Shown here: positions 1-64,000 of the stretch, piece by piece
How the letters are laid out: every line of letters begins with the position of its first letter
Position numbering within the stretch: the stretch's first letter is position 1
Source of the DNA: a virus
Reading direction: 5' to 3' (one strand)
DNA: 64,000 nt
IMG/VR virus record: IMGVR_UViG_3300025141_000063
Coordinates: 1 to 64,000 of that record
Translations under genes and position numbers: made by a program
The notes under the pieces: model-generated
Databases searched by the model: none
The model's input: the letters and a program-made list of their open reading frames with translations, nothing else
What the model was told of the DNA's origin: nothing

Positions 1-1
1 C

Positions 2-349
2 ATCTACGACGGCCTCCTCTGGTACCAGGTCTTCGTGGGCATCACCGATGAAGACCTCCGGTTCCTGCAGGAGCTGTTGCAGGAACAGGAGTGGGCGGGC
101 GAGCCGGCCTGGACGGTGTTCCACTTCCTGTGCTCGAGGATGATCAGCTACTTCCGGGGGCATCGCAACTTCAACTCCAGGCTGGATCTGCAGCGGACGC
201 ATGCTCTACTGATTCAGGCCCGAAGGCAACTGCGAGCGCAAGTGTTGCTGGCCTTCGGCTCGGAGCTGGAGGAGCGGTCCCGGCACTTCGAGGCGCTCTT
301 CGCCGAGAAGCCCACGCTGAGGGAAGACCTGCTCTCGCGGATCAGCTAG
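2..349 (+). CDS. hypothetical protein, 5'-truncated by window edge
   Basis: Frame is open from base 2 (IYDGLLWYQVFVGITDEDL...) to TAG at 347-349; GC3-biased codons; converges on terL. Confidence 0.6.
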   Translation: MYDGLLWYQVFVGITDEDLRFLQELLQEQEWAGEPAWTVFHFLCSRMISYFRGHRNFNSRLDLQRTHALLIQARRQLRAQVLLAFGSELEERSRHFEALFAEKPTLREDLLSRIS

Positions 350-2100
350 GCAGCTTCCTTGGTCGGGAAGATGACATCGGGGCGCGGGCGCTCCAGCATC
401 GAGGCCAGGAAGCAGTAGACGATGGAGTGGAACGTATCGTCCGTGGCGCCTGGCGACTTCTTGAACTCGTCCATGCGCCGCTTCTCGTTGTACTCGCTGA
501 AGATGTTCATCATGTCCTTGGCGTAGGGGTCCTCCCACTCCTCGTAGCGAGGGAAGCGGAAGACCGTGCGGCGCTTGATGGCGTTGAAGATGTCCGCCAT
601 CACCTCCTGCCGGTTCACGATCCAACGACGTAGGTGGTCCTCGTAGCTCACCTTCTTCAGGGGCGCGAGGTACTGGTACTTGTGCACGCGCTCGGGGCCG
701 AAGGCGCGGGTCAGGTCATCGTTCTGGTGGAAGCCGCCACCGTAGTCAACGCCGATGAGGCGGACCTTCCAGGAGCGGATCAGCTCCTTGATGAGCCGGA
801 GCTGTACGTCGGGCTCCGTCTCCACCCCTATGAAGCGGTGCATGTAGAAGATCGTGAAGCGGTTGTCGAGGTACGCCCCCAGGGTGAGCACGGTGTAGCT
901 CTGCTCGCCGGTGCCCCAGTCGATGCCCGCGTAGACGGGGGTGAGCCTGCTGTCGATCACCTGCTTGAGCTGCCGCAGGAAGGGCCCGTCCTGCATGCTG
1001 ACCTTCGGGTCGCAGTTGTCGGTCAGGTCCATCTTGGTCAGGGGGCGCGTGCCGGAGTCGTACGACTTGCCCAAGACCTCGTTGTAGAACTGCGCCTTGC
1101 CGTAACTGCCGTACTTGTCGAGGATCTCGTTCCAGCGAATCCAGGGCACCATCAGCTGGGGGATGCGGAAGCCCTCGAAGGGCTCGGACATCTTGTCCGC
1201 GACGCTGGGGTTCATCGACGCCCACTGCGACATCGGGTGCATGGGGAAGATGGGCTGGCAGCAACGCTCGCAGGACAGGCCGTGCTTCTGGATGTTTCGC
1301 TCGCCGAGGACGTTCCAGTGCCAGCTGCCGGGGTTCTTCGGGGTGCCGTGCCGCTCGCAGGGGACGACCCACTCGTTCTGCGTGGACTCCTCCGCCCAGT
1401 AGTACTCGATGGTGTTGTCCATCGACTTCGGGGTGCCGGAGAAGCGGTAGATCTTGTACGGGGAGTGGGAGGCGCACTCGAGGATGACCGGGATGTGGTC
1501 GATGTAGATGTCCTGGATCTCGTCCAGGAGGATCAGGTCAGCGGGGATGCCGCGGGTCCGGTCGGCGTTGTGGTAGGCGTAGCGGAGGGTGACGACGCTA
1601 CGGTTAACGAATTGCTTGCGCTCGATGGAGTCCGACAGCGCCAGGTCCGACCAGGCGCGCAGCACGGGGCTCGTCTCCATCGGCTCCCGGAGCCTGTCCC
1701 GGCTGAAGGTCCTGGTCTGGTCTCGGGAGGGGGAGACAAAGAGGGAGTTGAACCCCGGCAGGATGCAGGAGTAGGCCAGGACGATGTTGCCGAGGGAGGT
1801 CGACTTCTCGACCTGCCTGCCGCACATCATCATCACCCGTCGGCTGGGGGTGTTGTAGATCTGCCTCAGGTAGCGCCGCTCGTCGAAGGAGAACTTCTCC
1901 AGCCGCGGGGGCTGGTCCTTCTTGACCACCCGGACCTGGACGGCGAAGCGGACGAAGTCCGTCGGCGACGCGTGGGCGTAGGTGATGTCCCCGAGGATGT
2001 CGTCCAGGGCGAACGCGCTGTCGAGCGGCTCGCTGTAGGAGAGCGACTGACGGGGCGCCAACCAGTTGCTGATGGGCGGGGCGAGGGCCGTTGCACTCAC
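346..2100 (-). CDS. terL: terminase large subunit (lambda GpA-like ATPase + RNase H-fold nuclease)
   Basis: Walker A-like CGRQVEKST, Walker B LILLDEIQD, motif III SGTP, nuclease YAGIDWG and C-terminal DDTFHS; Cys cluster between the domains. Confidence 0.9.
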   Translation of the reverse strand: MSATALAPPISNWLAPRQSLSYSEPLDSAFALDDILGDITYAHASPTDFVRFAVQVRVVKKDQPPRLEKFSFDERRYLRQIYNTPSRRVMMMCGRQVEKSTSLGNIVLAYSCILPGFNSLFVSPSRDQTRTFSRDRLREPMETSPVLRAWSDLALSDSIERKQFVNRSVVTLRYAYHNADRTRGIPADLILLDEIQDIYIDHIPVILECASHSPYKIYRFSGTPKSMDNTIEYYWAEESTQNEWVVPCERHGTPKNPGSWHWNVLGERNIQKHGLSCERCCQPIFPMHPMSQWASMNPSVADKMSEPFEGFRIPQLMVPWIRWNEILDKYGSYGKAQFYNEVLGKSYDSGTRPLTKMDLTDNCDPKVSMQDGPFLRQLKQVIDSRLTPVYAGIDWGTGEQSYTVLTLGAYLDNRFTIFYMHRFIGVETEPDVQLRLIKELIRSWKVRLIGVDYGGGFHQNDDLTRAFGPERVHKYQYLAPLKKVSYEDHLRRWIVNRQEVMADIFNAIKRRTVFRFPRYEEWEDPYAKDMMNIFSEYNEKRRMDEFKKSPGATDDTFHSIVYCFLASMLERPRPDVIFPTKEAA

Positions 2101-3626
2101 GCGTCGCTCGCCTCCTGGATCACCTGCTTGAACTGGTTGGACAGCTCCGACTTCTCGTTGGAGCGTGCCTGGACCCAGCGCTCGAAGGCGCCCGGGTTCT
2201 TCAGGCGGAGGGTGCGCGCGATAGCCCCCTGGGGCCTCGTGGAGTAGTACCGCTGCACCTTCACGTGCCTCTCCTCCTCAGGCAGATGCGTGTGGCTCTT
2301 GTAGCGGATCCCCCGGCCGATGACCTGCTCGATCTTCGAGTTGTTCCAGTGCGGCTCGGCCACCTGCATCAGCTTGGTGCCCTTGAGGTCCAGGCCCTCG
2401 GTGCCGGACGAGCTGACGAGCAGTACCTTCTTCCGGCCGGCGTTGTAGTCCTCGACCATCCGCTTCTTCTCCTTGCGGCTGATGCCGCCGTGGAAGACGT
2501 GGTGGTCGATGCCCTTGGCCTTGAGCTGACGGGAGATCGGCATGAGGCCGGAGTCGATGTAGTTGGAGTAGACGACGCCCCGGAAGTTGGGGTCCTTCTC
2601 GTGGTGCTTGTGGACCTCGTCGACCATCCGCTTGATCTTCGGGGTCTGCGTATCCTCTTCCTTGTCGGTCATCCCCTCGACGTAGGGGCGGTGGGAGAGG
2701 GAGCTCTGCCGCAGGCCGGACTCGAAGGCGTTGAGGTTCTTCGAGTCCGCCTTGCTGGGAGGCAGGCCTGCCCGGATCTTCCGTCGGATATGGAAGGGGA
2801 TCTGCCCCTCGTGGTACTGGTAGACCTTGTGCTGCTCCTTGCCCATCGGGACTTCGATGTGCTCGTCGTGCCGCTCCGGGAAGTGCTCGCCGCCGCCCTC
2901 ATGGAGGTCCACATGGTCCTTCAGGGCCTCTCGGAGCATCTTCCGGTTGTGGATCTTCTTGACGATCCCCGGCTTCACCCCGATCATCCGGTTGATCAGC
3001 CCCGGCCTCACCTGGTGCTCCCGAACGAACTTCGCCTCGAACTCCCTCTGGTTCTCTGGGAGCCGAGCTTCCCCCGCCGCGATGTTGGCAGAGATCGCCA
3101 GGTCACTCGGCTTGTTGTAGATCGGGGTGCCGGTCAGAAGTAGGCGCTTCCGCGCGTCCCGCGCCTTCAAGGCGATGTGCTTGTGCCGGGCCGTCCCCGG
3201 GTTGCGGAGGCGATGGGCCTCGTCGAGTACAACGAGGGCGTCGGTGTTCAGGCCGCCGCGACGGAGCTGAGAGTCGCGGGTGAGCTTCGAGTACGAGGTG
3301 ATCCTCCGAGGCAGTTTCCCGGAGGTGTGCTTCTGGATCTCCTTCTCGTAGTTCTCCGCCAGAGGAGCCGGGACTACGACCTCCATCGGCAACTTGCCCC
3401 TGGCCCCGGCAGCGATCGAGGTGAAGGTCTTGCCGCTGCCCAGGCCGTGCATCACCAGCACGCCGTGGCTCTTCTTGAGCTTGTCCAGGACGCGCTGCTG
3501 ATGAGGCTGCATCTCGGACTTCAAGGTAGCGTTGGGCGTACCCACGGCGGGAGCCGGAAGGGGAGCGGCCAGCTTCTCAAAGTGCTCCGCGAAAGAGAGC
3601 CAGGACATGGATCCGAGCGACGACAT
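2097..3626 (-). CDS. SNF2-family (SF2) helicase/ATPase with N-terminal FEKLAA leader
   Basis: Q motif PHQ, HGLGSGKT, LDEAH, LLTGTPIYN, EGLDLKG, HWNNSKIEQVIGRGIR. GGAGG lies upstream of ATG 3626; alternative start 3608. Confidence 0.85.
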   Translation of the reverse strand: MSSLGSMSWLSFAEHFEKLAAPLPAPAVGTPNATLKSEMQPHQQRVLDKLKKSHGVLVMHGLGSGKTFTSIAAGARGKLPMEVVVPAPLAENYEKEIQKHTSGKLPRRITSYSKLTRDSQLRRGGLNTDALVVLDEAHRLRNPGTARHKHIALKARDARKRLLLTGTPIYNKPSDLAISANIAAGEARLPENQREFEAKFVREHQVRPGLINRMIGVKPGIVKKIHNRKMLREALKDHVDLHEGGGEHFPERHDEHIEVPMGKEQHKVYQYHEGQIPFHIRRKIRAGLPPSKADSKNLNAFESGLRQSSLSHRPYVEGMTDKEEDTQTPKIKRMVDEVHKHHEKDPNFRGVVYSNYIDSGLMPISRQLKAKGIDHHVFHGGISRKEKKRMVEDYNAGRKKVLLVSSSGTEGLDLKGTKLMQVAEPHWNNSKIEQVIGRGIRYKSHTHLPEEERHVKVQRYYSTRPQGAIARTLRLKNPGAFERWVQARSNEKSELSNQFKQVIQEASDA

Positions 3627-4020
3627 GGGGCCTCCCAAGAAGGATCTACACTCCCCCTCCCCACGGCTCAAGTGGATGGCCAGCATGCTGCACGAGCTGC
3701 TGCTCCTCTCCTCCGTGTGGGCGGGGGCGCGACTCGAGGATACCCCCGACCCGCTGAAGAAGCGGTTCGTACTCTCTACCCACCGTCGTCTGGGCTACGA
3801 AGAGTGGAAAGCGCTCAAGCGAATCTACACGATCTGGGCGAAGCAGAACGACTGCGTATTCAAGGACATTCGGCGGTACAAGAAAGGTGTAACCGCAGAT
3901 CTCTACATCAAATACGAGATGCACCCCGGCGGTTGTGACTTCAACCCTCACGAAGAGCTGCCTGCGCGTGAGCGCCACTGGCGCAAGATCAATCGCATTA
4001 GCCAAGAGGAGCGCTCATGA
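3625..4020 (+). CDS. hypothetical protein (start uncertain: 3625 or 3676)
   Basis: Open frame whose stop overlaps the MTase start (ATGA at 4017-4020). Confidence 0.55.
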   Translation: MGPPKKDLHSPSPRLKWMASMLHELLLLSSVWAGARLEDTPDPLKKRFVLSTHRRLGYEEWKALKRIYTIWAKQNDCVFKDIRRYKKGVTADLYIKYEMHPGGCDFNPHEELPARERHWRKINRISQEERS

Positions 4021-5522
4021 GCTACCCCCTGGGACGCCACATCACGTCCATCGACCTGTTTGCTGGGGCAGGAGGGGCTTCCCAGGGAATCCTGGAAGCC
4101 ACCGGCTCCAGCCCCATCCTCGCCATCAACCACTGCCCCCACGCCATTGAGATTCACTCCATCAACCACCCCTTCGCGCTGCACCTACGCCAAGGGGTGG
4201 AGCAGACCGACTGCCTCGCTGCCGTCCGAGGCAAGCACATCGACCTCGCATGGTTCTCGCCGGACTGTACTCACTTCAGCAAGGCCAAGGGAGGCAAGCC
4301 GCTCAACCTCAAGATCCGCTCCCTCGCGTGGGAGGTACCCTTCTGGGCCGAGTCCGTGCGCCCCGACGTGATCTGCCTGGAGAATGTCCCCGAGTTCGTC
4401 ACCTGGGGCCCGCTGCATCCGTTAGAAGACTGCACCTGCGGGAGCGACTCGGCCGAGCCGAAGGACCACCCCAAGTGCCTGTACAGCAGGCCCATAAAAA
4501 GCCAAAAGGGCGAGACGTTCAAGAAGTGGGTCAGGGCCATGCGCTCTCTGGGCTACGACCTGCAGTGGAAGAAGCTGATCGCCTGTGACTACGGCGCCCC
4601 CACTTCGAGGAAGCGCCTCTTCGTCATCGCCCGTCGCGACGGCAAGCCCATCCGCTGGCCCCGCAAGACCCACGGCCCTGGCCGGGAGTTCCCCTGGCGC
4701 ACCGCCGCCGAGGTCATCGACTGGGACATCCCGACCCTGTCCATCTTCGCCACCAAAGAGGAGTGCAAGCAGTTCCGTCGGGATGGGCACAGCGACGGCA
4801 CCCCCATCCGCCCACTGGCCGAGGCGACCCAGGCCCGCATCGCTGAGGGCATGCGTCGCTTCGTCTTCGGCGAAGAGACCCCGTACCTCGCGTACGTGGG
4901 CTCCCGGCTGACCGCGCCCACCATGATCCAGACTGGCTTCGGCGAGAGGAAGGGGGGCAAACCCCAACGACCGCGCTACCTCGACCTGCACAAGCCCCTG
5001 GGCACTATCGTCTCTGGAGGGAGCAAGCACGGGCTGATCACGGCCTTCCTGTCCAAGCACTACGGCGGCCCCAACGGCAACTCGGGCGGCCCCGGCCTCT
5101 CGATGCGGCAGCCCCTGGGGGCCGTCACCAGCAGGGACTCCACCGGGCTCACCACGGTCTCCGTCGGCGGGGACCCCCGCCGGGCCAAGCTCGTCGCGGC
5201 CTTCATCACGAAGTACTACGGCCAGGGCGGCCGGTGGTCTGGGCTGGGCGAGCCCATGCACACCATCGTGACCAAGGCTCGAATGGGGCTTGTCACCATC
5301 ACCCTCGAAGGGGAGGAGTACGCCATCACCGACATCGGGATGCGGATGCTACAGCCGCGCGAGCTCGCTCGGGCACAGGGCTTCCAAGATGACTACGTCA
5401 TCACAGGCACCAAGTCCCAGCAGATCGCCCGTATCGGCAACTCCGTGCCTCCGCCGATGGTGGAGGCCATCGTCAAGGCGCAGTTCACCACCAACTACAG
5501 CCAGATCCGGAGGGTCGGATGA
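4017..5522 (+). CDS. DNA (cytosine-5)-methyltransferase
   Basis: Motif I DLFAGAGG, motif IV SPDCTHFS, motif VI ENVPEF, motif VIII RKRLF, motif X GNSVPP. Confidence 0.95.
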   Translation: MSYPLGRHITSIDLFAGAGGASQGILEATGSSPILAINHCPHAIEIHSINHPFALHLRQGVEQTDCLAAVRGKHIDLAWFSPDCTHFSKAKGGKPLNLKIRSLAWEVPFWAESVRPDVICLENVPEFVTWGPLHPLEDCTCGSDSAEPKDHPKCLYSRPIKSQKGETFKKWVRAMRSLGYDLQWKKLIACDYGAPTSRKRLFVIARRDGKPIRWPRKTHGPGREFPWRTAAEVIDWDIPTLSIFATKEECKQFRRDGHSDGTPIRPLAEATQARIAEGMRRFVFGEETPYLAYVGSRLTAPTMIQTGFGERKGGKPQRPRYLDLHKPLGTIVSGGSKHGLITAFLSKHYGGPNGNSGGPGLSMRQPLGAVTSRDSTGLTTVSVGGDPRRAKLVAAFITKYYGQGGRWSGLGEPMHTIVTKARMGLVTITLEGEEYAITDIGMRMLQPRELARAQGFQDDYVITGTKSQQIARIGNSVPPPMVEAIVKAQFTTNYSQIRRVG

Positions 5523-5815
5523 GCGACAAGCCCAACCAGAACGGCGACCTCTTCGTCAACGGGACAAAGGTCGGCGTAGTGACCAGCTCCTCCGAGCACA
5601 CCGACCGTGTCTTCGATCCCATCCGCATGCTGCGCGCTGGGAGGAAGGCGGGCAAGACCGAGGAAATGCGGAAGTACGAGAGATACAAGCGCGTGCCGGA
5701 CCACTGCTTCTTGTCCCAGGAGAGCTGGGACCAGTTGCTGGCAGACATGGAGGCCCTGATGCCGGACGACCCGATCATCATCGAGTCTACCCCCCGGGAG
5801 AAGATCGATGAGTGA
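5519..5815 (+). CDS. hypothetical protein
   Basis: 98-aa ORF overlapping both neighbours (translational coupling). Confidence 0.6.
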   Translation: MSDKPNQNGDLFVNGTKVGVVTSSSEHTDRVFDPIRMLRAGRKAGKTEEMRKYERYKRVPDHCFLSQESWDQLLADMEALMPDDPIIIESTPREKIDE

Positions 5816-6008
5816 GTTCAACTTCCTGGCGGAGCCGATGGATGCCGAGGAGGTGTTCGTGCACCTCTGCCCGTCTTGCATGGGGAGGGTGGCCGAGCTC
5901 TCCATGAAGAAGCACCGGGAGCGGGTCGCCGCAGAGGCCCGGAAGCGTCCGTACCTCGATCCCAAGACCATGAAGGTCACCCACCCGGAGGTGGACGGTG
6001 GCTCGTAG
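5808..6008 (+). CDS. small hypothetical protein with CxxC
   Basis: 66 aa, HLCPSC; start and stop overlap the neighbouring genes. Confidence 0.55.
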   Translation: MSEFNFLAEPMDAEEVFVHLCPSCMGRVAELSMKKHRERVAAEARKRPYLDPKTMKVTHPEVDGGS

Positions 6009-6630
6009 GCGCGGCTTCAAGAAGACGACGCCAGCGTTCACTCCGCTCTCTTCGTTCGACCCCGGCGCTATCGTGGTCGGGGTCGACGAGGTGGGCGTGG
6101 GCCCGCTGGCAGGGCCGATGTTCGCCTGCGCCATCGCCTTCCGTGCAGGGCACGAGCCCATCCCGGGGGTGACGGACAGCAAGAAGGTGGCGGAGAAGAA
6201 GCGGGAGCGCCTGAAGGAGCAGATCCTCGACCAGTGTGTTGGGGCGGGCGTCGGCTTCGTCGACCCCGGCGAGCTGGACGACATCGGGATGTCGATGGCG
6301 CGCAAGCAGGTGCTCATCCGCGCGGTCGAAGACCTGGACATCGAGTACCACCACCTCTACATCGACGGCGACCTCTACCTGAGGGAGCTGCCGGACGCCG
6401 AGCGGGTGGTGAAGGGAGACGAGAAGATCTGGATCGTGGGAGCTGCGTCCATCGTGGCGAAGCAGGAGCAGTGCGCCGTCATGGCGAAGTACCACGAGTG
6501 GTGGCCGGAGTACGGCTTCTGCCGCCACCACGGCTACGGCACGCGCGAGCACATGAACGCGTTGAAGAAGCACGGTGCCCGCCCGGGGCACCGGATGTCG
6601 ATGAAGCCCTTGAGGGACCTGGAGGAGTGA
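5998..6630 (+). CDS. rnhB: ribonuclease HII
   Basis: VGVDEVGVGPLAGP, DSKK, YIDGD, KGDE, AASIVAK, HGYGT..H motifs. Confidence 0.95.
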   Translation: MARRRGFKKTTPAFTPLSSFDPGAIVVGVDEVGVGPLAGPMFACAIAFRAGHEPIPGVTDSKKVAEKKRERLKEQILDQCVGAGVGFVDPGELDDIGMSMARKQVLIRAVEDLDIEYHHLYIDGDLYLRELPDAERVVKGDEKIWIVGAASIVAKQEQCAVMAKYHEWWPEYGFCRHHGYGTREHMNALKKHGARPGHRMSMKPLRDLEE

Positions 6631-6653
6631 GGAGGCGCCCCCCGCGCCTCCTC
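6629..6653. terminator. hairpin between convergent genes
   Basis: GAGGAGGCGC-CCCCC-GCGCCTCCTC, a perfect 10-bp stem at a +/- convergence; no U tract. Confidence 0.55.
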
Positions 6654-6654
6654 C

Positions 6655-7119
6655 TTAGCTCTCCTTGAAGATCTCGCTGATCGCGCCGACGAGGTCCTTC
6701 GTCAGCATCTCGTGGGCCTCCTCGACGGGGGCGTAGCCCTTGCAGCGCAGCGCCCAGCTGGTGACCATCCGCTGGCGACCACGGGGGGTGATCTGCCGGA
6801 TGAACTCGATGGGGCCGGGGACGAGCTCGCTCTTGTGGGGGTTCCAGACGGCGCCCACGTCCGGGGTGTAGTCGGCCTCGAAGCGCTCCGTCGCCTTGGC
6901 CACCCGCTCGACGGCCGCCGCGAGCTGGTCGGCGAAGTCCGGGGGGAAGTCCGAGTGCCAGAGGTGGAAGAGCACATCCGGGCCACGGCGCCCGGCCTCG
7001 ACGACCAGGCCGTTGTCGATCTCCGTCGCAGGGGACCACGCCGGGGGAGTCCCCATGAAGACGCCCTCGTTCCAGATCTCATTCCACGTCTCTTCGGTCG
7101 CCGGCTGCTGCTCCATCAC
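6655..7119 (-). CDS. hypothetical protein
   Basis: 154-aa ORF with coding-like codon bias; last gene of the minus-strand operon. Confidence 0.65.
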   Translation of the reverse strand: MMEQQPATEETWNEIWNEGVFMGTPPAWSPATEIDNGLVVEAGRRGPDVLFHLWHSDFPPDFADQLAAAVERVAKATERFEADYTPDVGAVWNPHKSELVPGPIEFIRQITPRGRQRMVTSWALRCKGYAPVEEAHEMLTKDLVGAISEIFKES

Positions 7120-8009
7120 TTCCCCTCTTCCTGGGTCACGCCCGATCCAGTGTAGCTACCTCCGGTGGCGAGGTCACCGATCGCGGGCACTTTCGCCCCC
7201 TCGGTCTTCATGATGAACTTCTCGAACTCCTTCATGTGCTTGCCAAGGCTGTCGCCGGCGGAGCGCCGAGCGTCAGCGATGTTCCGCACCTCTCGGGACA
7301 GCTCGGTCTGCATCCGCACGGTCGCTTGGTTGGTGCCCCGCCCGTCGAGCTCCTGGAAGCGGAGGTAGAGGGACTGCTGCATCCGTCCCATCATCTGCTC
7401 GCTCTCCAGCTCGAGCTTCATCCCCAGCCGGTGCAGGGCCACGTCGGGGCCGCCCCGAAGCACAGCAAGCCGCCGATCCCCGCCCTCCCCCAGGTCCCGC
7501 AGGCAGAGAGCCCACTCTCCCAGGGACATCACCGATGGGTTGAAGTAGTAGTGCTGGTAGGCGGAGACGATCCCCTCGGACACAGCCGTGCCGTACTTGT
7601 CCTCGACGAGCCGGGCGATCTGAACCGCGGGCACGTGGCCCAGCAGCCCGGTCTCGACATCCTCTCGGGCGTGCCCTGCCCCCAGGAGGGAGGTGGCCTT
7701 CTTGGCCTCGTCCGAGTCCTGGAACATGGCGTCGACCTGAGTCTCCCGCCAGTACCGCCGGTGCCCCAAGCAGTCCCTCTTCCGGGGCAGGTAGGGGCTG
7801 GGGCGGAGCCGGTGGCCCAGCATGTCCTCCCGCTCCTCCTCGAAGCTGTCCTCGTCCAGCGTGAAGAGCCCGAGGCTCCCCAGCGTGCGATTCAGCTCCT
7901 CGGAGTCCGACATCCCCATCAGGAGCAGGTACCTGATGAAGAAGCGGGACGGGTGGTTCTCGATGAGGAGGCCTCCCTCGATCACCTGCACATGCGCGTG
8001 CGCCCTCAC
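7116..8009 (-). CDS. hypothetical protein
   Basis: 297-aa ORF with 4-nt overlaps at both ends. Confidence 0.7.
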   Translation of the reverse strand: MRAHAHVQVIEGGLLIENHPSRFFIRYLLLMGMSDSEELNRTLGSLGLFTLDEDSFEEEREDMLGHRLRPSPYLPRKRDCLGHRRYWRETQVDAMFQDSDEAKKATSLLGAGHAREDVETGLLGHVPAVQIARLVEDKYGTAVSEGIVSAYQHYYFNPSVMSLGEWALCLRDLGEGGDRRLAVLRGGPDVALHRLGMKLELESEQMMGRMQQSLYLRFQELDGRGTNQATVRMQTELSREVRNIADARRSAGDSLGKHMKEFEKFIMKTEGAKVPAIGDLATGGSYTGSGVTQEEGK

Positions 8010-10000
8010 TCAGTGCCTTCCTCGCTGTCGGTCAGTCCGGTCTGGCCCAGGACCTTCAGCTGCTGCACCGTCTCCTCCAGGGCGAAGAGCGCCTGCCGGA
8101 CCGCGTCCTCGGACATGGGCTTCAGGCCCACCCGGGTGGCGATGAGCAGGTCGGCGAGGTGGTGCACGGCGCTCTCCATCTCCGGGAGGTAGCCGATGTA
8201 CATGCGGACGTTCTCGGGCCGCAGGAAGTTGAGGCCGAGGATCTGGTCCACGGTGACCGAGTCGTCGACTTCGAGGGCGTGCTTCACGAGGCAAGTGCGG
8301 TGTCCATCGAGCGTGCTGGCGAGGCCCGAGACGGAGGCCGTCTTCTCCCGCTGCACCAGGTCCGCGGGCGTCAAGGACCTGACCCCCTCGATGCGGGTCA
8401 TGCCCCGGCGCTGCACGCTGGCCAGCTTCTCCTTGGCGTACTCGGGGGCCACACCCATCGCTCCGAGGATGAAGAGGGCGTCCGCCTCCTTCACCTGCTT
8501 GAAGTGCTGGCCCTGAACGGTGTCGAGCAGCGGGCTCCGCAGGGTGTAGGTGCCCCCGCCGCCCACGACGTCGACGTAGTCACAGCCGACGCGGGCCTGC
8601 TTCTCGATGCCCGCGGCGTCCTTCAGCTCCAACTGCTTGTTGGCGAGCTTCCAGAAACGGAAGAAGGTGGGGACCGCGTAGTGGTTCTCGGCGAGCTTGA
8701 CCGGGCCGTCCTCCAGGTCGGGGAGGAGCTCCAGGTAGGCCTCCTTGCCGAGGGCCGACTTGACCATGATCATCTGCTGGTCGCCGCGGGCGACCAGACC
8801 CTGTACCTCGAAGGGCACGGTGGCCACCTTGGTGCGGGGGTTCACGAGGTAGCCGAAGCCTTCTACCCTGCTGCTCCCTGTGGGAACGAGCGTGCCTGCC
8901 GATTTCGTCGTCGCGTGCACCTCGGGACTCAGCGAGTACCCCAGGTGGCTGTAGGCCAGCTTCACGCCGGGCATGTCGCGGCCGTCGAGGTTGCGGACCT
9001 CGGTGTAGACGCCCATCGGGACGCTCCGGTTGGGGGAGTCGTACATGCCCGCTTCCTTCACCAGGAAGGGCTCGGGGTACTTGGTGTCCTCGTACGTGGT
9101 GGCGTGCTTGACGATGGTGAAGGAGTCGTTGGGCTCGAGGTCCATGACCTCGTCCCCTGCGATGGCGCGGGCTCGGTCAGCCGGGATCACCTCCATCGCG
9201 GGCTCGAAGCTGGAGTGGCTGGCGGCCTTGAGCAGGAAGGTGCCGTCGTACTGGCGCTCGATCTGCACCACGTCCGGGTCGGTGAAGCGCGGCGATGCCG
9301 TCTTCTCCACGCCGGGGCCGTTGGCGATGGCCTGCAGGAAGGGGCCGACCGACTCGTGCCGCTGAACGGCCCAGGCCGTCGCCGGGTCTTCGAGGGCCGT
9401 GGCGATCTTGGCCATGTCGTCCCGATGGAGGGAGCCGGACAGCATCAGCGCTTCGAGGAGGAAGGGCGGCTTGCCGGAGGCGTACTTGCCCAGGTTCATG
9501 CCCTGGCCCGAGACGCGACCGGGCAGGTGGCCGGCGAAGCCAGAGTTGTAGCCGGGAGGGAAGAGATCAGAGGCGATGTTCTTGTCCGGCGGTGGCACGT
9601 CGGCCCCATCGAACGTCTCCGTCATGTGCATCTCTTCGCGGATGCGCTTCTCCGTCAGTGGGCAGGCCGTCTCGCCCCGCATGTAGATGTCGAAGGGGTA
9701 GAGCTGCCAGTCCTTGATGATCAGCAGCACGCGCAGGTGGTTGACCGGCTTGTTGCCCGCCAGCTCCTTGACGGAGCGCTCGGTGGGGTTCCGGACGGAG
9801 ACGAACCCGAACCCGTAGCCCTGCGCGGCGTCCAGGTTGGTCAGGTGCACGTCGATCTCGTAGTCGGCGAGGTACGGGCACTGCTGGGTGACGGCGCTCA
9901 TGATCACACGCGGCCACTCCGAGGTGTCGCCAGTCATCCGCGTGAACGGGACCGCGATCTTCTCGAAGGTGAGCTCGGGAGGGGTGACGAACAGTTCCAT
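8006..10000 (-). CDS. K-x-A-rich putative head/core (scaffold-like) protein, 664 aa
   Basis: AGGAG RBS upstream of ATG 10000; 20 of 32 lysines are followed by Ala at +2 (hand count); structural-operon context. Confidence 0.7.
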   Translation of the reverse strand: MELFVTPPELTFEKIAVPFTRMTGDTSEWPRVIMSAVTQQCPYLADYEIDVHLTNLDAAQGYGFGFVSVRNPTERSVKELAGNKPVNHLRVLLIIKDWQLYPFDIYMRGETACPLTEKRIREEMHMTETFDGADVPPPDKNIASDLFPPGYNSGFAGHLPGRVSGQGMNLGKYASGKPPFLLEALMLSGSLHRDDMAKIATALEDPATAWAVQRHESVGPFLQAIANGPGVEKTASPRFTDPDVVQIERQYDGTFLLKAASHSSFEPAMEVIPADRARAIAGDEVMDLEPNDSFTIVKHATTYEDTKYPEPFLVKEAGMYDSPNRSVPMGVYTEVRNLDGRDMPGVKLAYSHLGYSLSPEVHATTKSAGTLVPTGSSRVEGFGYLVNPRTKVATVPFEVQGLVARGDQQMIMVKSALGKEAYLELLPDLEDGPVKLAENHYAVPTFFRFWKLANKQLELKDAAGIEKQARVGCDYVDVVGGGGTYTLRSPLLDTVQGQHFKQVKEADALFILGAMGVAPEYAKEKLASVQRRGMTRIEGVRSLTPADLVQREKTASVSGLASTLDGHRTCLVKHALEVDDSVTVDQILGLNFLRPENVRMYIGYLPEMESAVHHLADLLIATRVGLKPMSEDAVRQALFALEETVQQLKVLGQTGLTDSEEGTE

Positions 10001-10008
10001 GGGATCTC

Positions 10009-11133
10009 CTATCCTACCTGCACCTTCGAGGACATGGCCAAGGCCATCGCCTTCGACGAAACCTTCGCGGCAGATACTACCGCAGCACATGAAGCCGGCG
10101 TGGGGGTAAGCGCCTGCAGGGCTGTGAGCAAGGGCTGCAGTGCGGCGTTCAACTCCGTGCCCTTCACGACAGGACTACCACCCCCGGCCAGTTTGAGCGA
10201 CGTCAGAGTGCCGGAGCTCTTTTCCAGTAGCGCCTCCAGCGCGCCCCCGTTGGCGCCGAGGTGGATGATGCCGGCGTTCACTTTGAAGCCCGGCGAGTCC
10301 GTCTTCACGTCCGTCGCAGCCGAGAGCTTGACCGCCTGGGTAGTGGACTTGATCTCGACGTCTTCCTTCGCCTGAAGCAAGATCGACTTCTCCGACTTCA
10401 GGGACCACGCGCCCTTCAGGACCCAGGACACGCTGCCGTCCTTTGCGACGTCGAGCTCCACCTGCACCGTCCTCCCGTCCTCCCCCTTGTCGTACACCTT
10501 GAGGCTCAGCGCCGAGGACGTCGCGGAATCCCCGTGCTGCCCCAAGATCAGCTCAGCGAGAGGGTGGGGGTCGTCGGCCTGCTCCTTGGCGAAGATCTTG
10601 CACCTGGTGGGCCGGCTGCCGGTGGTCGTAGTCTCGTCCCGATCCACCTCCCAGAGGAAGTCCCCTCCGAAGGCACGCAGGTGGTAGCTCTCGCACAGGT
10701 CCCGGATGATGTTGTTGATCGGGATGTACATCCGCTGGGCCAGGGGAGTCGCCTGGATCTGCACCACCCCGCCGCGCCGTACGAACACTGAGTTGCCGTC
10801 CCGCGTCCCCAGGTAGATGTCGCCGGGGTTCATGGGGCGACGGCTGGAGTCGTAGCTGCCCTCCTCGTTCCAGACCATGCCGAACCCGAGGATGAAGGCG
10901 CGGTCGCCGATCTCACTGGACTGGCACACCCAACAGGTCGCGCCCGGCTCCGGCATCACAAACATGCCCTCGCCCTCCGCGTAGTGCACGTAGGGCGCCA
11001 TCAACGGGATGCGGTCCCACCTGCGGGAGGACGACTGGGACGCCACGCTGACCGAGTAGCGGGCGACGTTGACGTCGTAGACCACGCCTGTCTCGATGAC
11101 TGGGGGGCCGAAGACCCCTGTCGCGTGCGACAT
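10009..11133 (-). CDS. baseplate spike/hub protein (gpV/gp5/VgrG-like)
   Basis: N-terminal OB-fold-like segment (GVVYDVNVARYSVSV...GEGMFVMPEPGATCWV) followed by beta-rich repeats. Confidence 0.6.
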   Translation of the reverse strand: MSHATGVFGPPVIETGVVYDVNVARYSVSVASQSSSRRWDRIPLMAPYVHYAEGEGMFVMPEPGATCWVCQSSEIGDRAFILGFGMVWNEEGSYDSSRRPMNPGDIYLGTRDGNSVFVRRGGVVQIQATPLAQRMYIPINNIIRDLCESYHLRAFGGDFLWEVDRDETTTTGSRPTRCKIFAKEQADDPHPLAELILGQHGDSATSSALSLKVYDKGEDGRTVQVELDVAKDGSVSWVLKGAWSLKSEKSILLQAKEDVEIKSTTQAVKLSAATDVKTDSPGFKVNAGIIHLGANGGALEALLEKSSGTLTSLKLAGGGSPVVKGTELNAALQPLLTALQALTPTPASCAAVVSAAKVSSKAMALAMSSKVQVG

Positions 11134-14100
11134 CAGGTGCCCTTCCGGGCCCAGCCCCTGCGCTTGCGGCGCAGGGCGGGCGGGGTGCGATTGGCCTTGC
11201 GTACGCTCTTCAAGATCTTGTCCGTCGTCGCGCTGGGCATCGACGGGAGGACCCCGCGCCCCGTCTTGGAGCCCTTGGGGGCGACCCCCTTCAACCCCTT
11301 CTCGGGGATGTAGAGGGTGCGGTAGTCCACCGTCACCTCCTCGCCAGCGTCCAGGTCACGGAGAGCCACCATGAAGCGGGCCTTGCCCTTCTTCTTGACC
11401 TCTGCGGTGGGTCGGGGGCTGTGGTTGGTCTTCTTGCCCTCCGATGTCTGCATCCCCCGCTCGTCGAAGGCGACGGCGACGGCCTTGCCCTTCTTGACGG
11501 GCCCGTCGGTGAAGAAGCCCTTGCCGTGGATCTCGGAGTCTCGGATGGCTGCCGCCTTCGAGTGCAGGACCGCCTCGGCCGCTCTGGGCGCCTCTGCTCG
11601 AGCCTTGGGGTTCGTGATGAACTGGCCCGCCAGCCGAGCCAGCGCGAGCGCCCCGAGCTCGGACGGAGGCTTCTTGGGCGCCATGCTGTGCAGGGCCGAG
11701 AAGTTCCTCGCGTGATCAGGGGAAGACACGAAGGCGTGGAAGGCGTCCTTGGCTTGGCGGCGGAGGACGGGGTTCTTCTTCACCTGCCCGGCGGCCGAGA
11801 CCAGCTTCCTGGGGCTGGGAGACCCGAGGAGCGGCAGCACCAGCTCCCTCAGCTCTCGAGCACGCTTCTCCCTGCCGGAGAGCAGCTTGCCCTGCAGGTG
11901 GTCGTCCCAGTCCTTGGCCGTCTTGCCGGACTCGTCGGTGAAGAAGCCCTTGCCGTGGATCTTGGAAGGAGCGACGGCCGCCTGCTTCTGCAACGGGATC
12001 CTGTAAGGCATGACCATCATCTCGTTGTGCAGCTGCTCCTGCAGCAAGAACTTCGAGGGGAATCGCTGCGGGCGCGCATCGCTCGAAAGGGCGGGCGCCT
12101 CCGGGTGCTTCTTTCTCCACGCCGCGTACTGCGCGTGGAGAATTTGGTGATGGTCGTCCCCCTCCTTAAAGTCGAACCGAGCGCCAGGGTGCTTGGCCCA
12201 CGCGGCGGTGCCTTGGTCCGCCGCCAGGATCTTCATGTTCTTCGCTCCCAACGACCTTCCGGCGCGCAAGCCGGCCTGCATCACCGCTCCCCCGATCCCC
12301 TTCTTCCTATGCTCCGGCTTCAAGTACAGGGACGCCCCGTACACGTCCCACGTCCCTTTTCGCCTCCGCTTCAAGCTGACAGTGGCGCCGTGAGGCACCG
12401 CCCAACTCTTCTGCGTCGCATCACTACCATCGGGCGCCCTGATCGGGATAGTGGCGTCGGGAGCCATCACCCCCAGGAAACGACGAGTCTTCACCGGGCC
12501 GAAGCTGTAGCCCTCGGGCAACTTCGTCCCGGCAAGCTGCCTCTCGACGTGCTGCTTCAACACCTTCGGCCGGTCTCGCCACCGCGTCTTCGCCAGCAAC
12601 TTCGACGCGGTCTTGGACTGCTCCTCGTCCACCTCCTTCTGTGCGCGACGCCGCATCACCAGGGCGGTCGAGATGCGCTTGCCGCGGACGGCCGCTGTCT
12701 TGGGGTTCTTCTGCCCGCGGCGGTAGGCCCCATACGCCAGCGCTGCCACAGCCAGGGGAACAATGGCGTGCCCCGCCATTGTTCCCGCCCGTCTTCCGAT
12801 CAGAGCGGCCTTGTCCGGGCCGTGCACCGCCTTGGAGACTGTCCGCGATGAGTCCTCAAAGTCCACTGGTGCCGTCGCGAAGCCCTCGGGGGTGAGCTTC
12901 CCCTTGTACGCCGCGTCGATCAGGTTGCTGCAGGTGTACTCCTCCCTCTCTCTGGCGCGAATCAGCTTCTTCCCCACCAAGGAGACCGCGGGGTCCGGGG
13001 TCAGCATCCCAAGCCCCGTGGCGGCCAGCCCTGTGTTGTCGTAGTCCTTGCCCACCTGGCGCTCGGCGAAGGTCACCGCACGGCGACGCAGCTTGTCGTT
13101 CTTCGGCGCGACGATCTTGTACTTCTTGGTGGCGAGCTGCTTCCGGATGTCGGTCTTCATGACCCCCTGCCCAATACGGGCCTCAACCATCTCGCCGTCG
13201 CCAACGTAGATGCCCGCGTGGGTGAAGCTCCCCTGCAGCGCCTTCGACGTCGCGACGAACCCGCGGTCGAAGAGCCGCCCTCTGCGCGTGGGCCGCTGGG
13301 ACTTCTGCGGAGACATGAGCACGATGTCCCCTGGCGCCAGGGCGTCGAAGTGCTCCTGTGCCATCGCCGTCTTCATCGCCGGGGCCTCGGGTGCTTCAGG
13401 GGGCTTCGGAGGCTTCGGGGGCTGTGGCGGCTTGGGCAGCTTGAAGATCTTGCCGCCGGACTCCACCTGCGCGGCTCCCTGCGGAGCCCCGAACCGGCGG
13501 ATCTGCTGCCGCAGTGCGGCCGGGGCGTGGACCATGCGCTGATCTTGCCCTGCATCGGAGGCGGCAGTCCTCCCTCGTCGAAGCGCGGAGTACGCCTTGT
13601 AGGCTGGGTTGCCTCGATACTGCTTCGTCGGGGCGTTCGAGATGCCGCCCTTCCGGCGGATGAAGCCGAAGGCCCGCTTCTCCACGGAGGCGGTGACGTC
13701 CATCTGGGAAGCCGCCGCAGCGATATTCCTCACCGCCCCGAGCCGACGGGTGGCGGGCCCGCGCTGTCTGGCCAGGGTAGCCGCGCTCCGCCGCGCGTGG
13801 GAGGTCGCCGCGGCCGTGTTGCCCCTAGCCCGCTGCGCGACTGCGCGGCGGGCATGTCCGTACCCCGTAGGACGGACCAAAGAGACCTTGCCCGTCTGCT
13901 GTCTGACCCTCCGTGCCGTAGTTCTGTGCCTGGCGAGGCTCCTTGCAAGATCTCGCCGCTGAGCAACAGGCCTCATGGCTCCTGCCACGCCAGCTACAAG
14001 TCCTGCGCCAGACGCAGATGGGGTGTTGGTAGCCACGTTCGTGGCAGCATGGGTCAGCCGAGGCATGCGCCGCGCCGCCGCCCCCCAGAGATCCACGGCC

Positions 14101-16220
14101 TTGTCGTTGAGGTAACCCGCCTGCTTCTGCATCGAGGCTTCCTGGGCCTTCCGCTCCCGGCGAGCTCGGAGGAGGCGGTGCACTCCGTACCCTGCCAGCG
14201 CCGTCCCACCGATGACTGCCCCGCCGATGGCCATCTGCCTGCCTGTCGGACGCCATCCGGTGCGAGGAGCTGCGGAAGTCGTTGCCGGGGCAGTCGTCGG
14301 AGCGGGACGAGATGCGACCACCTTCTCCGCGACCTGCTTCGCTACAGGGTTGGCCGGGCGAGAGGCCACCACCTTCGCAGCAGCCTGCTGAGCCACTGGA
14401 GCTGCGGCCGGGGCTACGACCTTCTTCGCAACCGCCTGGGCGGCGGGAGCAGCCGCGGGGCGGGACGCTACGACCTTCTCTGCCGCCCGCCTCGCTACTG
14501 CAGGAGCGGGCTTGGCCGCCGCTTCCTGAGCCTTTGCAGCGGCAGCGTCCCGCTGCTTCTTGAAGGTAACGGGGTCGATGCCGGCCCTTCGGGCAGGGCG
14601 CTCGATGTCCCGGTGATACCTCTGGTTCTCCAGAGTCTGCTTGTGCCAGAGCATCTCCTCTTTCGGCCTGCCCGTCCTGACCTTCTCCTGGAGGAACTCA
14701 TGCAACTCCCTGTGCCGGTGCTCCACCGGGCCCGCTCGATTCTTGAGCAGGTGTCGACTGCGCTGAAGTTGCGCCTTGTCCCACTTATCGCCGCCTTCGC
14801 GGACCTTCTTCTCGAGGTCCCGGCTGTCCAGGTACTCCAGCCGCTTGTACGTCTGCACGTCCTGGCGGGACGGTCCTCCCGGCCTCCACTCCGGCTCAGC
14901 AGGTCGCGTGAGCGTCGAGGGATCCCGATTTCGCAGGTACCGGGGCTTCCCGGCCGTCTTCTCCAGATCGGGGAAGGTACGATCCGTCACCTTCGAGCGT
15001 AGAGACTTCGCATACTCCAATAGCCTCCGACGGTTCTCAGGGGTGTCCTCCATCTTCGCCGTCGCCCATAGAGGGGCCAGGCGATTGGCCGAATCACGCT
15101 CGTTCGGGTACAGCTGCACGTCGAAAGCGTCCCCCGCCCTCCGCATGCGTACGTTCGGCTTGTCGAGCAGCACCTTGTTCGTTCTGGAGGAGACGTCCCC
15201 CAAGTGCCTCTCGGGCCCGTCTCTCTTCTCGAACCACTTCTCCAGCTCACTCCATGGCAAGTCTGGGGTTGGAGGCAGCCTTTCCTGCCCCTTGAAGTGG
15301 AAGTCTCGACTCTGGTTGTCTAGCGCCTGCGCGACTCCGCCGAAGTACTCCGGAACAGGCTTCATGGCGTGATAGCCCCTACCCGCCAGGGCCCCTACTC
15401 CTCCCCCAACTCCAGCGCCGATGAGGCCCCGCTTCAGCTTCTTGCCCTTCTCCGCGCTCGTGGCACCGACGGCGGCTCCCGTCGCTGCACCGAGGCCCGC
15501 GCCTACCAAGGTGCGCTTGTGCTTGGACGTCAGCGGCACCCACGCCTCCTTCACGGTCTCCCCCGGCTCCTGCAGCACCTTCGCCACCATCTCCTGCACG
15601 AGCGCCCACAGCCCCTCACGAGTAGCAACTGCCGGTTGACGTTCTCCCATGGGTGCGGGGGATTCCGGAAAATCGGTCCGCAGGTGCGAGGCGATTGCAC
15701 GGACCTGGTCCATGTCGAGCTCAGTGAAGCCTCGGCCCTTGTTCAGGTTCTGCAGCCACTCCGCCGTATGCCGAGGCGTGCTGTACCGCCGCTCTTTCCA
15801 CAGCTGTGGATGGAGGCTGTGGGGAACTCCGTGTCGAGTGAAGAGGGCGATGGTCTGGTCGAGGCCAAACTTGTCGCAGGCCATCTCGAGGTGGATGGTC
15901 GGGCGGAAGTCCCGGAGGTACTCCTCGTCGGTACGAGCGTCGATGACGTGCCCGAGGTCGTGGTACCCGGACCAGGCCCGGTCCTCCAGGGAGACGGGGA
16001 CACCCCGCCGGCGCATGGCGAGGTAGATGACCTTGTTGACCTCGTCCTGCGCGGCGTAGCTGGGCATGTCCTCCAGCACCGTCAGGTCGTAGTCGTACTT
16101 CGCCAGCTCCCCCTCCAGGTTCGAGAGCACGAGCTTCCATGCTCGGCCCTCCTCCGCTTCGGGAGGACGCGCTTCCGCGGCCCCCGTCTTGACGAAGGAG
16201 GTCAGGTCGTCAGTACGCAT
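11133..16220 (-). CDS. 1695-aa modular polyprotein (zincin-like, glycine-zipper/TM segments, permuted papain-like YiiX/C92 amidase, GNAT, SET)
   Basis: HDLGH...LEMACD; PGDIVL...THAGIYVGDG...VGKDYD...YTCSNL; LKPEHRKKGIGG; HGKG...NHS...GEEVTVDY; modules separated by K-x-A motifs; ATG 16220 overlaps the 3' end of the RNAP gene. Confidence 0.8.
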   Translation of the reverse strand: MRTDDLTSFVKTGAAEARPPEAEEGRAWKLVLSNLEGELAKYDYDLTVLEDMPSYAAQDEVNKVIYLAMRRRGVPVSLEDRAWSGYHDLGHVIDARTDEEYLRDFRPTIHLEMACDKFGLDQTIALFTRHGVPHSLHPQLWKERRYSTPRHTAEWLQNLNKGRGFTELDMDQVRAIASHLRTDFPESPAPMGERQPAVATREGLWALVQEMVAKVLQEPGETVKEAWVPLTSKHKRTLVGAGLGAATGAAVGATSAEKGKKLKRGLIGAGVGGGVGALAGRGYHAMKPVPEYFGGVAQALDNQSRDFHFKGQERLPPTPDLPWSELEKWFEKRDGPERHLGDVSSRTNKVLLDKPNVRMRRAGDAFDVQLYPNERDSANRLAPLWATAKMEDTPENRRRLLEYAKSLRSKVTDRTFPDLEKTAGKPRYLRNRDPSTLTRPAEPEWRPGGPSRQDVQTYKRLEYLDSRDLEKKVREGGDKWDKAQLQRSRHLLKNRAGPVEHRHRELHEFLQEKVRTGRPKEEMLWHKQTLENQRYHRDIERPARRAGIDPVTFKKQRDAAAAKAQEAAAKPAPAVARRAAEKVVASRPAAAPAAQAVAKKVVAPAAAPVAQQAAAKVVASRPANPVAKQVAEKVVASRPAPTTAPATTSAAPRTGWRPTGRQMAIGGAVIGGTALAGYGVHRLLRARRERKAQEASMQKQAGYLNDKAVDLWGAAARRMPRLTHAATNVATNTPSASGAGLVAGVAGAMRPVAQRRDLARSLARHRTTARRVRQQTGKVSLVRPTGYGHARRAVAQRARGNTAAATSHARRSAATLARQRGPATRRLGAVRNIAAAASQMDVTASVEKRAFGFIRRKGGISNAPTKQYRGNPAYKAYSALRRGRTAASDAGQDQRMVHAPAALRQQIRRFGAPQGAAQVESGGKIFKLPKPPQPPKPPKPPEAPEAPAMKTAMAQEHFDALAPGDIVLMSPQKSQRPTRRGRLFDRGFVATSKALQGSFTHAGIYVGDGEMVEARIGQGVMKTDIRKQLATKKYKIVAPKNDKLRRRAVTFAERQVGKDYDNTGLAATGLGMLTPDPAVSLVGKKLIRAREREEYTCSNLIDAAYKGKLTPEGFATAPVDFEDSSRTVSKAVHGPDKAALIGRRAGTMAGHAIVPLAVAALAYGAYRRGQKNPKTAAVRGKRISTALVMRRRAQKEVDEEQSKTASKLLAKTRWRDRPKVLKQHVERQLAGTKLPEGYSFGPVKTRRFLGVMAPDATIPIRAPDGSDATQKSWAVPHGATVSLKRRRKGTWDVYGASLYLKPEHRKKGIGGAVMQAGLRAGRSLGAKNMKILAADQGTAAWAKHPGARFDFKEGDDHHQILHAQYAAWRKKHPEAPALSSDARPQRFPSKFLLQEQLHNEMMVMPYRIPLQKQAAVAPSKIHGKGFFTDESGKTAKDWDDHLQGKLLSGREKRARELRELVLPLLGSPSPRKLVSAAGQVKKNPVLRRQAKDAFHAFVSSPDHARNFSALHSMAPKKPPSELGALALARLAGQFITNPKARAEAPRAAEAVLHSKAAAIRDSEIHGKGFFTDGPVKKGKAVAVAFDERGMQTSEGKKTNHSPRPTAEVKKKGKARFMVALRDLDAGEEVTVDYRTLYIPEKGLKGVAPKGSKTGRGVLPSMPSATTDKILKSVRKANRTPPALRRKRRGWARKGT
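11504..11962. repeat. exact 30-nt direct repeat (11504-11533 and 11933-11962)
   Basis: CGTCGGTGAAGAAGCCCTTGCCGTGGATCT occurs twice, encoding IHGKGFFTD on the minus strand. Confidence 0.9.
14300..14490 (-). repeat. Ala/Pro/Lys-rich coding repeat (KVVASRP x3 plus one KVVAP variant)
   Basis: AAEKVVASRPAAAPAAQAVAKKVVAPAAAPVAQQAAAKVVASRPANPVAKQVAEKVVASRP inside the polyprotein. Confidence 0.75.
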
Positions 16221-19200
16221 AGGGCTTCTTCTTCGTGCCCTTGCCGAACTCCGTGCCCCTGACAAGGCCGGGGATGGGACTGGTCCCGTGCAGGTCAGAC
16301 TTCCAGCCCTGCGCGCCGCCTTCCATGAAGGTCTTCTTCAGCTCGCGGTAGTTGAGGCGGGACATCCAGTCCTCGGAGCCCGCCATGGACACCTCCTGGA
16401 CACCCTTGAGGATCGGGGTGATCTCTGCCTTCTGCCCCCCGCCCTTGCCGATGTCCCTGTTCGCCCGCTGCAGCTTCGTGGTCGACACGACGTCGCCCCG
16501 AAGGAAGCCGGAGTCGCCGGGCTGCCGGACCGAGGAGAGGTTGGTGAGGGTGCGGACCACGGTCTCCATGTTCCTCTTCTTCACCCTGCCACCGTAGGCG
16601 CCGTGCATCTCGTCGGTGAGGTAGCCCTTGACGCTCTCGATGCCTGCCACTTCGAGCAGGTGGTGCGGGTTGACGGGCCCGGAGGATAGCGCCTCGCCCA
16701 GGCCGACGGGGATCATCATCTTCCCGCGCAGCCCCTCCATCACCTTGGCGGTGGGCTTGTTGCGGGCGGGGATGTAGTGGTCCTTCGGCTCCGGGTGGTA
16801 CTTGCCGAACCGGTCCTTACCCCTGATGTAGACACGCCAGCCGCCGGCAGGGTCTGCGGATGTCCGCATGATCTCCCCCTTGTACGAGGAGATGGTGGCC
16901 TGGCCAGGTACCTTCTTTGTCAGGTGCAGCAGCTGCCCCAGCCGGGTGAAGGAGTCCGTGCGGTTCGTCTCGCCCTTGCTCACGACGCCGCCGGTGTGGA
17001 AGGCGTTCATCGAGAGCTGGGTCGCGGGCTCCCCGATGGCCTGGGATGCCCAGATGCCGACGTTCGACCCCATGGAGGGCTTCTTCCCGGCCTCGGTCAC
17101 GCCGTAGCACATGGCGCAGATGCCCTCGGACTGCTCGCACTTCAACGGGGAGCGCACCAGGACCATCTCGACGCCGGAGTTCTTGATGCGCGTCAGCACC
17201 TCGGCGGTCAGCAGGGTCTTCGAGGGGACGTCCCCTCGCTTCAGCTTCACGGGGGCGGCGGCATACCTGTCGTGGATCTCCGGGTCACCAGTGGACATCA
17301 GCACGCCCTGCGTCGTCCCGCAGTCCTGTGACGTGATGATCTGGTTCATGGTGGCGCTGACCAGGTCCTTGGTCAGCTCGCCCGGTGCCTGGGTGCCCTT
17401 GACCTTGCCGAGGGTGCCCATGCGAGCGCCTGACAGGGACGCCCAGTACTCCGCCGCGCTGAGCCCCTCGGAGTAGCTCTTCTTGATGGGGATGGGGACC
17501 GCAGACCCGTTGGGGTCTGTGACGAGCACGGGGGCCAGGGTGAGCTGCTTGAACTGGTCCCAGTTGCCACGAGCTCCCGACTCCACCATCTCGTACATGC
17601 GGTTGCCGGAGCCCTTCATCTTCGCCTGACCCTCGACGTTGATGTCCTCGAGGGCAGTCATGTACGCCTCGACCACCGACTCGTCGCGGCTCTTCCCGCC
17701 CTTCTGCAGCGCCAGCGCCTTCTTGTCCGCCTTGGCGAAGTGCTTGTCGCGTATCTCGGGGCGGGACAGGACGTCCTGCAGACTGAAGGAGAAGCCGGTG
17801 TCGTAGGTGTACTTGTTGCCGAGCTGGTTCAGCTTGTTGACCGTGACCGAGAAGCCCTTCGGGTCTCGCTTCGCCATCTTGGTGAGCAGCTTCTCCACCT
17901 CCCGGCTCTTCAGCACCAGCGTCTTGTCCGTGAGGACCTTCTGCCGCTCCAAGGAACTCGAGGGGAAGCAGTTGGAGAGCATCAGCCGGCCCACCGTGGT
18001 CTGAACCATCCCGGCCTGCTTGACCAGTGAGGGCTCGGGCAGGTAGCTCGCCACGCCCTTGGGCAGCCGCCAGGAGCTGGCAGTCTTGGTGATCTGCGAA
18101 GAGCCGACGGTGATCACGTCCGAGATGCCCAGCTTGCCCTTCTTGTACGCCTTCATCGCCTCGTCGGCGGTGCCGAAGGAGCGCTTGCTGTCCTTGCCCC
18201 ACTTGCTCAGTTGGTACAGCCCGAGCTGTGCCTCCTGCCCGGGCAGGTTCATCAGGCCACCGGACGACGCGCTGAACAGGTTGTTCGAGGGCACCATCCC
18301 TCGCGCTTCCTCGATGGCTTCCTCTGTCAGGGGGACGTAGACCGAGGTGGTGTCGCCGTCGAAGTCTGCGTTGAACCCGGAGACCACGAGCGGATGGATC
18401 TGGATCGCTTTGCCCTTCACCAGCTTCGGGTTGAACGCCATGATGCTGTGCTTGTGCAGGACGGGGTCGCGCTTCATCATCACCGGCCGCTTCTTGACGA
18501 CCTCCTCCAGCGCACGGACTGCGACCGGGTCGTTCTTCTTCACCGCCAGCTGCGCCTGCAGAGGGGAGTAGCCGAAGACCTGCACCAGCTCTCGCACGAT
18601 GAAGGGCTTGTACATCTGCATCGCGGCCTTGCTGGGCAGCCCCACCTCGTCCAGGTCCATCGACTGCTCGGGGATGATCGTGGACCGCATGGACAGGTCC
18701 ATCTTGCGGCCGATCATCTTGCTCTGGAAGTAGCCGGACTTGGGCTGGGATCCCTTGACCGTCTCGAGCACACCGCGGTAGTGCCTGCCCTGGTACTTCT
18801 GCCCGTCCATGGTCAGCGCCTTGAGCCCGTCGTAGAGCTCCTTGTAGAGCGGCACCTTCTGGCTGGGCGGCAGACCTGTGTCGAAGTCCTTGAGCTTCTG
18901 GTTGGTGAGGGAGAGGCCGCGGTAGAGCTGGTTCACATCCGCCGACGTCGTGGCTCCGCTGTCCAGCACGGAGACCGGCCGGAACTTCGGAGGCATGATC
19001 GGAATGTGCTTCCGCATGTAGGCCTCGTCCGGAGACATCCCCGTCTCCTTGAGGGCCTGGAGGTAGCGGACGCGCCGGCGCAGCTTGCTGAGCTTGTACT
19101 TCCGGGCTCCCTTCAACTCCTGCAGCGTCTTCGTCAGCTCCTTGTCGATGTCGATCTTCTTCAGGGCGTCCTGGATCGCCTCGGTGCCTGTGCCTGTGCC

Positions 19201-22200
19201 GATTGTCTTCTCGTGCCCGATGACCTGCTCCATCTCGCCCCGCTTGAGGTCGAGCAGGGAGGAGATGGCGGTCTCGAACATCGGGTTGGGCAGGGCGACG
19301 TCCAGGGTCATGTGTCCCCAGGACTGCTGCGCTGCGTGCTCGGGGTGGAGCGAGCCGAAGATCTTCTCGTCGAAGATGCCGCCCTTCTCCGCCTTCATGT
19401 CCTTGCCTCGGAACATGCGGCCGGGGTCGGTGACGCCCCCGTTGCTCAGCTTCAACACGTCCTTGTCCACGAGGGGCTTGAGGTGGAGCTGGTTGCCCCG
19501 CTTCTCCGTGTCGAGGCCCATCGTCTTCAGGTAGCCCTCGAACTTCTCGTAGGTGAACGGGATCTTGGGAGGGGGCAGCGCCTGTCCGGAGTGGAGGGCG
19601 TTCCACATGTCGGGGTTGTAGTCCGACTTGAGGGTGAACATCTCCCGCAGGTTGTGGCGGGCTCCGTGAGCCAGCATGGCGTACACACCCAGGCCGCCCA
19701 GGGCCTGTGCGCTGGAGCCGCCGCCGCCCTTGGGGGACATGTCCAGGCTGTAGGGAGACCCGGTGCCACCGGCGCGGGCGGTCATCTTCTTGGCGACCTT
19801 GTGCTTGAGCTTGAGGATGTACTGGTTCCCCACCAGCACCTCGCCCATCGCCTTGCCCGTGGTCGGGTCGAAGAGGGTCTCGTTGTCGGACAGGCCGTGC
19901 TCCTTCAGCTCTCGCTGAATCTCCCGGCCGTAGTCCGCCTTCCCCTCCTGGGGGAAGTTGTCCACGAGGTAGGGCTTGCCCGTCTTCTCTGAGATCTTCC
20001 CGGCCAAGGTCTCCAGCACCTGGCCGACGTTGATGCGGGAGGGGACGCCGTGGGGGTTCAGGGCGACATGGATCTGCCGACCGTCCTTGGTGGCGGGCAT
20101 CTCCTTATCCTGCATGACGCGGGAGATGATTCCCTTGTTGCCGTGCCGGCCGACCAACTTGTCGCCGACCTGCGCCGGCTCCTCCGTCTTGATGTGGACC
20201 TCGATCTTCTTCTGGGTCTTGATCACCCGGACGACCCTGCCCTTGTAGCCCTTGTCCCAGAGCACCGCGCGGTTGGCGTAGTCCTGCACCTTCGAGCGCT
20301 TCAGCGCCTGGTAGGCCGCGGCCTCCGACCCGATCTCTCGGAGCTGCAGCTTGGCGATGAGCAGGTCGCCCTCCTCCACCAGCTCGCCGTCCTTGATGAC
20401 CCCAGAGGGGTCCAGCTTCGCGGTCTGTGCCGTGGTCACTGTCCCGGGGGAGACATGCGCCAAGTACTTGTCGCGGCTCATCACCGAGTTGCGGTCGAGC
20501 GACGCGTCCACCCGGTACATGTGGAGGCTGGTCAGCATCGTGGAGGCGGTCTGGGAGATGACCACCCCGTCCTCGTAGTTGTAGCCCTTGAAGGGGACGT
20601 AGCCGACCCGAAGGTTCTTGCCGATGGCGAAGGTGCCCTTGTCGGTGAAGTTGGTGTCCGCCAGGAGCTGTCCCCGCTTCACCCTGTCGCCCACCTTCAC
20701 GCGCATGTGCGCCTCGATGTAGGCCTCGTCCTGGTTGAGGGGGAAGTCCTTGTAGACCTGGACCGTGTGGTTGTCCCCGTCGGGATCCTGGATGGTCACA
20801 GCGTCCTTCACGATCTGCACCACCTTCCCGTCGACCGGGGCCTGGTGGGAGTTGAAGGACCCCATGATGTTCTCGAAGGTAGTCCCCGACTCCGTCGCTG
20901 TCTGGACCATCGGGGCTTCCCGATGCTTCAGGGAGACCGCCTGTTCCTGCTGCCGGGAGGCAGTCATGGTCCGGTTGCCCTGGTTGTTGTGCAGGAAGGG
21001 GATCAGGTTCGTGGGCAGGGAGTACATCGCCTTGGACGAGAGCATCACGTGCGTGACCTCGTTCCACGGGCGCATCATCACCTCGTTGCCCGTGCCGGCG
21101 ACCGCCACGTTCTTCGGGTCCTTCGGCAGCGGCATCTCCCCGGACCACTTCACCTGGTCAGCGAAAGCGATGATGTAGTTCTGGAAGTCCTGCGGCTTGA
21201 CCTTCTCAATCGACTTGGTCTTCTTGTTGTACAGCTGCACCAGCAGCCCCAGCCCCTTCTTCTCCACGCCGATGGGGAGCTGCAGGGTGATGCCTGTCTT
21301 CGCTCCTTCAGGGGTGGTGATGGGGTCCAGGTAGGTGAGGTGGCTGTCGTTGATCCGCAGGGCTTCCTTCGGCACCTTCTGCGGGTCGGAGATGGCGCCG
21401 GGCCCCATGATCGTGGTTCGCATCTGCCCGGACACGAACTCCAGGGGGTTCGTCTGGTTGGGGAGCTGCGCCAGCGACGTGGAGAAGAAGGAGTTCAGGG
21501 GCTTGCCGAAGACCGCGGGGTTCACGATCTCTCGGACCTTCATCTTCTGTCCGTCGAGCCCCTGCCTCAGGCGGCGCCCGATCTCCCCGCGGGAACGGTG
21601 CAGCCGGTCAGCGAGGTGGTCCTCGGTGGACAGGATGTCCTTGAAGGCCAGAGACTCTCGGTCGTCCGGCTTGATGTCCCCTCGTGCCAGGCCGAGCAGC
21701 TTCTTCGAGGAGGTCAGCATCGCCTCCCCGTTGACCACGTTGAAGGACTTGCCCAGCGTGAGCTTGGTGCTGTCCTCCCGGAGCTCCGCGGCAGCCATGG
21801 TCTCCCGGACCGCGGTGCGCGCCTCGTCGAGGTCCTTGGCCACGTGGCCCGTCGTCCTCTTCAGCACCTTGTTCAGGGACTGGAGCTGCTTCTTGTCGTC
21901 CCCGAACTTGCTCACCGAGGCGTCGTAGATGTCCTTGCCCCACGCCTTCTTGATCTTGTCGTCGGACTCCCCCATCGCACGGAGCACGGGGTACAGGCCG
22001 ATGTTCTCCATCGTCCCGAACTTCAGGGTGAAGACCCGCTCCTTGGGGTTGAAGAAGGACCAGAAGCGGTCGGCCTTGGCGCCGTCCCACTTGTTGATGT
22101 TCCACTGGGTGACCAGGCGTCCGGCCTCGTCCTCCCGGTGGTAGACGCCCGACTTCAGGCGGAACTGGTTGTCGACCTGCCGCTCCTTGCCGTCGACGAT

Positions 22201-22503
22201 GTACGAGTAGCGGCGGGTGATCTTGGGGACGCGGGCGACGGTGATCGTCGAGCGGTCCAGGACATCGCCAGTGGCCTTGTCGATCAGGGAGACTCTGGCC
22301 TTGACGGGGACTGCCCAGGTCCCGCCCTGCAGCTTCGCGTGCTGTTGGGATCTGATGTCGTCGAGCTCTAGGTTGTCGTCGACCCAGACCTTGTCCATCT
22401 CGAGCCGTCGGTTCTGCCCCTCGAATGGGAAGTGGTCCCCCACGGCTTTCGCCACGCGGGTCTTCATGATCTCGAAGGCACCTTCTGGGTCAAGCTGGGC
22501 CAT
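16210..22503 (-). CDS. rpoBC: single-chain DNA-directed RNA polymerase, fused beta and beta' subunits (2097 aa)
   Basis: beta motifs TPEG, GYNYEDG, GDKLVGRHGNKG, NPHGVPSRINVGQ, LKLKH; beta' motifs KRDPVLH, NADFDGD (18352-18372), TTVGR, SGARG, bridge helix, CEQSEGICAMC, AIGEPATQLSM. Confidence 0.95.
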   Translation of the reverse strand: MAQLDPEGAFEIMKTRVAKAVGDHFPFEGQNRRLEMDKVWVDDNLELDDIRSQQHAKLQGGTWAVPVKARVSLIDKATGDVLDRSTITVARVPKITRRYSYIVDGKERQVDNQFRLKSGVYHREDEAGRLVTQWNINKWDGAKADRFWSFFNPKERVFTLKFGTMENIGLYPVLRAMGESDDKIKKAWGKDIYDASVSKFGDDKKQLQSLNKVLKRTTGHVAKDLDEARTAVRETMAAAELREDSTKLTLGKSFNVVNGEAMLTSSKKLLGLARGDIKPDDRESLAFKDILSTEDHLADRLHRSRGEIGRRLRQGLDGQKMKVREIVNPAVFGKPLNSFFSTSLAQLPNQTNPLEFVSGQMRTTIMGPGAISDPQKVPKEALRINDSHLTYLDPITTPEGAKTGITLQLPIGVEKKGLGLLVQLYNKKTKSIEKVKPQDFQNYIIAFADQVKWSGEMPLPKDPKNVAVAGTGNEVMMRPWNEVTHVMLSSKAMYSLPTNLIPFLHNNQGNRTMTASRQQEQAVSLKHREAPMVQTATESGTTFENIMGSFNSHQAPVDGKVVQIVKDAVTIQDPDGDNHTVQVYKDFPLNQDEAYIEAHMRVKVGDRVKRGQLLADTNFTDKGTFAIGKNLRVGYVPFKGYNYEDGVVISQTASTMLTSLHMYRVDASLDRNSVMSRDKYLAHVSPGTVTTAQTAKLDPSGVIKDGELVEEGDLLIAKLQLREIGSEAAAYQALKRSKVQDYANRAVLWDKGYKGRVVRVIKTQKKIEVHIKTEEPAQVGDKLVGRHGNKGIISRVMQDKEMPATKDGRQIHVALNPHGVPSRINVGQVLETLAGKISEKTGKPYLVDNFPQEGKADYGREIQRELKEHGLSDNETLFDPTTGKAMGEVLVGNQYILKLKHKVAKKMTARAGGTGSPYSLDMSPKGGGGSSAQALGGLGVYAMLAHGARHNLREMFTLKSDYNPDMWNALHSGQALPPPKIPFTYEKFEGYLKTMGLDTEKRGNQLHLKPLVDKDVLKLSNGGVTDPGRMFRGKDMKAEKGGIFDEKIFGSLHPEHAAQQSWGHMTLDVALPNPMFETAISSLLDLKRGEMEQVIGHEKTIGTGTGTEAIQDALKKIDIDKELTKTLQELKGARKYKLSKLRRRVRYLQALKETGMSPDEAYMRKHIPIMPPKFRPVSVLDSGATTSADVNQLYRGLSLTNQKLKDFDTGLPPSQKVPLYKELYDGLKALTMDGQKYQGRHYRGVLETVKGSQPKSGYFQSKMIGRKMDLSMRSTIIPEQSMDLDEVGLPSKAAMQMYKPFIVRELVQVFGYSPLQAQLAVKKNDPVAVRALEEVVKKRPVMMKRDPVLHKHSIMAFNPKLVKGKAIQIHPLVVSGFNADFDGDTTSVYVPLTEEAIEEARGMVPSNNLFSASSGGLMNLPGQEAQLGLYQLSKWGKDSKRSFGTADEAMKAYKKGKLGISDVITVGSSQITKTASSWRLPKGVASYLPEPSLVKQAGMVQTTVGRLMLSNCFPSSSLERQKVLTDKTLVLKSREVEKLLTKMAKRDPKGFSVTVNKLNQLGNKYTYDTGFSFSLQDVLSRPEIRDKHFAKADKKALALQKGGKSRDESVVEAYMTALEDINVEGQAKMKGSGNRMYEMVESGARGNWDQFKQLTLAPVLVTDPNGSAVPIPIKKSYSEGLSAAEYWASLSGARMGTLGKVKGTQAPGELTKDLVSATMNQIITSQDCGTTQGVLMSTGDPEIHDRYAAAPVKLKRGDVPSKTLLTAEVLTRIKNSGVEMVLVRSPLKCEQSEGICAMCYGVTEAGKKPSMGSNVGIWASQAIGEPATQLSMNAFHTGGVVSKGETNRTDSFTRLGQLLHLTKKVPGQATISSYKGEIMRTSADPAGGWRVYIRGKDRFGKYHPEPKDHYIPARNKPTAKVMEGLRGKMMIPVGLGEALSSGPVNPHHLLEVAGIESVKGYLTDEMHGAYGGRVKKRNMETVVRTLTNLSSVRQPGDSGFLRGDVVSTTKLQRANRDIGKGGGQKAEITPILKGVQEVSMAGSEDWMSRLNYRELKKTFMEGGAQGWKSDLHGTSPIPGLVRGTEFGKGTKKKPYAY

Positions 22504-22528
22504 AGATCCTCAGTTGCAGCGGCGGCTC

Positions 22529-22558
22529 ATGATACGGGACCATCGCAGTACAGCACAA
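22529..22558 (-). promoter_or_regulatory. sigma70-like promoter candidate TTGTGC-N18-TATCAT for the RNAP/structural operon
   Basis: The -10 element ends 25 nt upstream of RNAP ATG 22503; the same geometry recurs at 28019-28048 and 59656-59685. Confidence 0.6.
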
Positions 22559-22573
22559 TCGCGGAGGATGCCA

Positions 22574-22582
22574 CGGCATAAG
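22574..22582 (+). promoter_or_regulatory. CGGCATAAG motif, candidate phage-RNAP promoter element
   Basis: Identical 9-mer at 28069; both precede the first gene of a plus-strand unit. Confidence 0.5.
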
Positions 22583-22624
22583 CAGAGTGTAAGGAACCGC
22601 TAATCACCTCTGCAGGAGATCTGA

Positions 22625-22762
22625 ATGTCCGAAAAGGCCCCCCCGAAGAAGAAGACCGTCAAGGTGGAGAAGCGCGCGTCCACCCGCCGCTTCTCGAACA
22701 ACATGAAGAAGGCAGTGGGCGGGAAGGGCCCCAAGCCCAAGCCCTCCTCGGCGAAGAAGTAG
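22625..22762 (+). CDS. 45-aa Lys-rich basic peptide
   Basis: AGGAG RBS; MSEKAPPKKKTVKVEKRASTRRFSNNMKKAVGGKGPKPKPSSAKK; below the ORF-track cutoff. Confidence 0.7.
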   Translation: MSEKAPPKKKTVKVEKRASTRRFSNNMKKAVGGKGPKPKPSSAKK

Positions 22763-22766
22763 CGAG

Positions 22767-22886
22767 ATGAAGTGGCTGCTGATGGCAGGGCTCTTCTACG
22801 GATTCCTCCTCGGCCTCCACGATTTCATCCTGATCGAGAAGATCAGAGTGATCCGTGCGATGGAGAAAGAGAAGGACGCGGAGTGA
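22767..22886 (+). CDS. 39-aa membrane peptide
   Basis: MKWLLMAGLFYGFLLGLHDFILIEKIRVIRAMEKEKDAE; stop overlaps the next GTG (GTGA). Confidence 0.55.
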   Translation: MKWLLMAGLFYGFLLGLHDFILIEKIRVIRAMEKEKDAE

Positions 22887-23188
22887 GCTACTGCCCCCTA
22901 CTACCGGGGGTGTGCCGGAACGCAGTCGACTGTGGAGGGTGCAGCACGTTTGGCGACGTGCTGCACCCCTACGCAGACTCGCTGTTCTGGGTGTGCCCCC
23001 TCTGCCTTACCCCAAAGAGAACGCCCAGCAGCTACACCCTGCTGGGTCACTACCAGGAGATCGACTGCGACCTCTGCGAGAAGGTCTCGTCCCTGTGCCA
23101 GGCGGCGCTGCCGGAGGACGTGATGCTGCGAACCGACTGGAAGGATCTGTGCCAGCAGATCCGGGAGGACTACGATGGCGATGGATGA
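22883..23188 (+). CDS. Cys-rich hypothetical protein
   Basis: CGGC, CPLC and CDLC pairs; GTG start coupled to the upstream stop. Confidence 0.6.
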   Translation: MSYCPLLPGVCRNAVDCGGCSTFGDVLHPYADSLFWVCPLCLTPKRTPSSYTLLGHYQEIDCDLCEKVSSLCQAALPEDVMLRTDWKDLCQQIREDYDGDG

Positions 23189-23540
23189 CACCTGCGCGTT
23201 CTGCCAAGGGCAGTTCGACTTGAAGGAAACGGATCTCCTCGAAGTCAGTCACGGGATGTGCGACCTAACAGGGGACGGAGAGATTGAGTTCATCCCCGAC
23301 AACATCCCCGAGTACATCCACCTCACCTGTGCCTTGCGGTACTTCAACTCTCAGGAGGAAGACGCCGTCCGGGAGGTGATCCGAGAGGAGATGTTCATGG
23401 ACGGCATGGCCGAGATCAACAACTACCTGGGGGGCATGGAGAAGATGGCCCAGCGAGCGGAAGAAGCGGAGGTGTACGAGCCTCCCGCTCCTGCCCCCCG
23501 GCCTACTCGTACTCGGGGCGGGAGGTGGCGGGGCCGATGA
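23175..23540 (+). CDS. hypothetical Zn-finger protein
   Basis: CAFC...HLTC motif. Confidence 0.6.
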   Translation: MAMDDTCAFCQGQFDLKETDLLEVSHGMCDLTGDGEIEFIPDNIPEYIHLTCALRYFNSQEEDAVREVIREEMFMDGMAEINNYLGGMEKMAQRAEEAEVYEPPAPAPRPTRTRGGRWRGR

Positions 23541-25550
23541 TCAGACGATGGCCCGTCCGGGGTCTCGTCGCGGCGGCTTCTTCGAGGGGAGCGGGGACTG
23601 CTGGGCATCCAGCGGGTCCCGCGTCTCCTTGGTGCCCTGCATGATCTGCAACACTAAGGAGTAGAAGTGCGGTTGCGTCGCCTTCATCTTCTGCATCGTG
23701 GCGTAGGCGTCCGGGGGCTTGGTCTTGAGCTGCTTCCGCAGCTCATTGGCCACCCTCTTCGCCACGTAGTGCACGTCCATCCCTGTCTCGGGGTGCGCCG
23801 TCAGCTGCGACGACGCGTCCCCAGGGATGCCGGTCGTCGGAGAGGAGTTCCCGTTCTCAGGGTAGAGCTTGGCTCCCGCCGGCCCCTCGACCGCGCCGCC
23901 TCCACCTTCCCCGCCTCCGGGCGACGGGAGTTGGGGCTGGTTCGGTTGCGGGCCGGGGGCGCCGCCCACCATGTCCGCTTGGGAGGCCTGCATGTACAGC
24001 TGCATGACCTGCTGCGCCTCACCTTGGCCCACAGCAGCCGCCACCTGCGCCCTGCGCTGGTTCTCAGACTGCGCCCTGGCCTCAGAGCCAAGGAGGATAC
24101 GCTCGTGCTCGTAGTCCTCGTTGAGTTCGCGCAGGAAGGTGTGGTCGGAGACCTTGCCTGCCTGGTTGGCCTGGAAGTAGATCATCGTGCGCTGCAGGTC
24201 GTCCGCCATCTTGAAGCGACGGAACTTCTTGGTGACCTTCGGCCAGCCCAGCCACGCACCAATGGAGTCGAACACCCAGTCCGTGAGGCCCTGGATGTCG
24301 GCGCGGTAGTTGATGAACTCGTTCTCCAGGTTCCGCATGGAGACCTGGGTGCCGGAGTAGCCGAGGCCGCCGAAGATGAACTCCTGCGGCACGTGCATAC
24401 CCGCGACGATGTGCTCGGCCCAGACGCGGTGCTCCTGGTGGAGAATCATCGCTCGGCCCTGGCCGCCCACGACCTGGTGGCCCACGGGGAGGGGGAGGAT
24501 CGGGATGTAGTTCGGGTCTCGCCTCCAGCGCTCGATCTCCTCCTCCATCTGCCCCTTCCACCCCGCCAGCGGCACCGTGGTGTACGGATCGCTGGTGCCG
24601 GAGCCGGGCTGGGGGAAGAGCATGCGGAGCGGGACGATGTGCTCGCGGGCGATGGCCTCCTGCCCCTTCTTGAGGATCTGCAGGTAGTAGGAGTCCTTGA
24701 GCACCGGCAGGATGCGGGACAGGCCCCAGCCCTTGTCGTTGCCGTTGCCCGAGATGGAGGGCCGCCGCATGTGGAAGAGCTGCCCCGGCGCGAAGCGGAG
24801 GCCCATCTTCTTCTGGGCCGCCTCGACGAAGACGTTCGGGACGTCCTCCTGGATGTGGTTCCTACCGATCACCAGTTGGCTCCGCGTGCGCGGGCTCATC
24901 TGGTAGTAGTAGCGGCAGGAGCCCGTCTCCTCGTTCACGTCGATGGAGATGCGCTCGGGGTCCCAACGGACCAGCCCCAGCTTGTAGGGGCTCCTCTGCC
25001 ACACGTCGATCGGCTTGGCGTTGCCGATGCGTCGGCAGCTCGGGCAGGTGAGCCGGTACTTGAGCTCGCGCCACTTGTAGTGGGGCCTCAACTTCTTCGC
25101 CGGCTTCATCACCTTGCAGTGGTTGCACTGCAGGAACTTCACGAAGGGGTAGTTGATCGAGGTGAAGCTGTTGCCGTAACATTGATAGTCTAGGCCCGTC
25201 TCCACCTGGAAGCTGCGGAACTTCAGGACCTGGTCCTTCAGGTACTTGTACTTGCCTGCCACCGCGGCGTGTGGGCTCTCGAACACGAGGTCCGTGATCG
25301 GGTACGACGCCATCTTGTAGACGACGGCGTTCACCAGCGGGTTGGTGAAGAAGTAGTACCGGCACCAGCGGAAGAGCTTCTTCTGCGAGGAGGGCAGGTA
25401 GGTGTGGGCGCCATCGAAGAAGGGGCTCGGGTAGGGAACGCCCGCTCGACCCGACGCACCGAAGAACCCGCTGCGCAGGTTTGCGAAGCCGCTTCCTCCG
25501 GTGGACGTCAGCCCGTACTGGGGCAGCCCAAAGTCGAAACCCTCAGCCAT
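23541..25550 (-). CDS. portal protein (669 aa) with Zn-ribbon insert and Pro/Gly-rich C-terminal tail
   Basis: Portal-like segments CRYYFFTNPLVNAVVYKMASYP, YQCYGNSF, WGLSRILPVL...EAIAREH, IVAGMHVPQEFIFGG; structural context. Confidence 0.75.
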   Translation of the reverse strand: MAEGFDFGLPQYGLTSTGGSGFANLRSGFFGASGRAGVPYPSPFFDGAHTYLPSSQKKLFRWCRYYFFTNPLVNAVVYKMASYPITDLVFESPHAAVAGKYKYLKDQVLKFRSFQVETGLDYQCYGNSFTSINYPFVKFLQCNHCKVMKPAKKLRPHYKWRELKYRLTCPSCRRIGNAKPIDVWQRSPYKLGLVRWDPERISIDVNEETGSCRYYYQMSPRTRSQLVIGRNHIQEDVPNVFVEAAQKKMGLRFAPGQLFHMRRPSISGNGNDKGWGLSRILPVLKDSYYLQILKKGQEAIAREHIVPLRMLFPQPGSGTSDPYTTVPLAGWKGQMEEEIERWRRDPNYIPILPLPVGHQVVGGQGRAMILHQEHRVWAEHIVAGMHVPQEFIFGGLGYSGTQVSMRNLENEFINYRADIQGLTDWVFDSIGAWLGWPKVTKKFRRFKMADDLQRTMIYFQANQAGKVSDHTFLRELNEDYEHERILLGSEARAQSENQRRAQVAAAVGQGEAQQVMQLYMQASQADMVGGAPGPQPNQPQLPSPGGGEGGGGAVEGPAGAKLYPENGNSSPTTGIPGDASSQLTAHPETGMDVHYVAKRVANELRKQLKTKPPDAYATMQKMKATQPHFYSLVLQIMQGTKETRDPLDAQQSPLPSKKPPRRDPGRAIV

Positions 25551-26420
25551 CTATGCCGCCTTCTTCGAGAGGAGCCACGCGAACTCTTGCGCCTGCTCAG
25601 CTTCTTGTTGACGCCTCATCATCATGTAGTTGTGCGCCACCAGCAGCTTCGCACAGACCACGTCCTCCGGAACATCGTCGCTCAGGTCAGGCTCCTCGCC
25701 CGTCTCCCCCAGCATCTGCCTCCACCGAGCAGCGACGGCCCGGGGATCATTCTTGAAGTGGCGCTCGATGTTCCGGCCCACATCGTCCGGGATGCCGCGA
25801 GCAGGCTTCAGGTTCAGTGACCTCTCGTCCATGTCGGGGTCGAACCGGCCGACGCAGACGTCGCACCTGCCGTCGGCGAGGTCGTCGTCGTCCTCGTTCC
25901 CGCAGTCCGTGCAGACATAGGTGGGCTGTGCCACCAGCCGCTGTGCGAAGGACAGGGGCGCCGGGAGGAACCAGACGCCCCTCTCCATGGCGGAGGCCGC
26001 CACGAAGCGTCCGACCTCCTCCTCGTAGGGGTGCTTGCGGATGTCCGACACCATATCCACGGCCGCCATCATCTGCGCCACCGTGGGCTGCTGGAGCGTG
26101 AAGAAGTCGGGGATGTTGTTGTTCAGCGCCTGGGTCAGCGGGGAGAAGACCTCCCACACGGACCAGAAGCCATCGGCCACCAGCAGGTTGCGCACCGCCT
26201 GGATCTTGTTCTTGTTGAGGGCACTCACCGTCACCGCGTGCGGGCGGGAGTAGTGCATCTGGAAGCGGGACGAGAAGTCCTGCTCGATCTCGTACCAGAG
26301 GGCCTCCGAGTCCCACTCGAGCCAGTCCACTCCGAACTGCGCGAACAGCAGTCCCGCCAGCACGGCGGGGTGCGCGTCGTGGTAGCCGAAGAAGAGAGCT
26401 GGTGCCTCAGGAAGAGCCAC
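25551..26420 (-). CDS. hypothetical protein with Zn ribbon
   Basis: 289 aa, CTDC...CDVC; immediately upstream of the portal. Confidence 0.65.
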   Translation of the reverse strand: MALPEAPALFFGYHDAHPAVLAGLLFAQFGVDWLEWDSEALWYEIEQDFSSRFQMHYSRPHAVTVSALNKNKIQAVRNLLVADGFWSVWEVFSPLTQALNNNIPDFFTLQQPTVAQMMAAVDMVSDIRKHPYEEEVGRFVAASAMERGVWFLPAPLSFAQRLVAQPTYVCTDCGNEDDDDLADGRCDVCVGRFDPDMDERSLNLKPARGIPDDVGRNIERHFKNDPRAVAARWRQMLGETGEEPDLSDDVPEDVVCAKLLVAHNYMMMRRQQEAEQAQEFAWLLSKKAA

Positions 26421-27996
26421 GGACGTGGCTCCTGCTGTCGGCCAGCCGGGCCAGGATCACCTGCTGGGGGTAGGGCAGCGACTTGAAGATGGTGACGGGC
26501 TTCTTGACGAACTCCTCGGAGATCTCATCACCGAGAGCGTTGTGCACCAGCCGGATGTCCTCACGGGCGATGCGTAGCAGGTCGGCGCCGGTCACCCGGT
26601 CGATGCCCTTCACCCAGTGGTAGTTCGCGTCCTCCGAGGCCGTCTTCTCCGAGAGGGCTGCGCGGTACGGGTCGGGAAGATCCCGGTCCCACTCCTGGCT
26701 GAGCCCGTAGTGCTCGTCGAACTGGGTCAGCGCCTGACCGAACTCGTCCGGGCCCTTGTGCGTGGCCACCGAGGCGAGCTTCATCAGGATCGCTCCACCC
26801 CGCTCGTCGACTCGGCTCGCTCGAGCATTGAGGTGCAACACGAACCCCTCGTTGAGCTGGTCGCCCCCGTAGGCCGCCACCTTCTCGGTGACCTCGATGT
26901 CGTGGGCCGCGGCGGCTTGCTTGACATTGCGGCAGTACTCCCGGCGGTCGGTGGGGTGGAAGTTCTTCCAGAAGCGGTCGAAGTAGACCATCGCCTGCTT
27001 GATCTGCTCATCGGTCTGCAGCGGGTACTTGTCGTTGAGGGCGGCCAGCTTATTTGTGGCGGCGGCGTACCCCAGGACTCCGGCGGCGGGCAGCAAGCCG
27101 ATGGCGCCTCCCTTGAGGGCGCCTCCCGCGGTGCGCTTGAGGGTTTCCGTCTTCGTCGCGCCGGCCTTGCGGGCCTTGTGGAAGCCCGCGCCCGCGCCGA
27201 CGGTGCCCGCGCCGAGAGCGCCGACGGCTCCGAGCTCAAACAGGGTGAAGGCGCTCTTCTCGGCTGCCACCTTGTAGACGCTGCCTCGGTGCGAGATGTA
27301 GCCGGAGGTGGGAGACTCTGACTGCCGGAGGGTTGCCTTGACGTTGTCGGGGGCCTCCTTGATGGGCCTGGAGTGCTTCTTGGCGCGGCCCCAAACCTCG
27401 GGACTCGGGACGCCTCCCCGGCTCCACTGCTCCTCCTTGTGGTGCGCGTCCTCTCCGCCCAGGCGGTACCCAGACCGGGTGCCCGATCGATGTCCCAGCG
27501 CCGCGCCTGCGACGCCTGCAGCGGCCAGCCCGCCCGCGGCGACGAGGCCCTTGCCGAGGTTGCCCATCGCCGTCTTCTCCCAGCCGCGGATGTCCACGAT
27601 GGGGCCGATGCCTTCGACCTCTCGGACCTCCCCGTCGCGTGCGGTGACTGTGGGGATGGCGGAGGCGACCTTGGCGACGAGGCCGGGACTGGAGTAGCCG
27701 CCCTCCTCCATCTTCTCTAGGAGGCGGACGCCTGCGACCACCGCGGCGGTCTTGGGCATGCCGTCCCAGCTCTCGGCGAGGTACTGGCCGTTGAGCCAGG
27801 CGACCTCAGGAGAGGTGCAGGCGAACTTCCGCAGCTTGCCCTCCCGGCCGAACATGACGACCCCGAAGTCGGAGTCCGGGTAGCGAGACAGCTCGCCCCT
27901 CTCAGGCATCGCGGCGGTGGCCACCTTGTGGGGCAGGGAGATCGAGGCTTCCTTGATCAGCCCGGGTCCCAGATCATGCAAGTCGACAGCGAACAT
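26407..27996 (-). CDS. K-x-A-rich putative head protein with two DUF6582-like segments and glycine-zipper inserts
   Basis: About 15 K-x-A motifs (e.g. WEKTAM, SEKTAS); PDSDF...RKFAC and KYPLQTDEQIKQAMVYF...AAAHDIEV segments; GGAGG RBS. Confidence 0.65.
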   Translation of the reverse strand: MFAVDLHDLGPGLIKEASISLPHKVATAAMPERGELSRYPDSDFGVVMFGREGKLRKFACTSPEVAWLNGQYLAESWDGMPKTAAVVAGVRLLEKMEEGGYSSPGLVAKVASAIPTVTARDGEVREVEGIGPIVDIRGWEKTAMGNLGKGLVAAGGLAAAGVAGAALGHRSGTRSGYRLGGEDAHHKEEQWSRGGVPSPEVWGRAKKHSRPIKEAPDNVKATLRQSESPTSGYISHRGSVYKVAAEKSAFTLFELGAVGALGAGTVGAGAGFHKARKAGATKTETLKRTAGGALKGGAIGLLPAAGVLGYAAATNKLAALNDKYPLQTDEQIKQAMVYFDRFWKNFHPTDRREYCRNVKQAAAAHDIEVTEKVAAYGGDQLNEGFVLHLNARASRVDERGGAILMKLASVATHKGPDEFGQALTQFDEHYGLSQEWDRDLPDPYRAALSEKTASEDANYHWVKGIDRVTGADLLRIAREDIRLVHNALGDEISEEFVKKPVTIFKSLPYPQQVILARLADSRSHVRGSS

Positions 27997-28018
27997 ACGG
28001 GCCTCCGGGTGCCGGTCG

Positions 28019-28048
28019 ATGATGTCTCCCCCGTTGAGCCGATGTCAA
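28019..28048 (-). promoter_or_regulatory. sigma70-like promoter candidate TTGACA-N18-CATCAT
   Basis: Perfect -35 hexamer; the -10 element ends 22 nt upstream of ATG 27996; overlapped by inverted repeat CGTTGA-N7-TCAACG (28032-28050). Confidence 0.65.
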
Positions 28049-28068
28049 CGCAAGAAGCCGCCGGAACT

Positions 28069-28077
28069 CGGCATAAG
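28069..28077 (+). promoter_or_regulatory. CGGCATAAG motif heading the replication operon
   Basis: Identical to 22574-22582; 35 nt upstream of ATG 28113. Confidence 0.5.
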
Positions 28078-28112
28078 GGTTACGCACTCAACACCTTGGA
28101 GCTTACCAGACG

Positions 28113-28511
28113 ATGGCGATCAGCAGAGTGGGGGCTATTCCTGACCCTCCTTGTTTCGGGAAGCCAGCCTACTTCGATGAAGTCAACGACGAGGACTGCC
28201 GCACCTGCCATGCCAGGGTACGGTGCAAGGTCCAATGTCGCCAGAAGAAGGCGGGCGGGTCCCACAAGAAGAACACCAGCTTGAAGAACTCGAAGGCGAC
28301 GGGGCGGGGCGACCGAAGCGTCGCTGCCGATGACGAGGACGCCCCGACCTTCCGCGTCAAGAAGAAGATGACCACCTCCTGGTTCGGGGCGCTCAAGCAC
28401 AACTCGTTCATTCGACTGTGCAGCACCTTCTTCCGGGAACTCGCGTTCGGAGTGGAGCAGATTCCACTGGAGCCATACTCCGAGCAGGAATTGGAGGAGA
28501 TCGATGAGTGA
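28113..28511 (+). CDS. hypothetical protein with N-terminal Cys cluster
   Basis: PPCFG...CRTC...C motif; first gene of the plus-strand operon. Confidence 0.65.
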   Translation: MAISRVGAIPDPPCFGKPAYFDEVNDEDCRTCHARVRCKVQCRQKKAGGSHKKNTSLKNSKATGRGDRSVAADDEDAPTFRVKKKMTTSWFGALKHNSFIRLCSTFFRELAFGVEQIPLEPYSEQELEEIDE

Positions 28512-28962
28512 CAGCATCAACGTCGGCGGCCTGATCATGACCGCCCGCAAGAAGAGGTTCCGCAGCACGAGGGAAGCCGCTGCCGCGGTGAAGCTCACCG
28601 ACGCTCGCGGCACCCGGAGTCTCTCCGGTGAGGGCCTGCGGAAGTACGAGAAGAGCCTCAGTCTCCCGTCTGCGAATGTGCTTAGCGCGCTGATCCAGGG
28701 CTGGGGGATGGGTGGAGAGGAGGCCGAGACCCTGTGGAACGCCGTGCACGTCGCTCGGGAGCGCCGCGATGGCTTCGAGCCGAGGAAGGCCGCCCTCAAG
28801 GGGGAGAACATGGAGGCCGCCGTCGCCAGTGCGGTGGGTGAGATGGTCGGCGAGTGCCGCATCCTCGTCGAGGGGATGGTCGACGACGTCGACGACCAGG
28901 AAGCGTTCCTGGAGGAGGTCCGCGTCCTCTCGAACCGCATCATCAGGAGCCACTTTCGGTGA
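28504..28962 (+). CDS. XRE-like helix-turn-helix protein
   Basis: STREAAAAV...LSGEGLRKYEKSLSLPSANVLSALIQGW resembles the HTH_XRE pattern. Confidence 0.55.
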   Translation: MSDSINVGGLIMTARKKRFRSTREAAAAVKLTDARGTRSLSGEGLRKYEKSLSLPSANVLSALIQGWGMGGEEAETLWNAVHVARERRDGFEPRKAALKGENMEAAVASAVGEMVGECRILVEGMVDDVDDQEAFLEEVRVLSNRIIRSHFR

Positions 28963-30287
28963 GCCTCTACACCTTCTGCAGGAGGGAGCCGGACCACGCC
29001 TACGTTGACCGGAATCTCTGGTTGCCGAAGGCGAGGCTCACTCCCCGAGTCATCAAGAAGCGTCTCAGCTTCCGGGCCGCGGTCGGGAAGAAGCGGGATC
29101 AGATCATCACCGTCAACGCCTTCCGAGAGGAGGAGCACCACCTGGTCGTGCCTCGCAACTTCATGTCCCCCGCCGAGCTACTCGAGCAGGACATCCCTGT
29201 GGTTGACCTGCGTCCCAAGGAGTACGAACGGGTGGTGATGGCGCACTCCATCATCCCCCGCGACCACCAGGTCGAACCGCTGACCAAGATGGAGGAGATC
29301 GATGACGGGACGTTGAACGTGGCGTGTGGTCGGGGCAAGACGGTCATGGCGCTGTACGAGGCAGCGCGCATGGGTGTGCCGACCCTGGTGGTTTGCCAGA
29401 ACAGCTCCATCCTCCAGCAGTGGGAGAGGGAGATCGAGAAGTTCATTACCTTCTCCGGGGACGTGCAGTGGATGAAGGGCAAGGGCCTGCCGAAGTCAGC
29501 GTTCGGGCTGGCCACCATCCAGACCCTCTACCGCAAGGCGGAGGACCTGCCGACGGCCTTCCGCCGTCGGTGGGGGCTCGTCATCTTCGACGAGGCGCAT
29601 CACGTCTCGGCCCCGGAGTTCTGCAAGGCCGCGGACATCTTCCCCGGCCGGAGGATCGCACTGACAGCTACAGCGAAGAGGAGTGATGGGCTGGAGAAGA
29701 TCTACCAGTACCACCTGGGGCAGGTGTTCCACACCGACCTCCGTCAAGACCTCAAGCCGAAGATCGTCTTCCTGCACCTGCCCGGGTTCGACCCTCCGGG
29801 GAGCGTGTACGACGACGTCAGCCTGAAGACCTGGCTCTCCAGGAACTCTTCCTTCAACGCCATCGTGGCGAAGGAGACCACGGACGCCGTGGCCAAGGGC
29901 CGCACCGTCATGGTGCTGTCCCACCGCGTCGAGCAGCTCGTCACCCTGGAGCAGCTGGTCCCCTCGGGGAGGGCCATCTACGGAACCATCAAGCTGGCAG
30001 AGCGGGACGACGTCCTTCGGACAGCCAACCCCATCTTCGCCTCCATCAACCTCGCGCAGGAAGGGCTGGATCGGCCACAGCTGGACACCCTCCTGATCGC
30101 TACCCTCTTCTCCAACCCCAACTCCTTCCAGCAGGTGGTAGGGCGGGCGCAGAGAGAGTTCGCGGGCAAGAAAGATCCGGTCGTGGTCTTCCTGGTCCCC
30201 GACATCAACCGTTGCAAGAACCAAGCTCGCCGTCTCGCGTCCTTCGCGAGGAAGGCCGGCTACCCAGTGGAGAACCACCGAGCATGA
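28959..30287 (+). CDS. superfamily II DNA helicase (UvsW/XPB-like)
   Basis: PRDHQ, ACGRGKT, IFDEAHH, LTAT, EGLD, QQVVGRAQR. Confidence 0.9.
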   Translation: MSLYTFCRREPDHAYVDRNLWLPKARLTPRVIKKRLSFRAAVGKKRDQIITVNAFREEEHHLVVPRNFMSPAELLEQDIPVVDLRPKEYERVVMAHSIIPRDHQVEPLTKMEEIDDGTLNVACGRGKTVMALYEAARMGVPTLVVCQNSSILQQWEREIEKFITFSGDVQWMKGKGLPKSAFGLATIQTLYRKAEDLPTAFRRRWGLVIFDEAHHVSAPEFCKAADIFPGRRIALTATAKRSDGLEKIYQYHLGQVFHTDLRQDLKPKIVFLHLPGFDPPGSVYDDVSLKTWLSRNSSFNAIVAKETTDAVAKGRTVMVLSHRVEQLVTLEQLVPSGRAIYGTIKLAERDDVLRTANPIFASINLAQEGLDRPQLDTLLIATLFSNPNSFQQVVGRAQREFAGKKDPVVVFLVPDINRCKNQARRLASFARKAGYPVENHRA

Positions 30288-30697
30288 GCAACCGCAAGAG
30301 CAAAGAAGTCATCGTGATGATGGTCAACCGCACCGCCTGGGTCGGGAAGTCCCGGGACGACGAGTCCCCTCCCGCCGAGCTCCGCGACGCCGTCATCGCC
30401 TTCCTGCACCAGAAGCCCAGCCCCGACGGCCAGATGGTGGTCATGACCCCCATGCGGGTCCCTTTCGGCCTCTCCAGCGAGACGCTGGGGAAGGTCCACC
30501 TCAACCCCGTCAACGTGGAGTCGTGGTGCTACCTCGACAACATGTCGGAGACTGACCAGAAGCAGATCCGCCTCTTCCTCGCATCCCAGAAGGAGCAGGA
30601 GCAGCAGACCCGCGCAGTCGCCGCAGGCATCGTGCTGCCTGGGCAGGGGGGCGCGCCCGCGCTGGACCTGGAGAAGCTCCGGAGGGGAGGCAAGTGA
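30284..30697 (+). CDS. hypothetical protein
   Basis: Coupled ORF (4-nt overlaps at both ends). Confidence 0.6.
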   Translation: MSNRKSKEVIVMMVNRTAWVGKSRDDESPPAELRDAVIAFLHQKPSPDGQMVVMTPMRVPFGLSSETLGKVHLNPVNVESWCYLDNMSETDQKQIRLFLASQKEQEQQTRAVAAGIVLPGQGGAPALDLEKLRRGGK

Positions 30698-31443
30698 GCG
30701 TTCCCTCGCTGGCCGACATCTTCGACCAGTACGTTGCGCAGGGGTGCGACCGCTGCCCTCGACTGATGGAGAGTCGGACCAGCATCGTCTTCGGGGAAGG
30801 GCACCCCGACCCCGACATCGTCTTCGTCGGTGCGGCTCCGGGGTACTGGGAGGATGAGCTGGTCCGCCCCTTCGTGGGGCAGGCCGGTGTCCTCCTGGAC
30901 TCCTTCCTCGCCTACTTCGGGCGTCGAGGCAACTCCGACCTCTGGCGCCTCGGGGAGTCCGTGGCCAAGGGCAAGAACCTCGGAGACCAGGAGGCCGACG
31001 CGGTACGGGAGGCGCTGATCGAGACGGAGAAGGTGCACTACCTGAACGCCGTCCTCTGCCGGCCGCCGGAGAATGTAGACCCGAGCAAGAAGGAGGTCGA
31101 CGCCTGCCGCGACCGCCTGTTCCAGACCATCTACCAGCTGGACCCGCTGCTCATCGTGGCCACCGGCAAGGTCGCGGCCAAGGCGCTCCTCGGGAAGGTG
31201 CTCAACGTCCAGGACTGCCGCGGGCAGGTCTACGACATTGAAATCCCGGGGGTCACTGGCGGGATCAGATACCCGATGCTCCTTACGTTCCACCCCTCCT
31301 ACGTGAACCGCGTGGGGGACTTCTTGTCGAAGACGGGGCCGGGGGTGCAGTTCGCGGAGGACTGCGAGCACCTCTTCACCCTGGTGGACCAGACCCGATA
31401 CATGACCTGCGGCACCCCGGTGCCTGAACGGAGGAAATGGTGA
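30694..31443 (+). CDS. uracil-DNA glycosylase family 4-like (Fe-S)
   Basis: CDRCPRL..SR..IVFGEG, VGAAPG..ED..RPFVG.AG, NAVLCRPPEN, HPSY. Confidence 0.85.
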   Translation: MSVPSLADIFDQYVAQGCDRCPRLMESRTSIVFGEGHPDPDIVFVGAAPGYWEDELVRPFVGQAGVLLDSFLAYFGRRGNSDLWRLGESVAKGKNLGDQEADAVREALIETEKVHYLNAVLCRPPENVDPSKKEVDACRDRLFQTIYQLDPLLIVATGKVAAKALLGKVLNVQDCRGQVYDIEIPGVTGGIRYPMLLTFHPSYVNRVGDFLSKTGPGVQFAEDCEHLFTLVDQTRYMTCGTPVPERRKW

Positions 31444-31907
31444 CCAAGATCAACCCGGAAGACGTCGATACCAGCGTGGCCGAAGAGGCCGTCGAAGCAT
31501 TCCAGGAGGCCGAGGAGGAGTTCAAGGAGCTGCTCACGGACATCAAGGACAGCATGGGAGAGGACTGGTACGCCTACTTCCTCGAGACGATGGAGAAGCG
31601 GCGGAACCTCTGCAGCCGCGCGAGGAACACGGTTCGTGCCGTGGGTGTAGGCGTCGGCGCCTTCGCCGCTCGCACCATCGAGAAGAACGTCTGGGATGTC
31701 GAGGCCGTCCTGGAGCTGTCCCGCCTTCGGGACGAGCAGCAGGAGCTGGTCGACGCGAAGGTGCTGAAGTACTCCTTCGACCCGAAGCGTGCGCTCGAGC
31801 AGCTCGATGCCAAGGCCTTCGAGATCTACAAGGAGAAGGCTCACAGCAAGCGGCCGGGGACTACGCAGGTACTCGGCCCCAAGGTCGACGATGACCTCTT
31901 CAAGTAG
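31437..31907 (+). CDS. hypothetical protein
   Basis: 156 aa, GGAGG RBS, acidic helical N-terminus. Confidence 0.65.
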   Translation: MVTKINPEDVDTSVAEEAVEAFQEAEEEFKELLTDIKDSMGEDWYAYFLETMEKRRNLCSRARNTVRAVGVGVGAFAARTIEKNVWDVEAVLELSRLRDEQQELVDAKVLKYSFDPKRALEQLDAKAFEIYKEKAHSKRPGTTQVLGPKVDDDLFK

Positions 31908-32244
31908 CACCGATCCCCGGGTCACAATCCGCCGCAGCGCAGTCCTGAAAGGCATGGAACCTGAGGACCAGTTCTGCGATGATTTCCAGCTCAGCGAGGA
32001 ACACATGGACAAAGCGAAGCGCTTGATCGGAGACGGTCAGGCAGAGGTGTCTGTTGGCACAGACATGGGAGAGAAGGACTTCGGCAACGGCTTCGGCGTC
32101 TTCGTTTCCGTCAAGCTCACCTGCAACCAGGACGTCGCCACCATCGAGAAGGCTCAGAGCCTGGGGTGGGAGATCGCCAAGGAGTTCGCGGAGACCCAGT
32201 GGGCGGAAGCGAAGGAGCTCTACCAGTTCCTGGCGGGCAGCTGA
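31891..32244 (+). CDS. hypothetical protein (start uncertain)
   Basis: Open frame with coding-like bias filling the operon gap. Confidence 0.55.
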   Translation: MTSSSSTDPRVTIRRSAVLKGMEPEDQFCDDFQLSEEHMDKAKRLIGDGQAEVSVGTDMGEKDFGNGFGVFVSVKLTCNQDVATIEKAQSLGWEIAKEFAETQWAEAKELYQFLAGS

Positions 32245-32245
32245 G

Positions 32246-32500
32246 GTGGGGCTGCCCATCGACGAGAACCCGAACTTCTCCTCCAGTCTGATGACCTTGG
32301 AACTGAAGCGCATCGAGGGCTCCCCTGGGGCCTTCGGGCTGATGTACGAGGTGGAGATCCGCAACCGCACCACGGGGGGCTTCGCAGTCCTCCGTGGGCG
32401 GGACCTCTCGGAGGACGTCCAGAGCCATCTGCACGAGCTGATGGCCATGGTCGAGCAGCACGCTGGCGAGCGGTTCTTCTCCACACAGAAGCAGAAGTAA
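32246..32500 (+). CDS. hypothetical protein
   Basis: GTG start 1 nt after the upstream stop; 84 aa. Confidence 0.5.
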   Translation: MGLPIDENPNFSSSLMTLELKRIEGSPGAFGLMYEVEIRNRTTGGFAVLRGRDLSEDVQSHLHELMAMVEQHAGERFFSTQKQK

Positions 32501-32510
32501 GGGGGTTCTC

Positions 32511-33938
32511 GTGGCGGCCCTGGAACCCACCCTCATCTCCACCATCCTGCGCGACCAGTCGCTGAAGGCATTGATCGAAGCAGGGATCGTCGAGTCGGAC
32601 TTCCAGACTCTCGAAGGTGCCGAGTGGTTCCGCTTCATCTACCGGCACTTCCGCAACCGGTCCACCTACGGGCAGGTCCCCAGCCCTGCCCAATTCAAGA
32701 GGAGATTCCGGGGCTTCGACTACTGCCCCTCTTCCGACTCCATGTCCTCCCTCTGTCAGGAGCTCCGCGACAACCAGATGGTCCACGAGGTCGAAGACCT
32801 CTCGGAGCGCATCCAGGAGCTACTGGACGACGACGACCTGGACGACGTGCTGTCCAACCTCTCGGGGTTCCTTCGCAAGTGGACAACGAAGAGGGCCGAC
32901 GGAGGCGACGTGGACCTGGCTCAGGCCGTCGGGGTCCTGAAGGACCAGTACTACGCCGTGAAGGACGGCGGCGGCTTGCTCGGCATCCCGTACCCCTGGG
33001 ATGTGGTGAACGACGAGACCTTGGGGATGCAGCCAGGGCAGCTCCTCGTCATCTACGGCAGGCCGAAGGCGATGAAGACGTGGGTGGCGCTGTACATCGC
33101 GGTGTTCGCCTACCTCTTCTGCAACGCCCGAGTCCTGTTCTACAGCAGGGAGATGGACCGAATCCAGATCCTGAGGCGGGCGGCGTCCATCGTCGTCGGC
33201 CTCGACTACAGCGACGTCAAGAAGGCCACCCTCCCGGAGGCTGCCGAGAAGGATCTGTGGGCTGCGATGGAGCTGCTCGCAGAGGGCGAGGACCTGGGGG
33301 ACGGCAGGCGGAGCCGCTTCGTCATCTCCAACGACCGGGGGGCCAACAACTCGGCCACGGTGGACTTGATTTCCCAGAAGGCGAGGGACTACGAGGTCGA
33401 CCTGCTGGTGGTCGACGCCGTCTACAAGCTCAAGGACGGGAGGACCAACAAGAGGGACGCGGACTGGAAGACACAGGCGCATGTGCTCCAGGATCTAAAG
33501 GACTCCGCAGTGGACATGCACATCCCGTGCATCGCGGTCACGCAGGCCAACCGCAGCGCCTCCAAGAACAACGTGAAGCAGGTGGACACGTCGGAGGTCG
33601 CCTTCACGGACGCCGCCGGTATGGAGTGCGACGGGATGTTCCGCGTCATCAAGGGGACCGACCCCGACACAGGAGAGAACGAACTCGCCCTGGTGTGGGC
33701 AGCCACGCGGGACGAGCAACTCGACGCGATCCTCATTCATGGCCAGCCCGGCTACAACTTCCGTCTGAAGAGAGAGGGGATCACCTTGGATGAACTGCAG
33801 CAGCGCAAAGCCCGGGAGGACGCCAACAATGCGGCCGAGGAGGCAGCGCCCAAGAAGCCCGCCTCGGCCCCGCGCGGGCGCCGTAGCGGTCGGTCTGCCG
33901 TAGCCCTGGCCCGCCAAGGAGCGAAGAGGAAGAAGTGA
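32511..33938 (+). CDS. dnaB: replicative DnaB-like helicase
   Basis: GMQPGQLLVIYGRPKAMKT (Walker A), FYSREM, LLVVDAVY, AVTQANR. Confidence 0.9.
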   Translation: MAALEPTLISTILRDQSLKALIEAGIVESDFQTLEGAEWFRFIYRHFRNRSTYGQVPSPAQFKRRFRGFDYCPSSDSMSSLCQELRDNQMVHEVEDLSERIQELLDDDDLDDVLSNLSGFLRKWTTKRADGGDVDLAQAVGVLKDQYYAVKDGGGLLGIPYPWDVVNDETLGMQPGQLLVIYGRPKAMKTWVALYIAVFAYLFCNARVLFYSREMDRIQILRRAASIVVGLDYSDVKKATLPEAAEKDLWAAMELLAEGEDLGDGRRSRFVISNDRGANNSATVDLISQKARDYEVDLLVVDAVYKLKDGRTNKRDADWKTQAHVLQDLKDSAVDMHIPCIAVTQANRSASKNNVKQVDTSEVAFTDAAGMECDGMFRVIKGTDPDTGENELALVWAATRDEQLDAILIHGQPGYNFRLKREGITLDELQQRKAREDANNAAEEAAPKKPASAPRGRRSGRSAVALARQGAKRKK

Positions 33939-34933
33939 GAGTCGCCTCTGTTGTTCGGCAGGTTGCGGAGGAGCACCTCACCCGGTACCGAGAAGGAGCG
34001 GACCACGAGATCATCGGTCTCTGCCCTCTGCACGAGGACAACACCCCCTCCTTCGCCATCAACGAGAAGACAGGACTGTGGGTCTGCTACGGCGGGTGTG
34101 GGGGCGGAAGCCTCTCGTACCTGCTCTACCGGCTGGAGTACGGCCGGAAGAAGATCGACCACGTGCTGGGACCCATCCGGGACCAGCTGCAGCTCCCGGT
34201 CAAGAAGAGGATCAAGGATGTAGCGGACCCCTTCCGGGCGCTATACCCGCTGCCGGAGGCACTCCTGGGTGTCTACGACGTCGACAAGCCTCACCCGATG
34301 CTGGCCGACATCTTCGAGCCGGAACTTCTCCGTCGGTACGACGTGGGATACGACCGCCGCAACCATCGCATCACCTTCCCCATCAGGGACTTGTACGGGA
34401 ACCTCGCAGGGTTCAGCGGCAGAGCTACGGCTCGGACGCCGCCTAACTCCTCCGGGGACATCGCCAAGTACAAGATCTACGACAAGGAGATCATCAAGGA
34501 ATACCCCGACTACAAGTTCGACCGCTCCCGGCACCTCTACAACATGGACCGCGTCTACCCGAACCTCTACTACTCCGAGGAGGTTCAACCACTGATTCTG
34601 GTGGAGGGGTTCAAGGCCGCGCTCTGGCTCATCCAGTGCGGCTTCCCTAACGTGGTCGCCTTCATGGGTGCCGCCCTCACCACCTCCGGATGCGCGCTCA
34701 TCCAGAGGCTGTCCAGTCGGATCATCCTCTTCCTGGACAACGACGTCACCGGTAGACGAAAGACAGCCAAGGTGGGACGAGACCTGTCCCGGGCCGTCCG
34801 TAGACTATCGGTCGTCGAGTATCCCTTCAGCGCATTCGCCCAGCCCGATTCCTTTGACGACGACGAGCTGACCCTGCTCTTCAACGACCACTGCCTGCCG
34901 CTTCGACGGTGGGTCAGGAGACACACAACATGA
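33935..34933 (+). CDS. dnaG: DnaG-type primase (CHC2 zinc finger + TOPRIM)
   Basis: CPLHEDNTPSF...WVCYGGCGGG, RITFPIRD...GFSGR, LILVEGF, FLDNDVTGR. Confidence 0.9.
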   Translation: MRVASVVRQVAEEHLTRYREGADHEIIGLCPLHEDNTPSFAINEKTGLWVCYGGCGGGSLSYLLYRLEYGRKKIDHVLGPIRDQLQLPVKKRIKDVADPFRALYPLPEALLGVYDVDKPHPMLADIFEPELLRRYDVGYDRRNHRITFPIRDLYGNLAGFSGRATARTPPNSSGDIAKYKIYDKEIIKEYPDYKFDRSRHLYNMDRVYPNLYYSEEVQPLILVEGFKAALWLIQCGFPNVVAFMGAALTTSGCALIQRLSSRIILFLDNDVTGRRKTAKVGRDLSRAVRRLSVVEYPFSAFAQPDSFDDDELTLLFNDHCLPLRRWVRRHTT

Positions 34934-36249
34934 GTACTTTCCGATCCCGAACCCGCAAGACCCGCAACGCCACCTCCAAGCGCCGTGGAGGCGGGGGCAT
35001 GGCCTTCTTCTCCGACGAGATCCGCTTCAAGTCGGTTCCCGTCAAGACGAGCGGCATCCCGCTGCTCTTCATCGACGCCAAGTACCCGAACCCCCGCGGG
35101 GACGAGGGCGCCTGGGACGACGCGGCCCCCTACTACCTGTTCAAGCAGGGCACGGCGGTCATCAAGGTCCGCGGTGAGTTCAAGGGCATGCGGACCGACT
35201 GCATGCCGGGCACCATCAAGGCCCCCGACGACGAGTACCCCGCCGGCGACCCGCGCTGCTACTACTCGCGGGACGAGTACAAGAACACCCTCTGGAGCGA
35301 GCTCGACAACGATGACCGCATCGGCATTGGCTACAAGCACGCCATCAACGTCCTGGACCTGCGGCCTCACCACGAGGTGGCGAAGACGGACCGCGACGGC
35401 AAGGTGATCAAGAAGCAGAACGGTGACCCCGTCATGCACCGCGTCCCTTACGAGAAGGGTGGAGAGTTCGACGGCGAGCCGGTCGTCTCGGGCCGCCGTG
35501 GCTACTCGGTCTTCGGGCCTCGCCACATCGAGCACACGATGAACCTCGAGCTGCAGGTGGAGGACTTCTGCCGCTCCTGCCGCGAGGGGCTCATCATCCG
35601 CGAGGCGTTCACCTGCCCCAACTGCGACGAGATCATGATCGATCTCACCCAGGCCGGGCTGAACGAGGAGGAGGCCGAGAAGATCTACCAGAACGGCATG
35701 AAGTGCCCCCACTGCAAGAAGCCGGGCCAGTACCCCGAGGAGGTCCTGGGATGCCGCGTGCCGGACGACGAGGGTGACCCCTCCGACGACGTCTGCTGCG
35801 GGGAGCCCAGCCGGGCCTCGCTGTTCGACGTCGTCTGGTACGTCCGCAAGACGGGTGCGGGCACCGACACCGCGCTCGACGCGTACCGGAAGGGCAAGCC
35901 GATCCCCTGGGTCTGGCTGGAGGACTACGACGTCAGCGACGGCGAGGCCCTCATCGAGCGCGACTTCGGGATCACCGAGACGGAGACGGGCCACAAGCCC
36001 GACTACGTCTGGCACCCCGAGATCGCCAAGATGCTGGCGCCCTACGACTTCAGCAAGGTCCGCAACATCGGCGTGCCCGGGCTGAAGAACTGGCAGCTCG
36101 CCGACTTCCTCGGCATCGAGCTGACGGACGACCTGGAGTCGTACAACGACAAGGACAGCAGCGACAATGGGGCAGGCTCCTCCGGGGGTGGCAAGTCCAG
36201 CCGTCGCTCCAGCCGTCGAGGCCCGTCGGGCCCCGGCAGCCGCTACTGA
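34930..36249 (+). CDS. putative single-stranded DNA-binding protein with Zn-ribbon insert
   Basis: Located between primase and polymerase; strong codon bias; followed by a hairpin; CRSC, CPNC, CPHC motifs. Function inferred from context. Confidence 0.45.
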   Translation: MSTFRSRTRKTRNATSKRRGGGGMAFFSDEIRFKSVPVKTSGIPLLFIDAKYPNPRGDEGAWDDAAPYYLFKQGTAVIKVRGEFKGMRTDCMPGTIKAPDDEYPAGDPRCYYSRDEYKNTLWSELDNDDRIGIGYKHAINVLDLRPHHEVAKTDRDGKVIKKQNGDPVMHRVPYEKGGEFDGEPVVSGRRGYSVFGPRHIEHTMNLELQVEDFCRSCREGLIIREAFTCPNCDEIMIDLTQAGLNEEEAEKIYQNGMKCPHCKKPGQYPEEVLGCRVPDDEGDPSDDVCCGEPSRASLFDVVWYVRKTGAGTDTALDAYRKGKPIPWVWLEDYDVSDGEALIERDFGITETETGHKPDYVWHPEIAKMLAPYDFSKVRNIGVPGLKNWQLADFLGIELTDDLESYNDKDSSDNGAGSSGGGKSSRRSSRRGPSGPGSRY

Positions 36250-36270
36250 TCTAATCAACCACTGAGACCT

Positions 36271-36297
36271 CGGGGCCCGCGTCTGCGGGCCCCGTTT
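36271..36297 (+). terminator. intrinsic terminator/attenuator-like hairpin
   Basis: CGGGGCCCGC-GTCT-GCGGGCCCCG-TTT between the SSB-like gene and polA. Confidence 0.6.
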
Positions 36298-36307
36298 GGG
36301 GGGACGC

Positions 36308-38323
36308 ATGCTCCGACCGCCTGCTGAGTACATCGACACCGAAGAGAAGGCCGCCAAGGTCCTCCGCTACCTGATGAAGCAGCGCCGCGTCGGAGTAGAC
36401 ACCGAGACCACCGGGCTCCAGATCCACAAGGACATCGTCCTGTTCTGGGGCCTCGCGACGATGGATCGTCGCTTCTGCATTCTGGGGGACCTGCTCCCCT
36501 TCTTCTCGCCCCTCTTCACGGCGCCGAACACCCAGAAGGTGTTCACCAACGCCAAGTACGATCGGCACATCATCGCCAACAGCGGGGGCGGGGGCTTCGC
36601 CGGCAACATCGTCTGCACCCTGGTCCTGGACTGGCTCCTCGACGAGAACCGCCGGAGCCACGGCCTCAAGCAGTGCATCAAGGACCATTTCGGCGAGCCG
36701 ATGCCCGCCTTCAAGGACGTCTTCGGTAAGGCAGTGCGTGCGGAGAACCAAGCGGGCGAGATGATGGCGATGCTGCACTCGGACTCGGAGTCCGAGCGGC
36801 AGAAGGCCATCGAGTACACCAGCCGCGACCCGTGGGAGTCCCTGCGCCTCGGCAACTACCTGCTGGGCGAACTCGAAAAACAGCCCATCGACGACTCCGG
36901 CTACAACCTCGCCGACCACTACTGGGAGGTCGAGGAGCCCTTCGGCCAAGTCCTCTGGAACATGGAACGCCGCGGTGTGATGGTCAACACCGACTACCTG
37001 GAGGAGATCGCTCCCGGCATCGAGCAGCAGGTGGAGAAGATCGAGCGGAAGTTCAACCGAGCGGCGGGCCGCGTGCTGAATCTCAACAGCACCCCGCAGC
37101 TGCGTGAGCTCTTCTTCGAGCAGCTGGGCGTAATGCCCACGAAGTTCGGGAAGCCGCACGCAGCCACCGGCAAGGTCACCCCCTCCTGCGACAAGGAGGT
37201 CCTGGGGGCGTGGGCCGAGGGAGATATCGCCTTCTGGGATGGCCAGAGGGAGGTTGCCGGGGACGAAGAGGATGTTCACTACGTCCAGGACCTCGCCGAC
37301 TCCCTGCAGGAGCACCGCGGGCTGACAAAGTTCCTGGGCACCTACGTGCGTGGGCTCGAGACCCACGCCGACGAAAACTTCCGCATCCACTGCACGATCA
37401 ACCAGCACATCGCGCGCACCGGGAGGATCACCGCCAGCAAGCCCAACCTGACCAACATCCCCACGCTGCGCAACGACCGCTTCGGCATCCGCTACGCCTT
37501 CATCGCTGATGGAGGCAGGTCCCTGGGTGTGTGGGACTACAAGACGCTTGAGATGAGGGTCATGGCCCACTTCTCCGGCGACAAGGCCATGCGCGGGGCC
37601 ATCCGCAAGAAGGTGGACCTGCACGGGTTCACCGTCAGCGAGATGGGGATGGGCTACTCCATCGAGGAGGTCGCAGCCGCCAAGGCCAAGGACGACGAGG
37701 GGCTGCCCCTATCCGAGAGGGAGACGGACATCCTCCGGCAGCGCGTAGGCTCTAAGGCCGTGGGCTTCGGGCTCATCTACGGCATCGGGGAGGTCAAGCT
37801 CGGGCGCCAGCTCGGGCTGCCCATCGTGGTGCGTGTGGACAAGAAGGGAAGGAAGCGGGAGACCTGCCCGGAAGCGAAGAAGCTGATCGGCAAGTACTTC
37901 GGCGTCTTCCCGGGCGTGAAGAAGTTCATCCGCGACACGAAGGCCTGGGTCCACAGCGAGGGCTACGTCCAGACCTACCTGGGCCGGTTCCGCCGACTGC
38001 CCACCATCTTCTCCGGCAACCGGCAGCTGTCGACTCAGGCAGAGCGCCAGTCGGTCAACACCATCATCCAGGGAAGTGCGGCAGACATCGTGAAGATGGC
38101 GATGATCAAGTGCGAGAATGACCCGGACCTGCAGGCAGCGGATGCGCGGATGCTTCTGCAGATCCACGATGAGCTGATGTTCAGCGTCCCCGACCACGAA
38201 GACATCAAGCGGGACGTGCAGGAGAGAGTCAACCACCACATGGAACACCCCTTTGACGAGCCGCTGGCGGTGGACCTTCCGGTCTCGGGCGGCTACGCGA
38301 CGAGCTGGGGAGAGGCTAAATAG
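36308..38323 (+). CDS. polA: family A DNA polymerase with 3'-5' exonuclease
   Basis: ExoI VDTETTGL, ExoII NAKYD, TGRIT.SKPNLTNIP, motif A DYKTLEMR, motif B KAVGFGLIYG, motif C QIHDELMF; no 5'-3' exonuclease domain. Confidence 0.95.
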   Translation: MLRPPAEYIDTEEKAAKVLRYLMKQRRVGVDTETTGLQIHKDIVLFWGLATMDRRFCILGDLLPFFSPLFTAPNTQKVFTNAKYDRHIIANSGGGGFAGNIVCTLVLDWLLDENRRSHGLKQCIKDHFGEPMPAFKDVFGKAVRAENQAGEMMAMLHSDSESERQKAIEYTSRDPWESLRLGNYLLGELEKQPIDDSGYNLADHYWEVEEPFGQVLWNMERRGVMVNTDYLEEIAPGIEQQVEKIERKFNRAAGRVLNLNSTPQLRELFFEQLGVMPTKFGKPHAATGKVTPSCDKEVLGAWAEGDIAFWDGQREVAGDEEDVHYVQDLADSLQEHRGLTKFLGTYVRGLETHADENFRIHCTINQHIARTGRITASKPNLTNIPTLRNDRFGIRYAFIADGGRSLGVWDYKTLEMRVMAHFSGDKAMRGAIRKKVDLHGFTVSEMGMGYSIEEVAAAKAKDDEGLPLSERETDILRQRVGSKAVGFGLIYGIGEVKLGRQLGLPIVVRVDKKGRKRETCPEAKKLIGKYFGVFPGVKKFIRDTKAWVHSEGYVQTYLGRFRRLPTIFSGNRQLSTQAERQSVNTIIQGSAADIVKMAMIKCENDPDLQAADARMLLQIHDELMFSVPDHEDIKRDVQERVNHHMEHPFDEPLAVDLPVSGGYATSWGEAK

Positions 38324-38326
38324 GAA

Positions 38327-38566
38327 ATGACCAACGACAAACTCCAACAGAAGCTCGACGCACTGACCGTCGACGACCTCGTACGTGAGGAAATCATCAA
38401 CGCGCCCATTCGAGACCTGCTCTTCATGGAGATCCTCGCTACCGGGGAGACCCCTTGGGCCGCCCTGATGCGGAAGGGGTGGAAGCACGCAATCGAGTCG
38501 CCGCTGGAGGCTCGATTGCGTGCGGAAACAGCAAGCGCTGGCGGAGGCTTGGATGACGAAGACTGA
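38327..38566 (+). CDS. hypothetical protein
   Basis: 79-aa ORF within the operon. Confidence 0.55.
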   Translation: MTNDKLQQKLDALTVDDLVREEIINAPIRDLLFMEILATGETPWAALMRKGWKHAIESPLEARLRAETASAGGGLDDED

Positions 38567-38855
38567 GCTGATCGAGAGGGCCGCCGCCCGCTGGGATGGC
38601 GGCGGCCTGAAGATGCTGAAAACTGACCAGAAGACCCTCGTCTCGGACATTCTGGGGTGTATACTCGACGAGGTCGAGGGTGCCCTGCGAGACAAGATCG
38701 AGGTGAAGATCGAAGGCTTCGGGACACTGAAGCCGACGTTCCAGAAGAGGCGCTCCCGCCACAACATCCAGACCGGGGAGACCGACGTCCATGAGGCGCA
38801 CTACGCCCTTCGGTTCCGCCCGTCCAAGCGTCTGCGCGACGCACTGAAGGAGTGA
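38553..38855 (+). CDS. HU/IHF-like DNA-binding protein
   Basis: MTKTELIE..., VKIEGFGTL, RHNIQTGE, LRFRPSKRLRDALK; GGAGG RBS. Confidence 0.85.
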   Translation: MTKTELIERAAARWDGGGLKMLKTDQKTLVSDILGCILDEVEGALRDKIEVKIEGFGTLKPTFQKRRSRHNIQTGETDVHEAHYALRFRPSKRLRDALKE

Positions 38856-38857
38856 TC

Positions 38858-39022
38858 ATGGAGAAGTACGGCGTTGTGACCAGCAAGCCGAAGCCCGGTG
38901 AGAAGACCGCGGCCAAGAACGACCAGGAGAAGCGCGGCTCGAACGTGCCGATCTCCGACACCCACGGCACCGAGCCCTGGGAGTCCCCGCCCCCGCTGAA
39001 GAAGCCCTCCCCCAAGAAGTAG
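38858..39022 (+). CDS. 54-aa peptide carrying an EKTAA motif
   Basis: AAGGAG RBS; MEKYGVVTSKPKPGEKTAAKNDQEKRGSNVPISDTHGTEPWESPPPLKKPSPKK. Confidence 0.65.
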   Translation: MEKYGVVTSKPKPGEKTAAKNDQEKRGSNVPISDTHGTEPWESPPPLKKPSPKK

Positions 39023-39078
39023 ACCTCCTCTCACGAGGAGCCATGACGAGCCTGTCACGCAGGCTCGAAGGGACCCCT

Positions 39079-40302
39079 ATGGCCACGAAGAAGAGAAAGA
39101 CCGCCACCCGTGGCGGAGGACCCACCCGTCTGGAGCGCCGCCAGGCCTTCCAGGCCCACATCAAGAAGGAGTACAAGGACACCGGCCTGATCATGCGGGG
39201 CGACGAGTACGAGGCCCCCTTCATGGTGCGCCGCATCCCCACGGGCATCCTCGAGCTGGACCTTGCCCTGAACGGAGGCTTCCCCTGCGGAGGCGTCTCC
39301 GAGATCATCGGTGCCGAGTCGTCGGGCAAGACCACCCTGCTCAACCAGGTCTTCAGCTACCAGCAGCAGATCCTCGGCAAGGACGCGATGCTGGGCATCG
39401 CCATGACGGAGCAGCCCTTCGACAAGGGGCACGCGAAGTTCAACTGCGGCGTCAACATCGCCATCCACCCCAAGGAGATCGACGCCATCGAGGCGACCCT
39501 CAAGCGGAAGCTCACCAAGGAAGAGAGCGCGATCATGGGCAGCCAGACCGGGGAGTTCGATGAGTTCGCTGCGGGCACGGTCGAGGCGCTGTACGACATG
39601 CTCCTCGACGCCGTGGCGTCGCGCACCTACCACGTCCTCGGCCTGGACTCCTGGGGCTCCATCCTCACGGAGGCCGAAGAGGGCTCCAACATGCAGGACA
39701 AGATGTACGCCGGCGGTGGAGGGGCGAACGTCAACGCCTCCTGGGCACGGCGACTGTCCCCCGAGTTCGTGGTCCCCAAGGACGGGAACCGCAACTACAC
39801 AGCGCTCATCGGGATCAACCAGTACCGGATGAAGATGAACGCCAACCCGAAGGCGGGGGCCATGAAGCAGATGAGCGTGCAGGGCGGCTACGCCCTGAAG
39901 CACATCAAGCTGGTCTCCATCTTCTTGGAGTCGTTCGACCTCTGGGAGGAGACGAGCGGGAAGCGGAAGCGGGTCGGTAAGAAGATCAAGTGGACCGTGA
40001 TGAAGGGCAAGGCCGGCTGCCACGACGGCGGCACGGGCGAGTACGAGATTCGCTACGGCGTCGGCATCGACATCCTGCGCGAGCACCTGATGGCCGGGCT
40101 CCTGCGGGGCCTCATCGTCAGCAAGGGCTCCTGGTACTACCTGATGGACCCCTCGGACGACTCCGAGATCTTCAAGGCCCAAGGCAAGGACGCCTTCCTC
40201 GCCCTGCTCAAGAATGAGGACGGCGCCCTGGAATGGCTCCGTGATTCCGTCATCGACTACGAGGTTCGTGAGAACGGGGCCTCCTTCATCCCGCCCCGAT
40301 GA
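39079..40302 (+). CDS. recA: RecA/UvsX-like recombinase (alternative start 39043)
   Basis: IPTGILELDLALNGGFPCG, EIIGAESSGKTT, LDSWG, INQYR, GGYALKH. Confidence 0.9.
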   Translation: MATKKRKTATRGGGPTRLERRQAFQAHIKKEYKDTGLIMRGDEYEAPFMVRRIPTGILELDLALNGGFPCGGVSEIIGAESSGKTTLLNQVFSYQQQILGKDAMLGIAMTEQPFDKGHAKFNCGVNIAIHPKEIDAIEATLKRKLTKEESAIMGSQTGEFDEFAAGTVEALYDMLLDAVASRTYHVLGLDSWGSILTEAEEGSNMQDKMYAGGGGANVNASWARRLSPEFVVPKDGNRNYTALIGINQYRMKMNANPKAGAMKQMSVQGGYALKHIKLVSIFLESFDLWEETSGKRKRVGKKIKWTVMKGKAGCHDGGTGEYEIRYGVGIDILREHLMAGLLRGLIVSKGSWYYLMDPSDDSEIFKAQGKDAFLALLKNEDGALEWLRDSVIDYEVRENGASFIPPR

Positions 40303-40496
40303 CCTGGGTCCTGCTACCGCTCTCCCTCGTGGGAGTGCTGATCTGGTGGTACCGCACCCGTCGTGGCGATCTCATCCCTTCCGACTCCCGCGCCCAAGGA
40401 AGGTACTGCCCCGTCTGCGGGGCAGTACCCGGGCAGCTGTGTCACCGCAACGGCATCACCCTGGTCATTCAGATGCACCGAGGAAGACTTCCATGA
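40299..40496 (+). CDS. small membrane-anchored Zn-finger protein
   Basis: Hydrophobic N-terminus, then CPVCGAVPGQLC...H. Confidence 0.55.
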   Translation: MTWVLLPLSLVGVLIWWYRTRRGDLIPSDSRAQGRYCPVCGAVPGQLCHRNGITLVIQMHRGRLP

Positions 40497-40945
40497 CAAA
40501 GCTGTACCTGCGGGTCTACGGAGGCGACTGGTTCACCGGCTTCGCGGTCGTAGACCTCCCCCCGGAGTACCTGGCCACCCTCGCGCGTCGACAGGTGGTG
40601 TGCGATGCGGTTCGCGAAGAGGACTCCGAGCTCTACCGCCTGCTCTTCTGGGACGGCTCCCCCGACATCTACGAGGGCGACCCCTTCGAGGGAGGGGAGC
40701 AGGCAGCTGTTCCCGCGCGAGTGGAGCTGCAGATGTGCGCGATAGACGTGCGCGGCGGCCTCTACTGGAGCTGGCTGATCAAGCACACGTCTCAGACGAT
40801 GACCACGGAGTCCCTGACAATCCCTGCGCTGCAGGACACCGAGCTCAACGACCCCGGCTTCTGGGTCTCCCCGGAGCTCCTGGAATGCTTCGACCCCGAA
40901 GAAGACGGGATAAGCGGAGCAACCCCCTACCTGGAGCGGCAATGA
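40493..40945 (+). CDS. hypothetical protein
   Basis: Coupled ORF (ATGA overlaps at both ends). Confidence 0.6.
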   Translation: MTKLYLRVYGGDWFTGFAVVDLPPEYLATLARRQVVCDAVREEDSELYRLLFWDGSPDIYEGDPFEGGEQAAVPARVELQMCAIDVRGGLYWSWLIKHTSQTMTTESLTIPALQDTELNDPGFWVSPELLECFDPEEDGISGATPYLERQ

Positions 40946-41475
40946 CCGATCAGACCCACCCCTATCCCGGCGTCGACCTGCTGGTCCTCGACCTGGACCA
41001 GACGGTTCGCGGGAACCGCGCGGCCAACTGGCGTCCCCCCAACCACACCGGAGAGCAATTCATCTACCCCGGCATCGCCAAGATCCTGGCGCTGTACGTC
41101 GAGGCTGGCGTCCCCGTCCGCTTCGCTACCAACCAGGGCGGCATCCAAGCGGGGCACTCCACCGTGGAGAAGACCGAGGAGGTCCTCGACGAGACGATGA
41201 CCCTCCTCAACGGGGAGATCGGTGAGGACCTGTTCAGCCTCGAGGACGTGAAGTACTGCCCCTCCACCGACCGGAGCCACGCCGACCGGAAGCCCAACGG
41301 AGGGATGCTGGACGACTGGGTCGAGGAGGAGGACATCCGGCAGGGCCACGACAACTGCCTGTACGTCGGGGACCGGGAGACCGACCGGCAGGCCGCCATG
41401 AACGCGGGCTACGACTTCATGTGGGCCTGGGACTTCTGCGACGGCGTTCCCGTCCGGCCGGAGAAGAAGCGATGA
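40942..41475 (+). CDS. HAD-IIIA phosphatase (GmhB/polynucleotide 3'-phosphatase-like)
   Basis: LDLDQT, TNQGGI, RKPNGGM, YVGDRETDRQAA. Confidence 0.85.
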   Translation: MTDQTHPYPGVDLLVLDLDQTVRGNRAANWRPPNHTGEQFIYPGIAKILALYVEAGVPVRFATNQGGIQAGHSTVEKTEEVLDETMTLLNGEIGEDLFSLEDVKYCPSTDRSHADRKPNGGMLDDWVEEEDIRQGHDNCLYVGDRETDRQAAMNAGYDFMWAWDFCDGVPVRPEKKR

Positions 41476-42029
41476 GGGAGGTCTACGTCAGCGTCGACGT
41501 GGAGGCGGACGGCCCCATCCCGGGGCCGTTCTCCCTCCTCTCCCTGGGGGCCGCGGCTTTCCTGCCCGGGAACCCGGCCCCCGTGTCCACCTTCAAGGAG
41601 AACCTGGAGGATCTCCCGGGGGCTTGCCAGGACCCGAAGACCATGAAGTGGTGGGAGGGGCAGCAGGAGGCATGGGAAGCCTCCCGAAGCGACTTGCAGG
41701 ACCCCTCCAAGGTCATGCACCGGTTCGCCCACTGGCTGGGCAACCTCGAGGGCAGGCCGGTGTTCGTGGGCTACCCCGCAGGGTACGACTTCACCTTCGT
41801 CCACTGGTACCTGGTCAACTTCACGGGCAGCGACCCCTTCGGGTTCTCGGCCCTCGACATCAAGACCATGGCTTACACCATGCTGGGGCTGCCGTTCCGA
41901 CAGACCGCGAAGAGGCGGATGCCGGAGCGATGGTTCGAGGGCGGGCCCGCGCACACCCACGACGCTCTCCAGGATGCCATCGGGCAAGGCGTGCTCTTCA
42001 TCAACATGCTGAAGGAGTTACGCGGATGA
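41472..42029 (+). CDS. DEDDh 3'-5' exonuclease
   Basis: VSVDVEADGP, GYDF, LDIKT, HDALQDA. Confidence 0.85.
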   Translation: MREVYVSVDVEADGPIPGPFSLLSLGAAAFLPGNPAPVSTFKENLEDLPGACQDPKTMKWWEGQQEAWEASRSDLQDPSKVMHRFAHWLGNLEGRPVFVGYPAGYDFTFVHWYLVNFTGSDPFGFSALDIKTMAYTMLGLPFRQTAKRRMPERWFEGGPAHTHDALQDAIGQGVLFINMLKELRG

Positions 42030-42532
42030 AAGCCTGCCCCAACTGCGGCGACAACTCCTGGCAGCCCTTCCTGGGGATGACCCGCAAGCTCCAGTGCCGG
42101 GGCTGCAAGAACGTCATCCCCAGAAAGGAACTCGTCGTCAAGGGAGAAGGTCGCCGCAGCCAGGGCAGGGGCCAGGCGAAGAAGCGGATCCGCCGGAGTG
42201 CGAAGAACGAGCTCCGGCGGGCCGCTGCAATCGGGGGTGGCACTACCCCCGGCTCCGGCAACCGCGGCGCCTTGTCCATCTCTGCCGACGTGTTCGTGAA
42301 AGACACGCTCCGTGAGGAGGATAAGGAGACCGAGGCCAAGAGCTACACGCTTCGTCTGGCAGACCTTCTCAAGGTCGCGCGTCAGGCAGCGGCGAACGGG
42401 GAGATGCCTGCCCTCCGAGTTCAGTTCCTTCGGGAGCGCCAGCGCCACTCGTACGTGGTGCTTAGGGAAGAAGACTTCGACCAGCTACTGGTCCTACTGA
42501 GGAGAGAAGTTGAAGGTTCACACACTGGATGA
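42026..42532 (+). CDS. Zn-ribbon + PD-(D/E)XK Hjc-like endonuclease/resolvase
   Basis: CPNC...CRGC; E...GG..TPGSG...ADV...EDK.T.AKS pattern. Confidence 0.55.
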   Translation: MKACPNCGDNSWQPFLGMTRKLQCRGCKNVIPRKELVVKGEGRRSQGRGQAKKRIRRSAKNELRRAAAIGGGTTPGSGNRGALSISADVFVKDTLREEDKETEAKSYTLRLADLLKVARQAAANGEMPALRVQFLRERQRHSYVVLREEDFDQLLVLLRREVEGSHTG

Positions 42533-43340
42533 CGCGAAGAAGGTCGGCCCCGCCGTTGCGCTGGGGCTGTTCAAGACCTTCTCCTTCCGCAGCGATCTGC
42601 TGAAGTACATGAAGGAGTTCCGCAACCGGCGGAGCGGAGACAGGACCACCAAGTCCTTCCCCTGCGGCCCCTGCGAGGGCACAGGGATGATGCACGAGCA
42701 CCCGCGCTCCGTGGACGTGTTCCACCCCTCGAGCTTCGGCCCCTACGGCTGTCGCCAGCGGTTGTGGTTCGACCTCTACGGGACGGTGGAGGAGATCAGC
42801 ATCCACGACCCCGAGCTCCTGCTCATCTTCGACGTGGGACACCAGCTGCACGACATGCTGCAGACCTACGCCGAGCGGATGTACGGAGACGACTTCGAGC
42901 GGGAGGTGCGGGCCAAGGACGCTGACGGCCTCATCTCGGGGTCGGCGGACGGTCGCTGGACCTTCCCCAAGCTCCGAGTCATCCAGGAGATCAAGACGAT
43001 CAACCGGAAGGGGTTTGAGGGGCTGTCGAAGCCGAAGCCTGAGCACATGTGGCAGGCGATGACCTACGCCAAGATGCTGGACATCCCCTTCATCCTCTTC
43101 GTCTACATCTGCAAGGACAACTCGCAGATCGTGGAGTACCACGTGCTGTTCGACGAGGAGATCTGGGCCGACGTCGAAGCCTTCCTGGACTCCGTGCTCG
43201 ACTGCCCCGACGAAGAGGGCCCCGGAGCCATCAACGCCATGGGCAAGGTCGTGAACAAGTTCACCTGCAAGGGGTGCGGCTACTCCCACGGCTGCAAGTT
43301 CAGCCAGTTCAGCCCGCCCCGGAGGAGGAAGACGCGATGA
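42510..43340 (+). CDS. Cas4/RecB-like PD-(D/E)XK exonuclease
   Basis: HPSS...CRQR, GHQLH, SGSADG, QEIKT, QAMTY, CKGC..SHGC (Fe-S). Confidence 0.85.
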   Translation: MKVHTLDDAKKVGPAVALGLFKTFSFRSDLLKYMKEFRNRRSGDRTTKSFPCGPCEGTGMMHEHPRSVDVFHPSSFGPYGCRQRLWFDLYGTVEEISIHDPELLLIFDVGHQLHDMLQTYAERMYGDDFEREVRAKDADGLISGSADGRWTFPKLRVIQEIKTINRKGFEGLSKPKPEHMWQAMTYAKMLDIPFILFVYICKDNSQIVEYHVLFDEEIWADVEAFLDSVLDCPDEEGPGAINAMGKVVNKFTCKGCGYSHGCKFSQFSPPRRRKTR

Positions 43341-43915
43341 GTGCACGACGTGGCACTGGCCGGCGCCTGAAGACTGACATGGAGGAGAAACACGAAGATG
43401 CCGCCAAGCTGTACGCCTCGGCCTACGACGAGGGGGTCACCGAACTGGAGAACCGCGGGGTCGACCTGTCTGTAGAGGCCCCGACGCAGGACTTCACGGG
43501 CTCCATCCCCACCAACCTCCCGGACCTCGACTCGCGAGAGCTGGGAGACTTGCTGGGGCAGTGCACCGAGTGGTTCAACTACGTCTCCCGGCTGATGGCG
43601 CTCGTCGACGCGAAGCGCACCACGCTGGACCAGGCGCTGCGGACCGCCGAGGCAGAGGTGCGGAGAGAACTGACCCGGAGTTCGGAGACGAAGAAGTACG
43701 AGAAGGACGACATGGTCCGCCTCGACACTCGAGTCGTGGCTCTGCGCTACGAGTACCTGCGCGCCGAGGTCCAGCACATCCTGCTGAGCCGGAGCATCGT
43801 GCCTTCCTCCGAGAAGGGGTACTCCGCGGTGAGCCGTGAGGTGAGTCGGCGGGACCAGGAGCAGCACCAGCACACCCGAGGCGGTGCCGTGGGCCGGCGG
43901 CGTAAGCAGCGCTGA
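43337..43915 (+). CDS. coiled-coil protein, possibly a UvsY-like recombination mediator
   Basis: Helical pattern ending SREVSRR; recombination gene neighbourhood. Confidence 0.4.
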   Translation: MSARRGTGRRLKTDMEEKHEDAAKLYASAYDEGVTELENRGVDLSVEAPTQDFTGSIPTNLPDLDSRELGDLLGQCTEWFNYVSRLMALVDAKRTTLDQALRTAEAEVRRELTRSSETKKYEKDDMVRLDTRVVALRYEYLRAEVQHILLSRSIVPSSEKGYSAVSREVSRRDQEQHQHTRGGAVGRRRKQR

Positions 43916-44499
43916 TGGAGGTCCTCATCGTCTACCCAGCGCTACCGCTGACTACAAACCACGCCTACGCCACGGTACGGGGGAGCCATCGGGTGCTGAA
44001 GACCGAGGGGAAGACGTGGAAACGCAACTTCTACGACTTCTTGTGGGAGAAGTATGGTGACGACCTGGACGCGCTGCTTACCTCGGCCGGGGAAGACCAA
44101 TGGCTGCTGGTGTCCTACTACTTCTTCTTCGACTCCCTCGTGAACGCGGCCTTCCTGAAGCGCCACACCACCTCCTTGCCTGAGCGCCCCGGCAAGCGGA
44201 AGGGGAAGAAGGTGACGTTGCCGGCACAGGTTGCCGGTGAGAGGAAGTCGAACGAGCGCTTCAAGCGGCTCGACGCGAGCAACCGGCTGAAGCTGGTCGA
44301 GGACGGCCTGTCCGAGGCCCTGGGCATCGATGACAGCCGCTTCCAGATGGGGTCGGTGCTGAAGTACATGGACCCCGACAACCCCCGTACGGAGGTGCTG
44401 ATCGAAGTCGTGAACCCGATAGATTTCGGCGTCCCAGAGGAGTACGTTCGTGATCCCCGAAGTACCCTGCCCCGCACACGGGATGTACACCGCCCGTGA
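43915..44499 (+). CDS. rusA: RusA-like Holliday junction resolvase
   Basis: PLTTNHAY, DASNRLKLVEDGLSEALGIDDSRF. Confidence 0.8.
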   Translation: MEVLIVYPALPLTTNHAYATVRGSHRVLKTEGKTWKRNFYDFLWEKYGDDLDALLTSAGEDQWLLVSYYFFFDSLVNAAFLKRHTTSLPERPGKRKGKKVTLPAQVAGERKSNERFKRLDASNRLKLVEDGLSEALGIDDSRFQMGSVLKYMDPDNPRTEVLIEVVNPIDFGVPEEYVRDPRSTLPRTRDVHRP

Positions 44500-44827
44500 T
44501 GGTCAGAGGAAGCACTGCCGGAGCACGTCGCGAGTCCTCTGCCTCATGGAGAAGTACGAGGCCTGCTCGCGGTGTCCCCGTCGGAACTTCCAGCTTCTGC
44601 TCGTCAAGACCGACCAGGTGATCACCTGCCCCGTCTTGACTCACTACGTGGAGGGCACGTTGCCCGATGACCCCGTGCGGGCCGCCGACGTCATGCACGT
44701 GGAGAGGACCACGACAGGGAAGATCACCGACGACCAACTGACCCTTCAGACCTGCGTCGACAACCCATTCCAGGGCTGTTCTGGGTGCACAGTGAGGAGA
44801 ACATGGCTCAGCTCACAGAGGAGATGA
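44450..44827 (+). CDS. Cys-rich hypothetical protein
   Basis: Several Cys motifs (CPAH, CSRC, CSGC). Confidence 0.5.
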   Translation: MIPEVPCPAHGMYTARDGQRKHCRSTSRVLCLMEKYEACSRCPRRNFQLLLVKTDQVITCPVLTHYVEGTLPDDPVRAADVMHVERTTTGKITDDQLTLQTCVDNPFQGCSGCTVRRTWLSSQRR

Positions 44828-45120
44828 ACCGCACCGAGCTGCTTGTGTGTGCCGAGCAGCAGCAGCTCGGCACACTTCGGCGCAGCATCGGGCGCAAGCG
44901 GCTCGAGAAGCTCGTGCTGGGAGAGGAGGAACCCCGGGACAACGAGAAGTGCGGGACCTTGGCCCCTCGGAAGGCCACGGCCCTGTTCATCACCAGGTAT
45001 CGAGACCGCTGCACCTTGCCCATTAGTGTGGGCGGGGTTGAGTGCAGCGGCGACTGCACCTCCTACGGCTGTCCCCCCGCCATCGCCATCAACTGCAACC
45101 TCGACATCAGCCGACGATGA
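44803..45120 (+). CDS. Cys-rich hypothetical protein
   Basis: GAGGAG RBS; C-terminal CSGDCTSYGCPP. Confidence 0.6.
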   Translation: MAQLTEEMNRTELLVCAEQQQLGTLRRSIGRKRLEKLVLGEEEPRDNEKCGTLAPRKATALFITRYRDRCTLPISVGGVECSGDCTSYGCPPAIAINCNLDISRR

Positions 45121-45905
45121 CCACCTGTTTGACCTGCTCTTCCATCGCGGAGTGTGCCGAGGCAGCACGCGCAGGACCTGACCAAGTACCGACGCACTCG
45201 TGTGTCTCCTGGAGCAAGGCTCCGCCCTACGTCCTGGCTGCCCGCCAGGACACCCTGAAACTGGGTCCCCTCGGAGTGCTTGCGCTCCTGGAGACCTCCA
45301 CTTCCCACCTGACCGACAGAGAAGAGACCCTCGCTATGTCCAACGAGAAGTACGAGGCCCGCAAGGCCGAGCTCACCCCCAAGCACCGTCCCGCCCTGAA
45401 GCGGGAGCTGAGCGCTCTCCTGAAGCCCCTGAAGGGCAAGCACCTGCAGGCCGCCCTGGCGACCTTCAAGCCGGAAGAGGACTGGCCCGCCGACGACGAC
45501 GACGCGCGCAAGAAGGCCAACGGCCTGGCGCTCCGCACCCCCCAGGAGGAGATGGTCGACGCGCTCCTCGCCATCCAGTTCCCCGCCGAGACCCAGGACG
45601 AGGAGGTCGAGGAGAAGCCGAAGCCGAAGCCGAAGCGGGGCCGCACCAAGAAGGCCGCCCCGAAGAAGGAAGCGGCTGCCGCCGCGGAGGATGACTCCGC
45701 GGTCGGCAGCAAGGTCGCCGAGCTGGGCGTGGTCCTCAACGACATCGCCGACTTCATGGAGAGCGAGCGCAAGGCCCGCATCGAGTTCGAGGGCCAGGTC
45801 GCTCTCGCCCTCGTGGTCATCGCCAACGACGCCAGCACCGAGGAGGGCTACGGCGACTTCGACGAGCTCGTCGCCTTCGGCAAGGAGCTGACCTCGGAGG
45901 GGTAG
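45117..45905 (+). CDS. hypothetical protein with Lys/Ala-rich linker (alternative start 45336)
   Basis: Strong codon bias from 45336; KPKPKPKRGRTKKAAPKKEAAAAA segment. Confidence 0.6.
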   Translation: MTTCLTCSSIAECAEAARAGPDQVPTHSCVSWSKAPPYVLAARQDTLKLGPLGVLALLETSTSHLTDREETLAMSNEKYEARKAELTPKHRPALKRELSALLKPLKGKHLQAALATFKPEEDWPADDDDARKKANGLALRTPQEEMVDALLAIQFPAETQDEEVEEKPKPKPKRGRTKKAAPKKEAAAAAEDDSAVGSKVAELGVVLNDIADFMESERKARIEFEGQVALALVVIANDASTEEGYGDFDELVAFGKELTSEG

Positions 45906-45907
45906 AA

Positions 45908-45978
45908 CCTCGTTCCGTAAAGGAGACTGCGAACGCTGATCTGCGGGAGCGGATCAGCGTTCGTGGTTCGGAGCGGGG
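45908..45978 (+). ncRNA. 71-nt rod-like structured RNA element
   Basis: Outer 10-bp stem (45908-17/45969-78), 7-nt bulge UAAAGGA, inner 20-bp stem (45925-44/45949-68), GGGA tetraloop; all non-Watson-Crick pairs are G-U. Confidence 0.6.
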
Positions 45979-45991
45979 AGTCACACCTCCG

Positions 45992-46192
45992 GTGGACGCC
46001 GACCTGGTGAAGGTCTCCTCGGACGAGCTCCGGGGCATGACTGACGAAGAGCTAGTGGACTGGTCCGCTACGATCCTGGGTCTTCGGATCGAGGACGCGG
46101 ACGTGGTCTACGAAGGGAATCGCATCGTGGGGTACAAGCGGGGACGCTTGCTCACGAGGATCGTCCAGCTCGCCTACTTGGTCGAGGAGTGA
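45992..46192 (+). CDS. small hypothetical protein
   Basis: GGGGAG SD upstream of GTG; 66 aa. Confidence 0.55.
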   Translation: MDADLVKVSSDELRGMTDEELVDWSATILGLRIEDADVVYEGNRIVGYKRGRLLTRIVQLAYLVEE

Positions 46193-46197
46193 GAGGT

Positions 46198-46219
46198 GGG
46201 CTGGCCTTCGGGCCAGCTC
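46198..46219. terminator. C(UUCG)G hairpin at the convergence of the replication and tail operons
   Basis: GGGCTGGCC-TTCG-GGCCAGCTC. Confidence 0.6.
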
Positions 46220-46493
46220 ATCGTCCCCTCTTCTTAGCTCGCAACATCGTGGTTCGGCTCTTGACGATCGCGTTGGCCCGCTTGAGGTCCTCGAGGTAGG
46301 TGGGACTGCGGGACTGCACCAGCTTGCGCTTGCGCTCCACGTGCCACGGACGGTTCTCGATGACGTTCGCCCCCGGCGACATGACCGGGCGGTGCTCCAC
46401 CGGCTCTCGGGTAGGAGCAGCCACACGGACACGAGGAACCTGCCGAATGCGGGAAGCCTCCGCCTGCTGCTTCGCCAGGTCCCGGGGGTTCAC
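46218..46493 (-). CDS. basic hypothetical protein (91 aa)
   Basis: GTG start overlaps the stop of the 1836-aa gene; Arg/Lys-rich. Confidence 0.5.
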   Translation of the reverse strand: MNPRDLAKQQAEASRIRQVPRVRVAAPTREPVEHRPVMSPGANVIENRPWHVERKRKLVQSRSPTYLEDLKRANAIVKSRTTMLRAKKRGR

Positions 46494-49400
46494 GGGTTCA
46501 TCCGGGTGTACCGACAGCCCAGAGTGGCTCCCCGGAACTTGAAGCGGGTGAACGAGTTGAAGGCCGAGGTGATGCCCTCTCCGCCGCCCCCGATCTCTCG
46601 CACGCCCCACCGAAACGCGCCGCCGAACGGGATGGGGTACAGGGTGCTGTCGATGGTGGCGGTGCTGAGTTCCCGGGGCGTCCCGACCCCCCACGCCTTG
46701 ACCACTACGAAGTAGCTGTACTGGCGACGGTCCACCTGCAGCATCCTCTCGTTCTTCGCCGCCCCGAAGGGGTCCGTCAGGTCGATCTTCGTCAGGATGA
46801 AGTTCTCGTTACGGACCCCCTGCACAACGGTGGGCCCCACATCACCGCACTTGGTGTCGTTCTGTTGTCCCGCAACACCCTCAGTGAACGCCGTGGAGTC
46901 CAGATCTACCACCTCCGAGTGGATCAGCTCGGAGAAGCCCCCCGCGAAGTCGTCCCATGCCCCTACTTCCGAGCTACTGAGCGTAGCGCCGGCGTGGCTC
47001 TGGGGATGGTTCTCCGTGGGGAGGGCGGAGTACCGCCACAACTCGATCAAGTACCCCTCCAAGGCCTCCATCTTGTCCTCGACATCGCACTCGACGTCGT
47101 AAACCACGCCCCAGTTCAAGGTCTTCCCATTGAGCTGCAGGAGTTCTGTACTGGTGGCTGTCCCCGGAGTTCCCGCAGGCCGGATACTCATGGCCACATG
47201 GAGGGTAGAGAGGATTGACCCGTGTGGAGGGTCCAACGAGATGATGTGGCCCACTTGTCCACCACGGCGAGCGTCCACGTTGTTGAGTTCGTACACCCCG
47301 ACCCCCGCCCCGTCGATCAGGGTAGGCGGCGCGAACTTGCCCCCGAGAAAGAGGAAGGCCGCATCGTTCCGGCCGCGGAACCAGAAGGTGGACGGGGACA
47401 TGAGGTCCAGGAAGCCATCGATCGTAGCGCCCCCGTCAGCCACGTACTGGATCGCCGGGGGAGTAGGGATGCCCTGGGAGTTCAAGATGAGGGGGCGGAC
47501 GTCGCCGTACCCGATGTTGCCGTAGGGTCCCGCACACTCGGGCCCGTAGGTCTTCCAGTCCAGCGCCTCGGTGTGGAGTTCAAACCCCGCGCTGCTGACC
47601 GCCCCGGTGGTGACCAGGTGGCCTGCGACGGTGGCCTGCTGCTCCTCCTCTACCGCAGCCTGGAAGACATACATCGTGTGTGCCCCGGCGGGGAACCCTC
47701 CCGCCAAGGTATGGCCCAGCGCCAGACGCAACACGACGGGCCCGTTGTCGTTCATCGCGTCCACGGCCTCTTCGCGCAGGTCGAAGCCCATCTCTGTGCT
47801 GTTGAAGGTGATCTGCGTAGTCACCTCGTCGTCCGCAAAGAAGTCCATCGTGAAGGACTTCTCCAGGCTGATCAGAGAGCCGCCGATGCCGTCGACCAGG
47901 GCCACGCGAACGGTCTTGAGCTGTCCGGCGGTCGCTCCTCCCAGACCGATGTGCTTGAGCCGCAAGGTGACCGTGTAGCTGTAGTGCCTGCGGAACTGGA
48001 GTTCCGACACCTGTACGTAGGCAAACAGGGACTCTGGGGTGAACGGCCCCGGCTCGGACGGCGTGTCCCAGTGAATGCGAATGGCGCCCCCAACACCAGC
48101 CCCATCGAAGCTCTCATCGAACGCCGTGTTGATGTTGTACCTGGCGGGTCCCGCCACCCGGAAGGCCCACTCCCCCGTCTCGAAGTTGGTCAGCGCTGTA
48201 GCGGATCCGCCGAAGCCCAGGGGCTCCCGGAGCTGGTGCCAGGCTTCGTTGGCGATGGGGTGCCGAGACGTCCCCGTGGCCAGCCCCAATGTCCACGAGC
48301 CCGCGCCGATCTGAACGATGCCCGTACCGTTGGCGTAGTCCCTTCGAGCGGCGGCGGTGACTCCGTCGATTGAGGGGGGAAGGATCCCTGCGATGGCCGC
48401 AAGGTCGTAGTGGCCGGTCTTCCCGCTCTCCACCCTGTGGGTTCCGAGCAGGGCGAAGGACTCGAGGTCCAAGTTGGCGAAGTGCCACCGCGCCCCAAGA
48501 ATCTTGATCTTGTTGTCGCCGATGTCCACCGGCAAGGTCACCCCGTCCAGGAGGACCTCCACCCAGTAGCGGGGGTTCTCCCCGTCAGGGATGTCCACGT
48601 TGATGATCGTGTAGACCCCGTCGTATGCGTCGATTGCTGCATCGAGCTTGATCTGCTGGCCGATGTACGCCGCGGGGTCTTCCAGCAGTCGGGAGGCGTC
48701 GGTAGTCCCGTCCCATACGATGAAGCCGCTGGTGCGGTGCGACCTGCTACGCGCGGGGTCCGGGGGCTGCAGGAAGGCCGCGATGGACGTCGACGTGTAC
48801 GACGGGGGCATCGTACGTCCAGGCTGGCCCAGCCTGGACAGCTTCGTGCCTCCCTTCCCGTCGACGAGGTGGTACCTGTCTCCGCTGGCCACGGAGATCG
48901 GGGAGTTCGAGAAGCGAGAGCCCATGGGGAGCTCGGTGTACGTGCCGCCGTACATCTTGTGGAGGTTGTCGCCTCCCGGCCAGAAGGAGCGAGGATCCCA
49001 CTGGTAGTAGGCCCCCAGCAGCTCCTGCGAGCCGCTCTGCATCATGGAGTACGTGTCTTCGCGCACGGATACGATCGTCGCCTTGCCGTCAACAAAGGTG
49101 AGGTCGTCGGGGGAGGGTACACCCCCGTGGACACCTCCCTGCGCCCAGCCCACCGCAACCAGCGCGGCATCCGTGCCCTTCTGGGCCACGTAGAGAGCGG
49201 CCCCCTTCATGGCGGGATCGGCGGCGGCCCCGTTCATGGAGAAGGTCTCTGCGACGAAGGCGCCGGCCCAACCGCCACGCTCAGCTGCGGTAGCGAGGGC
49301 CGCTCCGCCGGGAGCAAGGTTCGCCCCGACGATTGAGCCCGTGTGCCAGCTCTCCAGCCCGTTGGCGGGCATGTACGAGGAGAAGTAGGCGGCGGAGCCC

Positions 49401-52000
49401 TGTGCCGAGTCGCCCCGGATGTACGCGGCGAAGTCGGAGTCGTTGATGTAGGCGAAGAAGCCGTTCGACTGGCCTCGCCAGTCCACCCCCACTACGCCCA
49501 GCTGCTGGATGGTGTCCGGGGCGGTGACCGTCTCCTGCAGCTCGATGGCGTCCTCGAAGAAGGAGTGCCCCACCCGAATGAGAGCGTTCCCTGCGCGGGT
49601 GAGGAAGGTGCCCTGCGGCTGGGTGTAGAGGTGCCCTCGGCCTCCGTCTGGACCGGAGGCCACGAAGGAGGGGTGCTGCCCGTCGAAGTTCATCACCCGG
49701 ATGCGCTGCAGGCCGCCATCGAGCTGAGTGACCAGGTACCAGCCGTCGTTGTTCTCCGTGTCCGTCAGGCGAATCACCGACTGAGAGTAGCTAGGGGAAG
49801 GCGCCGCGAGAGCGCGGATGTTCGAGCTGCCGCTGGGGTCGAACCCCACATGGACCCACCCATCTCCTGCGTCGAGGACGGCGAACTCGATCACGAAGTG
49901 CTGGAGGCCCTCCGGCACGGCCCCGTCGGTGTGCGTGGTCGCCTCGCGCACGGCCAGCATGTGGTGGCCGTAGAAGCGGCCCGCGACGCGGTCCTCCTCG
50001 TGCACGTACCCCAGGCGACCGAAGCTGGCGCTCTGCAGCACGTGGGTCGACATGGCCGCCGGGAAGCCGTCGAACCTGCCTGTCACGACGGAGTAGCCGT
50101 AGTCCCCGCCCAGGGGAATCGTCGGGTTCCACTCGCCGGGCTCGAGGACCACGGTCTCCGAGTTGATGTAGTCGATGATCACGAAGGCCGCGCGCAGACG
50201 GACTGCCCCACTCACCTTGGAGGTGATCAGGACCTGCCGGCCCACGTCGTCGATGGTGAATGCTTGGCCTGGGGCGAAGAAGACGTTGCCTGCGAGGATC
50301 GTGGCGGCCAGTCCCGTAAGTCCCACCGAGGTGTGCGCGCGAGGGATGGGCGGTGTCTGGTTGTTCCACTCGGGGGCGTTCCAATCGACGTTGACGAAGA
50401 AGCCTCCGCCCCCTCCCAGACCTTGGCCGTCGTAGGCACCCTGCAGGGTGGTGCGCCGATGCAGGAACTCCATCGAGATCAGCGGGTCTCCGCTGGAGTC
50501 CAACGGCCCGCTGTAAACGAACGGGTTGCCCACTACGCTGTGGGCGAAGGGTGCCTCCGTGAAGTCGTCGGTCGAGTTGACCAACGGCCCCTTCATCTCG
50601 CGGATCACCTGCTGCACCAACGAGTCCACCTCCTCCGAGGTGGAGATGGCCAACTTCAACAGGTAGTCCGTAGGCAGGGAGCCAAGCTGGTAGCCGCCAC
50701 CGACGATCACCCGGAACTTCTTGCCTACCGGGATGGGTGGATCGAAGGTCAGCCACACATCAGTAGCGAACTCGCTGTTGGCCCAGACTTCCGCTGTGCC
50801 CAAGACACCAGGAGAGTCGTTGAGTTCGCCGCGGTCCTCCGGAGTCGCTCCCCGAAGCAGCAACATCTCGTCGCTGTAGACCGCTTCGACCTGATAGGTG
50901 CCGTCGTGGTTGAACGGAGTAGTGACCCCCGCGCCAGAGATGACTACCCGGTCGTAGACGTCAACACCCGCTGTCTGGAATGGCGCCCCCAACACACGGA
51001 TCGCGGTGTTGTAGACGATCTCGTCGATGCCTGCGGCGACGGTCTTCCTGAAGTTCAGCCCCAGCAGGTTGCCGCCGTCCAAAGGCGTCCACATCGCCAC
51101 ATCAGGCACGGCACCGGCCAACAGGTTGCCCGCGGAGTCGAAGGTAGGCACGGGGGCGATGCGCTCTCCGTGAGTGACGCAAACCACCCGCACGGTCTCC
51201 CCGCCGACCACCATCTCGGCCAGCGTGTCCTCCTCGACCACCGCGAAGTAATCCGCGATGTCGTTGAGGTTCGATACGTTCGAGAGCCCTCGCCCCAAGT
51301 AGATCCTGTTCGATAGACCGGAGTCCACGGTACTCAGAGTGCTCAGGTCCACCTGCTCGACCGGCCCGACCGCGGGGAGGACTCGGGTGTTCCAGGGAGC
51401 GACCGTCGGATCGATGTTGTCGATGACCATCGGGAGGGCAATGAGCCGGTCCAGGCTGGCCGCGAGATAGTCCCCGTTGTAAGCCAGCGCGTCGATGGCC
51501 CGGTTCAGAACTCCGGAGGTGACATCCTCTCCGCCAGTGGCGTAGTAGGTGCCCGGTGGATTGAGTTCGCTCAATCCTGCAGGGGAGAAGGAGCGGTCCC
51601 CGCCGTCCGAGGTGGCGAGCGGGTCGGGATGGAGGGCGAAGCCGATGTCCACGGCAGCATCCACGGCGGGAGCGGAGCTCTCCACGCGGAGCTGCGCCCC
51701 ATCGCCAACGCTGTTGCCCGTAATGACCAGGAAGCCGCCTTCGTCTGAGGCGGTGGCGTCGATGAGCCCGGTGATGGGGGTGTTGAGGGCGGTGACGATG
51801 TCGTTGATGGCGGCCGAAGCGAGGGCCACTACTCGGAGCGTGCCGTCCACTCGAACCGACAGCGTGGCGGGGGTGAGGAAGCCGAAGCTGAGGGTGGCGT
51901 CGGCTCGGCGGTTCTCGCTGCGCAGAGTGGGAGGCCCCTGCACCAGGTTGTTGGTGTTGCCCCGGAGGAAGGGCCGACGGAGGAAGCGGAAGACGCTCAT
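46490..52000 (-). CDS. large tail/baseplate-associated structural protein (1836 aa)
   Basis: Gly/Ala/Thr/Val-rich, Lys-poor, beta-rich composition; repeated G-x-Y-x-[IV] modules; tail operon. Confidence 0.6.
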   Translation of the reverse strand: MSVFRFLRRPFLRGNTNNLVQGPPTLRSENRRADATLSFGFLTPATLSVRVDGTLRVVALASAAINDIVTALNTPITGLIDATASDEGGFLVITGNSVGDGAQLRVESSAPAVDAAVDIGFALHPDPLATSDGGDRSFSPAGLSELNPPGTYYATGGEDVTSGVLNRAIDALAYNGDYLAASLDRLIALPMVIDNIDPTVAPWNTRVLPAVGPVEQVDLSTLSTVDSGLSNRIYLGRGLSNVSNLNDIADYFAVVEEDTLAEMVVGGETVRVVCVTHGERIAPVPTFDSAGNLLAGAVPDVAMWTPLDGGNLLGLNFRKTVAAGIDEIVYNTAIRVLGAPFQTAGVDVYDRVVISGAGVTTPFNHDGTYQVEAVYSDEMLLLRGATPEDRGELNDSPGVLGTAEVWANSEFATDVWLTFDPPIPVGKKFRVIVGGGYQLGSLPTDYLLKLAISTSEEVDSLVQQVIREMKGPLVNSTDDFTEAPFAHSVVGNPFVYSGPLDSSGDPLISMEFLHRRTTLQGAYDGQGLGGGGGFFVNVDWNAPEWNNQTPPIPRAHTSVGLTGLAATILAGNVFFAPGQAFTIDDVGRQVLITSKVSGAVRLRAAFVIIDYINSETVVLEPGEWNPTIPLGGDYGYSVVTGRFDGFPAAMSTHVLQSASFGRLGYVHEEDRVAGRFYGHHMLAVREATTHTDGAVPEGLQHFVIEFAVLDAGDGWVHVGFDPSGSSNIRALAAPSPSYSQSVIRLTDTENNDGWYLVTQLDGGLQRIRVMNFDGQHPSFVASGPDGGRGHLYTQPQGTFLTRAGNALIRVGHSFFEDAIELQETVTAPDTIQQLGVVGVDWRGQSNGFFAYINDSDFAAYIRGDSAQGSAAYFSSYMPANGLESWHTGSIVGANLAPGGAALATAAERGGWAGAFVAETFSMNGAAADPAMKGAALYVAQKGTDAALVAVGWAQGGVHGGVPSPDDLTFVDGKATIVSVREDTYSMMQSGSQELLGAYYQWDPRSFWPGGDNLHKMYGGTYTELPMGSRFSNSPISVASGDRYHLVDGKGGTKLSRLGQPGRTMPPSYTSTSIAAFLQPPDPARSRSHRTSGFIVWDGTTDASRLLEDPAAYIGQQIKLDAAIDAYDGVYTIINVDIPDGENPRYWVEVLLDGVTLPVDIGDNKIKILGARWHFANLDLESFALLGTHRVESGKTGHYDLAAIAGILPPSIDGVTAAARRDYANGTGIVQIGAGSWTLGLATGTSRHPIANEAWHQLREPLGFGGSATALTNFETGEWAFRVAGPARYNINTAFDESFDGAGVGGAIRIHWDTPSEPGPFTPESLFAYVQVSELQFRRHYSYTVTLRLKHIGLGGATAGQLKTVRVALVDGIGGSLISLEKSFTMDFFADDEVTTQITFNSTEMGFDLREEAVDAMNDNGPVVLRLALGHTLAGGFPAGAHTMYVFQAAVEEEQQATVAGHLVTTGAVSSAGFELHTEALDWKTYGPECAGPYGNIGYGDVRPLILNSQGIPTPPAIQYVADGGATIDGFLDLMSPSTFWFRGRNDAAFLFLGGKFAPPTLIDGAGVGVYELNNVDARRGGQVGHIISLDPPHGSILSTLHVAMSIRPAGTPGTATSTELLQLNGKTLNWGVVYDVECDVEDKMEALEGYLIELWRYSALPTENHPQSHAGATLSSSEVGAWDDFAGGFSELIHSEVVDLDSTAFTEGVAGQQNDTKCGDVGPTVVQGVRNENFILTKIDLTDPFGAAKNERMLQVDRRQYSYFVVVKAWGVGTPRELSTATIDSTLYPIPFGGAFRWGVREIGGGGEGITSAFNSFTRFKFRGATLGCRYTRMNP

Positions 52001-52654
52001 CTACACGACCCTCAGCTCATAGATCACCTCGAGGGTGCGGTTGCTGTTCTTGGTGAAGGGGTCGAAGGGCTTGTAGCCCACCGGCGCCTGGGAGCCTGCG
52101 GTGGCGAGGTCGGTGGGTCTGCCCGCCTCGTTGTTGACCGCGGGGTTGCCATCGGTGAAGCAGCCGAACTCCGTCAGCACCACGGGGTTCGGCAGGCTCA
52201 GCTCGTTCTCGGCGTACTCCCGGCGGAGCTGCACCGAAGTGCGCGCGGTGCCGAGGGAGGCAGAGGGGAAGGTGACCGGCACCTGCGCAGGGGCCAGGAA
52301 CAGGCTCGTCTGGTACTCCACGGGGGAGACCAGGCGGGTCACCTCGGCGACCTCGGGGGTGATGCCGATGCCGAACCCGAAGTAGCGGAGCGCGTCGTCC
52401 CGGTTCTTGGTGCGGGAGGGGGTCAGAGCGGCCAGCGTGATCGTCTCGACGATGAACTCGCGCCCCGAGAGGGTCCAGATGTTGTGCCCCTCTCTGCGGG
52501 CCACCAGCTTGCCTCGCTCGCGCATCTCCATCTTCAGGAAGCCGCCGATCTGCGGGCCATCTCCTCCCGAGCCTCCGCCCCCTCTACGACGGCCCCCCAG
52601 AAGGAGCCGATCCGCAAGCTGAGCGATGTCCCTGAACCTGTGCGCGATGCTCAT
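52001..52654 (-). CDS. tail-collar/baseplate-type structural protein
   Basis: HNIWT..GR, FGFGIG, LTEFGCFTD, FTK...LEVIYELR pattern. Confidence 0.5.
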   Translation of the reverse strand: MSIAHRFRDIAQLADRLLLGGRRRGGGGSGGDGPQIGGFLKMEMRERGKLVARREGHNIWTLSGREFIVETITLAALTPSRTKNRDDALRYFGFGIGITPEVAEVTRLVSPVEYQTSLFLAPAQVPVTFPSASLGTARTSVQLRREYAENELSLPNPVVLTEFGCFTDGNPAVNNEAGRPTDLATAGSQAPVGYKPFDPFTKNSNRTLEVIYELRVV

Positions 52655-52657
52655 CTG

Positions 52658-55600
52658 CTACCTCTTGACTCGGAGGATCCTACCAGTTGCCGCCCCCAGG
52701 GGGAGGTTCCGCGTGAGGGTGAGGGTACCTCCCACTACCTCCGCGATCACGTACTCTCCGGGGGTCACGGCTCCGCCGGAGAAGACCTCCAGGATGTCCC
52801 CAGGCTGTACTCCAATCAAGGAGAAGTCCACCGCCGCGAAGGACACTACCTGATCACCTGGACCGATGACGCTGAAGTCCGCGAGGTCCTGCAGGACCCT
52901 GGCGTTCTCCGGGCCTGCCCCCAGAAGGTGCGCCGTCACGTCCAACGTCGCGCCCACGGCGTCCAGCAGGTAGACCCCGCTGTCCACGCCGCCCTCTACC
53001 TGAAGGAAGTCTCCCGGCGCGGCCCCGGTCGGAGCGGAGGGGGTGAACGAACTGCCCGCCGAGGTGACTGTGAAGCCCGCAGCCACCACCGACCGGGGGC
53101 GGTACAGGGCCATGGAGAGCGTCGTGTCCGGGAAGAAGTCGATGACCTGGTCCACCAACATGCCGGTGAACTCGGAGAGGCTCGCGCGGGTGATGGTGGC
53201 GTCAGCTGGGCCGCCGGCGGGCACAGCCGGGCGGACGTAAAGGGTGGTGGCACTCAACGTGTCCACCACCTGGTAGGTGCCCGCTCCGCCGCCCGTCTCG
53301 ATCTTCAGCTCGTCGCCGAACTGCAGCATCTGCAAGTCCAGGGCCGCTGCCGCCGGCAGGGTCACTACGTTGGTGCCCACGGAGGTCACTGTGCTGGAGA
53401 CCAGGGGGTTGGTCTCCAGCACCGGCCGGACGATGTCGTACTGGAACAGCGCCACTGACGCTGGGGGCTCGGGGTCAAGACGAAGCTGTGCCCAGGGGAA
53501 GACGCCGACGCCGGGGTCGATGACCTCGATGATGCGGTACACGCCTCTCCACGTCCCGTTGTAGAAGCGGATGCGGTCGTCTACCGTCACGCCCTCGGTG
53601 AAGAAGCACACCCCCGTGAGATCCTGAACGACCCGGAGAACTCCCGTCTGCTCCATGGCGGCCACGGCGCTGCTGTCGTAGATCGGGTTCCGCGCCGGGC
53701 GGAAGATGAAGAACTCCTGGTCCTCCCCGGCCTGCACCCCGAGCAGAGGGGGCGAGGGGACGTCGTACGGGACGGGGTTCACCTGCACCGTGGTGTCCGT
53801 CGGGACTCCCGCCACCAGGTACCAGCCCTCGTTGGGGCCCGAGAAGATGCGGAGCAGGTCACCGGGCCGGACCAAGGGGGTGCCGTGTTCTGCTGTGATC
53901 GCTGAGTACCCAGGGTAGGGGACCACCACCAGGGGGTCGATGAACCCTCCCCGAGCGGACGTGAAGGTGAGCGGCCCGGCCCCGCCCACCGGGGTCTCCA
54001 GGTCCTTGCCCATGAAGAACATGCGGGAGTTCATCGGCCCGACGTTCAGGTGCTGCAGGTTCAGCCCGAAGCCGTTGAGCGCGTCCATCGAGGCCACTGC
54101 CTCGATGCGTCCGAACGGGTCGTCGACGATGTGGTCCCGTATCGCGAAGTAGAGATCGTCCTCGATGGTGATGTCGTCCGCGAGGGGCTTCACCATCACC
54201 ACCTCGACATCGGTCCACGCGGGGTCCATCGCCGATGCGAAATCGTCCACCAGCAGGAGGTCATCCGGGTCGGTGACGTCCACGTTGGCGCGCAGCGTCC
54301 AGGTGTGGAACTTCCTCAGCTCCGCACCGGTGTCCCCCTGGAGGAACTTGCCCCTCCACCAGTCCGGGTCCTCGACGTAGTCGGTGACGATCACTCCCTT
54401 GCCCAGGGGCGCGAAGCGCTCGACGATGTCGTCGACATCGTAGGCCGTCCCGGTGGCAGGGTTGATCTCGATGCCTGTGTAGTCGTCGAGGGCGTCGTCC
54501 ACGAGGGGCTTGTAGAAGTAGACTCGCACCAGGCCCGTCGGCGTACCGTCGGCGTCCAGGTCCTCCACGAGGAGTCGGCCCAGGTCAGCGACGCCGTTGA
54601 CCACTCGGTAGTCGTCCTTGACGGCCCGGACCACCCCTCGCACATCCGCCGCGGGCAGCCCAAGAAGGATCTGCGCTCCCAGCCTCAGGTTGTTGAGAGT
54701 AGGGCCGTTGGCCCACGCGTACATCAGCCCGAGCACCGCCTCGCGGTAGGTCGTGGAGCTCGTCTCCTGGTTCGACAGCTGCTCCCTCGTGAGCGCGACC
54801 AGCGTGCCGAAGTTGTTCTCGATGGCCTCCGAGTTGTCGACGAAGGTCACCTCCGCCCACAGGTTCTCCGGGGTCGGGGAGGTGGGGCTGAAGATGCCCG
54901 GCACGAAGCGGATGTACTTGTCGGCGGACCGCCTCCGCACGGTGTAGGTCAGGTCCGTCAGGGTGGACAGGAAGACGGAGCCGGTGGACGTCCGCACAGC
55001 CTGGAGCTGCGTCTCGGAGAGCACCTGGAGGACGACGAAGTCCTCCTCTTCCACCTCGACGGTGTCGCCGACCTCGACGTTGCGGCTGATGAAGCTGCCC
55101 GTGAGCGAGGTGAACACCTCCGACCCTGCCGTGGTGCTCCCGTCCACCCCCGTCAGGTCGATCTCGCCCTCGATCACGTAGTCCCGGTTCTCCACGAAGT
55201 CGACCGGGGCGCGCGGGATGGTAGTCCGCACGCCGTCCCGGGTGAGCACGTCGAACGTGCTGTCGTCGTTCTGCGCCAGGTAGACCTTGCCCACGTACTC
55301 CCGCATGCAGGGGACGGACACCACCTCCTCGTCCACGGGGATCAGGGTGTTCCGGGAGATGGACACCGCCTCGACCTTGAAGGACTCCCCCGCGGCCTCG
55401 AAGACGGTGTCTCCTGTGTGGGGCAGGTTGTCGTACCGCGTCTGGAAGCCAAGGCTGGACAGCGCGGTGTCGATGTCGAGGGCCAGCCCCGCCAAGACCG
55501 GGTTGCCCAGCTCATCGTAGGAGGCGCCGGAGATGCCCAGCGCCAGGGCCAGCTCCACCTTCTCGGTATCGGTCAGCCCTCCCGCTCCTCCGTTGGTGAG

Positions 55601-57355
55601 GTCCTGCGTGCCCACCACGACTGCCGCCCGCTCTCGGTCAGAGCCAACGATTGTGCAGGAGACCTCCGCCGCCCTCCCGGACGTGACGTGCTGCACCTGC
55701 ACAGTCAGCACGTCCCCCGCGCGCACGCCGAGCTCCTCCAGATCGAGTTCCCGCGTGTAGAGCGTGGCCGGGATCCGCCAGCGGAGGCCCGCAACCCCGG
55801 AGACCAAGGACGGCCGATCCACCACCGCCAAGCTCACGGGACCGGGCCCCAGGGGCGGGGCCAGCTGGGCGGTGTCGTTCCTCGCTCGCCGGATGGTGTA
55901 GGCCCTGTCGTTGAGGACCAGGAGCCTGCCCTCCACCGTGGCGATGGCCGGGAGGCGGTACGACACCCCTTCCTGCGGGAAGGTGCCGGTGAACTTGCCT
56001 GCGATCAGATACCCGTCCCCCGCCGAGTTCACCCCGCTGATGACGAACTGTCCGGAGGTCTGGGCCCCGAACACCCGCAGAGACCTGCCCACCGCAGAGG
56101 CGGAGGTGAACGTCTCCCCGACAGCGATCTCCCGTGTGCTCCGGATCGTGGCCAGCCCGGACCTCTCCACTCCGTCCAGGAGGGTGAAGTCGCCCTCGCC
56201 GGCGGGGACGGACACCACGTCGGTGTAGGGGTTGCTCGCCGAGGTCTCGATCAGGGCGCTGACGGTGTTGTACAGGACGTAGGTGTCCGTGCGCGTGGCC
56301 GCCAGTGGCCGGTCCAACGTCAACGACAGGGGAGTTGGCACCCCCACCGCGTCGATCAGGTAGCTCCCCGCGTTGGGGCCCGAGGGGATGCGGATCACAT
56401 CCCCTGCGTCCAGGCCCACGATGAGGGTGAAGTTCGTGGCGGGCGTCGTGACCACGGCGCTGCCGATCACGCTGTTCAGGTCTGCCCCGGACCCCAGCTG
56501 CTCCCCCGCCACATCAGGGAAGGGAGTGGTGCGCTCCACCAGGTAGGTCAGGCTCCTGCGCCCGACTCCCGCGAGGGTGTAGCTGCCGATGTTGGCGCCT
56601 TCGCTCGTCAGCAGCCGCAACGTCTTCCCGCTCGAGCTCGGCTTCACGGCCCCCGCGACGACCACGAACTCCCTGGCGGACAGGAGGTACCCCGACGCAG
56701 GCTCCCCGACCGTCCCGGTGGTAGCCGACGCTCCGTCGTCCTCTCCGCCGAAGAGGAACTGCAGTTCTTGGGTGCTCAGGTCGATGCGCGGCGAGTACAG
56801 CTCCCACCGACGCTGCTGCGTCTCGAGGATGGTGTGGATCGACTTGCTGTAGTCCGCCTGGTACGCGTCCAGCAGCACCGCAGCGGCCTGCTGCTGGAAG
56901 CCAGACCACACGATGGGGAGGAGCTCGCTGTTCTCCATGTGCTGCAGGTGATCGCTGAGCACCCGGAAGAAGAAGCGGCCGTCCGGCAGGATGTCTGAGC
57001 AGAGGGGGACCTGCACCACCTGCACGTTCACCACGGCCCGCGCCCGCGAGCTGAAGTACTGCCCGTCGCTGACCACCAGTCCCACGATGTAGACACCCGT
57101 GATGTCCGGGGCGAACCCCACCGCCGAGCTGTCTGGGGCCAGATCCTCCAGGTCCGCCAAGGTCAGCGTGCTGCCGATGGGAATCTCGACGAAGTTCCAG
57201 ATGTAGGTGAGGGGGTCCCCCTGCGGGTCAGAGCTGGTCCGGCCATCCAGTCGCGCAGTCGCCCCGATGATGGAGCGCTGCTGCGCCGGGTACACGCGTG
57301 CCGTTGGAGCTTCGTTCTCCGGCTGCATCCCGACGTTGAAGAACTGCTCAGCCAC
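52658..57355 (-). CDS. baseplate wedge-like protein with N-terminal PKD/Ig-like domain (1565 aa)
   Basis: PTA...LDGRTSSDPQGDPLTYIW...PDITGVYIVGLVVSDG; YREAVLGLMYAWANGPT segment; about nine GD-x-L...G-x-Y modules. Confidence 0.6.
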   Translation of the reverse strand: MAEQFFNVGMQPENEAPTARVYPAQQRSIIGATARLDGRTSSDPQGDPLTYIWNFVEIPIGSTLTLADLEDLAPDSSAVGFAPDITGVYIVGLVVSDGQYFSSRARAVVNVQVVQVPLCSDILPDGRFFFRVLSDHLQHMENSELLPIVWSGFQQQAAAVLLDAYQADYSKSIHTILETQQRRWELYSPRIDLSTQELQFLFGGEDDGASATTGTVGEPASGYLLSAREFVVVAGAVKPSSSGKTLRLLTSEGANIGSYTLAGVGRRSLTYLVERTTPFPDVAGEQLGSGADLNSVIGSAVVTTPATNFTLIVGLDAGDVIRIPSGPNAGSYLIDAVGVPTPLSLTLDRPLAATRTDTYVLYNTVSALIETSASNPYTDVVSVPAGEGDFTLLDGVERSGLATIRSTREIAVGETFTSASAVGRSLRVFGAQTSGQFVISGVNSAGDGYLIAGKFTGTFPQEGVSYRLPAIATVEGRLLVLNDRAYTIRRARNDTAQLAPPLGPGPVSLAVVDRPSLVSGVAGLRWRIPATLYTRELDLEELGVRAGDVLTVQVQHVTSGRAAEVSCTIVGSDRERAAVVVGTQDLTNGGAGGLTDTEKVELALALGISGASYDELGNPVLAGLALDIDTALSSLGFQTRYDNLPHTGDTVFEAAGESFKVEAVSISRNTLIPVDEEVVSVPCMREYVGKVYLAQNDDSTFDVLTRDGVRTTIPRAPVDFVENRDYVIEGEIDLTGVDGSTTAGSEVFTSLTGSFISRNVEVGDTVEVEEEDFVVLQVLSETQLQAVRTSTGSVFLSTLTDLTYTVRRRSADKYIRFVPGIFSPTSPTPENLWAEVTFVDNSEAIENNFGTLVALTREQLSNQETSSTTYREAVLGLMYAWANGPTLNNLRLGAQILLGLPAADVRGVVRAVKDDYRVVNGVADLGRLLVEDLDADGTPTGLVRVYFYKPLVDDALDDYTGIEINPATGTAYDVDDIVERFAPLGKGVIVTDYVEDPDWWRGKFLQGDTGAELRKFHTWTLRANVDVTDPDDLLLVDDFASAMDPAWTDVEVVMVKPLADDITIEDDLYFAIRDHIVDDPFGRIEAVASMDALNGFGLNLQHLNVGPMNSRMFFMGKDLETPVGGAGPLTFTSARGGFIDPLVVVPYPGYSAITAEHGTPLVRPGDLLRIFSGPNEGWYLVAGVPTDTTVQVNPVPYDVPSPPLLGVQAGEDQEFFIFRPARNPIYDSSAVAAMEQTGVLRVVQDLTGVCFFTEGVTVDDRIRFYNGTWRGVYRIIEVIDPGVGVFPWAQLRLDPEPPASVALFQYDIVRPVLETNPLVSSTVTSVGTNVVTLPAAAALDLQMLQFGDELKIETGGGAGTYQVVDTLSATTLYVRPAVPAGGPADATITRASLSEFTGMLVDQVIDFFPDTTLSMALYRPRSVVAAGFTVTSAGSSFTPSAPTGAAPGDFLQVEGGVDSGVYLLDAVGATLDVTAHLLGAGPENARVLQDLADFSVIGPGDQVVSFAAVDFSLIGVQPGDILEVFSGGAVTPGEYVIAEVVGGTLTLTRNLPLGAATGRILRVKR

Positions 57356-59641
57356 TTAGATCCCTTCCACCTGAACAACGAGCTCGGAGAGCGACCCGAA
57401 CATGAGGGGACGCTCCCCGAAGGGCACTACGGGGCGAACGGCTACATCGTACCCGTCCCCTACGAAGTAGATGACTCTCCTCCAGTGACTGGTCGTGGCG
57501 GAGTCTCCCCCGAATGATCCGAAGCCCACCCCGGCCCCGAAGACAGAGCCGGGCAGGTCCACATCCTCCCAGGGAATGGTGATCTTCTCCACCCCATCCA
57601 CGAAGAGGCGGATGGCCTGTTCGGGCTTTCGCTCCAGCCGGTACGTGTGGGTCGCGCCGAAGTCGACGGGCGTGGAGATGGCCTGCCCTGCCGCAGACTG
57701 CGCGATCACCGCGTCCCGCGAGTCGTCTGGGATCGACCCAGGGATATAGGCGAACTTGCCGGCCGATGTCGAGACGAACCGCAACTGCACTGACTGGGAG
57801 CCGGTGTCCAGCAGCGGCCCGGCCAGCACAGACTGGTTCAGCGGATTCAGCGCCCCGGTGGAGTCCTGGTAGGCGCTGATGCGGAGGCGGGCCTCCACCG
57901 ACATGCCCAGCAGGGTGCTGTAGCTCGGGACGGTCCTCCAGAAGTACCGGTGCTGCCCCACTCCGCCGAAGCCACTGTCAACCAGCTGGAGCTCGCCACC
58001 CCCCACAGCATCGCTGCCGGGTCCGGGGGCGACTCGAGTCCACGGCAGCGCCGCGAGGTCGGGGACCACGGCCTCCACTGCGTCGTAGCCCCGCGCGTTG
58101 GTGCTGTACCTCAGCCCTCGGAACTCCACCTTGCCGAAGGCGGGGCGACCTGTGAAGGAGTCGACGTGCCCGATGCGGATCTGGGGAGAGGTAGCGTCGG
58201 CCGGGAGGGCAGAGACCTGGCCCGAGGCGTAGGGGGTGTCGTCGTCCCCGATGAACACGTCCACGCGGTCCAGGTCAGGGTTCGCCCAGAGCCGGATCGT
58301 CTGGGCCGACAAGTCCCACGTCACCTCTGCGCCCGCCGCGTACGAAGCCTCCAAGTAGGGGAAGCCCGCCTGGAGAACCCCCACCGACTTGGTCGCGTAG
58401 TTGTCCAGGAAGGCCAGGAGCAGGGCGTTGGCCCCGTCCAGGATCTCCACGCCGATGCCGGAGGACCCCGAGGCCAGGTGATTGACCTCCGTGCCCAGCA
58501 GCTCTGCCTCCAGCCACACTCCCTCGAGGAAGTCCATGCTGGGCTCGTCCCGGGCCAGGTAGCCGGGCAGGTCTCCGTTCGCCGTCCCGTCCAGCTTGTC
58601 GACGCGGATGCCGTCGCTGGTCAGCTCCACCCCGACGTTGCCCCCCTGCAGCTCTGACCGCCACGGGATGAGCGCGTCTTCGGGGAGCTCCGAGAAGTCG
58701 GCCTCCACGATGTCCGAGGGCCGCGTCTCCAGGTAGACCCCGGGGAGGACCGCCCCGACGTTCAGCAGCAGCCTGCCGTACCCGAAGGCACGGATGAAGT
58801 CCGACTGCACCTCGTCCGCCGGAGTAGGACTGTCCAGGTTCACGAAGCTGAAGATCTCATCGGAGGCCGCGTCCGTGGGGCCCAGGGCAACATCTCCCAG
58901 CGCGACGCCGGCGATGAAGCTGGGCTCCGCACTCAGCACGGCGGAGTACACCGTCGTCGCGTCCGCATCGACGTCGTTGGCGTCGCGGATGTAGACGTCA
59001 ACGGTGTCGAGCTGGGTGTTCCACACCGTCTTCACGGCGACGCCGAGAGTCCAGTCGTACACCACGAAGACACTGCCGGGGCGGGTGCCGGTGCCGTCAT
59101 CCGCGGGGGAGATGCGGATGGTCTTCGCGAAGCCGTCGTCCACCAGGAGGACGAACATCCCCTTCTTGGTGGGGCCGTGCACGAAACCGGCGCAGACACC
59201 CTGGTAGTTCGCGTCCGTGAAGTAGGTGGAGGCGCCCGAGGTCGTAGTGACTGGACGCAGGATCACCTCGCCCATCTGCACCACATCAGTCACGGGGGAG
59301 GAGACCACCTGGGCCCCCTGGATCGCCCCTGCGCCCGGGCGGACCAGCTGCAGAAGAGGACCTGCTACCAGCGCCCTCGTCACCTCAGGGGCTGCAGGAG
59401 TTGCTCCCGCATCGGAGAAGGAGGCAACAAAGGAGTTGCCATACTCCATGACGGCAGGATCATCTTCGGGCAACAGCAAGTTGGCAGTGAAGTTCGCTCT
59501 GGAGTAGGCGACCTCGGTCCTCAGGGTGGTCTTGTCGATCCTCGTGAGAGAGTCCCTGAGGCTGAAGCGGTAGTCCTCCTCCAGCAGCATCCCTGTTGCC
59601 TCTGGCACAGGGTGGCGGTTGCCGATCCAAGGGATGGCCAT
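57356..59641 (-). CDS. beta-rich tail/baseplate protein, possibly lectin-like (761 aa)
   Basis: GGAGG RBS; HTYRLE...IRLFVDG concanavalin-like end; tail operon. Confidence 0.55.
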   Translation of the reverse strand: MAIPWIGNRHPVPEATGMLLEEDYRFSLRDSLTRIDKTTLRTEVAYSRANFTANLLLPEDDPAVMEYGNSFVASFSDAGATPAAPEVTRALVAGPLLQLVRPGAGAIQGAQVVSSPVTDVVQMGEVILRPVTTTSGASTYFTDANYQGVCAGFVHGPTKKGMFVLLVDDGFAKTIRISPADDGTGTRPGSVFVVYDWTLGVAVKTVWNTQLDTVDVYIRDANDVDADATTVYSAVLSAEPSFIAGVALGDVALGPTDAASDEIFSFVNLDSPTPADEVQSDFIRAFGYGRLLLNVGAVLPGVYLETRPSDIVEADFSELPEDALIPWRSELQGGNVGVELTSDGIRVDKLDGTANGDLPGYLARDEPSMDFLEGVWLEAELLGTEVNHLASGSSGIGVEILDGANALLLAFLDNYATKSVGVLQAGFPYLEASYAAGAEVTWDLSAQTIRLWANPDLDRVDVFIGDDDTPYASGQVSALPADATSPQIRIGHVDSFTGRPAFGKVEFRGLRYSTNARGYDAVEAVVPDLAALPWTRVAPGPGSDAVGGGELQLVDSGFGGVGQHRYFWRTVPSYSTLLGMSVEARLRISAYQDSTGALNPLNQSVLAGPLLDTGSQSVQLRFVSTSAGKFAYIPGSIPDDSRDAVIAQSAAGQAISTPVDFGATHTYRLERKPEQAIRLFVDGVEKITIPWEDVDLPGSVFGAGVGFGSFGGDSATTSHWRRVIYFVGDGYDVAVRPVVPFGERPLMFGSLSELVVQVEGI

Positions 59642-59655
59642 GCTAGCCTCCCCTC

Positions 59656-59685
59656 ATGATCTTCCGACCACTACCTACAGCCCAA
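59656..59685 (-). promoter_or_regulatory. sigma70-like promoter candidate TTGGGC-N18-GATCAT
   Basis: Same spacing as the 22529 and 28019 elements; the -10 element ends 14 nt upstream of ATG 59641. Confidence 0.5.
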
Positions 59686-59961
59686 GTGCTGGCCGCCATC
59701 GAGGGGCAGGAGTGCATCCTGCCGGACGTCGACACCGCCGCGCGGGCTCGCGTCGAGAAGAGCGCGTGCCCCGAGTGCGGGGACGCGGTACTGCCCGTCG
59801 TTGACCCGGCGAACCCGTTCGACAGCCAGACGGCTGGCTTCAGGTACGTCGCGCGGTGTTCTCGGTGTGGCTGCATCTTCGATCACGAGAGCGGGGTCAT
59901 TCGGAAGGTCGGGTGCTCCAGCCCCATCCTTCCTCCTACCTCAATGCGATTGGGAGAGTAA
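59656..59961 (+). CDS. small Zn-ribbon protein antisense to the tail operon
   Basis: CPECG...CSRCG; fills the gap between two minus-strand genes. Confidence 0.6.
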   Translation: MIFRPLPTAQVLAAIEGQECILPDVDTAARARVEKSACPECGDAVLPVVDPANPFDSQTAGFRYVARCSRCGCIFDHESGVIRKVGCSSPILPPTSMRLGE

Positions 59962-62900
59962 AGCGTACGGCACGGACCATGTCTCCCGGGACGAGGTCCA
60001 CGTCGTCGACTGAGCCCGTGTTCTCCCCTGGGATGAAGTAGCTGAGGCGGTTGCTGCCGTTGAAGTACTGCGGCTCGTCCCCTCCCAGCCTGTCACGGGA
60101 ACGATTGCCGACGAGCCGCCGGTCGATGTCGTGGGTCACGGTGACGAGGTAGATGTCGTGGACCCAGTCGGTGGCCTTGGCCTCTCGCAGAGCGGTCTCC
60201 ACCACCCCCGCCACGGCCATCGAGTCCACGGCTTCCAGGTCCTGGATCTTCTCCTGGATTCTCGCCCCCACCAAGGTCTCCGACTCGCCGCCGTAGTACT
60301 GCACCTCCACGCTGACGTAGGAGGGCAGGAAGTGCCGAGCGATGGGGTTCGCGTTCACCGTGCGGGACCCCGGGTCGATCAGCATGCGGTGCACGTCCGC
60401 CACCGCGGGGGCGTTGTCGTAGGAGATCTGCAGGGTCTGCCCGTTCAAGGGCACCTGGTCCCCCAGGGTGTCGTCTCTGCCCACGGGCAGGAACGACGGC
60501 GACAGGCGGAGGGCCACCTGCTCCTCGGGGGAGAAGGTGAAGTTGGTGTCGACCACCTCGTAGTGGTACCCGTCCGAGCGGTACGTCCCGAAGACGGCCT
60601 CGAACCTCTGCTCCGCCGGCACGTTGTGGACCTCGTCGGTCCCCAGGGCGCGGGCGTAGACGTCGAAGTAGTAGAGCGACCCCTCGCGGTTGGCCTCCAT
60701 CTGCGTGCTGGAGATCCGCTGGATCCCCGGTCGGACGACACGGAAGGGCTGGTCCGTGCCGCGGAAGACCGCGGCCATGGGCTGGGATGCCGCCCACGCG
60801 TAGAACGATGCCGTGGCCGGGTCCAGGTCGTCGGAGACCCCCACCACGTTGAAGGAGGCCGCCGTCTTCTCGTAGACCCGGATGCGCCGGCCCACCACCA
60901 GCTCCGTGCCGCCACTCAGGGCAGCCGGCGTCAGGGCGGGAGCGGCCGTCACCGCCCAGTCCACGGTGACCTCGGCCCCAGTCAGCGCCGCGTTGTCCAG
61001 GTCCACGTAGGTCCCGTCCGTGGCGAGGATCTTGTACGACCCTGTGTTCTCAGGGTAGTGCGAGCTGAAGAGGGACAGCCACTTCCCGACGTCGGCGGAG
61101 TTGAAGGTGCCTGCCCCGACCGTCACTCGGTCAGGGGTGACCGAGACGTCGTACGAGGCGGTCGCCCCGCTCTTGTCCGCGGGCAGGGAGGTGTCGGTCA
61201 TGGGGCGATCCAACTGGACCTGCGTGCCGCTGACCACTCGAGTCACGGTGTAGCCTCCCTCGTCCGCGCCCTCATCAACGAAGAGCAGGTCGCCGACTCG
61301 CACGGGCCCCAGGCCCGCCAACGCTGCCGCTCCCTGGCCCCGGAAGTCCACCCCCTCGGTCAGCACGGTGACGATGTTGCTCCCGTTCCGCGTGGCGACC
61401 ACCGCCGCCCGCACGGTGTCCCGTACTCCCACGACACTCGAGCGGAGCAGAAGGGTCTCCTCGTGGATCTCGACCTCGTCGTAGTACGACTGGATCCCCA
61501 GCGAGATCGGAGCGTCCCGAGTGGGGTCGGTGAGCTGCAGCGGGGTGAAGACCTTGCCGTCCACGCTGAGGGGAGCGCCCACACTGACGTCTCGCGGGTA
61601 GTCCACCGGCGACGTGGCCGCCACCGTCTCCTGGGGAGGCAGGACCTGGTAGGGGGCGGCCTCGTCGTCGCCGCCGAAGAGCACCTCCATGGCACCCACC
61701 GTGGAGCTGAGCAGCGTCGGAACGCGGGCATCCAGGACCACCGGAATGGCCCCAGAGCCGAAGCTGCCGATGTCGGAAGCGAGCAGACAGCTGAGCGTCC
61801 CCGTCACCCTGCCGATGGCGTAGCCCGCGCGGTAGTCCGCCACCGCAGAGGCGGGCCCTGCCGGGGGCGCGTACCCTGCATCGAGCGCGTTGACCCACGC
61901 TCCTGCCGCGAGCAATTCAATGGTCGCTGCGCCTGACGCCACGATCCCGTCCGCGAGCCCTGCGGTGTACCCATCCACCGTGTCTGTGGTGGCGACGCCG
62001 GCGGTGGAGGAGCCCATGTCCAGGCCCCAGCCGATGAAGTACCCGATGCCGTAGGCGCCGTTGTAGGTCGACAGGTTGTACCCCACCGGTCGATAGCTGG
62101 GGCCTGCGACCGCCAGGACGTCATCCTCGTACGTGCCGGGGAATCCTGCGGCCAGATCAGTCGAGCCGTACCCCAAGGCATCGGACCCGGTGATGGTGAC
62201 GGGGTCGAGCAGGCCGTCGGCGTAGCCGGCCAGGAGACCTGCCACGAAGTCGTCCTCGAGGGCGTGCCCGTCCCAGAAAGCGGTGCAGCCGGTGGAGTCG
62301 TACGGGAACTGCGCCGGGTCCACGTTCGTGGGGTCGTAGAAGGCGACGCACTGGCGGCCGGCGTCTACCTCCATCGTGGTCGGCTCATGGAAGTAGAGGC
62401 GGATCTGCCCGGTGCAGGTGCGGGAGCCCACGCAGTACGGCACCTTCATCCCGTCCAGGAGCCCGGCCAGGATCTCACTGAAGGTGACGTCGAAGTTCTG
62501 CGGCAGGTCGAAGCCCAGCAGCCGCAGCGACTCGAACACCCAGGTGATGAGGTCCACCAGGAGGTCGAAGGGGTCCGCGGCGTCGCCGTAGTTGTCGCAG
62601 ATCTCCGCCTCGAAGGGCGGGATGCCGGGGAGCGGCGGCACCACCGGGAAGCCGGAGGCGAACATCTCGCAGTAGGGCTTCCACGGGTCGACCGGGAACT
62701 GTCCGCGGATGCCCACCGCGCACATCTTCAGGACCGGCCGGAACACGTCGAGACCGACCTGATACTCCTGGAGTAGCTGGAGGGCGACAGCAGGGTCACC
62801 TCCCCCACTGGGCCCCAGCTCGGAGTAGAGATCGTCGAGCAGCTGGTTTGCCTCGGCGTTGCTCCCTGTGGCCATGAGGGCCGACGCGATTGACAGGCCC

Positions 62901-64000
62901 GACATGAACCAGAAGAAGTCTCCTCCTCCCGCCACCTCTCCTGCCGCGAATAGCAGGCCGATGCCTGACGCGAGAGGAGTCACGTCCAGGGACAGCTCGT
63001 AGGTGCTGTCCACCACGTAGCCCCCCGCGTTGGGGCCCTCCGTGAGGAGCAGGGTGTCCCCGTCGATGGACGTGCACAGCGGCGGCTCACTGTTCGGCAG
63101 GAGGTTGATGACCTCCCGGAGGATGGCAATCGACGCGTCGGACCCTGGGTCTGAGTCCATGGCCTGCACCCAGTCCGACAGCTTCCGAAGGATGAGGTCG
63201 AGGTCCACGTCAGGGAAGGCCACGAAGAGGTTGCTACAGCAGCCCACCAACTCCCGAGGGATACAGATCTCGAACTGCATCGCCGCCGTACCGTCCGCAT
63301 CTTCCTCGCCCTCGTCGAGGGAGCCGCGGTTCCACGCCACCTGGAGGCCTCCGTCCACCTCGAGCAGCGACGGGGTGCCCGCCACGAAGGAGGGGAAGAA
63401 CGCAGAGATCGTCTTCGTCAGCCAGTCGGTGATGGCGTTGACGTACGTGCGGCCCGCCTCGGGGAGGTCGTAGTTCAGGAAGATGCCGGTGGAGTCCAGC
63501 GTCACGCAGAAGATGTAGCCGTCGCACTCCAAGCACTCGTCGGAGTACTTGTTGGGGGCCGACAGGAGCCGCAGCAGGAGCCGCTCATCGGAGGTCGCCT
63601 CGGACCCCGGACCAGTGTCCTCCTCCTCGAACATGGGGAAGACCCCCGCGTAGGACAGACCCGCTCCCGACCACAGGGTCCAGTAGTAGCCCAGCAGGTA
63701 GCCCCACTCCCACGCCGGATCGAAGTCAGCAGGTAGGCACGAGCCTCGGACAGGGGTCAACGTCGCGGGAGTGGACGGCAGGGACGAGAAGACTTCGTAG
63801 GGGCCGCTGGTTGCGAGGGCCGTCACGATGTCGTTCCGGCCCTTGCCGTACCCAGTCAAGATCCCTTGCATCTCACACGTGGTGCCCGCCAAGTAGAACA
63901 TCCTCACATGGATCGAGGACGTGTGGCCCACCGTGAACCCGCGGGCGTAGGACGCAACGTGTCGTACCCCTGGGCTGTACGCCGGGTGGGCTGACGGGGG
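59936..64000 (-). CDS. large baseplate protein (J/gp6-like C-terminus), 5'-truncated by window edge
   Basis: Frame is open to base 64000; C-terminal NANPIARHFLPSYVSVEVQY; GD-x-L...G-x-Y modules and GY-x-x-G repeats. Confidence 0.6.
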   Translation of the reverse strand, partial: PPSAHPAYSPGVRHVASYARGFTVGHTSSIHVRMFYLAGTTCEMQGILTGYGKGRNDIVTALATSGPYEVFSSLPSTPATLTPVRGSCLPADFDPAWEWGYLLGYYWTLWSGAGLSYAGVFPMFEEEDTGPGSEATSDERLLLRLLSAPNKYSDECLECDGYIFCVTLDSTGIFLNYDLPEAGRTYVNAITDWLTKTISAFFPSFVAGTPSLLEVDGGLQVAWNRGSLDEGEEDADGTAAMQFEICIPRELVGCCSNLFVAFPDVDLDLILRKLSDWVQAMDSDPGSDASIAILREVINLLPNSEPPLCTSIDGDTLLLTEGPNAGGYVVDSTYELSLDVTPLASGIGLLFAAGEVAGGGDFFWFMSGLSIASALMATGSNAEANQLLDDLYSELGPSGGGDPAVALQLLQEYQVGLDVFRPVLKMCAVGIRGQFPVDPWKPYCEMFASGFPVVPPLPGIPPFEAEICDNYGDAADPFDLLVDLITWVFESLRLLGFDLPQNFDVTFSEILAGLLDGMKVPYCVGSRTCTGQIRLYFHEPTTMEVDAGRQCVAFYDPTNVDPAQFPYDSTGCTAFWDGHALEDDFVAGLLAGYADGLLDPVTITGSDALGYGSTDLAAGFPGTYEDDVLAVAGPSYRPVGYNLSTYNGAYGIGYFIGWGLDMGSSTAGVATTDTVDGYTAGLADGIVASGAATIELLAAGAWVNALDAGYAPPAGPASAVADYRAGYAIGRVTGTLSCLLASDIGSFGSGAIPVVLDARVPTLLSSTVGAMEVLFGGDDEAAPYQVLPPQETVAATSPVDYPRDVSVGAPLSVDGKVFTPLQLTDPTRDAPISLGIQSYYDEVEIHEETLLLRSSVVGVRDTVRAAVVATRNGSNIVTVLTEGVDFRGQGAAALAGLGPVRVGDLLFVDEGADEGGYTVTRVVSGTQVQLDRPMTDTSLPADKSGATASYDVSVTPDRVTVGAGTFNSADVGKWLSLFSSHYPENTGSYKILATDGTYVDLDNAALTGAEVTVDWAVTAAPALTPAALSGGTELVVGRRIRVYEKTAASFNVVGVSDDLDPATASFYAWAASQPMAAVFRGTDQPFRVVRPGIQRISSTQMEANREGSLYYFDVYARALGTDEVHNVPAEQRFEAVFGTYRSDGYHYEVVDTNFTFSPEEQVALRLSPSFLPVGRDDTLGDQVPLNGQTLQISYDNAPAVADVHRMLIDPGSRTVNANPIARHFLPSYVSVEVQYYGGESETLVGARIQEKIQDLEAVDSMAVAGVVETALREAKATDWVHDIYLVTVTHDIDRRLVGNRSRDRLGGDEPQYFNGSNRLSYFIPGENTGSVDDVDLVPGDMVRAVRFTLPIALR

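Follow-up and report, generated by a model that had tools for sequence, protein, structure and literature searches.

Introduction

Polyvalent proteins of phages and conjugative elements carry many unrelated enzymatic domains in one polypeptide, are encoded near virion genes and include a zincin-like metallopeptidase as a hub (Iyer, Burroughs, Anand, de Souza and Aravind, 2017; PMC5512222). Proteolysis inside the phage head has been described separately. Gp21 of phage T4 dices core proteins into small fragments and removes propeptides from internal proteins and from Alt (PMC3012670, PMC5694885), and the prohead protease of T4 retains the structural elements and the catalytic residues of the herpesvirus capsid-maturation protease (PMC5694885). 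Gp245 of phage SPN3US cleaves C-terminal to A-x-E, with several such cuts inside propeptides, and the head of this phage holds a virion RNA polymerase (RNAP) (PMC5694885, PMC10052503). The prohead proteases of large myoviruses compared here all cut after Glu, not Ala (PMC5694885).

The present analysis concerns a 1695-aa protein encoded by a large uncultivated phage in IMG/VR record IMGVR_UViG_3300025141_000063, of which positions 1 to 64,000 were analysed as one stretch of 64,000 nt (the window). The closest cultured relatives are Salmonella phage Arash and the Vibrio phages D69, D148 and D181 (identity of 31-33% for the RNAP, 24-26% for the capsid protein and 35-39% for a protease-like protein), which share a similar gene order of portal, RNAP, helicase, protease and capsid. 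The initial annotation had read the protein as a viral-style polyprotein that delivers a variable set of host-takeover or anti-defence enzymes, and the comparisons described below largely support this interpretation, with cleavage, delivery and the role in the host being inferred.

The polyprotein gene and its modules

The single long gene annotated at 11133..16220 on the minus strand is a real ORF. It is open for 1710 codons (11133..16265), beginning at a TTG at 16265 and closing with the stop at 11133-11135, and residue numbers of this protein (P0001) follow that ORF, in which the ATG at 16220 is M16. This ATG is the likely start, judged from the relatives P0003 and P0005, which begin there; counted from it the product has 1695 aa, the length of database entry P0004. 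The coupling to an RNAP gene noted earlier holds as well, as translational coupling within a virion operon: the gene upstream (16210..22503, minus strand) encodes a single-chain beta-beta' RNA polymerase of 2097 aa whose stop (16210-16212) overlaps the polyprotein ATG by 11 nt, and the polyprotein stop overlaps the ATG of the next gene. Homologues of the RNAP are the most abundant proteins of the Arash virion proteome, and the RNAP and a helicase are present in Arash particles (PMC10585845); the RNAP encoded here is probably packaged in the virion. Depending on the lineage, the gene downstream of the RNAP encodes 226 aa (the zincin-like domain only), ~760, 1100, 1647 or 1695 aa, and the zincin-like domain is its sole constant part.

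The modules, all on the minus strand, are separated by K-x-A motifs. Module 1 (15543..16220, residues 16-241, ending in ETVKEA) contains HDLGH and a downstream Glu. It had been proposed as zincin-like, and its AF2 model (pLDDT 80.3, below 50 for the last six residues) has the zincin core in the order helix, three strands, HDLGH helix and Glu helix. VIA-align gave Z scores of 7.2 for PprI, 7.0 for 6d2s and 5.9 for both CapP and ArdC; Foldseek matches were weak and nearly all zincins, and no Pfam family matched the domain. Across eight aligned sequences H87, D88, H91, E112 and the terminal Lys are invariant, Asp replaces the catalytic Glu of HExxH in all eight, and the third position of the terminal motif is Ala in five and Ser in three.

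Module 2 (14952..15542, residues 242-438, ending in LEKTA) joins a glycine zipper and transmembrane (TM) segment (Pfam Gly-zipper_YMGG at residues 249-296, 22.4 bits, under the cut-off of 28.9) to a domain with no recognised fold, and is missing from P0003 and P0005. Module 3 (14118..14951, residues 439-716, ending in MQKQA) is basic, with A-[EK]-KVVASRP repeats and a TM segment; P0003 has fewer repeats and P0005 lacks the module. An Arg-rich module 4 (13671..14117, residues 717-865, ending in VEKRA) precedes module 5 (13365..13670, residues 866-967, ending in MKTA), which shows a conserved FGFIR...KLPKPP pattern. Module 6 (12693..13364, residues 968-1191, ending in PKTA) is a permuted papain-like C92/NlpC-P60 amidase with a TM segment, matched by Peptidase_C92 at residues 1011-1077 (23.7 bits, under the cut-off of 27) and by phrog_1128 at residues 976-1121 (1.2e-11). 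Segment 7 (12606..12692, residues 1192-1220) is a basic linker peptide of 29 residues that runs from AVRGKRISTALVM to SKTA.

Module 8 (11979..12605, residues 1221-1429, ending in LQKQA) is a GNAT acetyltransferase (Acetyltransf_1 at residues 1295-1350, 23.3 bits, cut-off 20.7) that also occurs in P0003 and P0005. Segments 9-10 (11550..11978, residues 1430-1572), an insertion relative to P0003, comprise a 21-residue stub that duplicates the SET N-terminus (IHGKGFFTD) and ends in GKTA, followed by an unassigned module with SKAA at its end; P0005 repeats their first ~30 residues at 420-448. Module 11 (11136..11549, residues 1573-1710) is a minimal SET-domain methyltransferase with a basic tail (Pfam SET at residues 1595-1648, 23.3 bits, cut-off 22.4); it matches phrog_34170 and is conserved in P0003 and P0005. 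The GNAT, SET, C92 and Gly-zipper assignments are real, although the scores are weak.

Exchange of modules among relatives

In two close relatives of 1100 and 1647 aa, modules are missing, replaced or added with breakpoints at K-x-A. P0003 lacks module 2, so that HEKMA/GKPRY (the slash marks the junction) stands where the window has VKEA/...LEKTA/GKPRY. It also lacks module 4, with MQKQA/FGFIR in place of MQKQA/...VEKRA/FGFIR, and the insert in the SET N-terminus, and it carries an InPase domain after xKTA/ where the window has C92. P0005 contains an InPase at this place too; its DUF5661 module, HEVGH zincin and second GNAT, each ended by K-x-A, are further differences. Three different modules succeed the N-terminal domain in three proteins, always past a K-x-A, and module 5 is kept in all three long variants with a different module next in each.

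Homologues of module 6 are found as modules in two further proteins, P0006 and P0007, which differ from one another by one indel and one swap to a SNF2 module; the edges are mostly motifs (MSKTAA, SKTAA, KKLA/G, KKEA/G), the others being MSKTG and KKE/. The SNF2 helicase that the window encodes as a stand-alone gene (2097..3686, minus strand), with a leader ...EHFEKLA/APLPA, is an internal K-x-A-bounded module of P0007 (54% identity). The annotation had named invariant module content, or boundaries away from the motifs, as results that would speak against it; content was found to vary, and the breakpoints lie at K-x-A in the P0003 and P0005 comparisons and in the alignment-end analysis below. 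If each cassette has its own cut site, recombination could bring in, remove or exchange single cassettes and leave the rest unharmed.

K-x-A as a junction marker

All the motifs annotated in the polyprotein were found, the last base of the Ala codon lying at 15543 (VKEA), 14952 (EKTA), 14118 (QKQA), 13671 (EKRA), 13365 (MKTA), 12693 (PKTA), 12606 (SKTA), 11979 (QKQA), 11916 (GKTA) and 11550 (SKAA). Each recognisable enzyme is confined to its own K-x-A-bounded segment with domain edges that coincide with motifs, and the C92 and SET regions begin ~10 residues past one. The residue after the motif at cassette ends is usually small.

The bare tripeptide is not enriched in the polyprotein (133 K, 245 A): 14 occurrences were seen against 19.2 expected and 18.6 with local shuffles. 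Its position is nevertheless informative. Among the internal BLAST HSP ends of five polyprotein pairs, 33 of 62 are no more than 5 aa away from a K-x-A (5.6 expected), a co-location reached in 0 of 20,000 randomisations. This count overstates the significance since HSP ends are non-independent, with the same junction entering from either partner and from several pairs. K-x-A ranked first among 400 X-x-Y pairs in this test, the runner-up PxQ reaching 13. The same test on non-polyprotein families was not significant (9 of 27 ends, 6.6 expected; 9 was reached in 3898 of 20,000 randomisations). K-x-A is thus a marker of junctions beyond chance, though the tripeptide as such is not more frequent than chance. 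Ten of the 14 sites of P0001 lie at junctions and four are interior, a sorting made partly by eye; so few interior sites, against ~18.6 expected from local composition, suggest that K-x-A is avoided inside modules. Codons vary among the 14 sites and their comparison revealed no DNA-level repeat at the joints, which places the signal in the protein rather than in the DNA.

K-x-A in head genes and a candidate protease

The motif also pervades head genes of the clade. In the operon of the polyprotein, a 664-aa protein (8006..10000, minus strand) has 20 of its 32 Lys in K-x-A, that is, 20 motifs against 2.8 expected (p = 3e-11). Putatively it is a core or ejection protein that the protease dices; its AF2 model had a pLDDT of 44. 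A 529-aa protein (26407..27996, minus strand), likewise of the virion operon, has 15 motifs against 4.5; compared with the G001 homologue it contains an insert of ~105 aa, delimited by EKTA/...EKSA/. The remaining 43 ORFs of the record, pooled, have 56 against 65.1. Two proteins of the relative G002 show 23 against 6.3 and 11 against 3.5. At 15 distinct loci on related contigs, the ORFs of the 7.5 kb upstream of the capsid gene contain 429 motifs against 213 expected, about twofold overall and with an excess in 15 of 15 loci; ORFs downstream of that gene contain 101 against 88.8. In head genes of Arash the counts are 10 against 3.0 (gp220), 8 against 3.0 (gp223) and 7 against 1.8 (gp225), and the N-terminus of its capsid protein reads ...LVKEA/G. 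The major capsid protein has a K-x-A near the N-terminus in all 27 homologues, around residues 22-33. Two more occur late in its chain, and the RNAP has 10 (13.3 expected), so that the tripeptide alone would be insufficient and accessibility or context must matter.

The capsid gene and a candidate protease gene are missing from the window's own record (72 kb, ~38% complete) and were seen only in relatives such as G002 and L022. There, between the terminase and capsid genes, lies a gene for a 631-aa protein that matches phrog_18299 'head maturation protease' at 4.6e-6. Seven of 13 homologues match this family (best 2.4e-8), and one in a Gordonia phage carries the annotation capsid maturation protease. 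The family shows invariant HH.NK and SMG motifs; searches gave no match to Pfam S77 or S78 and no PDB sequence match. From these similarities the protein may tentatively be taken as a head-maturation protease. Directly C-terminal to its catalytic domain is an invariant K-x-A (13 of 13 homologues), reminiscent of the C-terminal self-cleavage of SPN3US gp245 (PMC5694885).

Proposed processing and alternative explanations

In the probable, though far from assured, reading, this is an effector polyprotein of the polyvalent type that the prohead protease dices at K-x-A. Behind a conserved zincin-like domain at its head would come exchangeable cassettes (membrane segments, C92/NlpC-P60 amidase, GNAT, SET and several unassigned modules), with K-x-A serving, as P3-x-P1, as the recognition site of the clade's head-maturation serine protease. 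The polyprotein would be built into the prohead and split at the junctions, and the modules set free in this way would exit with the DNA and the RNAP and act in the host. That the large-myovirus prohead proteases compared here all have Glu, not Ala, ahead of the cut speaks against it. The defined cleavage sites of the initial annotation gain strong, though indirect, backing from the motif in head genes, at the capsid N-terminus and beside the protease domain, and none from its bare frequency in the ORF.

Alternatively, and rather unlikely, the chain works intact, like the N4 virion RNAP, and K-x-A is a signature of linkers or recombination joints, or a non-protease site for docking or for Lys methylation or acetylation by SET and GNAT. 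Cleavage has been deduced here, not observed; polyvalent proteins such as N4 vRNAP, ArdC and TraC1 are transferred uncut (PMC5512222); and SET and GNAT, both acting on lysines, are part of the polyprotein; and Lys is concentrated within motifs in the 664-aa protein. A role in linkers or joints leaves unexplained why scaffold-like head proteins are enriched 2- to 7-fold in the motif, why a site is conserved near the capsid N-terminus and why one invariably follows the protease domain, and a recombination joint is at odds with the lack of a DNA-level repeat. Against Lys modification, SET and GNAT are missing from the sequences of the ~760-aa gene products in G002 and G003 (for one of which a glycosyltransferase family is the sole family recorded), yet proteins adjoining these forms (759, 763 aa) contain 23 K-x-A against ~6.4 expected.

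Still less likely is that the N-terminal zincin-like domain itself releases the pieces, acting in cis or in trans and either ahead of packaging or following ejection, with K-x-A as its own site. Its fold with invariant H, D, H and E, its constancy downstream of the RNAP and its C-terminal end, always K-x-A or K-x-S, agree with this, and a processing role has been predicted for the metallopeptidase domains of polyvalent proteins (PMC5512222). The Asp in place of the catalytic Glu argues against it, as do P0006 and P0007, which have K-x-A junctions and no zincin-like domain in the same chain. The flanked serine-protease candidate and the marked capsid N-terminus form the pattern expected of a prohead protease. 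Moreover, tblastn with the whole polyprotein against 50,697 phage records (E <= 1e-5) found no homologue, the zincin-like domain included, in any record, that of Arash among them; Arash head genes are nonetheless rich in K-x-A, which favours the prohead protease over the zincin. (Neither 'protease' nor 'polyprotein' occurs in the Arash article; PMC10585845.)

That the motif-junction coincidence is due to chance, or the ORF to an assembly or frameshift artefact joining separate genes, is hardly credible: K and A are common in the polyprotein and the bare count is at expectation, but the randomisations and the rank of K-x-A oppose chance, and the single ORF is intact in the independent contigs of P0003, P0005 and P0004/L048 (the last two being identical).

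Comparison with known systems

The likeness to polyvalent proteins drawn in the initial annotation is borne out by the InPase (PF18823), GNAT and SNF2 helicase modules of relatives and by the N-terminal zincin-like fold (PMC5512222). Differences are the HDxxH rather than HExxH motif and a defined tripeptide at every module boundary that is also found throughout head-assembly genes, which points to a prohead protease rather than a metallopeptidase; section 8 and further passages of that article give no cleavage motif, and 'SET domain' has no occurrence in its main text.

The proposed reading parallels the T4 internal proteins and Alt, where diverse, fast-evolving, injected proteins have nothing in common but a short conserved element for processing and targeting (PMC3012670, PMC5694885). 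In T4 these are separate small genes with one N-terminal leader each, whereas here they are chained in one ORF with a site per joint; the T4 enzyme cuts after Glu, whereas Ala is proposed as P1 here, and no counterpart of the T4 capsid-targeting sequence was recognised in the polyprotein.

Herpesvirus assemblin cleaves at (V/L)-x-A/S. The P1 Ala and small P1' residue proposed here are like those of assemblin, and P3 is Lys here and aliphatic there.

The ejection proteins of phages phiKZ and SPN3US, with the prohead proteases gp175 and gp245, offer further parallels to the proposed processing: a three-residue P3-x-P1 motif, multiple propeptide cuts, self-cleavage of the protease C-terminus and a packaged multisubunit-type RNAP (PMC10052503, PMC5694885). 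The motif of these phages is A-x-E and their RNAP has five subunits, in contrast to K-x-A (P1 Ala, P3 Lys) and one fused chain here; the substrates proposed for this clade include a multi-enzyme polyprotein, and the candidate protease gave no sequence match to Pfam S77 or S78.

Gene and operon organization

The window (GC ~65%) covers the initial 64 kb of a virus record of 72,143 bp, which CheckV estimates to be 38% complete. The polyprotein reading frame (window 11133..16265(-)) is open over 1710 codons, and translation almost certainly starts at the ATG at 16220, because the close relatives P0003 and P0005 both begin there and the database form of the protein (P0004) has 1695 aa. The gene follows that of a single-chain beta-beta' RNA polymerase (RNAP) of 2097 aa (16210..22503(-)), assigned by Rpb2_6 (7e-61) and Rpb1 domains. 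The RNAP and polyprotein genes share 11 nt, from the polyprotein ATG to the RNAP stop codon, bearing out the coupling of the two genes proposed in the initial annotation, and a stop-ATG overlap likewise links the polyprotein to the gene that follows; therefore RNAP, polyprotein and next gene constitute a tightly coupled operon. The 374-aa protein encoded after the polyprotein (10009-11133(-)) has weak matches to baseplate/hub PHROGs, as has its 381-aa homologue in the related locus L008 (E = 7.6e-4), and may be a tail-tip or needle protein belonging to the same operon.

Further genes of the window encode a large terminase, a SNF2 helicase, a C5 methylase and RNase HII. Many large window proteins are without a family match, and Pfam and PHROGs searches with the neighbouring proteins yielded almost nothing. 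Upstream of the RNAP gene, a 669-aa protein (23541-25550(-)) occupies the position of the annotated portal gp204 of Salmonella phage Arash; its homologue in the related loci L006 and L007 (L007:3852-8768(+)) has 1638 aa and contains two large inserts that resemble inteins, ending in ...HNS and bearing endonuclease-like sequence.

Modules of the polyprotein

The single 1695-aa ORF holds a zincin-like fold, a C92/NlpC-P60 module, GNAT and SET domains, transmembrane (TM) segments and further modules, parted by the tripeptide Lys-x-Ala (K-x-A; a slash marks the proposed cut after Ala). The ten motifs of this kind listed in the initial annotation were all located where it had placed them. The GNAT (PF00583) and SET (PF00856) assignments are weak but pass the gathering cut-offs, with 23.3 bits against 20.7 for the former (27.1 bits in P0005) and 23.3 against 22.4 for the latter. 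The SET region reads IHGKGFF, TNHS and EEVTVDY, matching the GxG, NHS and E-x-x-x-DY motifs of SET methyltransferases. Peptidase_C92 scores 23.7 bits in the window protein, below the cut-off of 27, and 28.7 bits, above it, in the homologous module of P0006, a member of a second polyprotein lineage; the same amidase region matches phrog_1128 at 1.2e-11 and contains FTHAG followed by YTCSN (His before Cys). The Gly-zipper remains below its cut-off (22.4 bits against 28.9). A phmmer search of the polyprotein against PDB sequences returned only 7cfl_A (E = 0.18), and tblastn against 50,697 phage records gave no match. Tandem A-[EK]-KVVASRP repeats occur in the Ala/Pro-rich stretch (residues ~590-655 of P0001, the translation of the 1710-codon ORF; window 14118-14951(-)); their copy number differs between the window protein and P0003, and they read K-V-V-A, one residue off K-x-A.

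The N-terminal domain, which contains the sequence HDLGH, has no Pfam match. An AlphaFold2 (AF2) model built on an 8-sequence alignment (pLDDT 80.3) consists of a helix (residues 23-40), three strands (45-52, 56-59 and 64-71), a helix with H87-D88-x-x-H91 (78-94) and a helix with the invariant E112 (105-129). The modelled fold corresponds to the zincin core, described as an N-terminal helix, a three-stranded sheet, a His-pair helix and a Glu-ligand helix (PMC5512222, section 8). Its best structural matches are PprI/IrrE, CapP, ArdC, selecase and Wss1, with moderate Z-scores of 5.0-7.2 (VIA-align: PprI 7.2, 6d2s 7.0, CapP 5.9, ArdC 5.9). Foldseek against PDB gave a best E of 0.013 (IrrE and selecase), and the BFVD structure search a best E of 0.0076, with matches including a 'PolyVal metallopeptidase' and IrrE-like proteins; nearly all structure matches of the domain are zincins, at moderate scores. 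A reading of HDLGH as an HD-phosphohydrolase motif was dropped, since the AF2 model and the structure matches favour the zincin fold.

The general-base Glu of HExxH is absent from this domain, which carries HDLGH, HDLAH or HDLMH, with Asp in place of the Glu in every one of the 8 sequences aligned and in the further proteins P0011 and P0013 as well. Metallopeptidase activity is therefore uncertain. The domain occurs in only 9 clusters in an exhaustive profile-free search of 1.84 billion representatives, and in P0011 and P0013 a domain of this type is located near the C-terminus, so the zincin-like domain is itself movable. The first junction motif, at the end of the domain, has a pLDDT <50 in the AF2 model, which places it in a disordered linker.

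Cassette exchange at K-x-A sites

A search of 5.8 billion proteins detected only four polyprotein relatives besides the window's own protein. The initial annotation had supposed that module content varies among relatives with breakpoints at K-x-A, and this is what P0003 and P0005 display in comparison with the window protein, and P0006 and P0007, of the second lineage, at most of their edges. P0003 (1100 aa), encoded directly behind the fused RNAP in L001 on a contig of 188,377 bp, is without the Gly-zipper module (HEKMA/GKPRY, against VKEA/...LEKTA/GKPRY in the window) and the Arg-rich module (MQKQA/FGFIR, against MQKQA/...VEKRA/FGFIR), and following xKTA/ it carries an InPase domain (PF18823, 2e-39) where the window protein has the amidase. 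An insertion at the SET N-terminus, present in the window and not in P0003, left a duplicated IHGKGFFTD stub. In P0005 (1647 aa) the N-terminal domain (VVKTA/) joins module 5 directly, followed by DUF5661, an unknown domain, InPase (PF18823, 4e-39, at the position of the C92 module), a HEVGH zincin, two GNAT domains and SET, with K-x-A at every module joint.

P0006 and P0007 have the amidase module in common with the window protein at 34-35% identity and differ from each other by one indel and by one module swapped for a SNF2 helicase, with edges mostly at K-x-A (MSKTAA, SKTAA, KKLA/G, KKEA/G) and others at MSKTG and KKE/. The SNF2 module of P0007 (residues 279-753) is 54% identical (E = 2e-175) to the product of the stand-alone window gene at 2097-3686(-), whose leader ends in EKLA/A. 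The gene downstream of RNAP ranges by lineage over 226 aa (the domain only, in L053), ~760 aa (zincin-like domain plus one unknown and one glycosyltransferase-like portion), 1100, 1647 and 1695 aa.

L053 is found, ~137 kb from L048, on one metagenome contig of 303,591 bp. The L048 stretch gives a translated match 100% identical to the N-terminal domain of the window polyprotein, and L053 holds a second, divergent copy of the whole RNAP operon, in which genes for a 2072-aa RNAP and a 764-aa K-x-A-rich protein accompany that of the stand-alone zincin-like protein (226 aa). The duplication may stem from the joining of two related phages during assembly or be a true feature of a single genome.

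The bare tripeptide is not beyond chance in the polyprotein (14 copies, where global shuffles predict 19.2 and local shuffles 18.6); the significance lies in the positions of the sites. By our own sorting, 10 of the 14 sites are junctional and 4 interior, which suggests that K-x-A is avoided within modules. When all internal BLAST HSP ends, the alignment edges taken as module breakpoints, were collected from five polyprotein pairs (n = 62), 33 lay no more than 5 residues from the Ala of a K-x-A, where 5.6 would be expected, and 0 of 20,000 randomisations attained 33; HSP ends are not independent, so this p-value is overstated, and the effect is still large. K-x-A ranked first of the 400 X-x-Y pairs at these ends, the runner-up being PxQ (13), and the same test on non-polyprotein families was not significant. 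Codons differ across the 14 sites, so the signal resides at the protein level and a DNA-level repeat at the junctions is ruled out. Literature searches retrieved no published account of a K-x-A (Lys-X-Ala) motif or of cleavage at it.

K-x-A-rich proteins encoded in the same record

Two further proteins, encoded in the same virion operons of the record, are rich in the motif, and in both K-x-A is the most enriched X-x-Y pair: a 664-aa protein (window 8006-10000(-)) with 20 copies against 2.8 expected (p = 3e-11), which engage 20 of its 32 Lys, and a 529-aa protein (26407-27996(-)) with 15 against 4.5. The remaining 43 ORFs of the record together contain 56 against 65.1 expected. The true start of the 664-aa protein is probably M31 of a 694-aa ORF, for which the relative genome G001 provides no homologue because its contig ends before it. 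Homologues of the 664-aa protein remain enriched (23 against ~6.4 at 56% RNAP identity; 9 against 3.1 at 45%), individual sites turn over among homologues of the K-x-A-rich proteins, and the 529-aa protein has an insert of ~105 aa between EKTA/ and EKSA/ that its homologue in G001 lacks. An ESM Atlas search with the 664-aa protein gave no usable match, and its AF2 model from a 4-sequence alignment (pLDDT 44) allowed no fold call.

At two gene ends the stop codon directly follows K-x-A-A, as if gene ends were module junctions: the terminase (346-2100(-)) ends in ...TKEAA* and a 289-aa protein (25551-26420(-)) in ...SKKAA*. The beta' part of the RNAP (residues 1473-1497; window 18013-18087(-)) has a ~22-residue loop between KTA/ and KQA/; the equivalent loop in the L050 RNAP is bounded by KTA/ and KEA/, and the L053 RNAP has a single KFA/ and no loop. 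These are hints that the fused RNAP itself may be nicked at the K-x-A-bounded loop.

Head genes and a candidate protease

The window record stops at the terminase, and the head module is seen in its relatives. In G002 (105.9 kb; RNAP 56% identical to that of the window) the genes between the terminase and capsid genes are mostly K-x-A-rich, with observed against expected copies of 11 and 3.5 in a 296-aa protein, 8 and 2.7 in a 631-aa protein, 7 and 3.3 in a 292-aa protein, 9 and 3.3 in a 502-aa protein and 5 and 1.3 in a 120-aa protein. The 387-aa major head protein (phrog_2522, 3e-14) has the N-terminus ...EGRTKLA/AYGG, and a K-x-A is present at about residues 22-33 of the capsid protein in all 27 homologous loci. 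After removal of 12 loci with capsid N-termini identical to another's, 15 distinct loci remained, in which the ORFs ≤7.5 kb upstream of the capsid gene contain 429 K-x-A against 213 expected, with an excess in 15/15, and the ORFs downstream 101 against 88.8. L022, of the window's own sub-clade (GC 0.68), has the same head-gene pattern as G002.

The 631-aa protein of G002 matches phrog_18299, 'head maturation protease', at 4.6e-6, as do 7 of 13 homologues (best 2.4e-8), and a Gordonia phage homologue is annotated as capsid maturation protease. On these weak profile matches and the gene context, the family is a putative head-maturation protease. Its proposed catalytic region has invariant HH.NK and SMG and is directly followed by a K-x-A in 13/13 sequences; K-x-A or K-x-S also occurs near the N-terminus in the 9 sequences that cover that part clearly, and in L022 a TM module is inserted between MAKTA/ and EDKTA/. 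The candidate is encoded in G002, L022 and 11 further loci and is absent from the 72-kb window record and from G001, both about 40% complete. Pfam S77 was not matched in the window record or G001, nor S78 in G000 (the window record) to G005, and PDB sequence searches with the candidate and with profiles A5 and A6 returned nothing meaningful.

Among cultured phages the closest are Salmonella phage Arash and Vibrio phages D69, D148 and D181, with 31-33% identity in the RNAP, 24-26% in the capsid protein and 35-39% in the protease-like protein. The Arash capsid protein begins ...LVKEA/GAAM, and its head proteins are K-x-A-rich (gp220, 10 against 3.0; gp223, 8 against 3.0; gp225, 7 against 1.8). 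In this distantly related cultured myovirus the enrichment lies between the helicase and capsid genes (L047, 126000-156000). The RNAP beta subunit is the most abundant protein of purified Arash particles, in which a helicase is also found; the terms 'protease' and 'polyprotein' do not occur in that paper (PMC10585845).

Interpretation of the K-x-A motif

The recurrence of K-x-A in the capsid protein N-terminus, the scaffold/core proteins, the candidate protease and the polyprotein is documented by statistical and comparative evidence, and we consider it probable that the motif is the site cut by the prohead protease. The tripeptide alone cannot suffice, because it occurs 10 times in the RNAP and twice more late in the chain of the capsid protein. 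A non-proteolytic role of K-x-A seems unlikely. Cleavage by the polyprotein's own zincin-like domain is more doubtful still: Asp replaces its catalytic Glu, and Arash, K-x-A-rich in its head proteins, has no detectable polyprotein homologue, zincin-like domain included.

Processing by the prohead protease could be part of a general 'cut-here' grammar extending across the clade as far as Arash, in which segments between K-x-A sites would be packaged, excised and injected; this extension is put forward tentatively, at somewhat less than even chances. One and the same prohead protease, with an assemblin-like preference for Ala at P1 that is new for tailed phages, would edit membrane modules and scaffold pieces as well as effector cassettes, and even the virion RNAP loop, and genes would move freely between a stand-alone form with a K-x-A leader and a polyprotein cassette, as for the SNF2 helicase. 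If true, this would be the first case of a tailed dsDNA phage using a polyprotein strategy in the style of RNA viruses, and a natural, evolvable multi-cargo protein-delivery platform. K-x-A as the processing signal, if it holds, would by itself explain the cassette-wise shuffling of injected effectors with neighbours left unbroken, and a simple rule would predict the mature virion cargo proteins of a whole 'dark-matter' phage clade; it would also suggest how capsids could be designed to take up foreign proteins. A virion proteome of Arash has already been published (PMC10585845).

Comparison with known systems

Polyvalent proteins of phages and conjugative elements, single polypeptides with 2 to 15 unrelated domains, are the subject of a 2017 survey that predicted their processing into separate effectors; the sections of that survey considered here mention no processing signal (PMC5512222). 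The window protein likewise has several unrelated domains in one ORF of a virus record, among them an MPTase-like fold, whereas the polyvalent-type InPase (PF18823) is found in P0003 and P0005 and not in the window protein itself. For the packaging and host delivery that mark polyvalent proteins, the context at hand consists of the virion operon and of the RNAP and a helicase in Arash particles. The locus offers a concrete, testable processing signal for polyvalent proteins, one that would be tied to the capsid-maturation machinery and not to the metallopeptidase domain.

The prohead proteases of T4 and phiKZ/SPN3US act at a P3-x-P1 tripeptide: besides trimming the capsid protein and cutting themselves, they dice the core proteins and free internal or ejection proteins (PMC5694885; PMC10052503; PMC3012670), and a virion RNAP is located in the SPN3US head (PMC5694885; PMC10052503). 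The K-x-A pattern in the sequences matches this processing. Those enzymes cut after Glu (L/I-x-E or A/S/G-x-E), whereas here Ala is the last residue of the motif and Lys occupies P3, and if true K-x-A/small would be a new prohead-protease specificity beside them. Also new with respect to these phages are the chaining of many enzymes in one ORF with a site at each joint and, for which the comparisons among relatives provide clear evidence, the exchange of cassettes at K-x-A sites.

Follow-up and report, generated by a model that had tools for sequence, protein, structure and literature searches.

Why does a virus-encoded RNA polymerase carry a short lysine-x-alanine motif (K-x-A) on each side of a loop that most of its relatives lack, and is the polypeptide cut there during head maturation? 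We addressed this question in a 64,000-nucleotide stretch of viral DNA (positions 1 to 64,000 of IMG/VR record IMGVR_UViG_3300025141_000063), called the window throughout; the source record is 72 kb long with a CheckV completeness of 38%. The original prediction held that maturation cleavage at the two motifs excises a peptide of about 20 residues and yields two chains.

A fused polymerase gene behind the portal gene

The polymerase gene is one uninterrupted ORF of 2097 codons whose product, P0001, combines the beta and beta' domain sets in a single polypeptide (Table 1). Pfam matches were found to Rpb2_6 (E 7e-61), Rpb2_3, Rpb2_7, and Rpb1 domains 1-5, and the catalytic NADFDGD motif occupies residues 1378-1384. 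The AF2 model of residues 1000-2097 superimposed on M. tuberculosis beta' (6edt_D) with Z 31.1, rmsd 3.5, and 1025 aligned residues. There were 13,710 homologue matches at E <= 1e-3, many of them 2050-2100 aa long. By its NADFDGD motif and its domain set, P0001 is a fused beta-beta' polymerase, probably of the Arash-like or metagenomic 'mReC'-type phage lineage (for 'mReC' sequences, see Weinheimer and Aylward, 2020, PMC7481178). The product of the neighbouring portal gene is 30% identical to Arash gp204, annotated as a portal (BLASTP, E 1e-78), and also matches D69 VPHD69_0259. The gene order of portal, small gene, and polymerase is kept in relatives.

Table 1. Features of the window considered in this study, with positions in the window.
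Feature	Coordinates	Strand	Basis or remark
Fused beta-beta' multisubunit RNA polymerase gene (P0001, 2097 aa)	16210-22503	-	Translation, Pfam, AF2
Insert ITKTASSWRLPKGVASYLPEPSLVKQAG, P0001 residues 1471-1498	18010-18093	-	Translation; Rpb1 domain 3 beta-hairpin tip
N-terminal flank motif K1473-T-A1475, context Q-I-T-K-T-A-S-S	18079-18087	-	
C-terminal flank motif K1495-Q-A1497, context S-L-V-K-Q-A-G-M	18013-18021	-	
First codon of conserved TTVGR (T1502); post-loop strand begins here	17998-18000	-	
Portal protein gene	23541-25550	-	BLASTP; upstream neighbour of polymerase gene
694-aa conserved protein, K-x-A-rich (20 observed, 2.8 expected)	8006-10090	-	
529-aa protein with glycine-zipper-like segments, K-x-A-rich (15 observed, 4.5 expected)	26407-27996	-	

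A predicted disordered loop at a hairpin tip

The insert had been placed at 18010-18095, directly in front of TTVGR. Its start agreed with the translation, its end lay two bases too far, and the insert does adjoin TTVGR but with three residues (MVQ) in between. The AF2 model was confident overall (mean pLDDT 86.5, pTM 0.81), and its longest segment below pLDDT 50 was local residues 475-496, corresponding to 1474-1495 of the full protein and lying between the two K-x-A motifs. This segment was modelled with no secondary structure between strands at local residues 464-469 and 501-503, and the insert had the lowest AlphaFold confidence of the whole beta' half. The other four K-x-A motifs of the modelled half (1131, 1292, 1542, and 1594) lie in helices or at helix ends, in 10-residue blocks with a mean pLDDT of at least 89. 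We describe the insert as a clade-specific, surface-exposed loop at a beta-hairpin tip that is predicted to be intrinsically disordered.

The insert is confined to one clade of the phage family

Homologues were aligned at the junction with MAFFT, using those sequences (124 of 151) in which both flanking anchors are present. Just 10 of the 124 carry 14-33 extra residues; nearly all of the others have a four-residue turn, and a few are 1-4 residues longer. The short turn is present in 49 of 80 related viral loci and an insert of 8-29 aa in seven, while the gene is split at the hairpin turn in ten and the whole 36-47-aa subdomain is missing in six. A further 67 homologues divided into 56 with loops of 3-7 residues and 11 with inserts. 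The insert sequences were monophyletic in a FastTree phylogeny of 66 sequences (951 columns, rooted at the midpoint) and nested among canonical unsplit sequences, distant from the single clade of split sequences. Relatives mostly have a turn of 3-5 residues, and the 8-35 extra residues are confined to this one nested clade. These sequence comparisons indicate that a 3-5-residue turn is the ancestral state of the phage family and that one clade later gained the long loop. Because the inserts form one clade, the motif that they share does not represent many independent events.

The term insert, put to the test of homologue alignment, holds true relative to the phage family but not relative to cellular beta': residues 470-805 of Streptomyces 8dy7_D align to query residues 16-348 almost gap-free, and M. 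smegmatis 5tw1_D likewise aligns through the insert with hardly a gap. Bacterial beta' has a loop of similar length at the same position, between the active-site domain and TTVGR, and to our knowledge these bacterial loops are not cleaved.

Conservation of K-x-A at the ends of the loop

The C-terminal end of the insert carries K-x-A in 20 of 24 distinct inserts (15 from a first set plus 9 further ones) and K-x-[S/G]-A in the other four. In the first set of 16 inserts, in which that of the window was counted twice, 13 have K-x-A against 5.7 expected from per-insert shuffling. The C-terminal flank fits the consensus of the family, [LFM]-[EV]-K-x-A-[SA]. At the N-terminal flank, ITKTA[SA] is present in the long inserts (those of the window, P0157, and L005/P0158), and the K-T-A is absent from the shorter ones; both flanks are kept in all three distinct long inserts, with divergent sequence between them. 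Short loops had K-x-A in 1 of 155 cases in one set and in 0 of 56 in another. The anticipated presence of K-x-A in homologues therefore depends on the loop: every insert has K-x-A or K-x-[S/G]-A, but insert and motif are both missing from most of the family, so a break here is not a general requirement of the family.

These patterns have to be weighed against the possibility that the loop is never cut, being a lineage-variable surface loop in which K-x-A is kept for local structure, such as strand capping, or through shared descent. Cellular beta' has loops of 10-30 residues at this position, the site tolerates both a gene split and the loss of the whole subdomain noted above, the inserts are monophyletic, and the K-x-A pair in P0001 is not beyond chance (see below). 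However, the interior of the loop diverges while K-x-A-type triplets with [LFM] at position -2 are kept in all 24 inserts, even in very short ones such as GLREKTAATAA, and the extended motif recurs widely in head-module proteins unrelated to the polymerase, as described in the next section. A structural role for the motif is also not evident, because the loop is predicted to be disordered. An uncleaved loop is a serious possibility that we nevertheless hold to be on the improbable side.

K-x-A is a family-wide motif of head-module proteins

In the 694-aa protein, K-x-A tops all spaced dipeptides (Poisson p 2e-11), and its 46 distinct orthologous sequences together have 600 K-x-A motifs against 186 expected. 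Orthologues of the 529-aa protein (26 sequences) have 316 against 100 expected. The enrichment is 3.2-fold in each of the two families, compared with 0.5-1.1 for six control patterns, and 33-39% of their lysines fall within K-x-A, which ranked first among X, Xx, and Xxx spaced dipeptides in both proteins and in most orthologues. The polymerase family as a whole is mildly depleted (893 observed, 1014 expected, ratio 0.88). About 970 occurrences of the extended motif [LFM]-[EV]-K-x-A-[SA] were counted in unrelated head-module proteins. K-x-A was found at residue 24-29 in all five capsid proteins examined, directly before a conserved IRDRLRE-like stretch, and nine times (4.9 expected) in a scaffold-like acidic protein adjoining the capsid gene of a complete relative, G002. 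Arash and D69 share the enrichment in head-module proteins (in Arash, gp220, gp222, gp223, and gp225) and the motif at the capsid N-terminus; in the Arash capsid protein, gp226, it takes the form K-E-A at residues 27-29. On these counts, K-x-A is a genuine family-wide motif of head-module proteins, and the head-maturation protease of the phage family most likely recognizes it. The sites in the polymerase loop thus share their motif with scaffold or internal head proteins and with the capsid N-terminus. A K-x-A prohead code was not found in the literature searched.

The candidate protease comes from relatives of the window. Arash gp222 had a single match, to PHROG 18299 'head maturation protease' (E 2e-6); searches of Pfam and of PDB sequences returned none. 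The candidate protease domain of the gp222 type has K-x-A on both sides in Arash, D69, and G002. The Pfam S77 and S78 protease models had no match in the record of the window or in four relatives; the S77 search is uninformative, since that model matched none of the control genomes either. Protease, scaffold, and capsid genes were not found in the 72-kb record, and the capsid gene was absent from G000, G005, and G006, a group that takes in this phage and its closest relative. Pfam searches of 17 small head-module ORFs at E <= 1 gave nothing usable.

If K-x-A were recognized by something other than a protease, for instance as a docking or head-loading signal or by a lysine-modifying enzyme, the loop would tag the polymerase without scission. 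The assignment of the protease is weak, and a neighbouring 1710-aa polyvalent protein has weak matches to SET and GNAT domains (E 9e-5 and 8e-5). Only about two of the 20 K-x-A motifs of the 694-aa protein lie in segments below pLDDT 50 in its AF2 model (mean pLDDT 76), most being confidently folded, which is an uneasy fit with simple access by a protease. The fold itself had no convincing match among 48,161 PDB representatives, a helical bundle scoring best (Z 5.7 over 84 aligned residues), and the sole match in BFVD was to an uncharacterised homologue (E 2e-47). Set against a modifying enzyme, relatives retain the K-x-A enrichment without conserving the SET/GNAT part: the orthologues of the 1710-aa protein in L008 and L009 are about 760 aa long and align over only about 204 aa. 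Furthermore, K-x-A stands at a fixed short distance from the capsid N-terminus and on both flanks of a protease-like domain, an arrangement classically seen in maturation cleavage, and the preference for S or A after the alanine recalls the A|S sites of assemblin. We therefore consider recognition without cleavage unlikely.

Chance, gene splits, and mobile elements

The bare pair of motifs could also be two meaningless triplets around an ordinary loop. P0001 has 10 K-x-A motifs against 13.3 expected and one pair spaced 15-35 aa apart, where 500 shuffles gave 1.8 +/- 1.7, so the bare pair is unremarkable. The insert also contains PEPSLVKQAGM, identical at nine of 11 positions to PEPFLVKEAGM of the 694-aa protein (window 9044-9076); no other 11-mer of the polymerase matches another protein of the window as well. 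The tail of the comparison (39, 3, and 1 windows at 7, 8, and 9 identities) shows that, with so many comparisons, a likeness of this order is roughly to be expected, and the coding DNA agrees at 26 of 33 bases with synonymous differences. The likeness therefore falls short of clear significance and does not point to recent copying of DNA. What is notable is the conservation and context of the pair rather than the bare pair, and with the motif conserved across 24 distinct inserts and missing from nearly all short loops, coincidence is very improbable.

We rejected as scarcely credible the reading of the insert as the scar of a former gene split, in which a C-terminal tail and an N-terminal extension are read through after re-fusion. 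The insert does lie exactly at the split position of Arash and D69, but its clade is nested among unsplit sequences, far from the split clade in the midpoint-rooted FastTree phylogeny, and split-type termini are short and have no K-x-A. An intein or other mobile insertion was also rejected: the insert is 28-35 residues long, compared with at least 130 for a Hint domain, and P0001 had no Pfam Hint match. Relatives do carry real inteins, at other places. An intron at the Arash-type beta' break was likewise discarded, as Rfam found nothing there at E <= 0.1 and, in Arash, 4.8 kb separate the halves, with opposite-strand genes in between. Separately, Rfam identified a group I intron in D181 at a different break (L004 2934-3214, E 1e-25).

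Proposed cleavage of the polymerase in the prohead

Our main reading is that the polymerase is cleaved in the prohead at both K-x-A motifs into two chains of about 1475 and 600 aa, a plausible outcome to which we give a probability of roughly 0.45. The polymerase is probably packaged in the virion, and under the proposed scheme it would be loaded into the prohead before processing. The head-maturation protease would then cut at K-x-A after A1475 and A1497, releasing a 22-residue peptide from the loop, and the two chains (residues 1-1475 and 1498-2097) would remain together as one enzyme. The cut could also act as a maturation switch, the polymerase staying inert for as long as it is in the cell that makes it. 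Neither activation of the enzyme nor easier ejection, effects that the original prediction had raised as possible, gained support here. Cutting after K-Q-A would give the N-terminus GMVQTTVGR, whose register matches that of the natural N-termini of split relatives. A cleaved virion polymerase in the phage family of the insert was not found in the literature searched. More broadly, and still tentatively, we suggest that K-x-A serves as the head code of this phage family, with genomes of ~180-190 kb, and that the insert clade grafted this code onto a polymerase loop that is cut in the prohead.

A protein-level precedent exists in phage 201phi2-1, where the beta subunit of the virion polymerase loses a propeptide to the prohead protease (PMC5694885). 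What is trimmed off in the known case is an N-terminal propeptide, at an x-x-E motif, whereas the proposed cuts are in an internal loop.

Comparison with split polymerases and head proteolysis

The closest counterparts of P0001 are the polymerases of Salmonella phage Arash and Vibrio phage D69, which belong to the same family (30-32% identity) and likewise follow the portal gene. In Arash (gp206 and gp216) and in Vibrio phages D69, D148, and D181, a beta-beta'N fusion is accompanied by a separate beta'C gene, in contrast to the single ORF of the window. A gene split at the turn of the insert was found in Arash, D69, and ten metagenomic relatives, and the two-gene relatives have chains of about 1525 and 606 aa. 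The chain break of Arash and D69 is at the exact hairpin turn that bears the insert, and position is all that they have in common. Arash gp206 ends in PIKIG and gp216 starts with MMTQIITPG, with similar ends in D69; these ends have neither loop nor K-x-A, whereas in the window the ORF is continuous and carries the loop. The Arash break is genetic, with nine genes between the halves, and the split and the insert arose in separate clades of the FastTree phylogeny. Cleavage of the loop would be the post-translational counterpart of this gene split. In the Arash virion proteome, Gp206 led with 3516 spectra and Gp216 followed with 1210, and both chains rank among the most abundant proteins of the preparations (PMC10585845). 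The proteome comprises 116 proteins, some of them enzymes that are obviously non-structural, and the authors allow for carry-over (PMC10585845).

The split of cyanobacterial and plastid beta', which the original prediction had put close to TTVGR, is indeed nearby but at a neighbouring site rather than the same one: RpoC2 residue 3 corresponds to P0001 residue 1514. In structural alignments, residue 3 of 8syi_Z falls on model residue 515 and residue 6 of tobacco 8w9z_c on model residue 517. The break between gamma/RpoC1 and beta'/RpoC2 follows soon after the catalytic double-psi beta-barrel, within the small region that also holds the insert. It lies at about residue 1513-1516, after TTVGRLMLSNCF, roughly 16 residues past the end of the insert and on the far side of the TTVGR strand, and it is genetic, with two genes instead of the one ORF of the window. 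Cellular-type polymerases of phiKZ/AR9-type jumbo phages have beta' broken into beta'N and beta'C after this barrel; their structures matched the model (7s00_d, Z 18.7; 7ogp_A, Z 16.1), and the beta'N alignment stops at about model residue 435-441 (full 1434-1440), about 30 residues before the insert. A virion copy of these polymerases is packaged and ejected (PMC7598289, PMC5694885).

The use of K-x-A resembles the motif-directed head proteolysis of T4, phiKZ, SPN3US, and assemblin in having a three-residue motif with a free middle position and many copies in scaffold or internal proteins, and also in the position of the motif, which lies near the capsid N-terminus and where the domain of the protease, here a candidate, ends. 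T4 gp21 cuts at L/I-x-E, phiKZ gp175 at S/A/G-x-E, and herpesvirus assemblin at A|S. The motif itself thus differs, being K-x-A here and x-x-E in head maturation of the T4/phiKZ/SPN3US type. For SPN3US gp245, the S/A/G-x-E motif and auto-cleavage of the protease have been described (PMC5694885).

Significance for the phage family

Gene-level breaks of beta' have arisen once at the turn that bears the insert and on two further occasions no more than about 75 residues away. Cutting of the loop would mean that a virus splits a cellular-type RNA polymerase after translation; this part of beta' would then stand out as a structural seam and offer a natural experiment on the reasons for which large polymerase subunits become split. 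Such a cut would re-invent by proteolysis the split that the sister lineage of Arash and D69 fixed in its genes at the same residue. The K-x-A code may be the weightier result: a large phage family, most of it uncultured, seems to use it for processing, and it would allow the mature ends of head proteins, scaffold, and cargo to be predicted from sequence.

Loop in the fused polymerase

The window represents 64 kb of a 72,143-base IMG/VR virus record (38% complete by CheckV), has a G+C content of 65%, and carries a phage replication set (helicases, a family A DNA polymerase, a primase, and others) plus the large terminase; head genes other than terminase were absent from the 72-kb record. Pfam finds Rpb2 domains in the N-terminal half of P0001 and Rpb1 domains 1-5 in the C-terminal half, which makes it a fused beta-beta' multisubunit RNA polymerase. 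Its gene lies shortly downstream of that for a 669-aa protein homologous to proteins annotated as portal in Salmonella phage Arash and Vibrio phage D69. Immediately after the polymerase gene comes that of a 1710-aa polyvalent protein, probably an ejected multi-enzyme protein, which has weak matches to glycine zipper, C92 papain-like amidase, GNAT, and SET domains and is conserved in relatives only over its N-terminal ~200 aa. Genes for a C-5 cytosine DNA methyltransferase and RNase HII are located between the block of structural genes and that of replication genes.

Coordinates of features in the window and in related viral loci (L numbers)
Feature	Location	Strand	Basis
Insert ITKTASSWRLPKGVASYLPEPSLVKQAG, P0001 residues 1471-1498	18010-18093	minus	translation
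P0001, 2097 aa	16210-22503	minus	ORF translation
694-aa protein, K-x-A 20 vs 2.8 expected	8006-10090	minus	ORF count
529-aa protein, K-x-A 15 vs 4.5 expected	26407-27996	minus	ORF count
PEPFLVKEAGM, 694-aa protein	9044-9076	minus	
PEPSLVKQAGM, insert	18004-18036	minus	
1710-aa polyvalent protein	11133-16265	minus	
C-5 cytosine DNA methyltransferase	4017-5522	plus	
RNase HII	5998-6630	plus	
Candidate protease, Arash gp222	L100:2238-3710		
Candidate protease, D69	L002:23218-24630		
Candidate protease, G002	L092:8237-12253		
Intein-bearing loci, G002 (also many of homologues P0003-P0151)	L091:560-6412, L091:7306-14478, L092:2353-5292		
Group I intron, D181	L004:2934-3214		Rfam

The original prediction of a K-x-A-flanked stretch upstream of TTVGR was confirmed and sharpened to residues 1471-1498, with NADFDGD starting at residue 1378, TTVGR at 1502, and the triplets K-T-A and K-Q-A at 1473-1475 and 1495-1497. 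Taken alone, these two triplets are unremarkable, since shuffles of P0001 give a mean of 1.8 K-x-A pairs spaced 15-35 residues apart and the whole protein has 10 K-x-A against 13.3 expected. When the polymerase was compared in 11-mers with the other window proteins, the best pair was PEPSLVKQAGM and PEPFLVKEAGM (9/11 residues, 26/33 bases), a likeness roughly at chance level.

Searching 1.84 billion representative proteins with the beta' half in HMMER returned 13,710 relatives (E <= 1e-3), and many of the top 150 were fused proteins of 2050-2100 aa. In the junction alignment, restricted to sequences having both anchors (124 of 151), the usual form was ...D-V-V-T-V / G-G-K-x / T-T-x-G-R, and only 10 of the closest relatives had 14-33 extra residues. 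Among 80 related viral loci, 49 had the short turn, one had four extra residues, and seven had inserts of 8-29 residues; the gene ended at the junction turn in 10, four had no anchor, and three were unclear or truncated at a contig edge. The remaining six (L032, L038, L045, L051, L064, and L077) lacked a whole 36-47-residue helix-hairpin subdomain at the junction; some family members can therefore do without the subdomain that carries the insert site. Further homologues from a 5.8-billion-protein collection (n=67) had loops of 3-7 residues in 56 cases and inserts in 11. The stretch is thus an insert relative to phage-family homologues, as proposed, but not relative to cellular beta', because actinobacterial chains pass through it nearly gap-free. 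In a FastTree phylogeny of 66 sequences, the insert-bearing polymerases formed one clade nested among short-turn ones; the long loop is a secondary gain within the phage family. Polymerase homologues reach 2400-4700 aa, with a frequent alignment break at about residue 1385, beside NADFDGD, and inteins are frequent in the portal, polymerase, terminase, and protease genes of the family.

An AlphaFold2 model of residues 1000-2097 (41 aligned sequences, mean pLDDT 86.5, pTM 0.81) had its longest run below pLDDT 50 at local residues 475-496, or 1474-1495 of the full protein. Because this run also lacks secondary structure and is bounded by strands (1463-1468 and 1500-1502), the insert is modeled as a disordered excursion from the tip of a hairpin, with a K-x-A at either base. 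The modeled half has four more K-x-A, all within or at the ends of confident helices.

The C-terminal end of the insert carries K-x-A in 20 of 24 distinct inserts and K-x-[S/G]-A in the other four; position -2 from the lysine is usually L, F, or M. K-x-A occurred in 13 of the first 16 inserts (15 distinct, the window's being counted twice), where shuffling the residues within each insert gives an expectation of 5.7, and in 1/155 and 0/56 short turns. ITKTA[S/A] and [L/I/V]-K-[Q/E]-A-[G/A] are conserved in all three distinct long inserts (the window, P0157, and L005/P0158), but the intervening 18-20 residues diverge.

K-x-A across the phage family

Over all residue pairs at spacings of 0-2, K-x-A was the top pattern in the 694-aa (p 2e-11) and 529-aa (p 8e-5) proteins, which are conserved and of unknown function, and in most of their orthologues. 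Observed/expected ratios over distinct orthologues were 3.22 (n=46) and 3.15 (n=26), respectively, against 0.5-1.1 for the controls A-x-K, R-x-A, K-x-S, K-x-G, K-x-V, and E-x-A. About 970 sites gave the consensus [L/F/M]-[E/V]-K-[L/T/V]-A-[S/A]-[A/V]. About one third of the lysines in these two proteins are in K-x-A, the 3.2-fold enrichment is kept down to ~25% identity, and an L601-x-K603-x-A605 site ~90 residues ahead of the C-terminus is nearly invariant in the 694-aa family. In the complete 193-kb relative G002, K-I-A occupies residues 24-26 of the capsid protein (PHROG 2522), and nine K-x-A sites occur in the protein encoded just upstream, which has 317 aa and is charged and scaffold-like. 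K-x-A was present at residues 24-29, ahead of a conserved IRDRLRE-like stretch, in each of the five capsid proteins examined (G001, G002, G003, G007, and Arash gp226), and Arash gp220, gp222, gp223, and gp225 are likewise enriched. These sequence patterns indicate that K-x-A is a real signal in this phage family. Motifs direct head maturation in T4 and phiKZ-like phages, and the distribution of K-x-A matches that pattern. Such cases are described for SPN3US and 201phi2-1 (PMC5694885).

Arash gp222 has hits to PHROG 18299, annotated 'head maturation protease' (E 2e-6), and to PHROG 2774 (E 6.5e-14), and the conserved domain (~220 aa) has K-x-A on both sides in Arash, D69, and G002. Pfam did not recognize the family. 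The G002 orthologue has two inteins, one following an F-K-H-H motif and the other preceding C-E-H-L, positions that hint at the active site. The gp222-type family is a weak candidate protease.

Natural splits of beta'

VIA-align comparison of the model with 48,161 PDB representatives matched the whole to M. tuberculosis beta' (6edt_D; Z 31.1, rmsd 3.5, 1025 aligned). The alignments of cyanobacterial (8syi_Z, Z 28.1) and tobacco plastid (8w9z_c, Z 21.2) RpoC2 begin at model residues 515 and 517, placing that split at full residue ~1513-1516, and those of AR9 (7s00_d, Z 18.7) and phiKZ (7ogp_A, Z 16.1) beta'N end at 435-441 (full ~1434-1440); these positions are approximate, being first or last aligned residues only. 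The closest isolates, Arash and D69, are split exactly at the turn, between these points. In Arash, gp206 has 1525 aa and the C-terminus ...NTPIKIG, and gp216 (606 aa), nine genes away, begins MMTQIITPGALL; the first D69 part ends ...PIKIVAMT and the second resumes MAEVFAAGALRI. From these mapped positions, describing the insert as close to the cyanobacterial split was fair, but its exact counterpart is the Arash-type split. The split polymerases form one clade far from the insert clade in the FastTree phylogeny. No Rfam intron was found at the beta' break. In Vibrio phage D181, the beta part of the polymerase gene is interrupted at a different point by a group I intron (RF00028, 100.7 bits, E 1e-25), together with a homing endonuclease gene; this intron is not present in D69.

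Proposed cleavage and its alternatives

We tentatively favor proteolytic nicking at the loop (probability about 0.45). The proposal that maturation cleavage yields two chains is partly supported, by loop disorder, motif conservation, and family-wide K-x-A, and is held back by the weak protease call, by the lack of head genes beyond terminase in this record, and by the fact that most of the polymerase family works without any break at the turn. Also against nicking, K-x-A is depleted only slightly in the polymerase family (ratio 0.88), and those of the 694-aa protein, whose model has no recognizable fold, lie mostly in confidently folded parts. Because the inserts are one clade, their conservation does not represent many independent events.

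A variable loop that stays uncut is a possible, less favored explanation. It is unlikely that K-x-A serves as a non-proteolytic recognition signal. Chance or a re-fusion scar is the least likely.

The proteome of Arash virion preparations lists 116 proteins, with Gp206 giving the most spectra (3516) and Gp216 giving 1210, and its authors allow for carry-over (PMC10585845). If nicking does occur, a cut after A1497 would create the N-terminus GMVQTTVGR..., which lines up with the natural N-termini seen in split polymerases. As for what the nick would do for the phage, activation of the polymerase and easier ejection, the purposes named earlier, are guesses.
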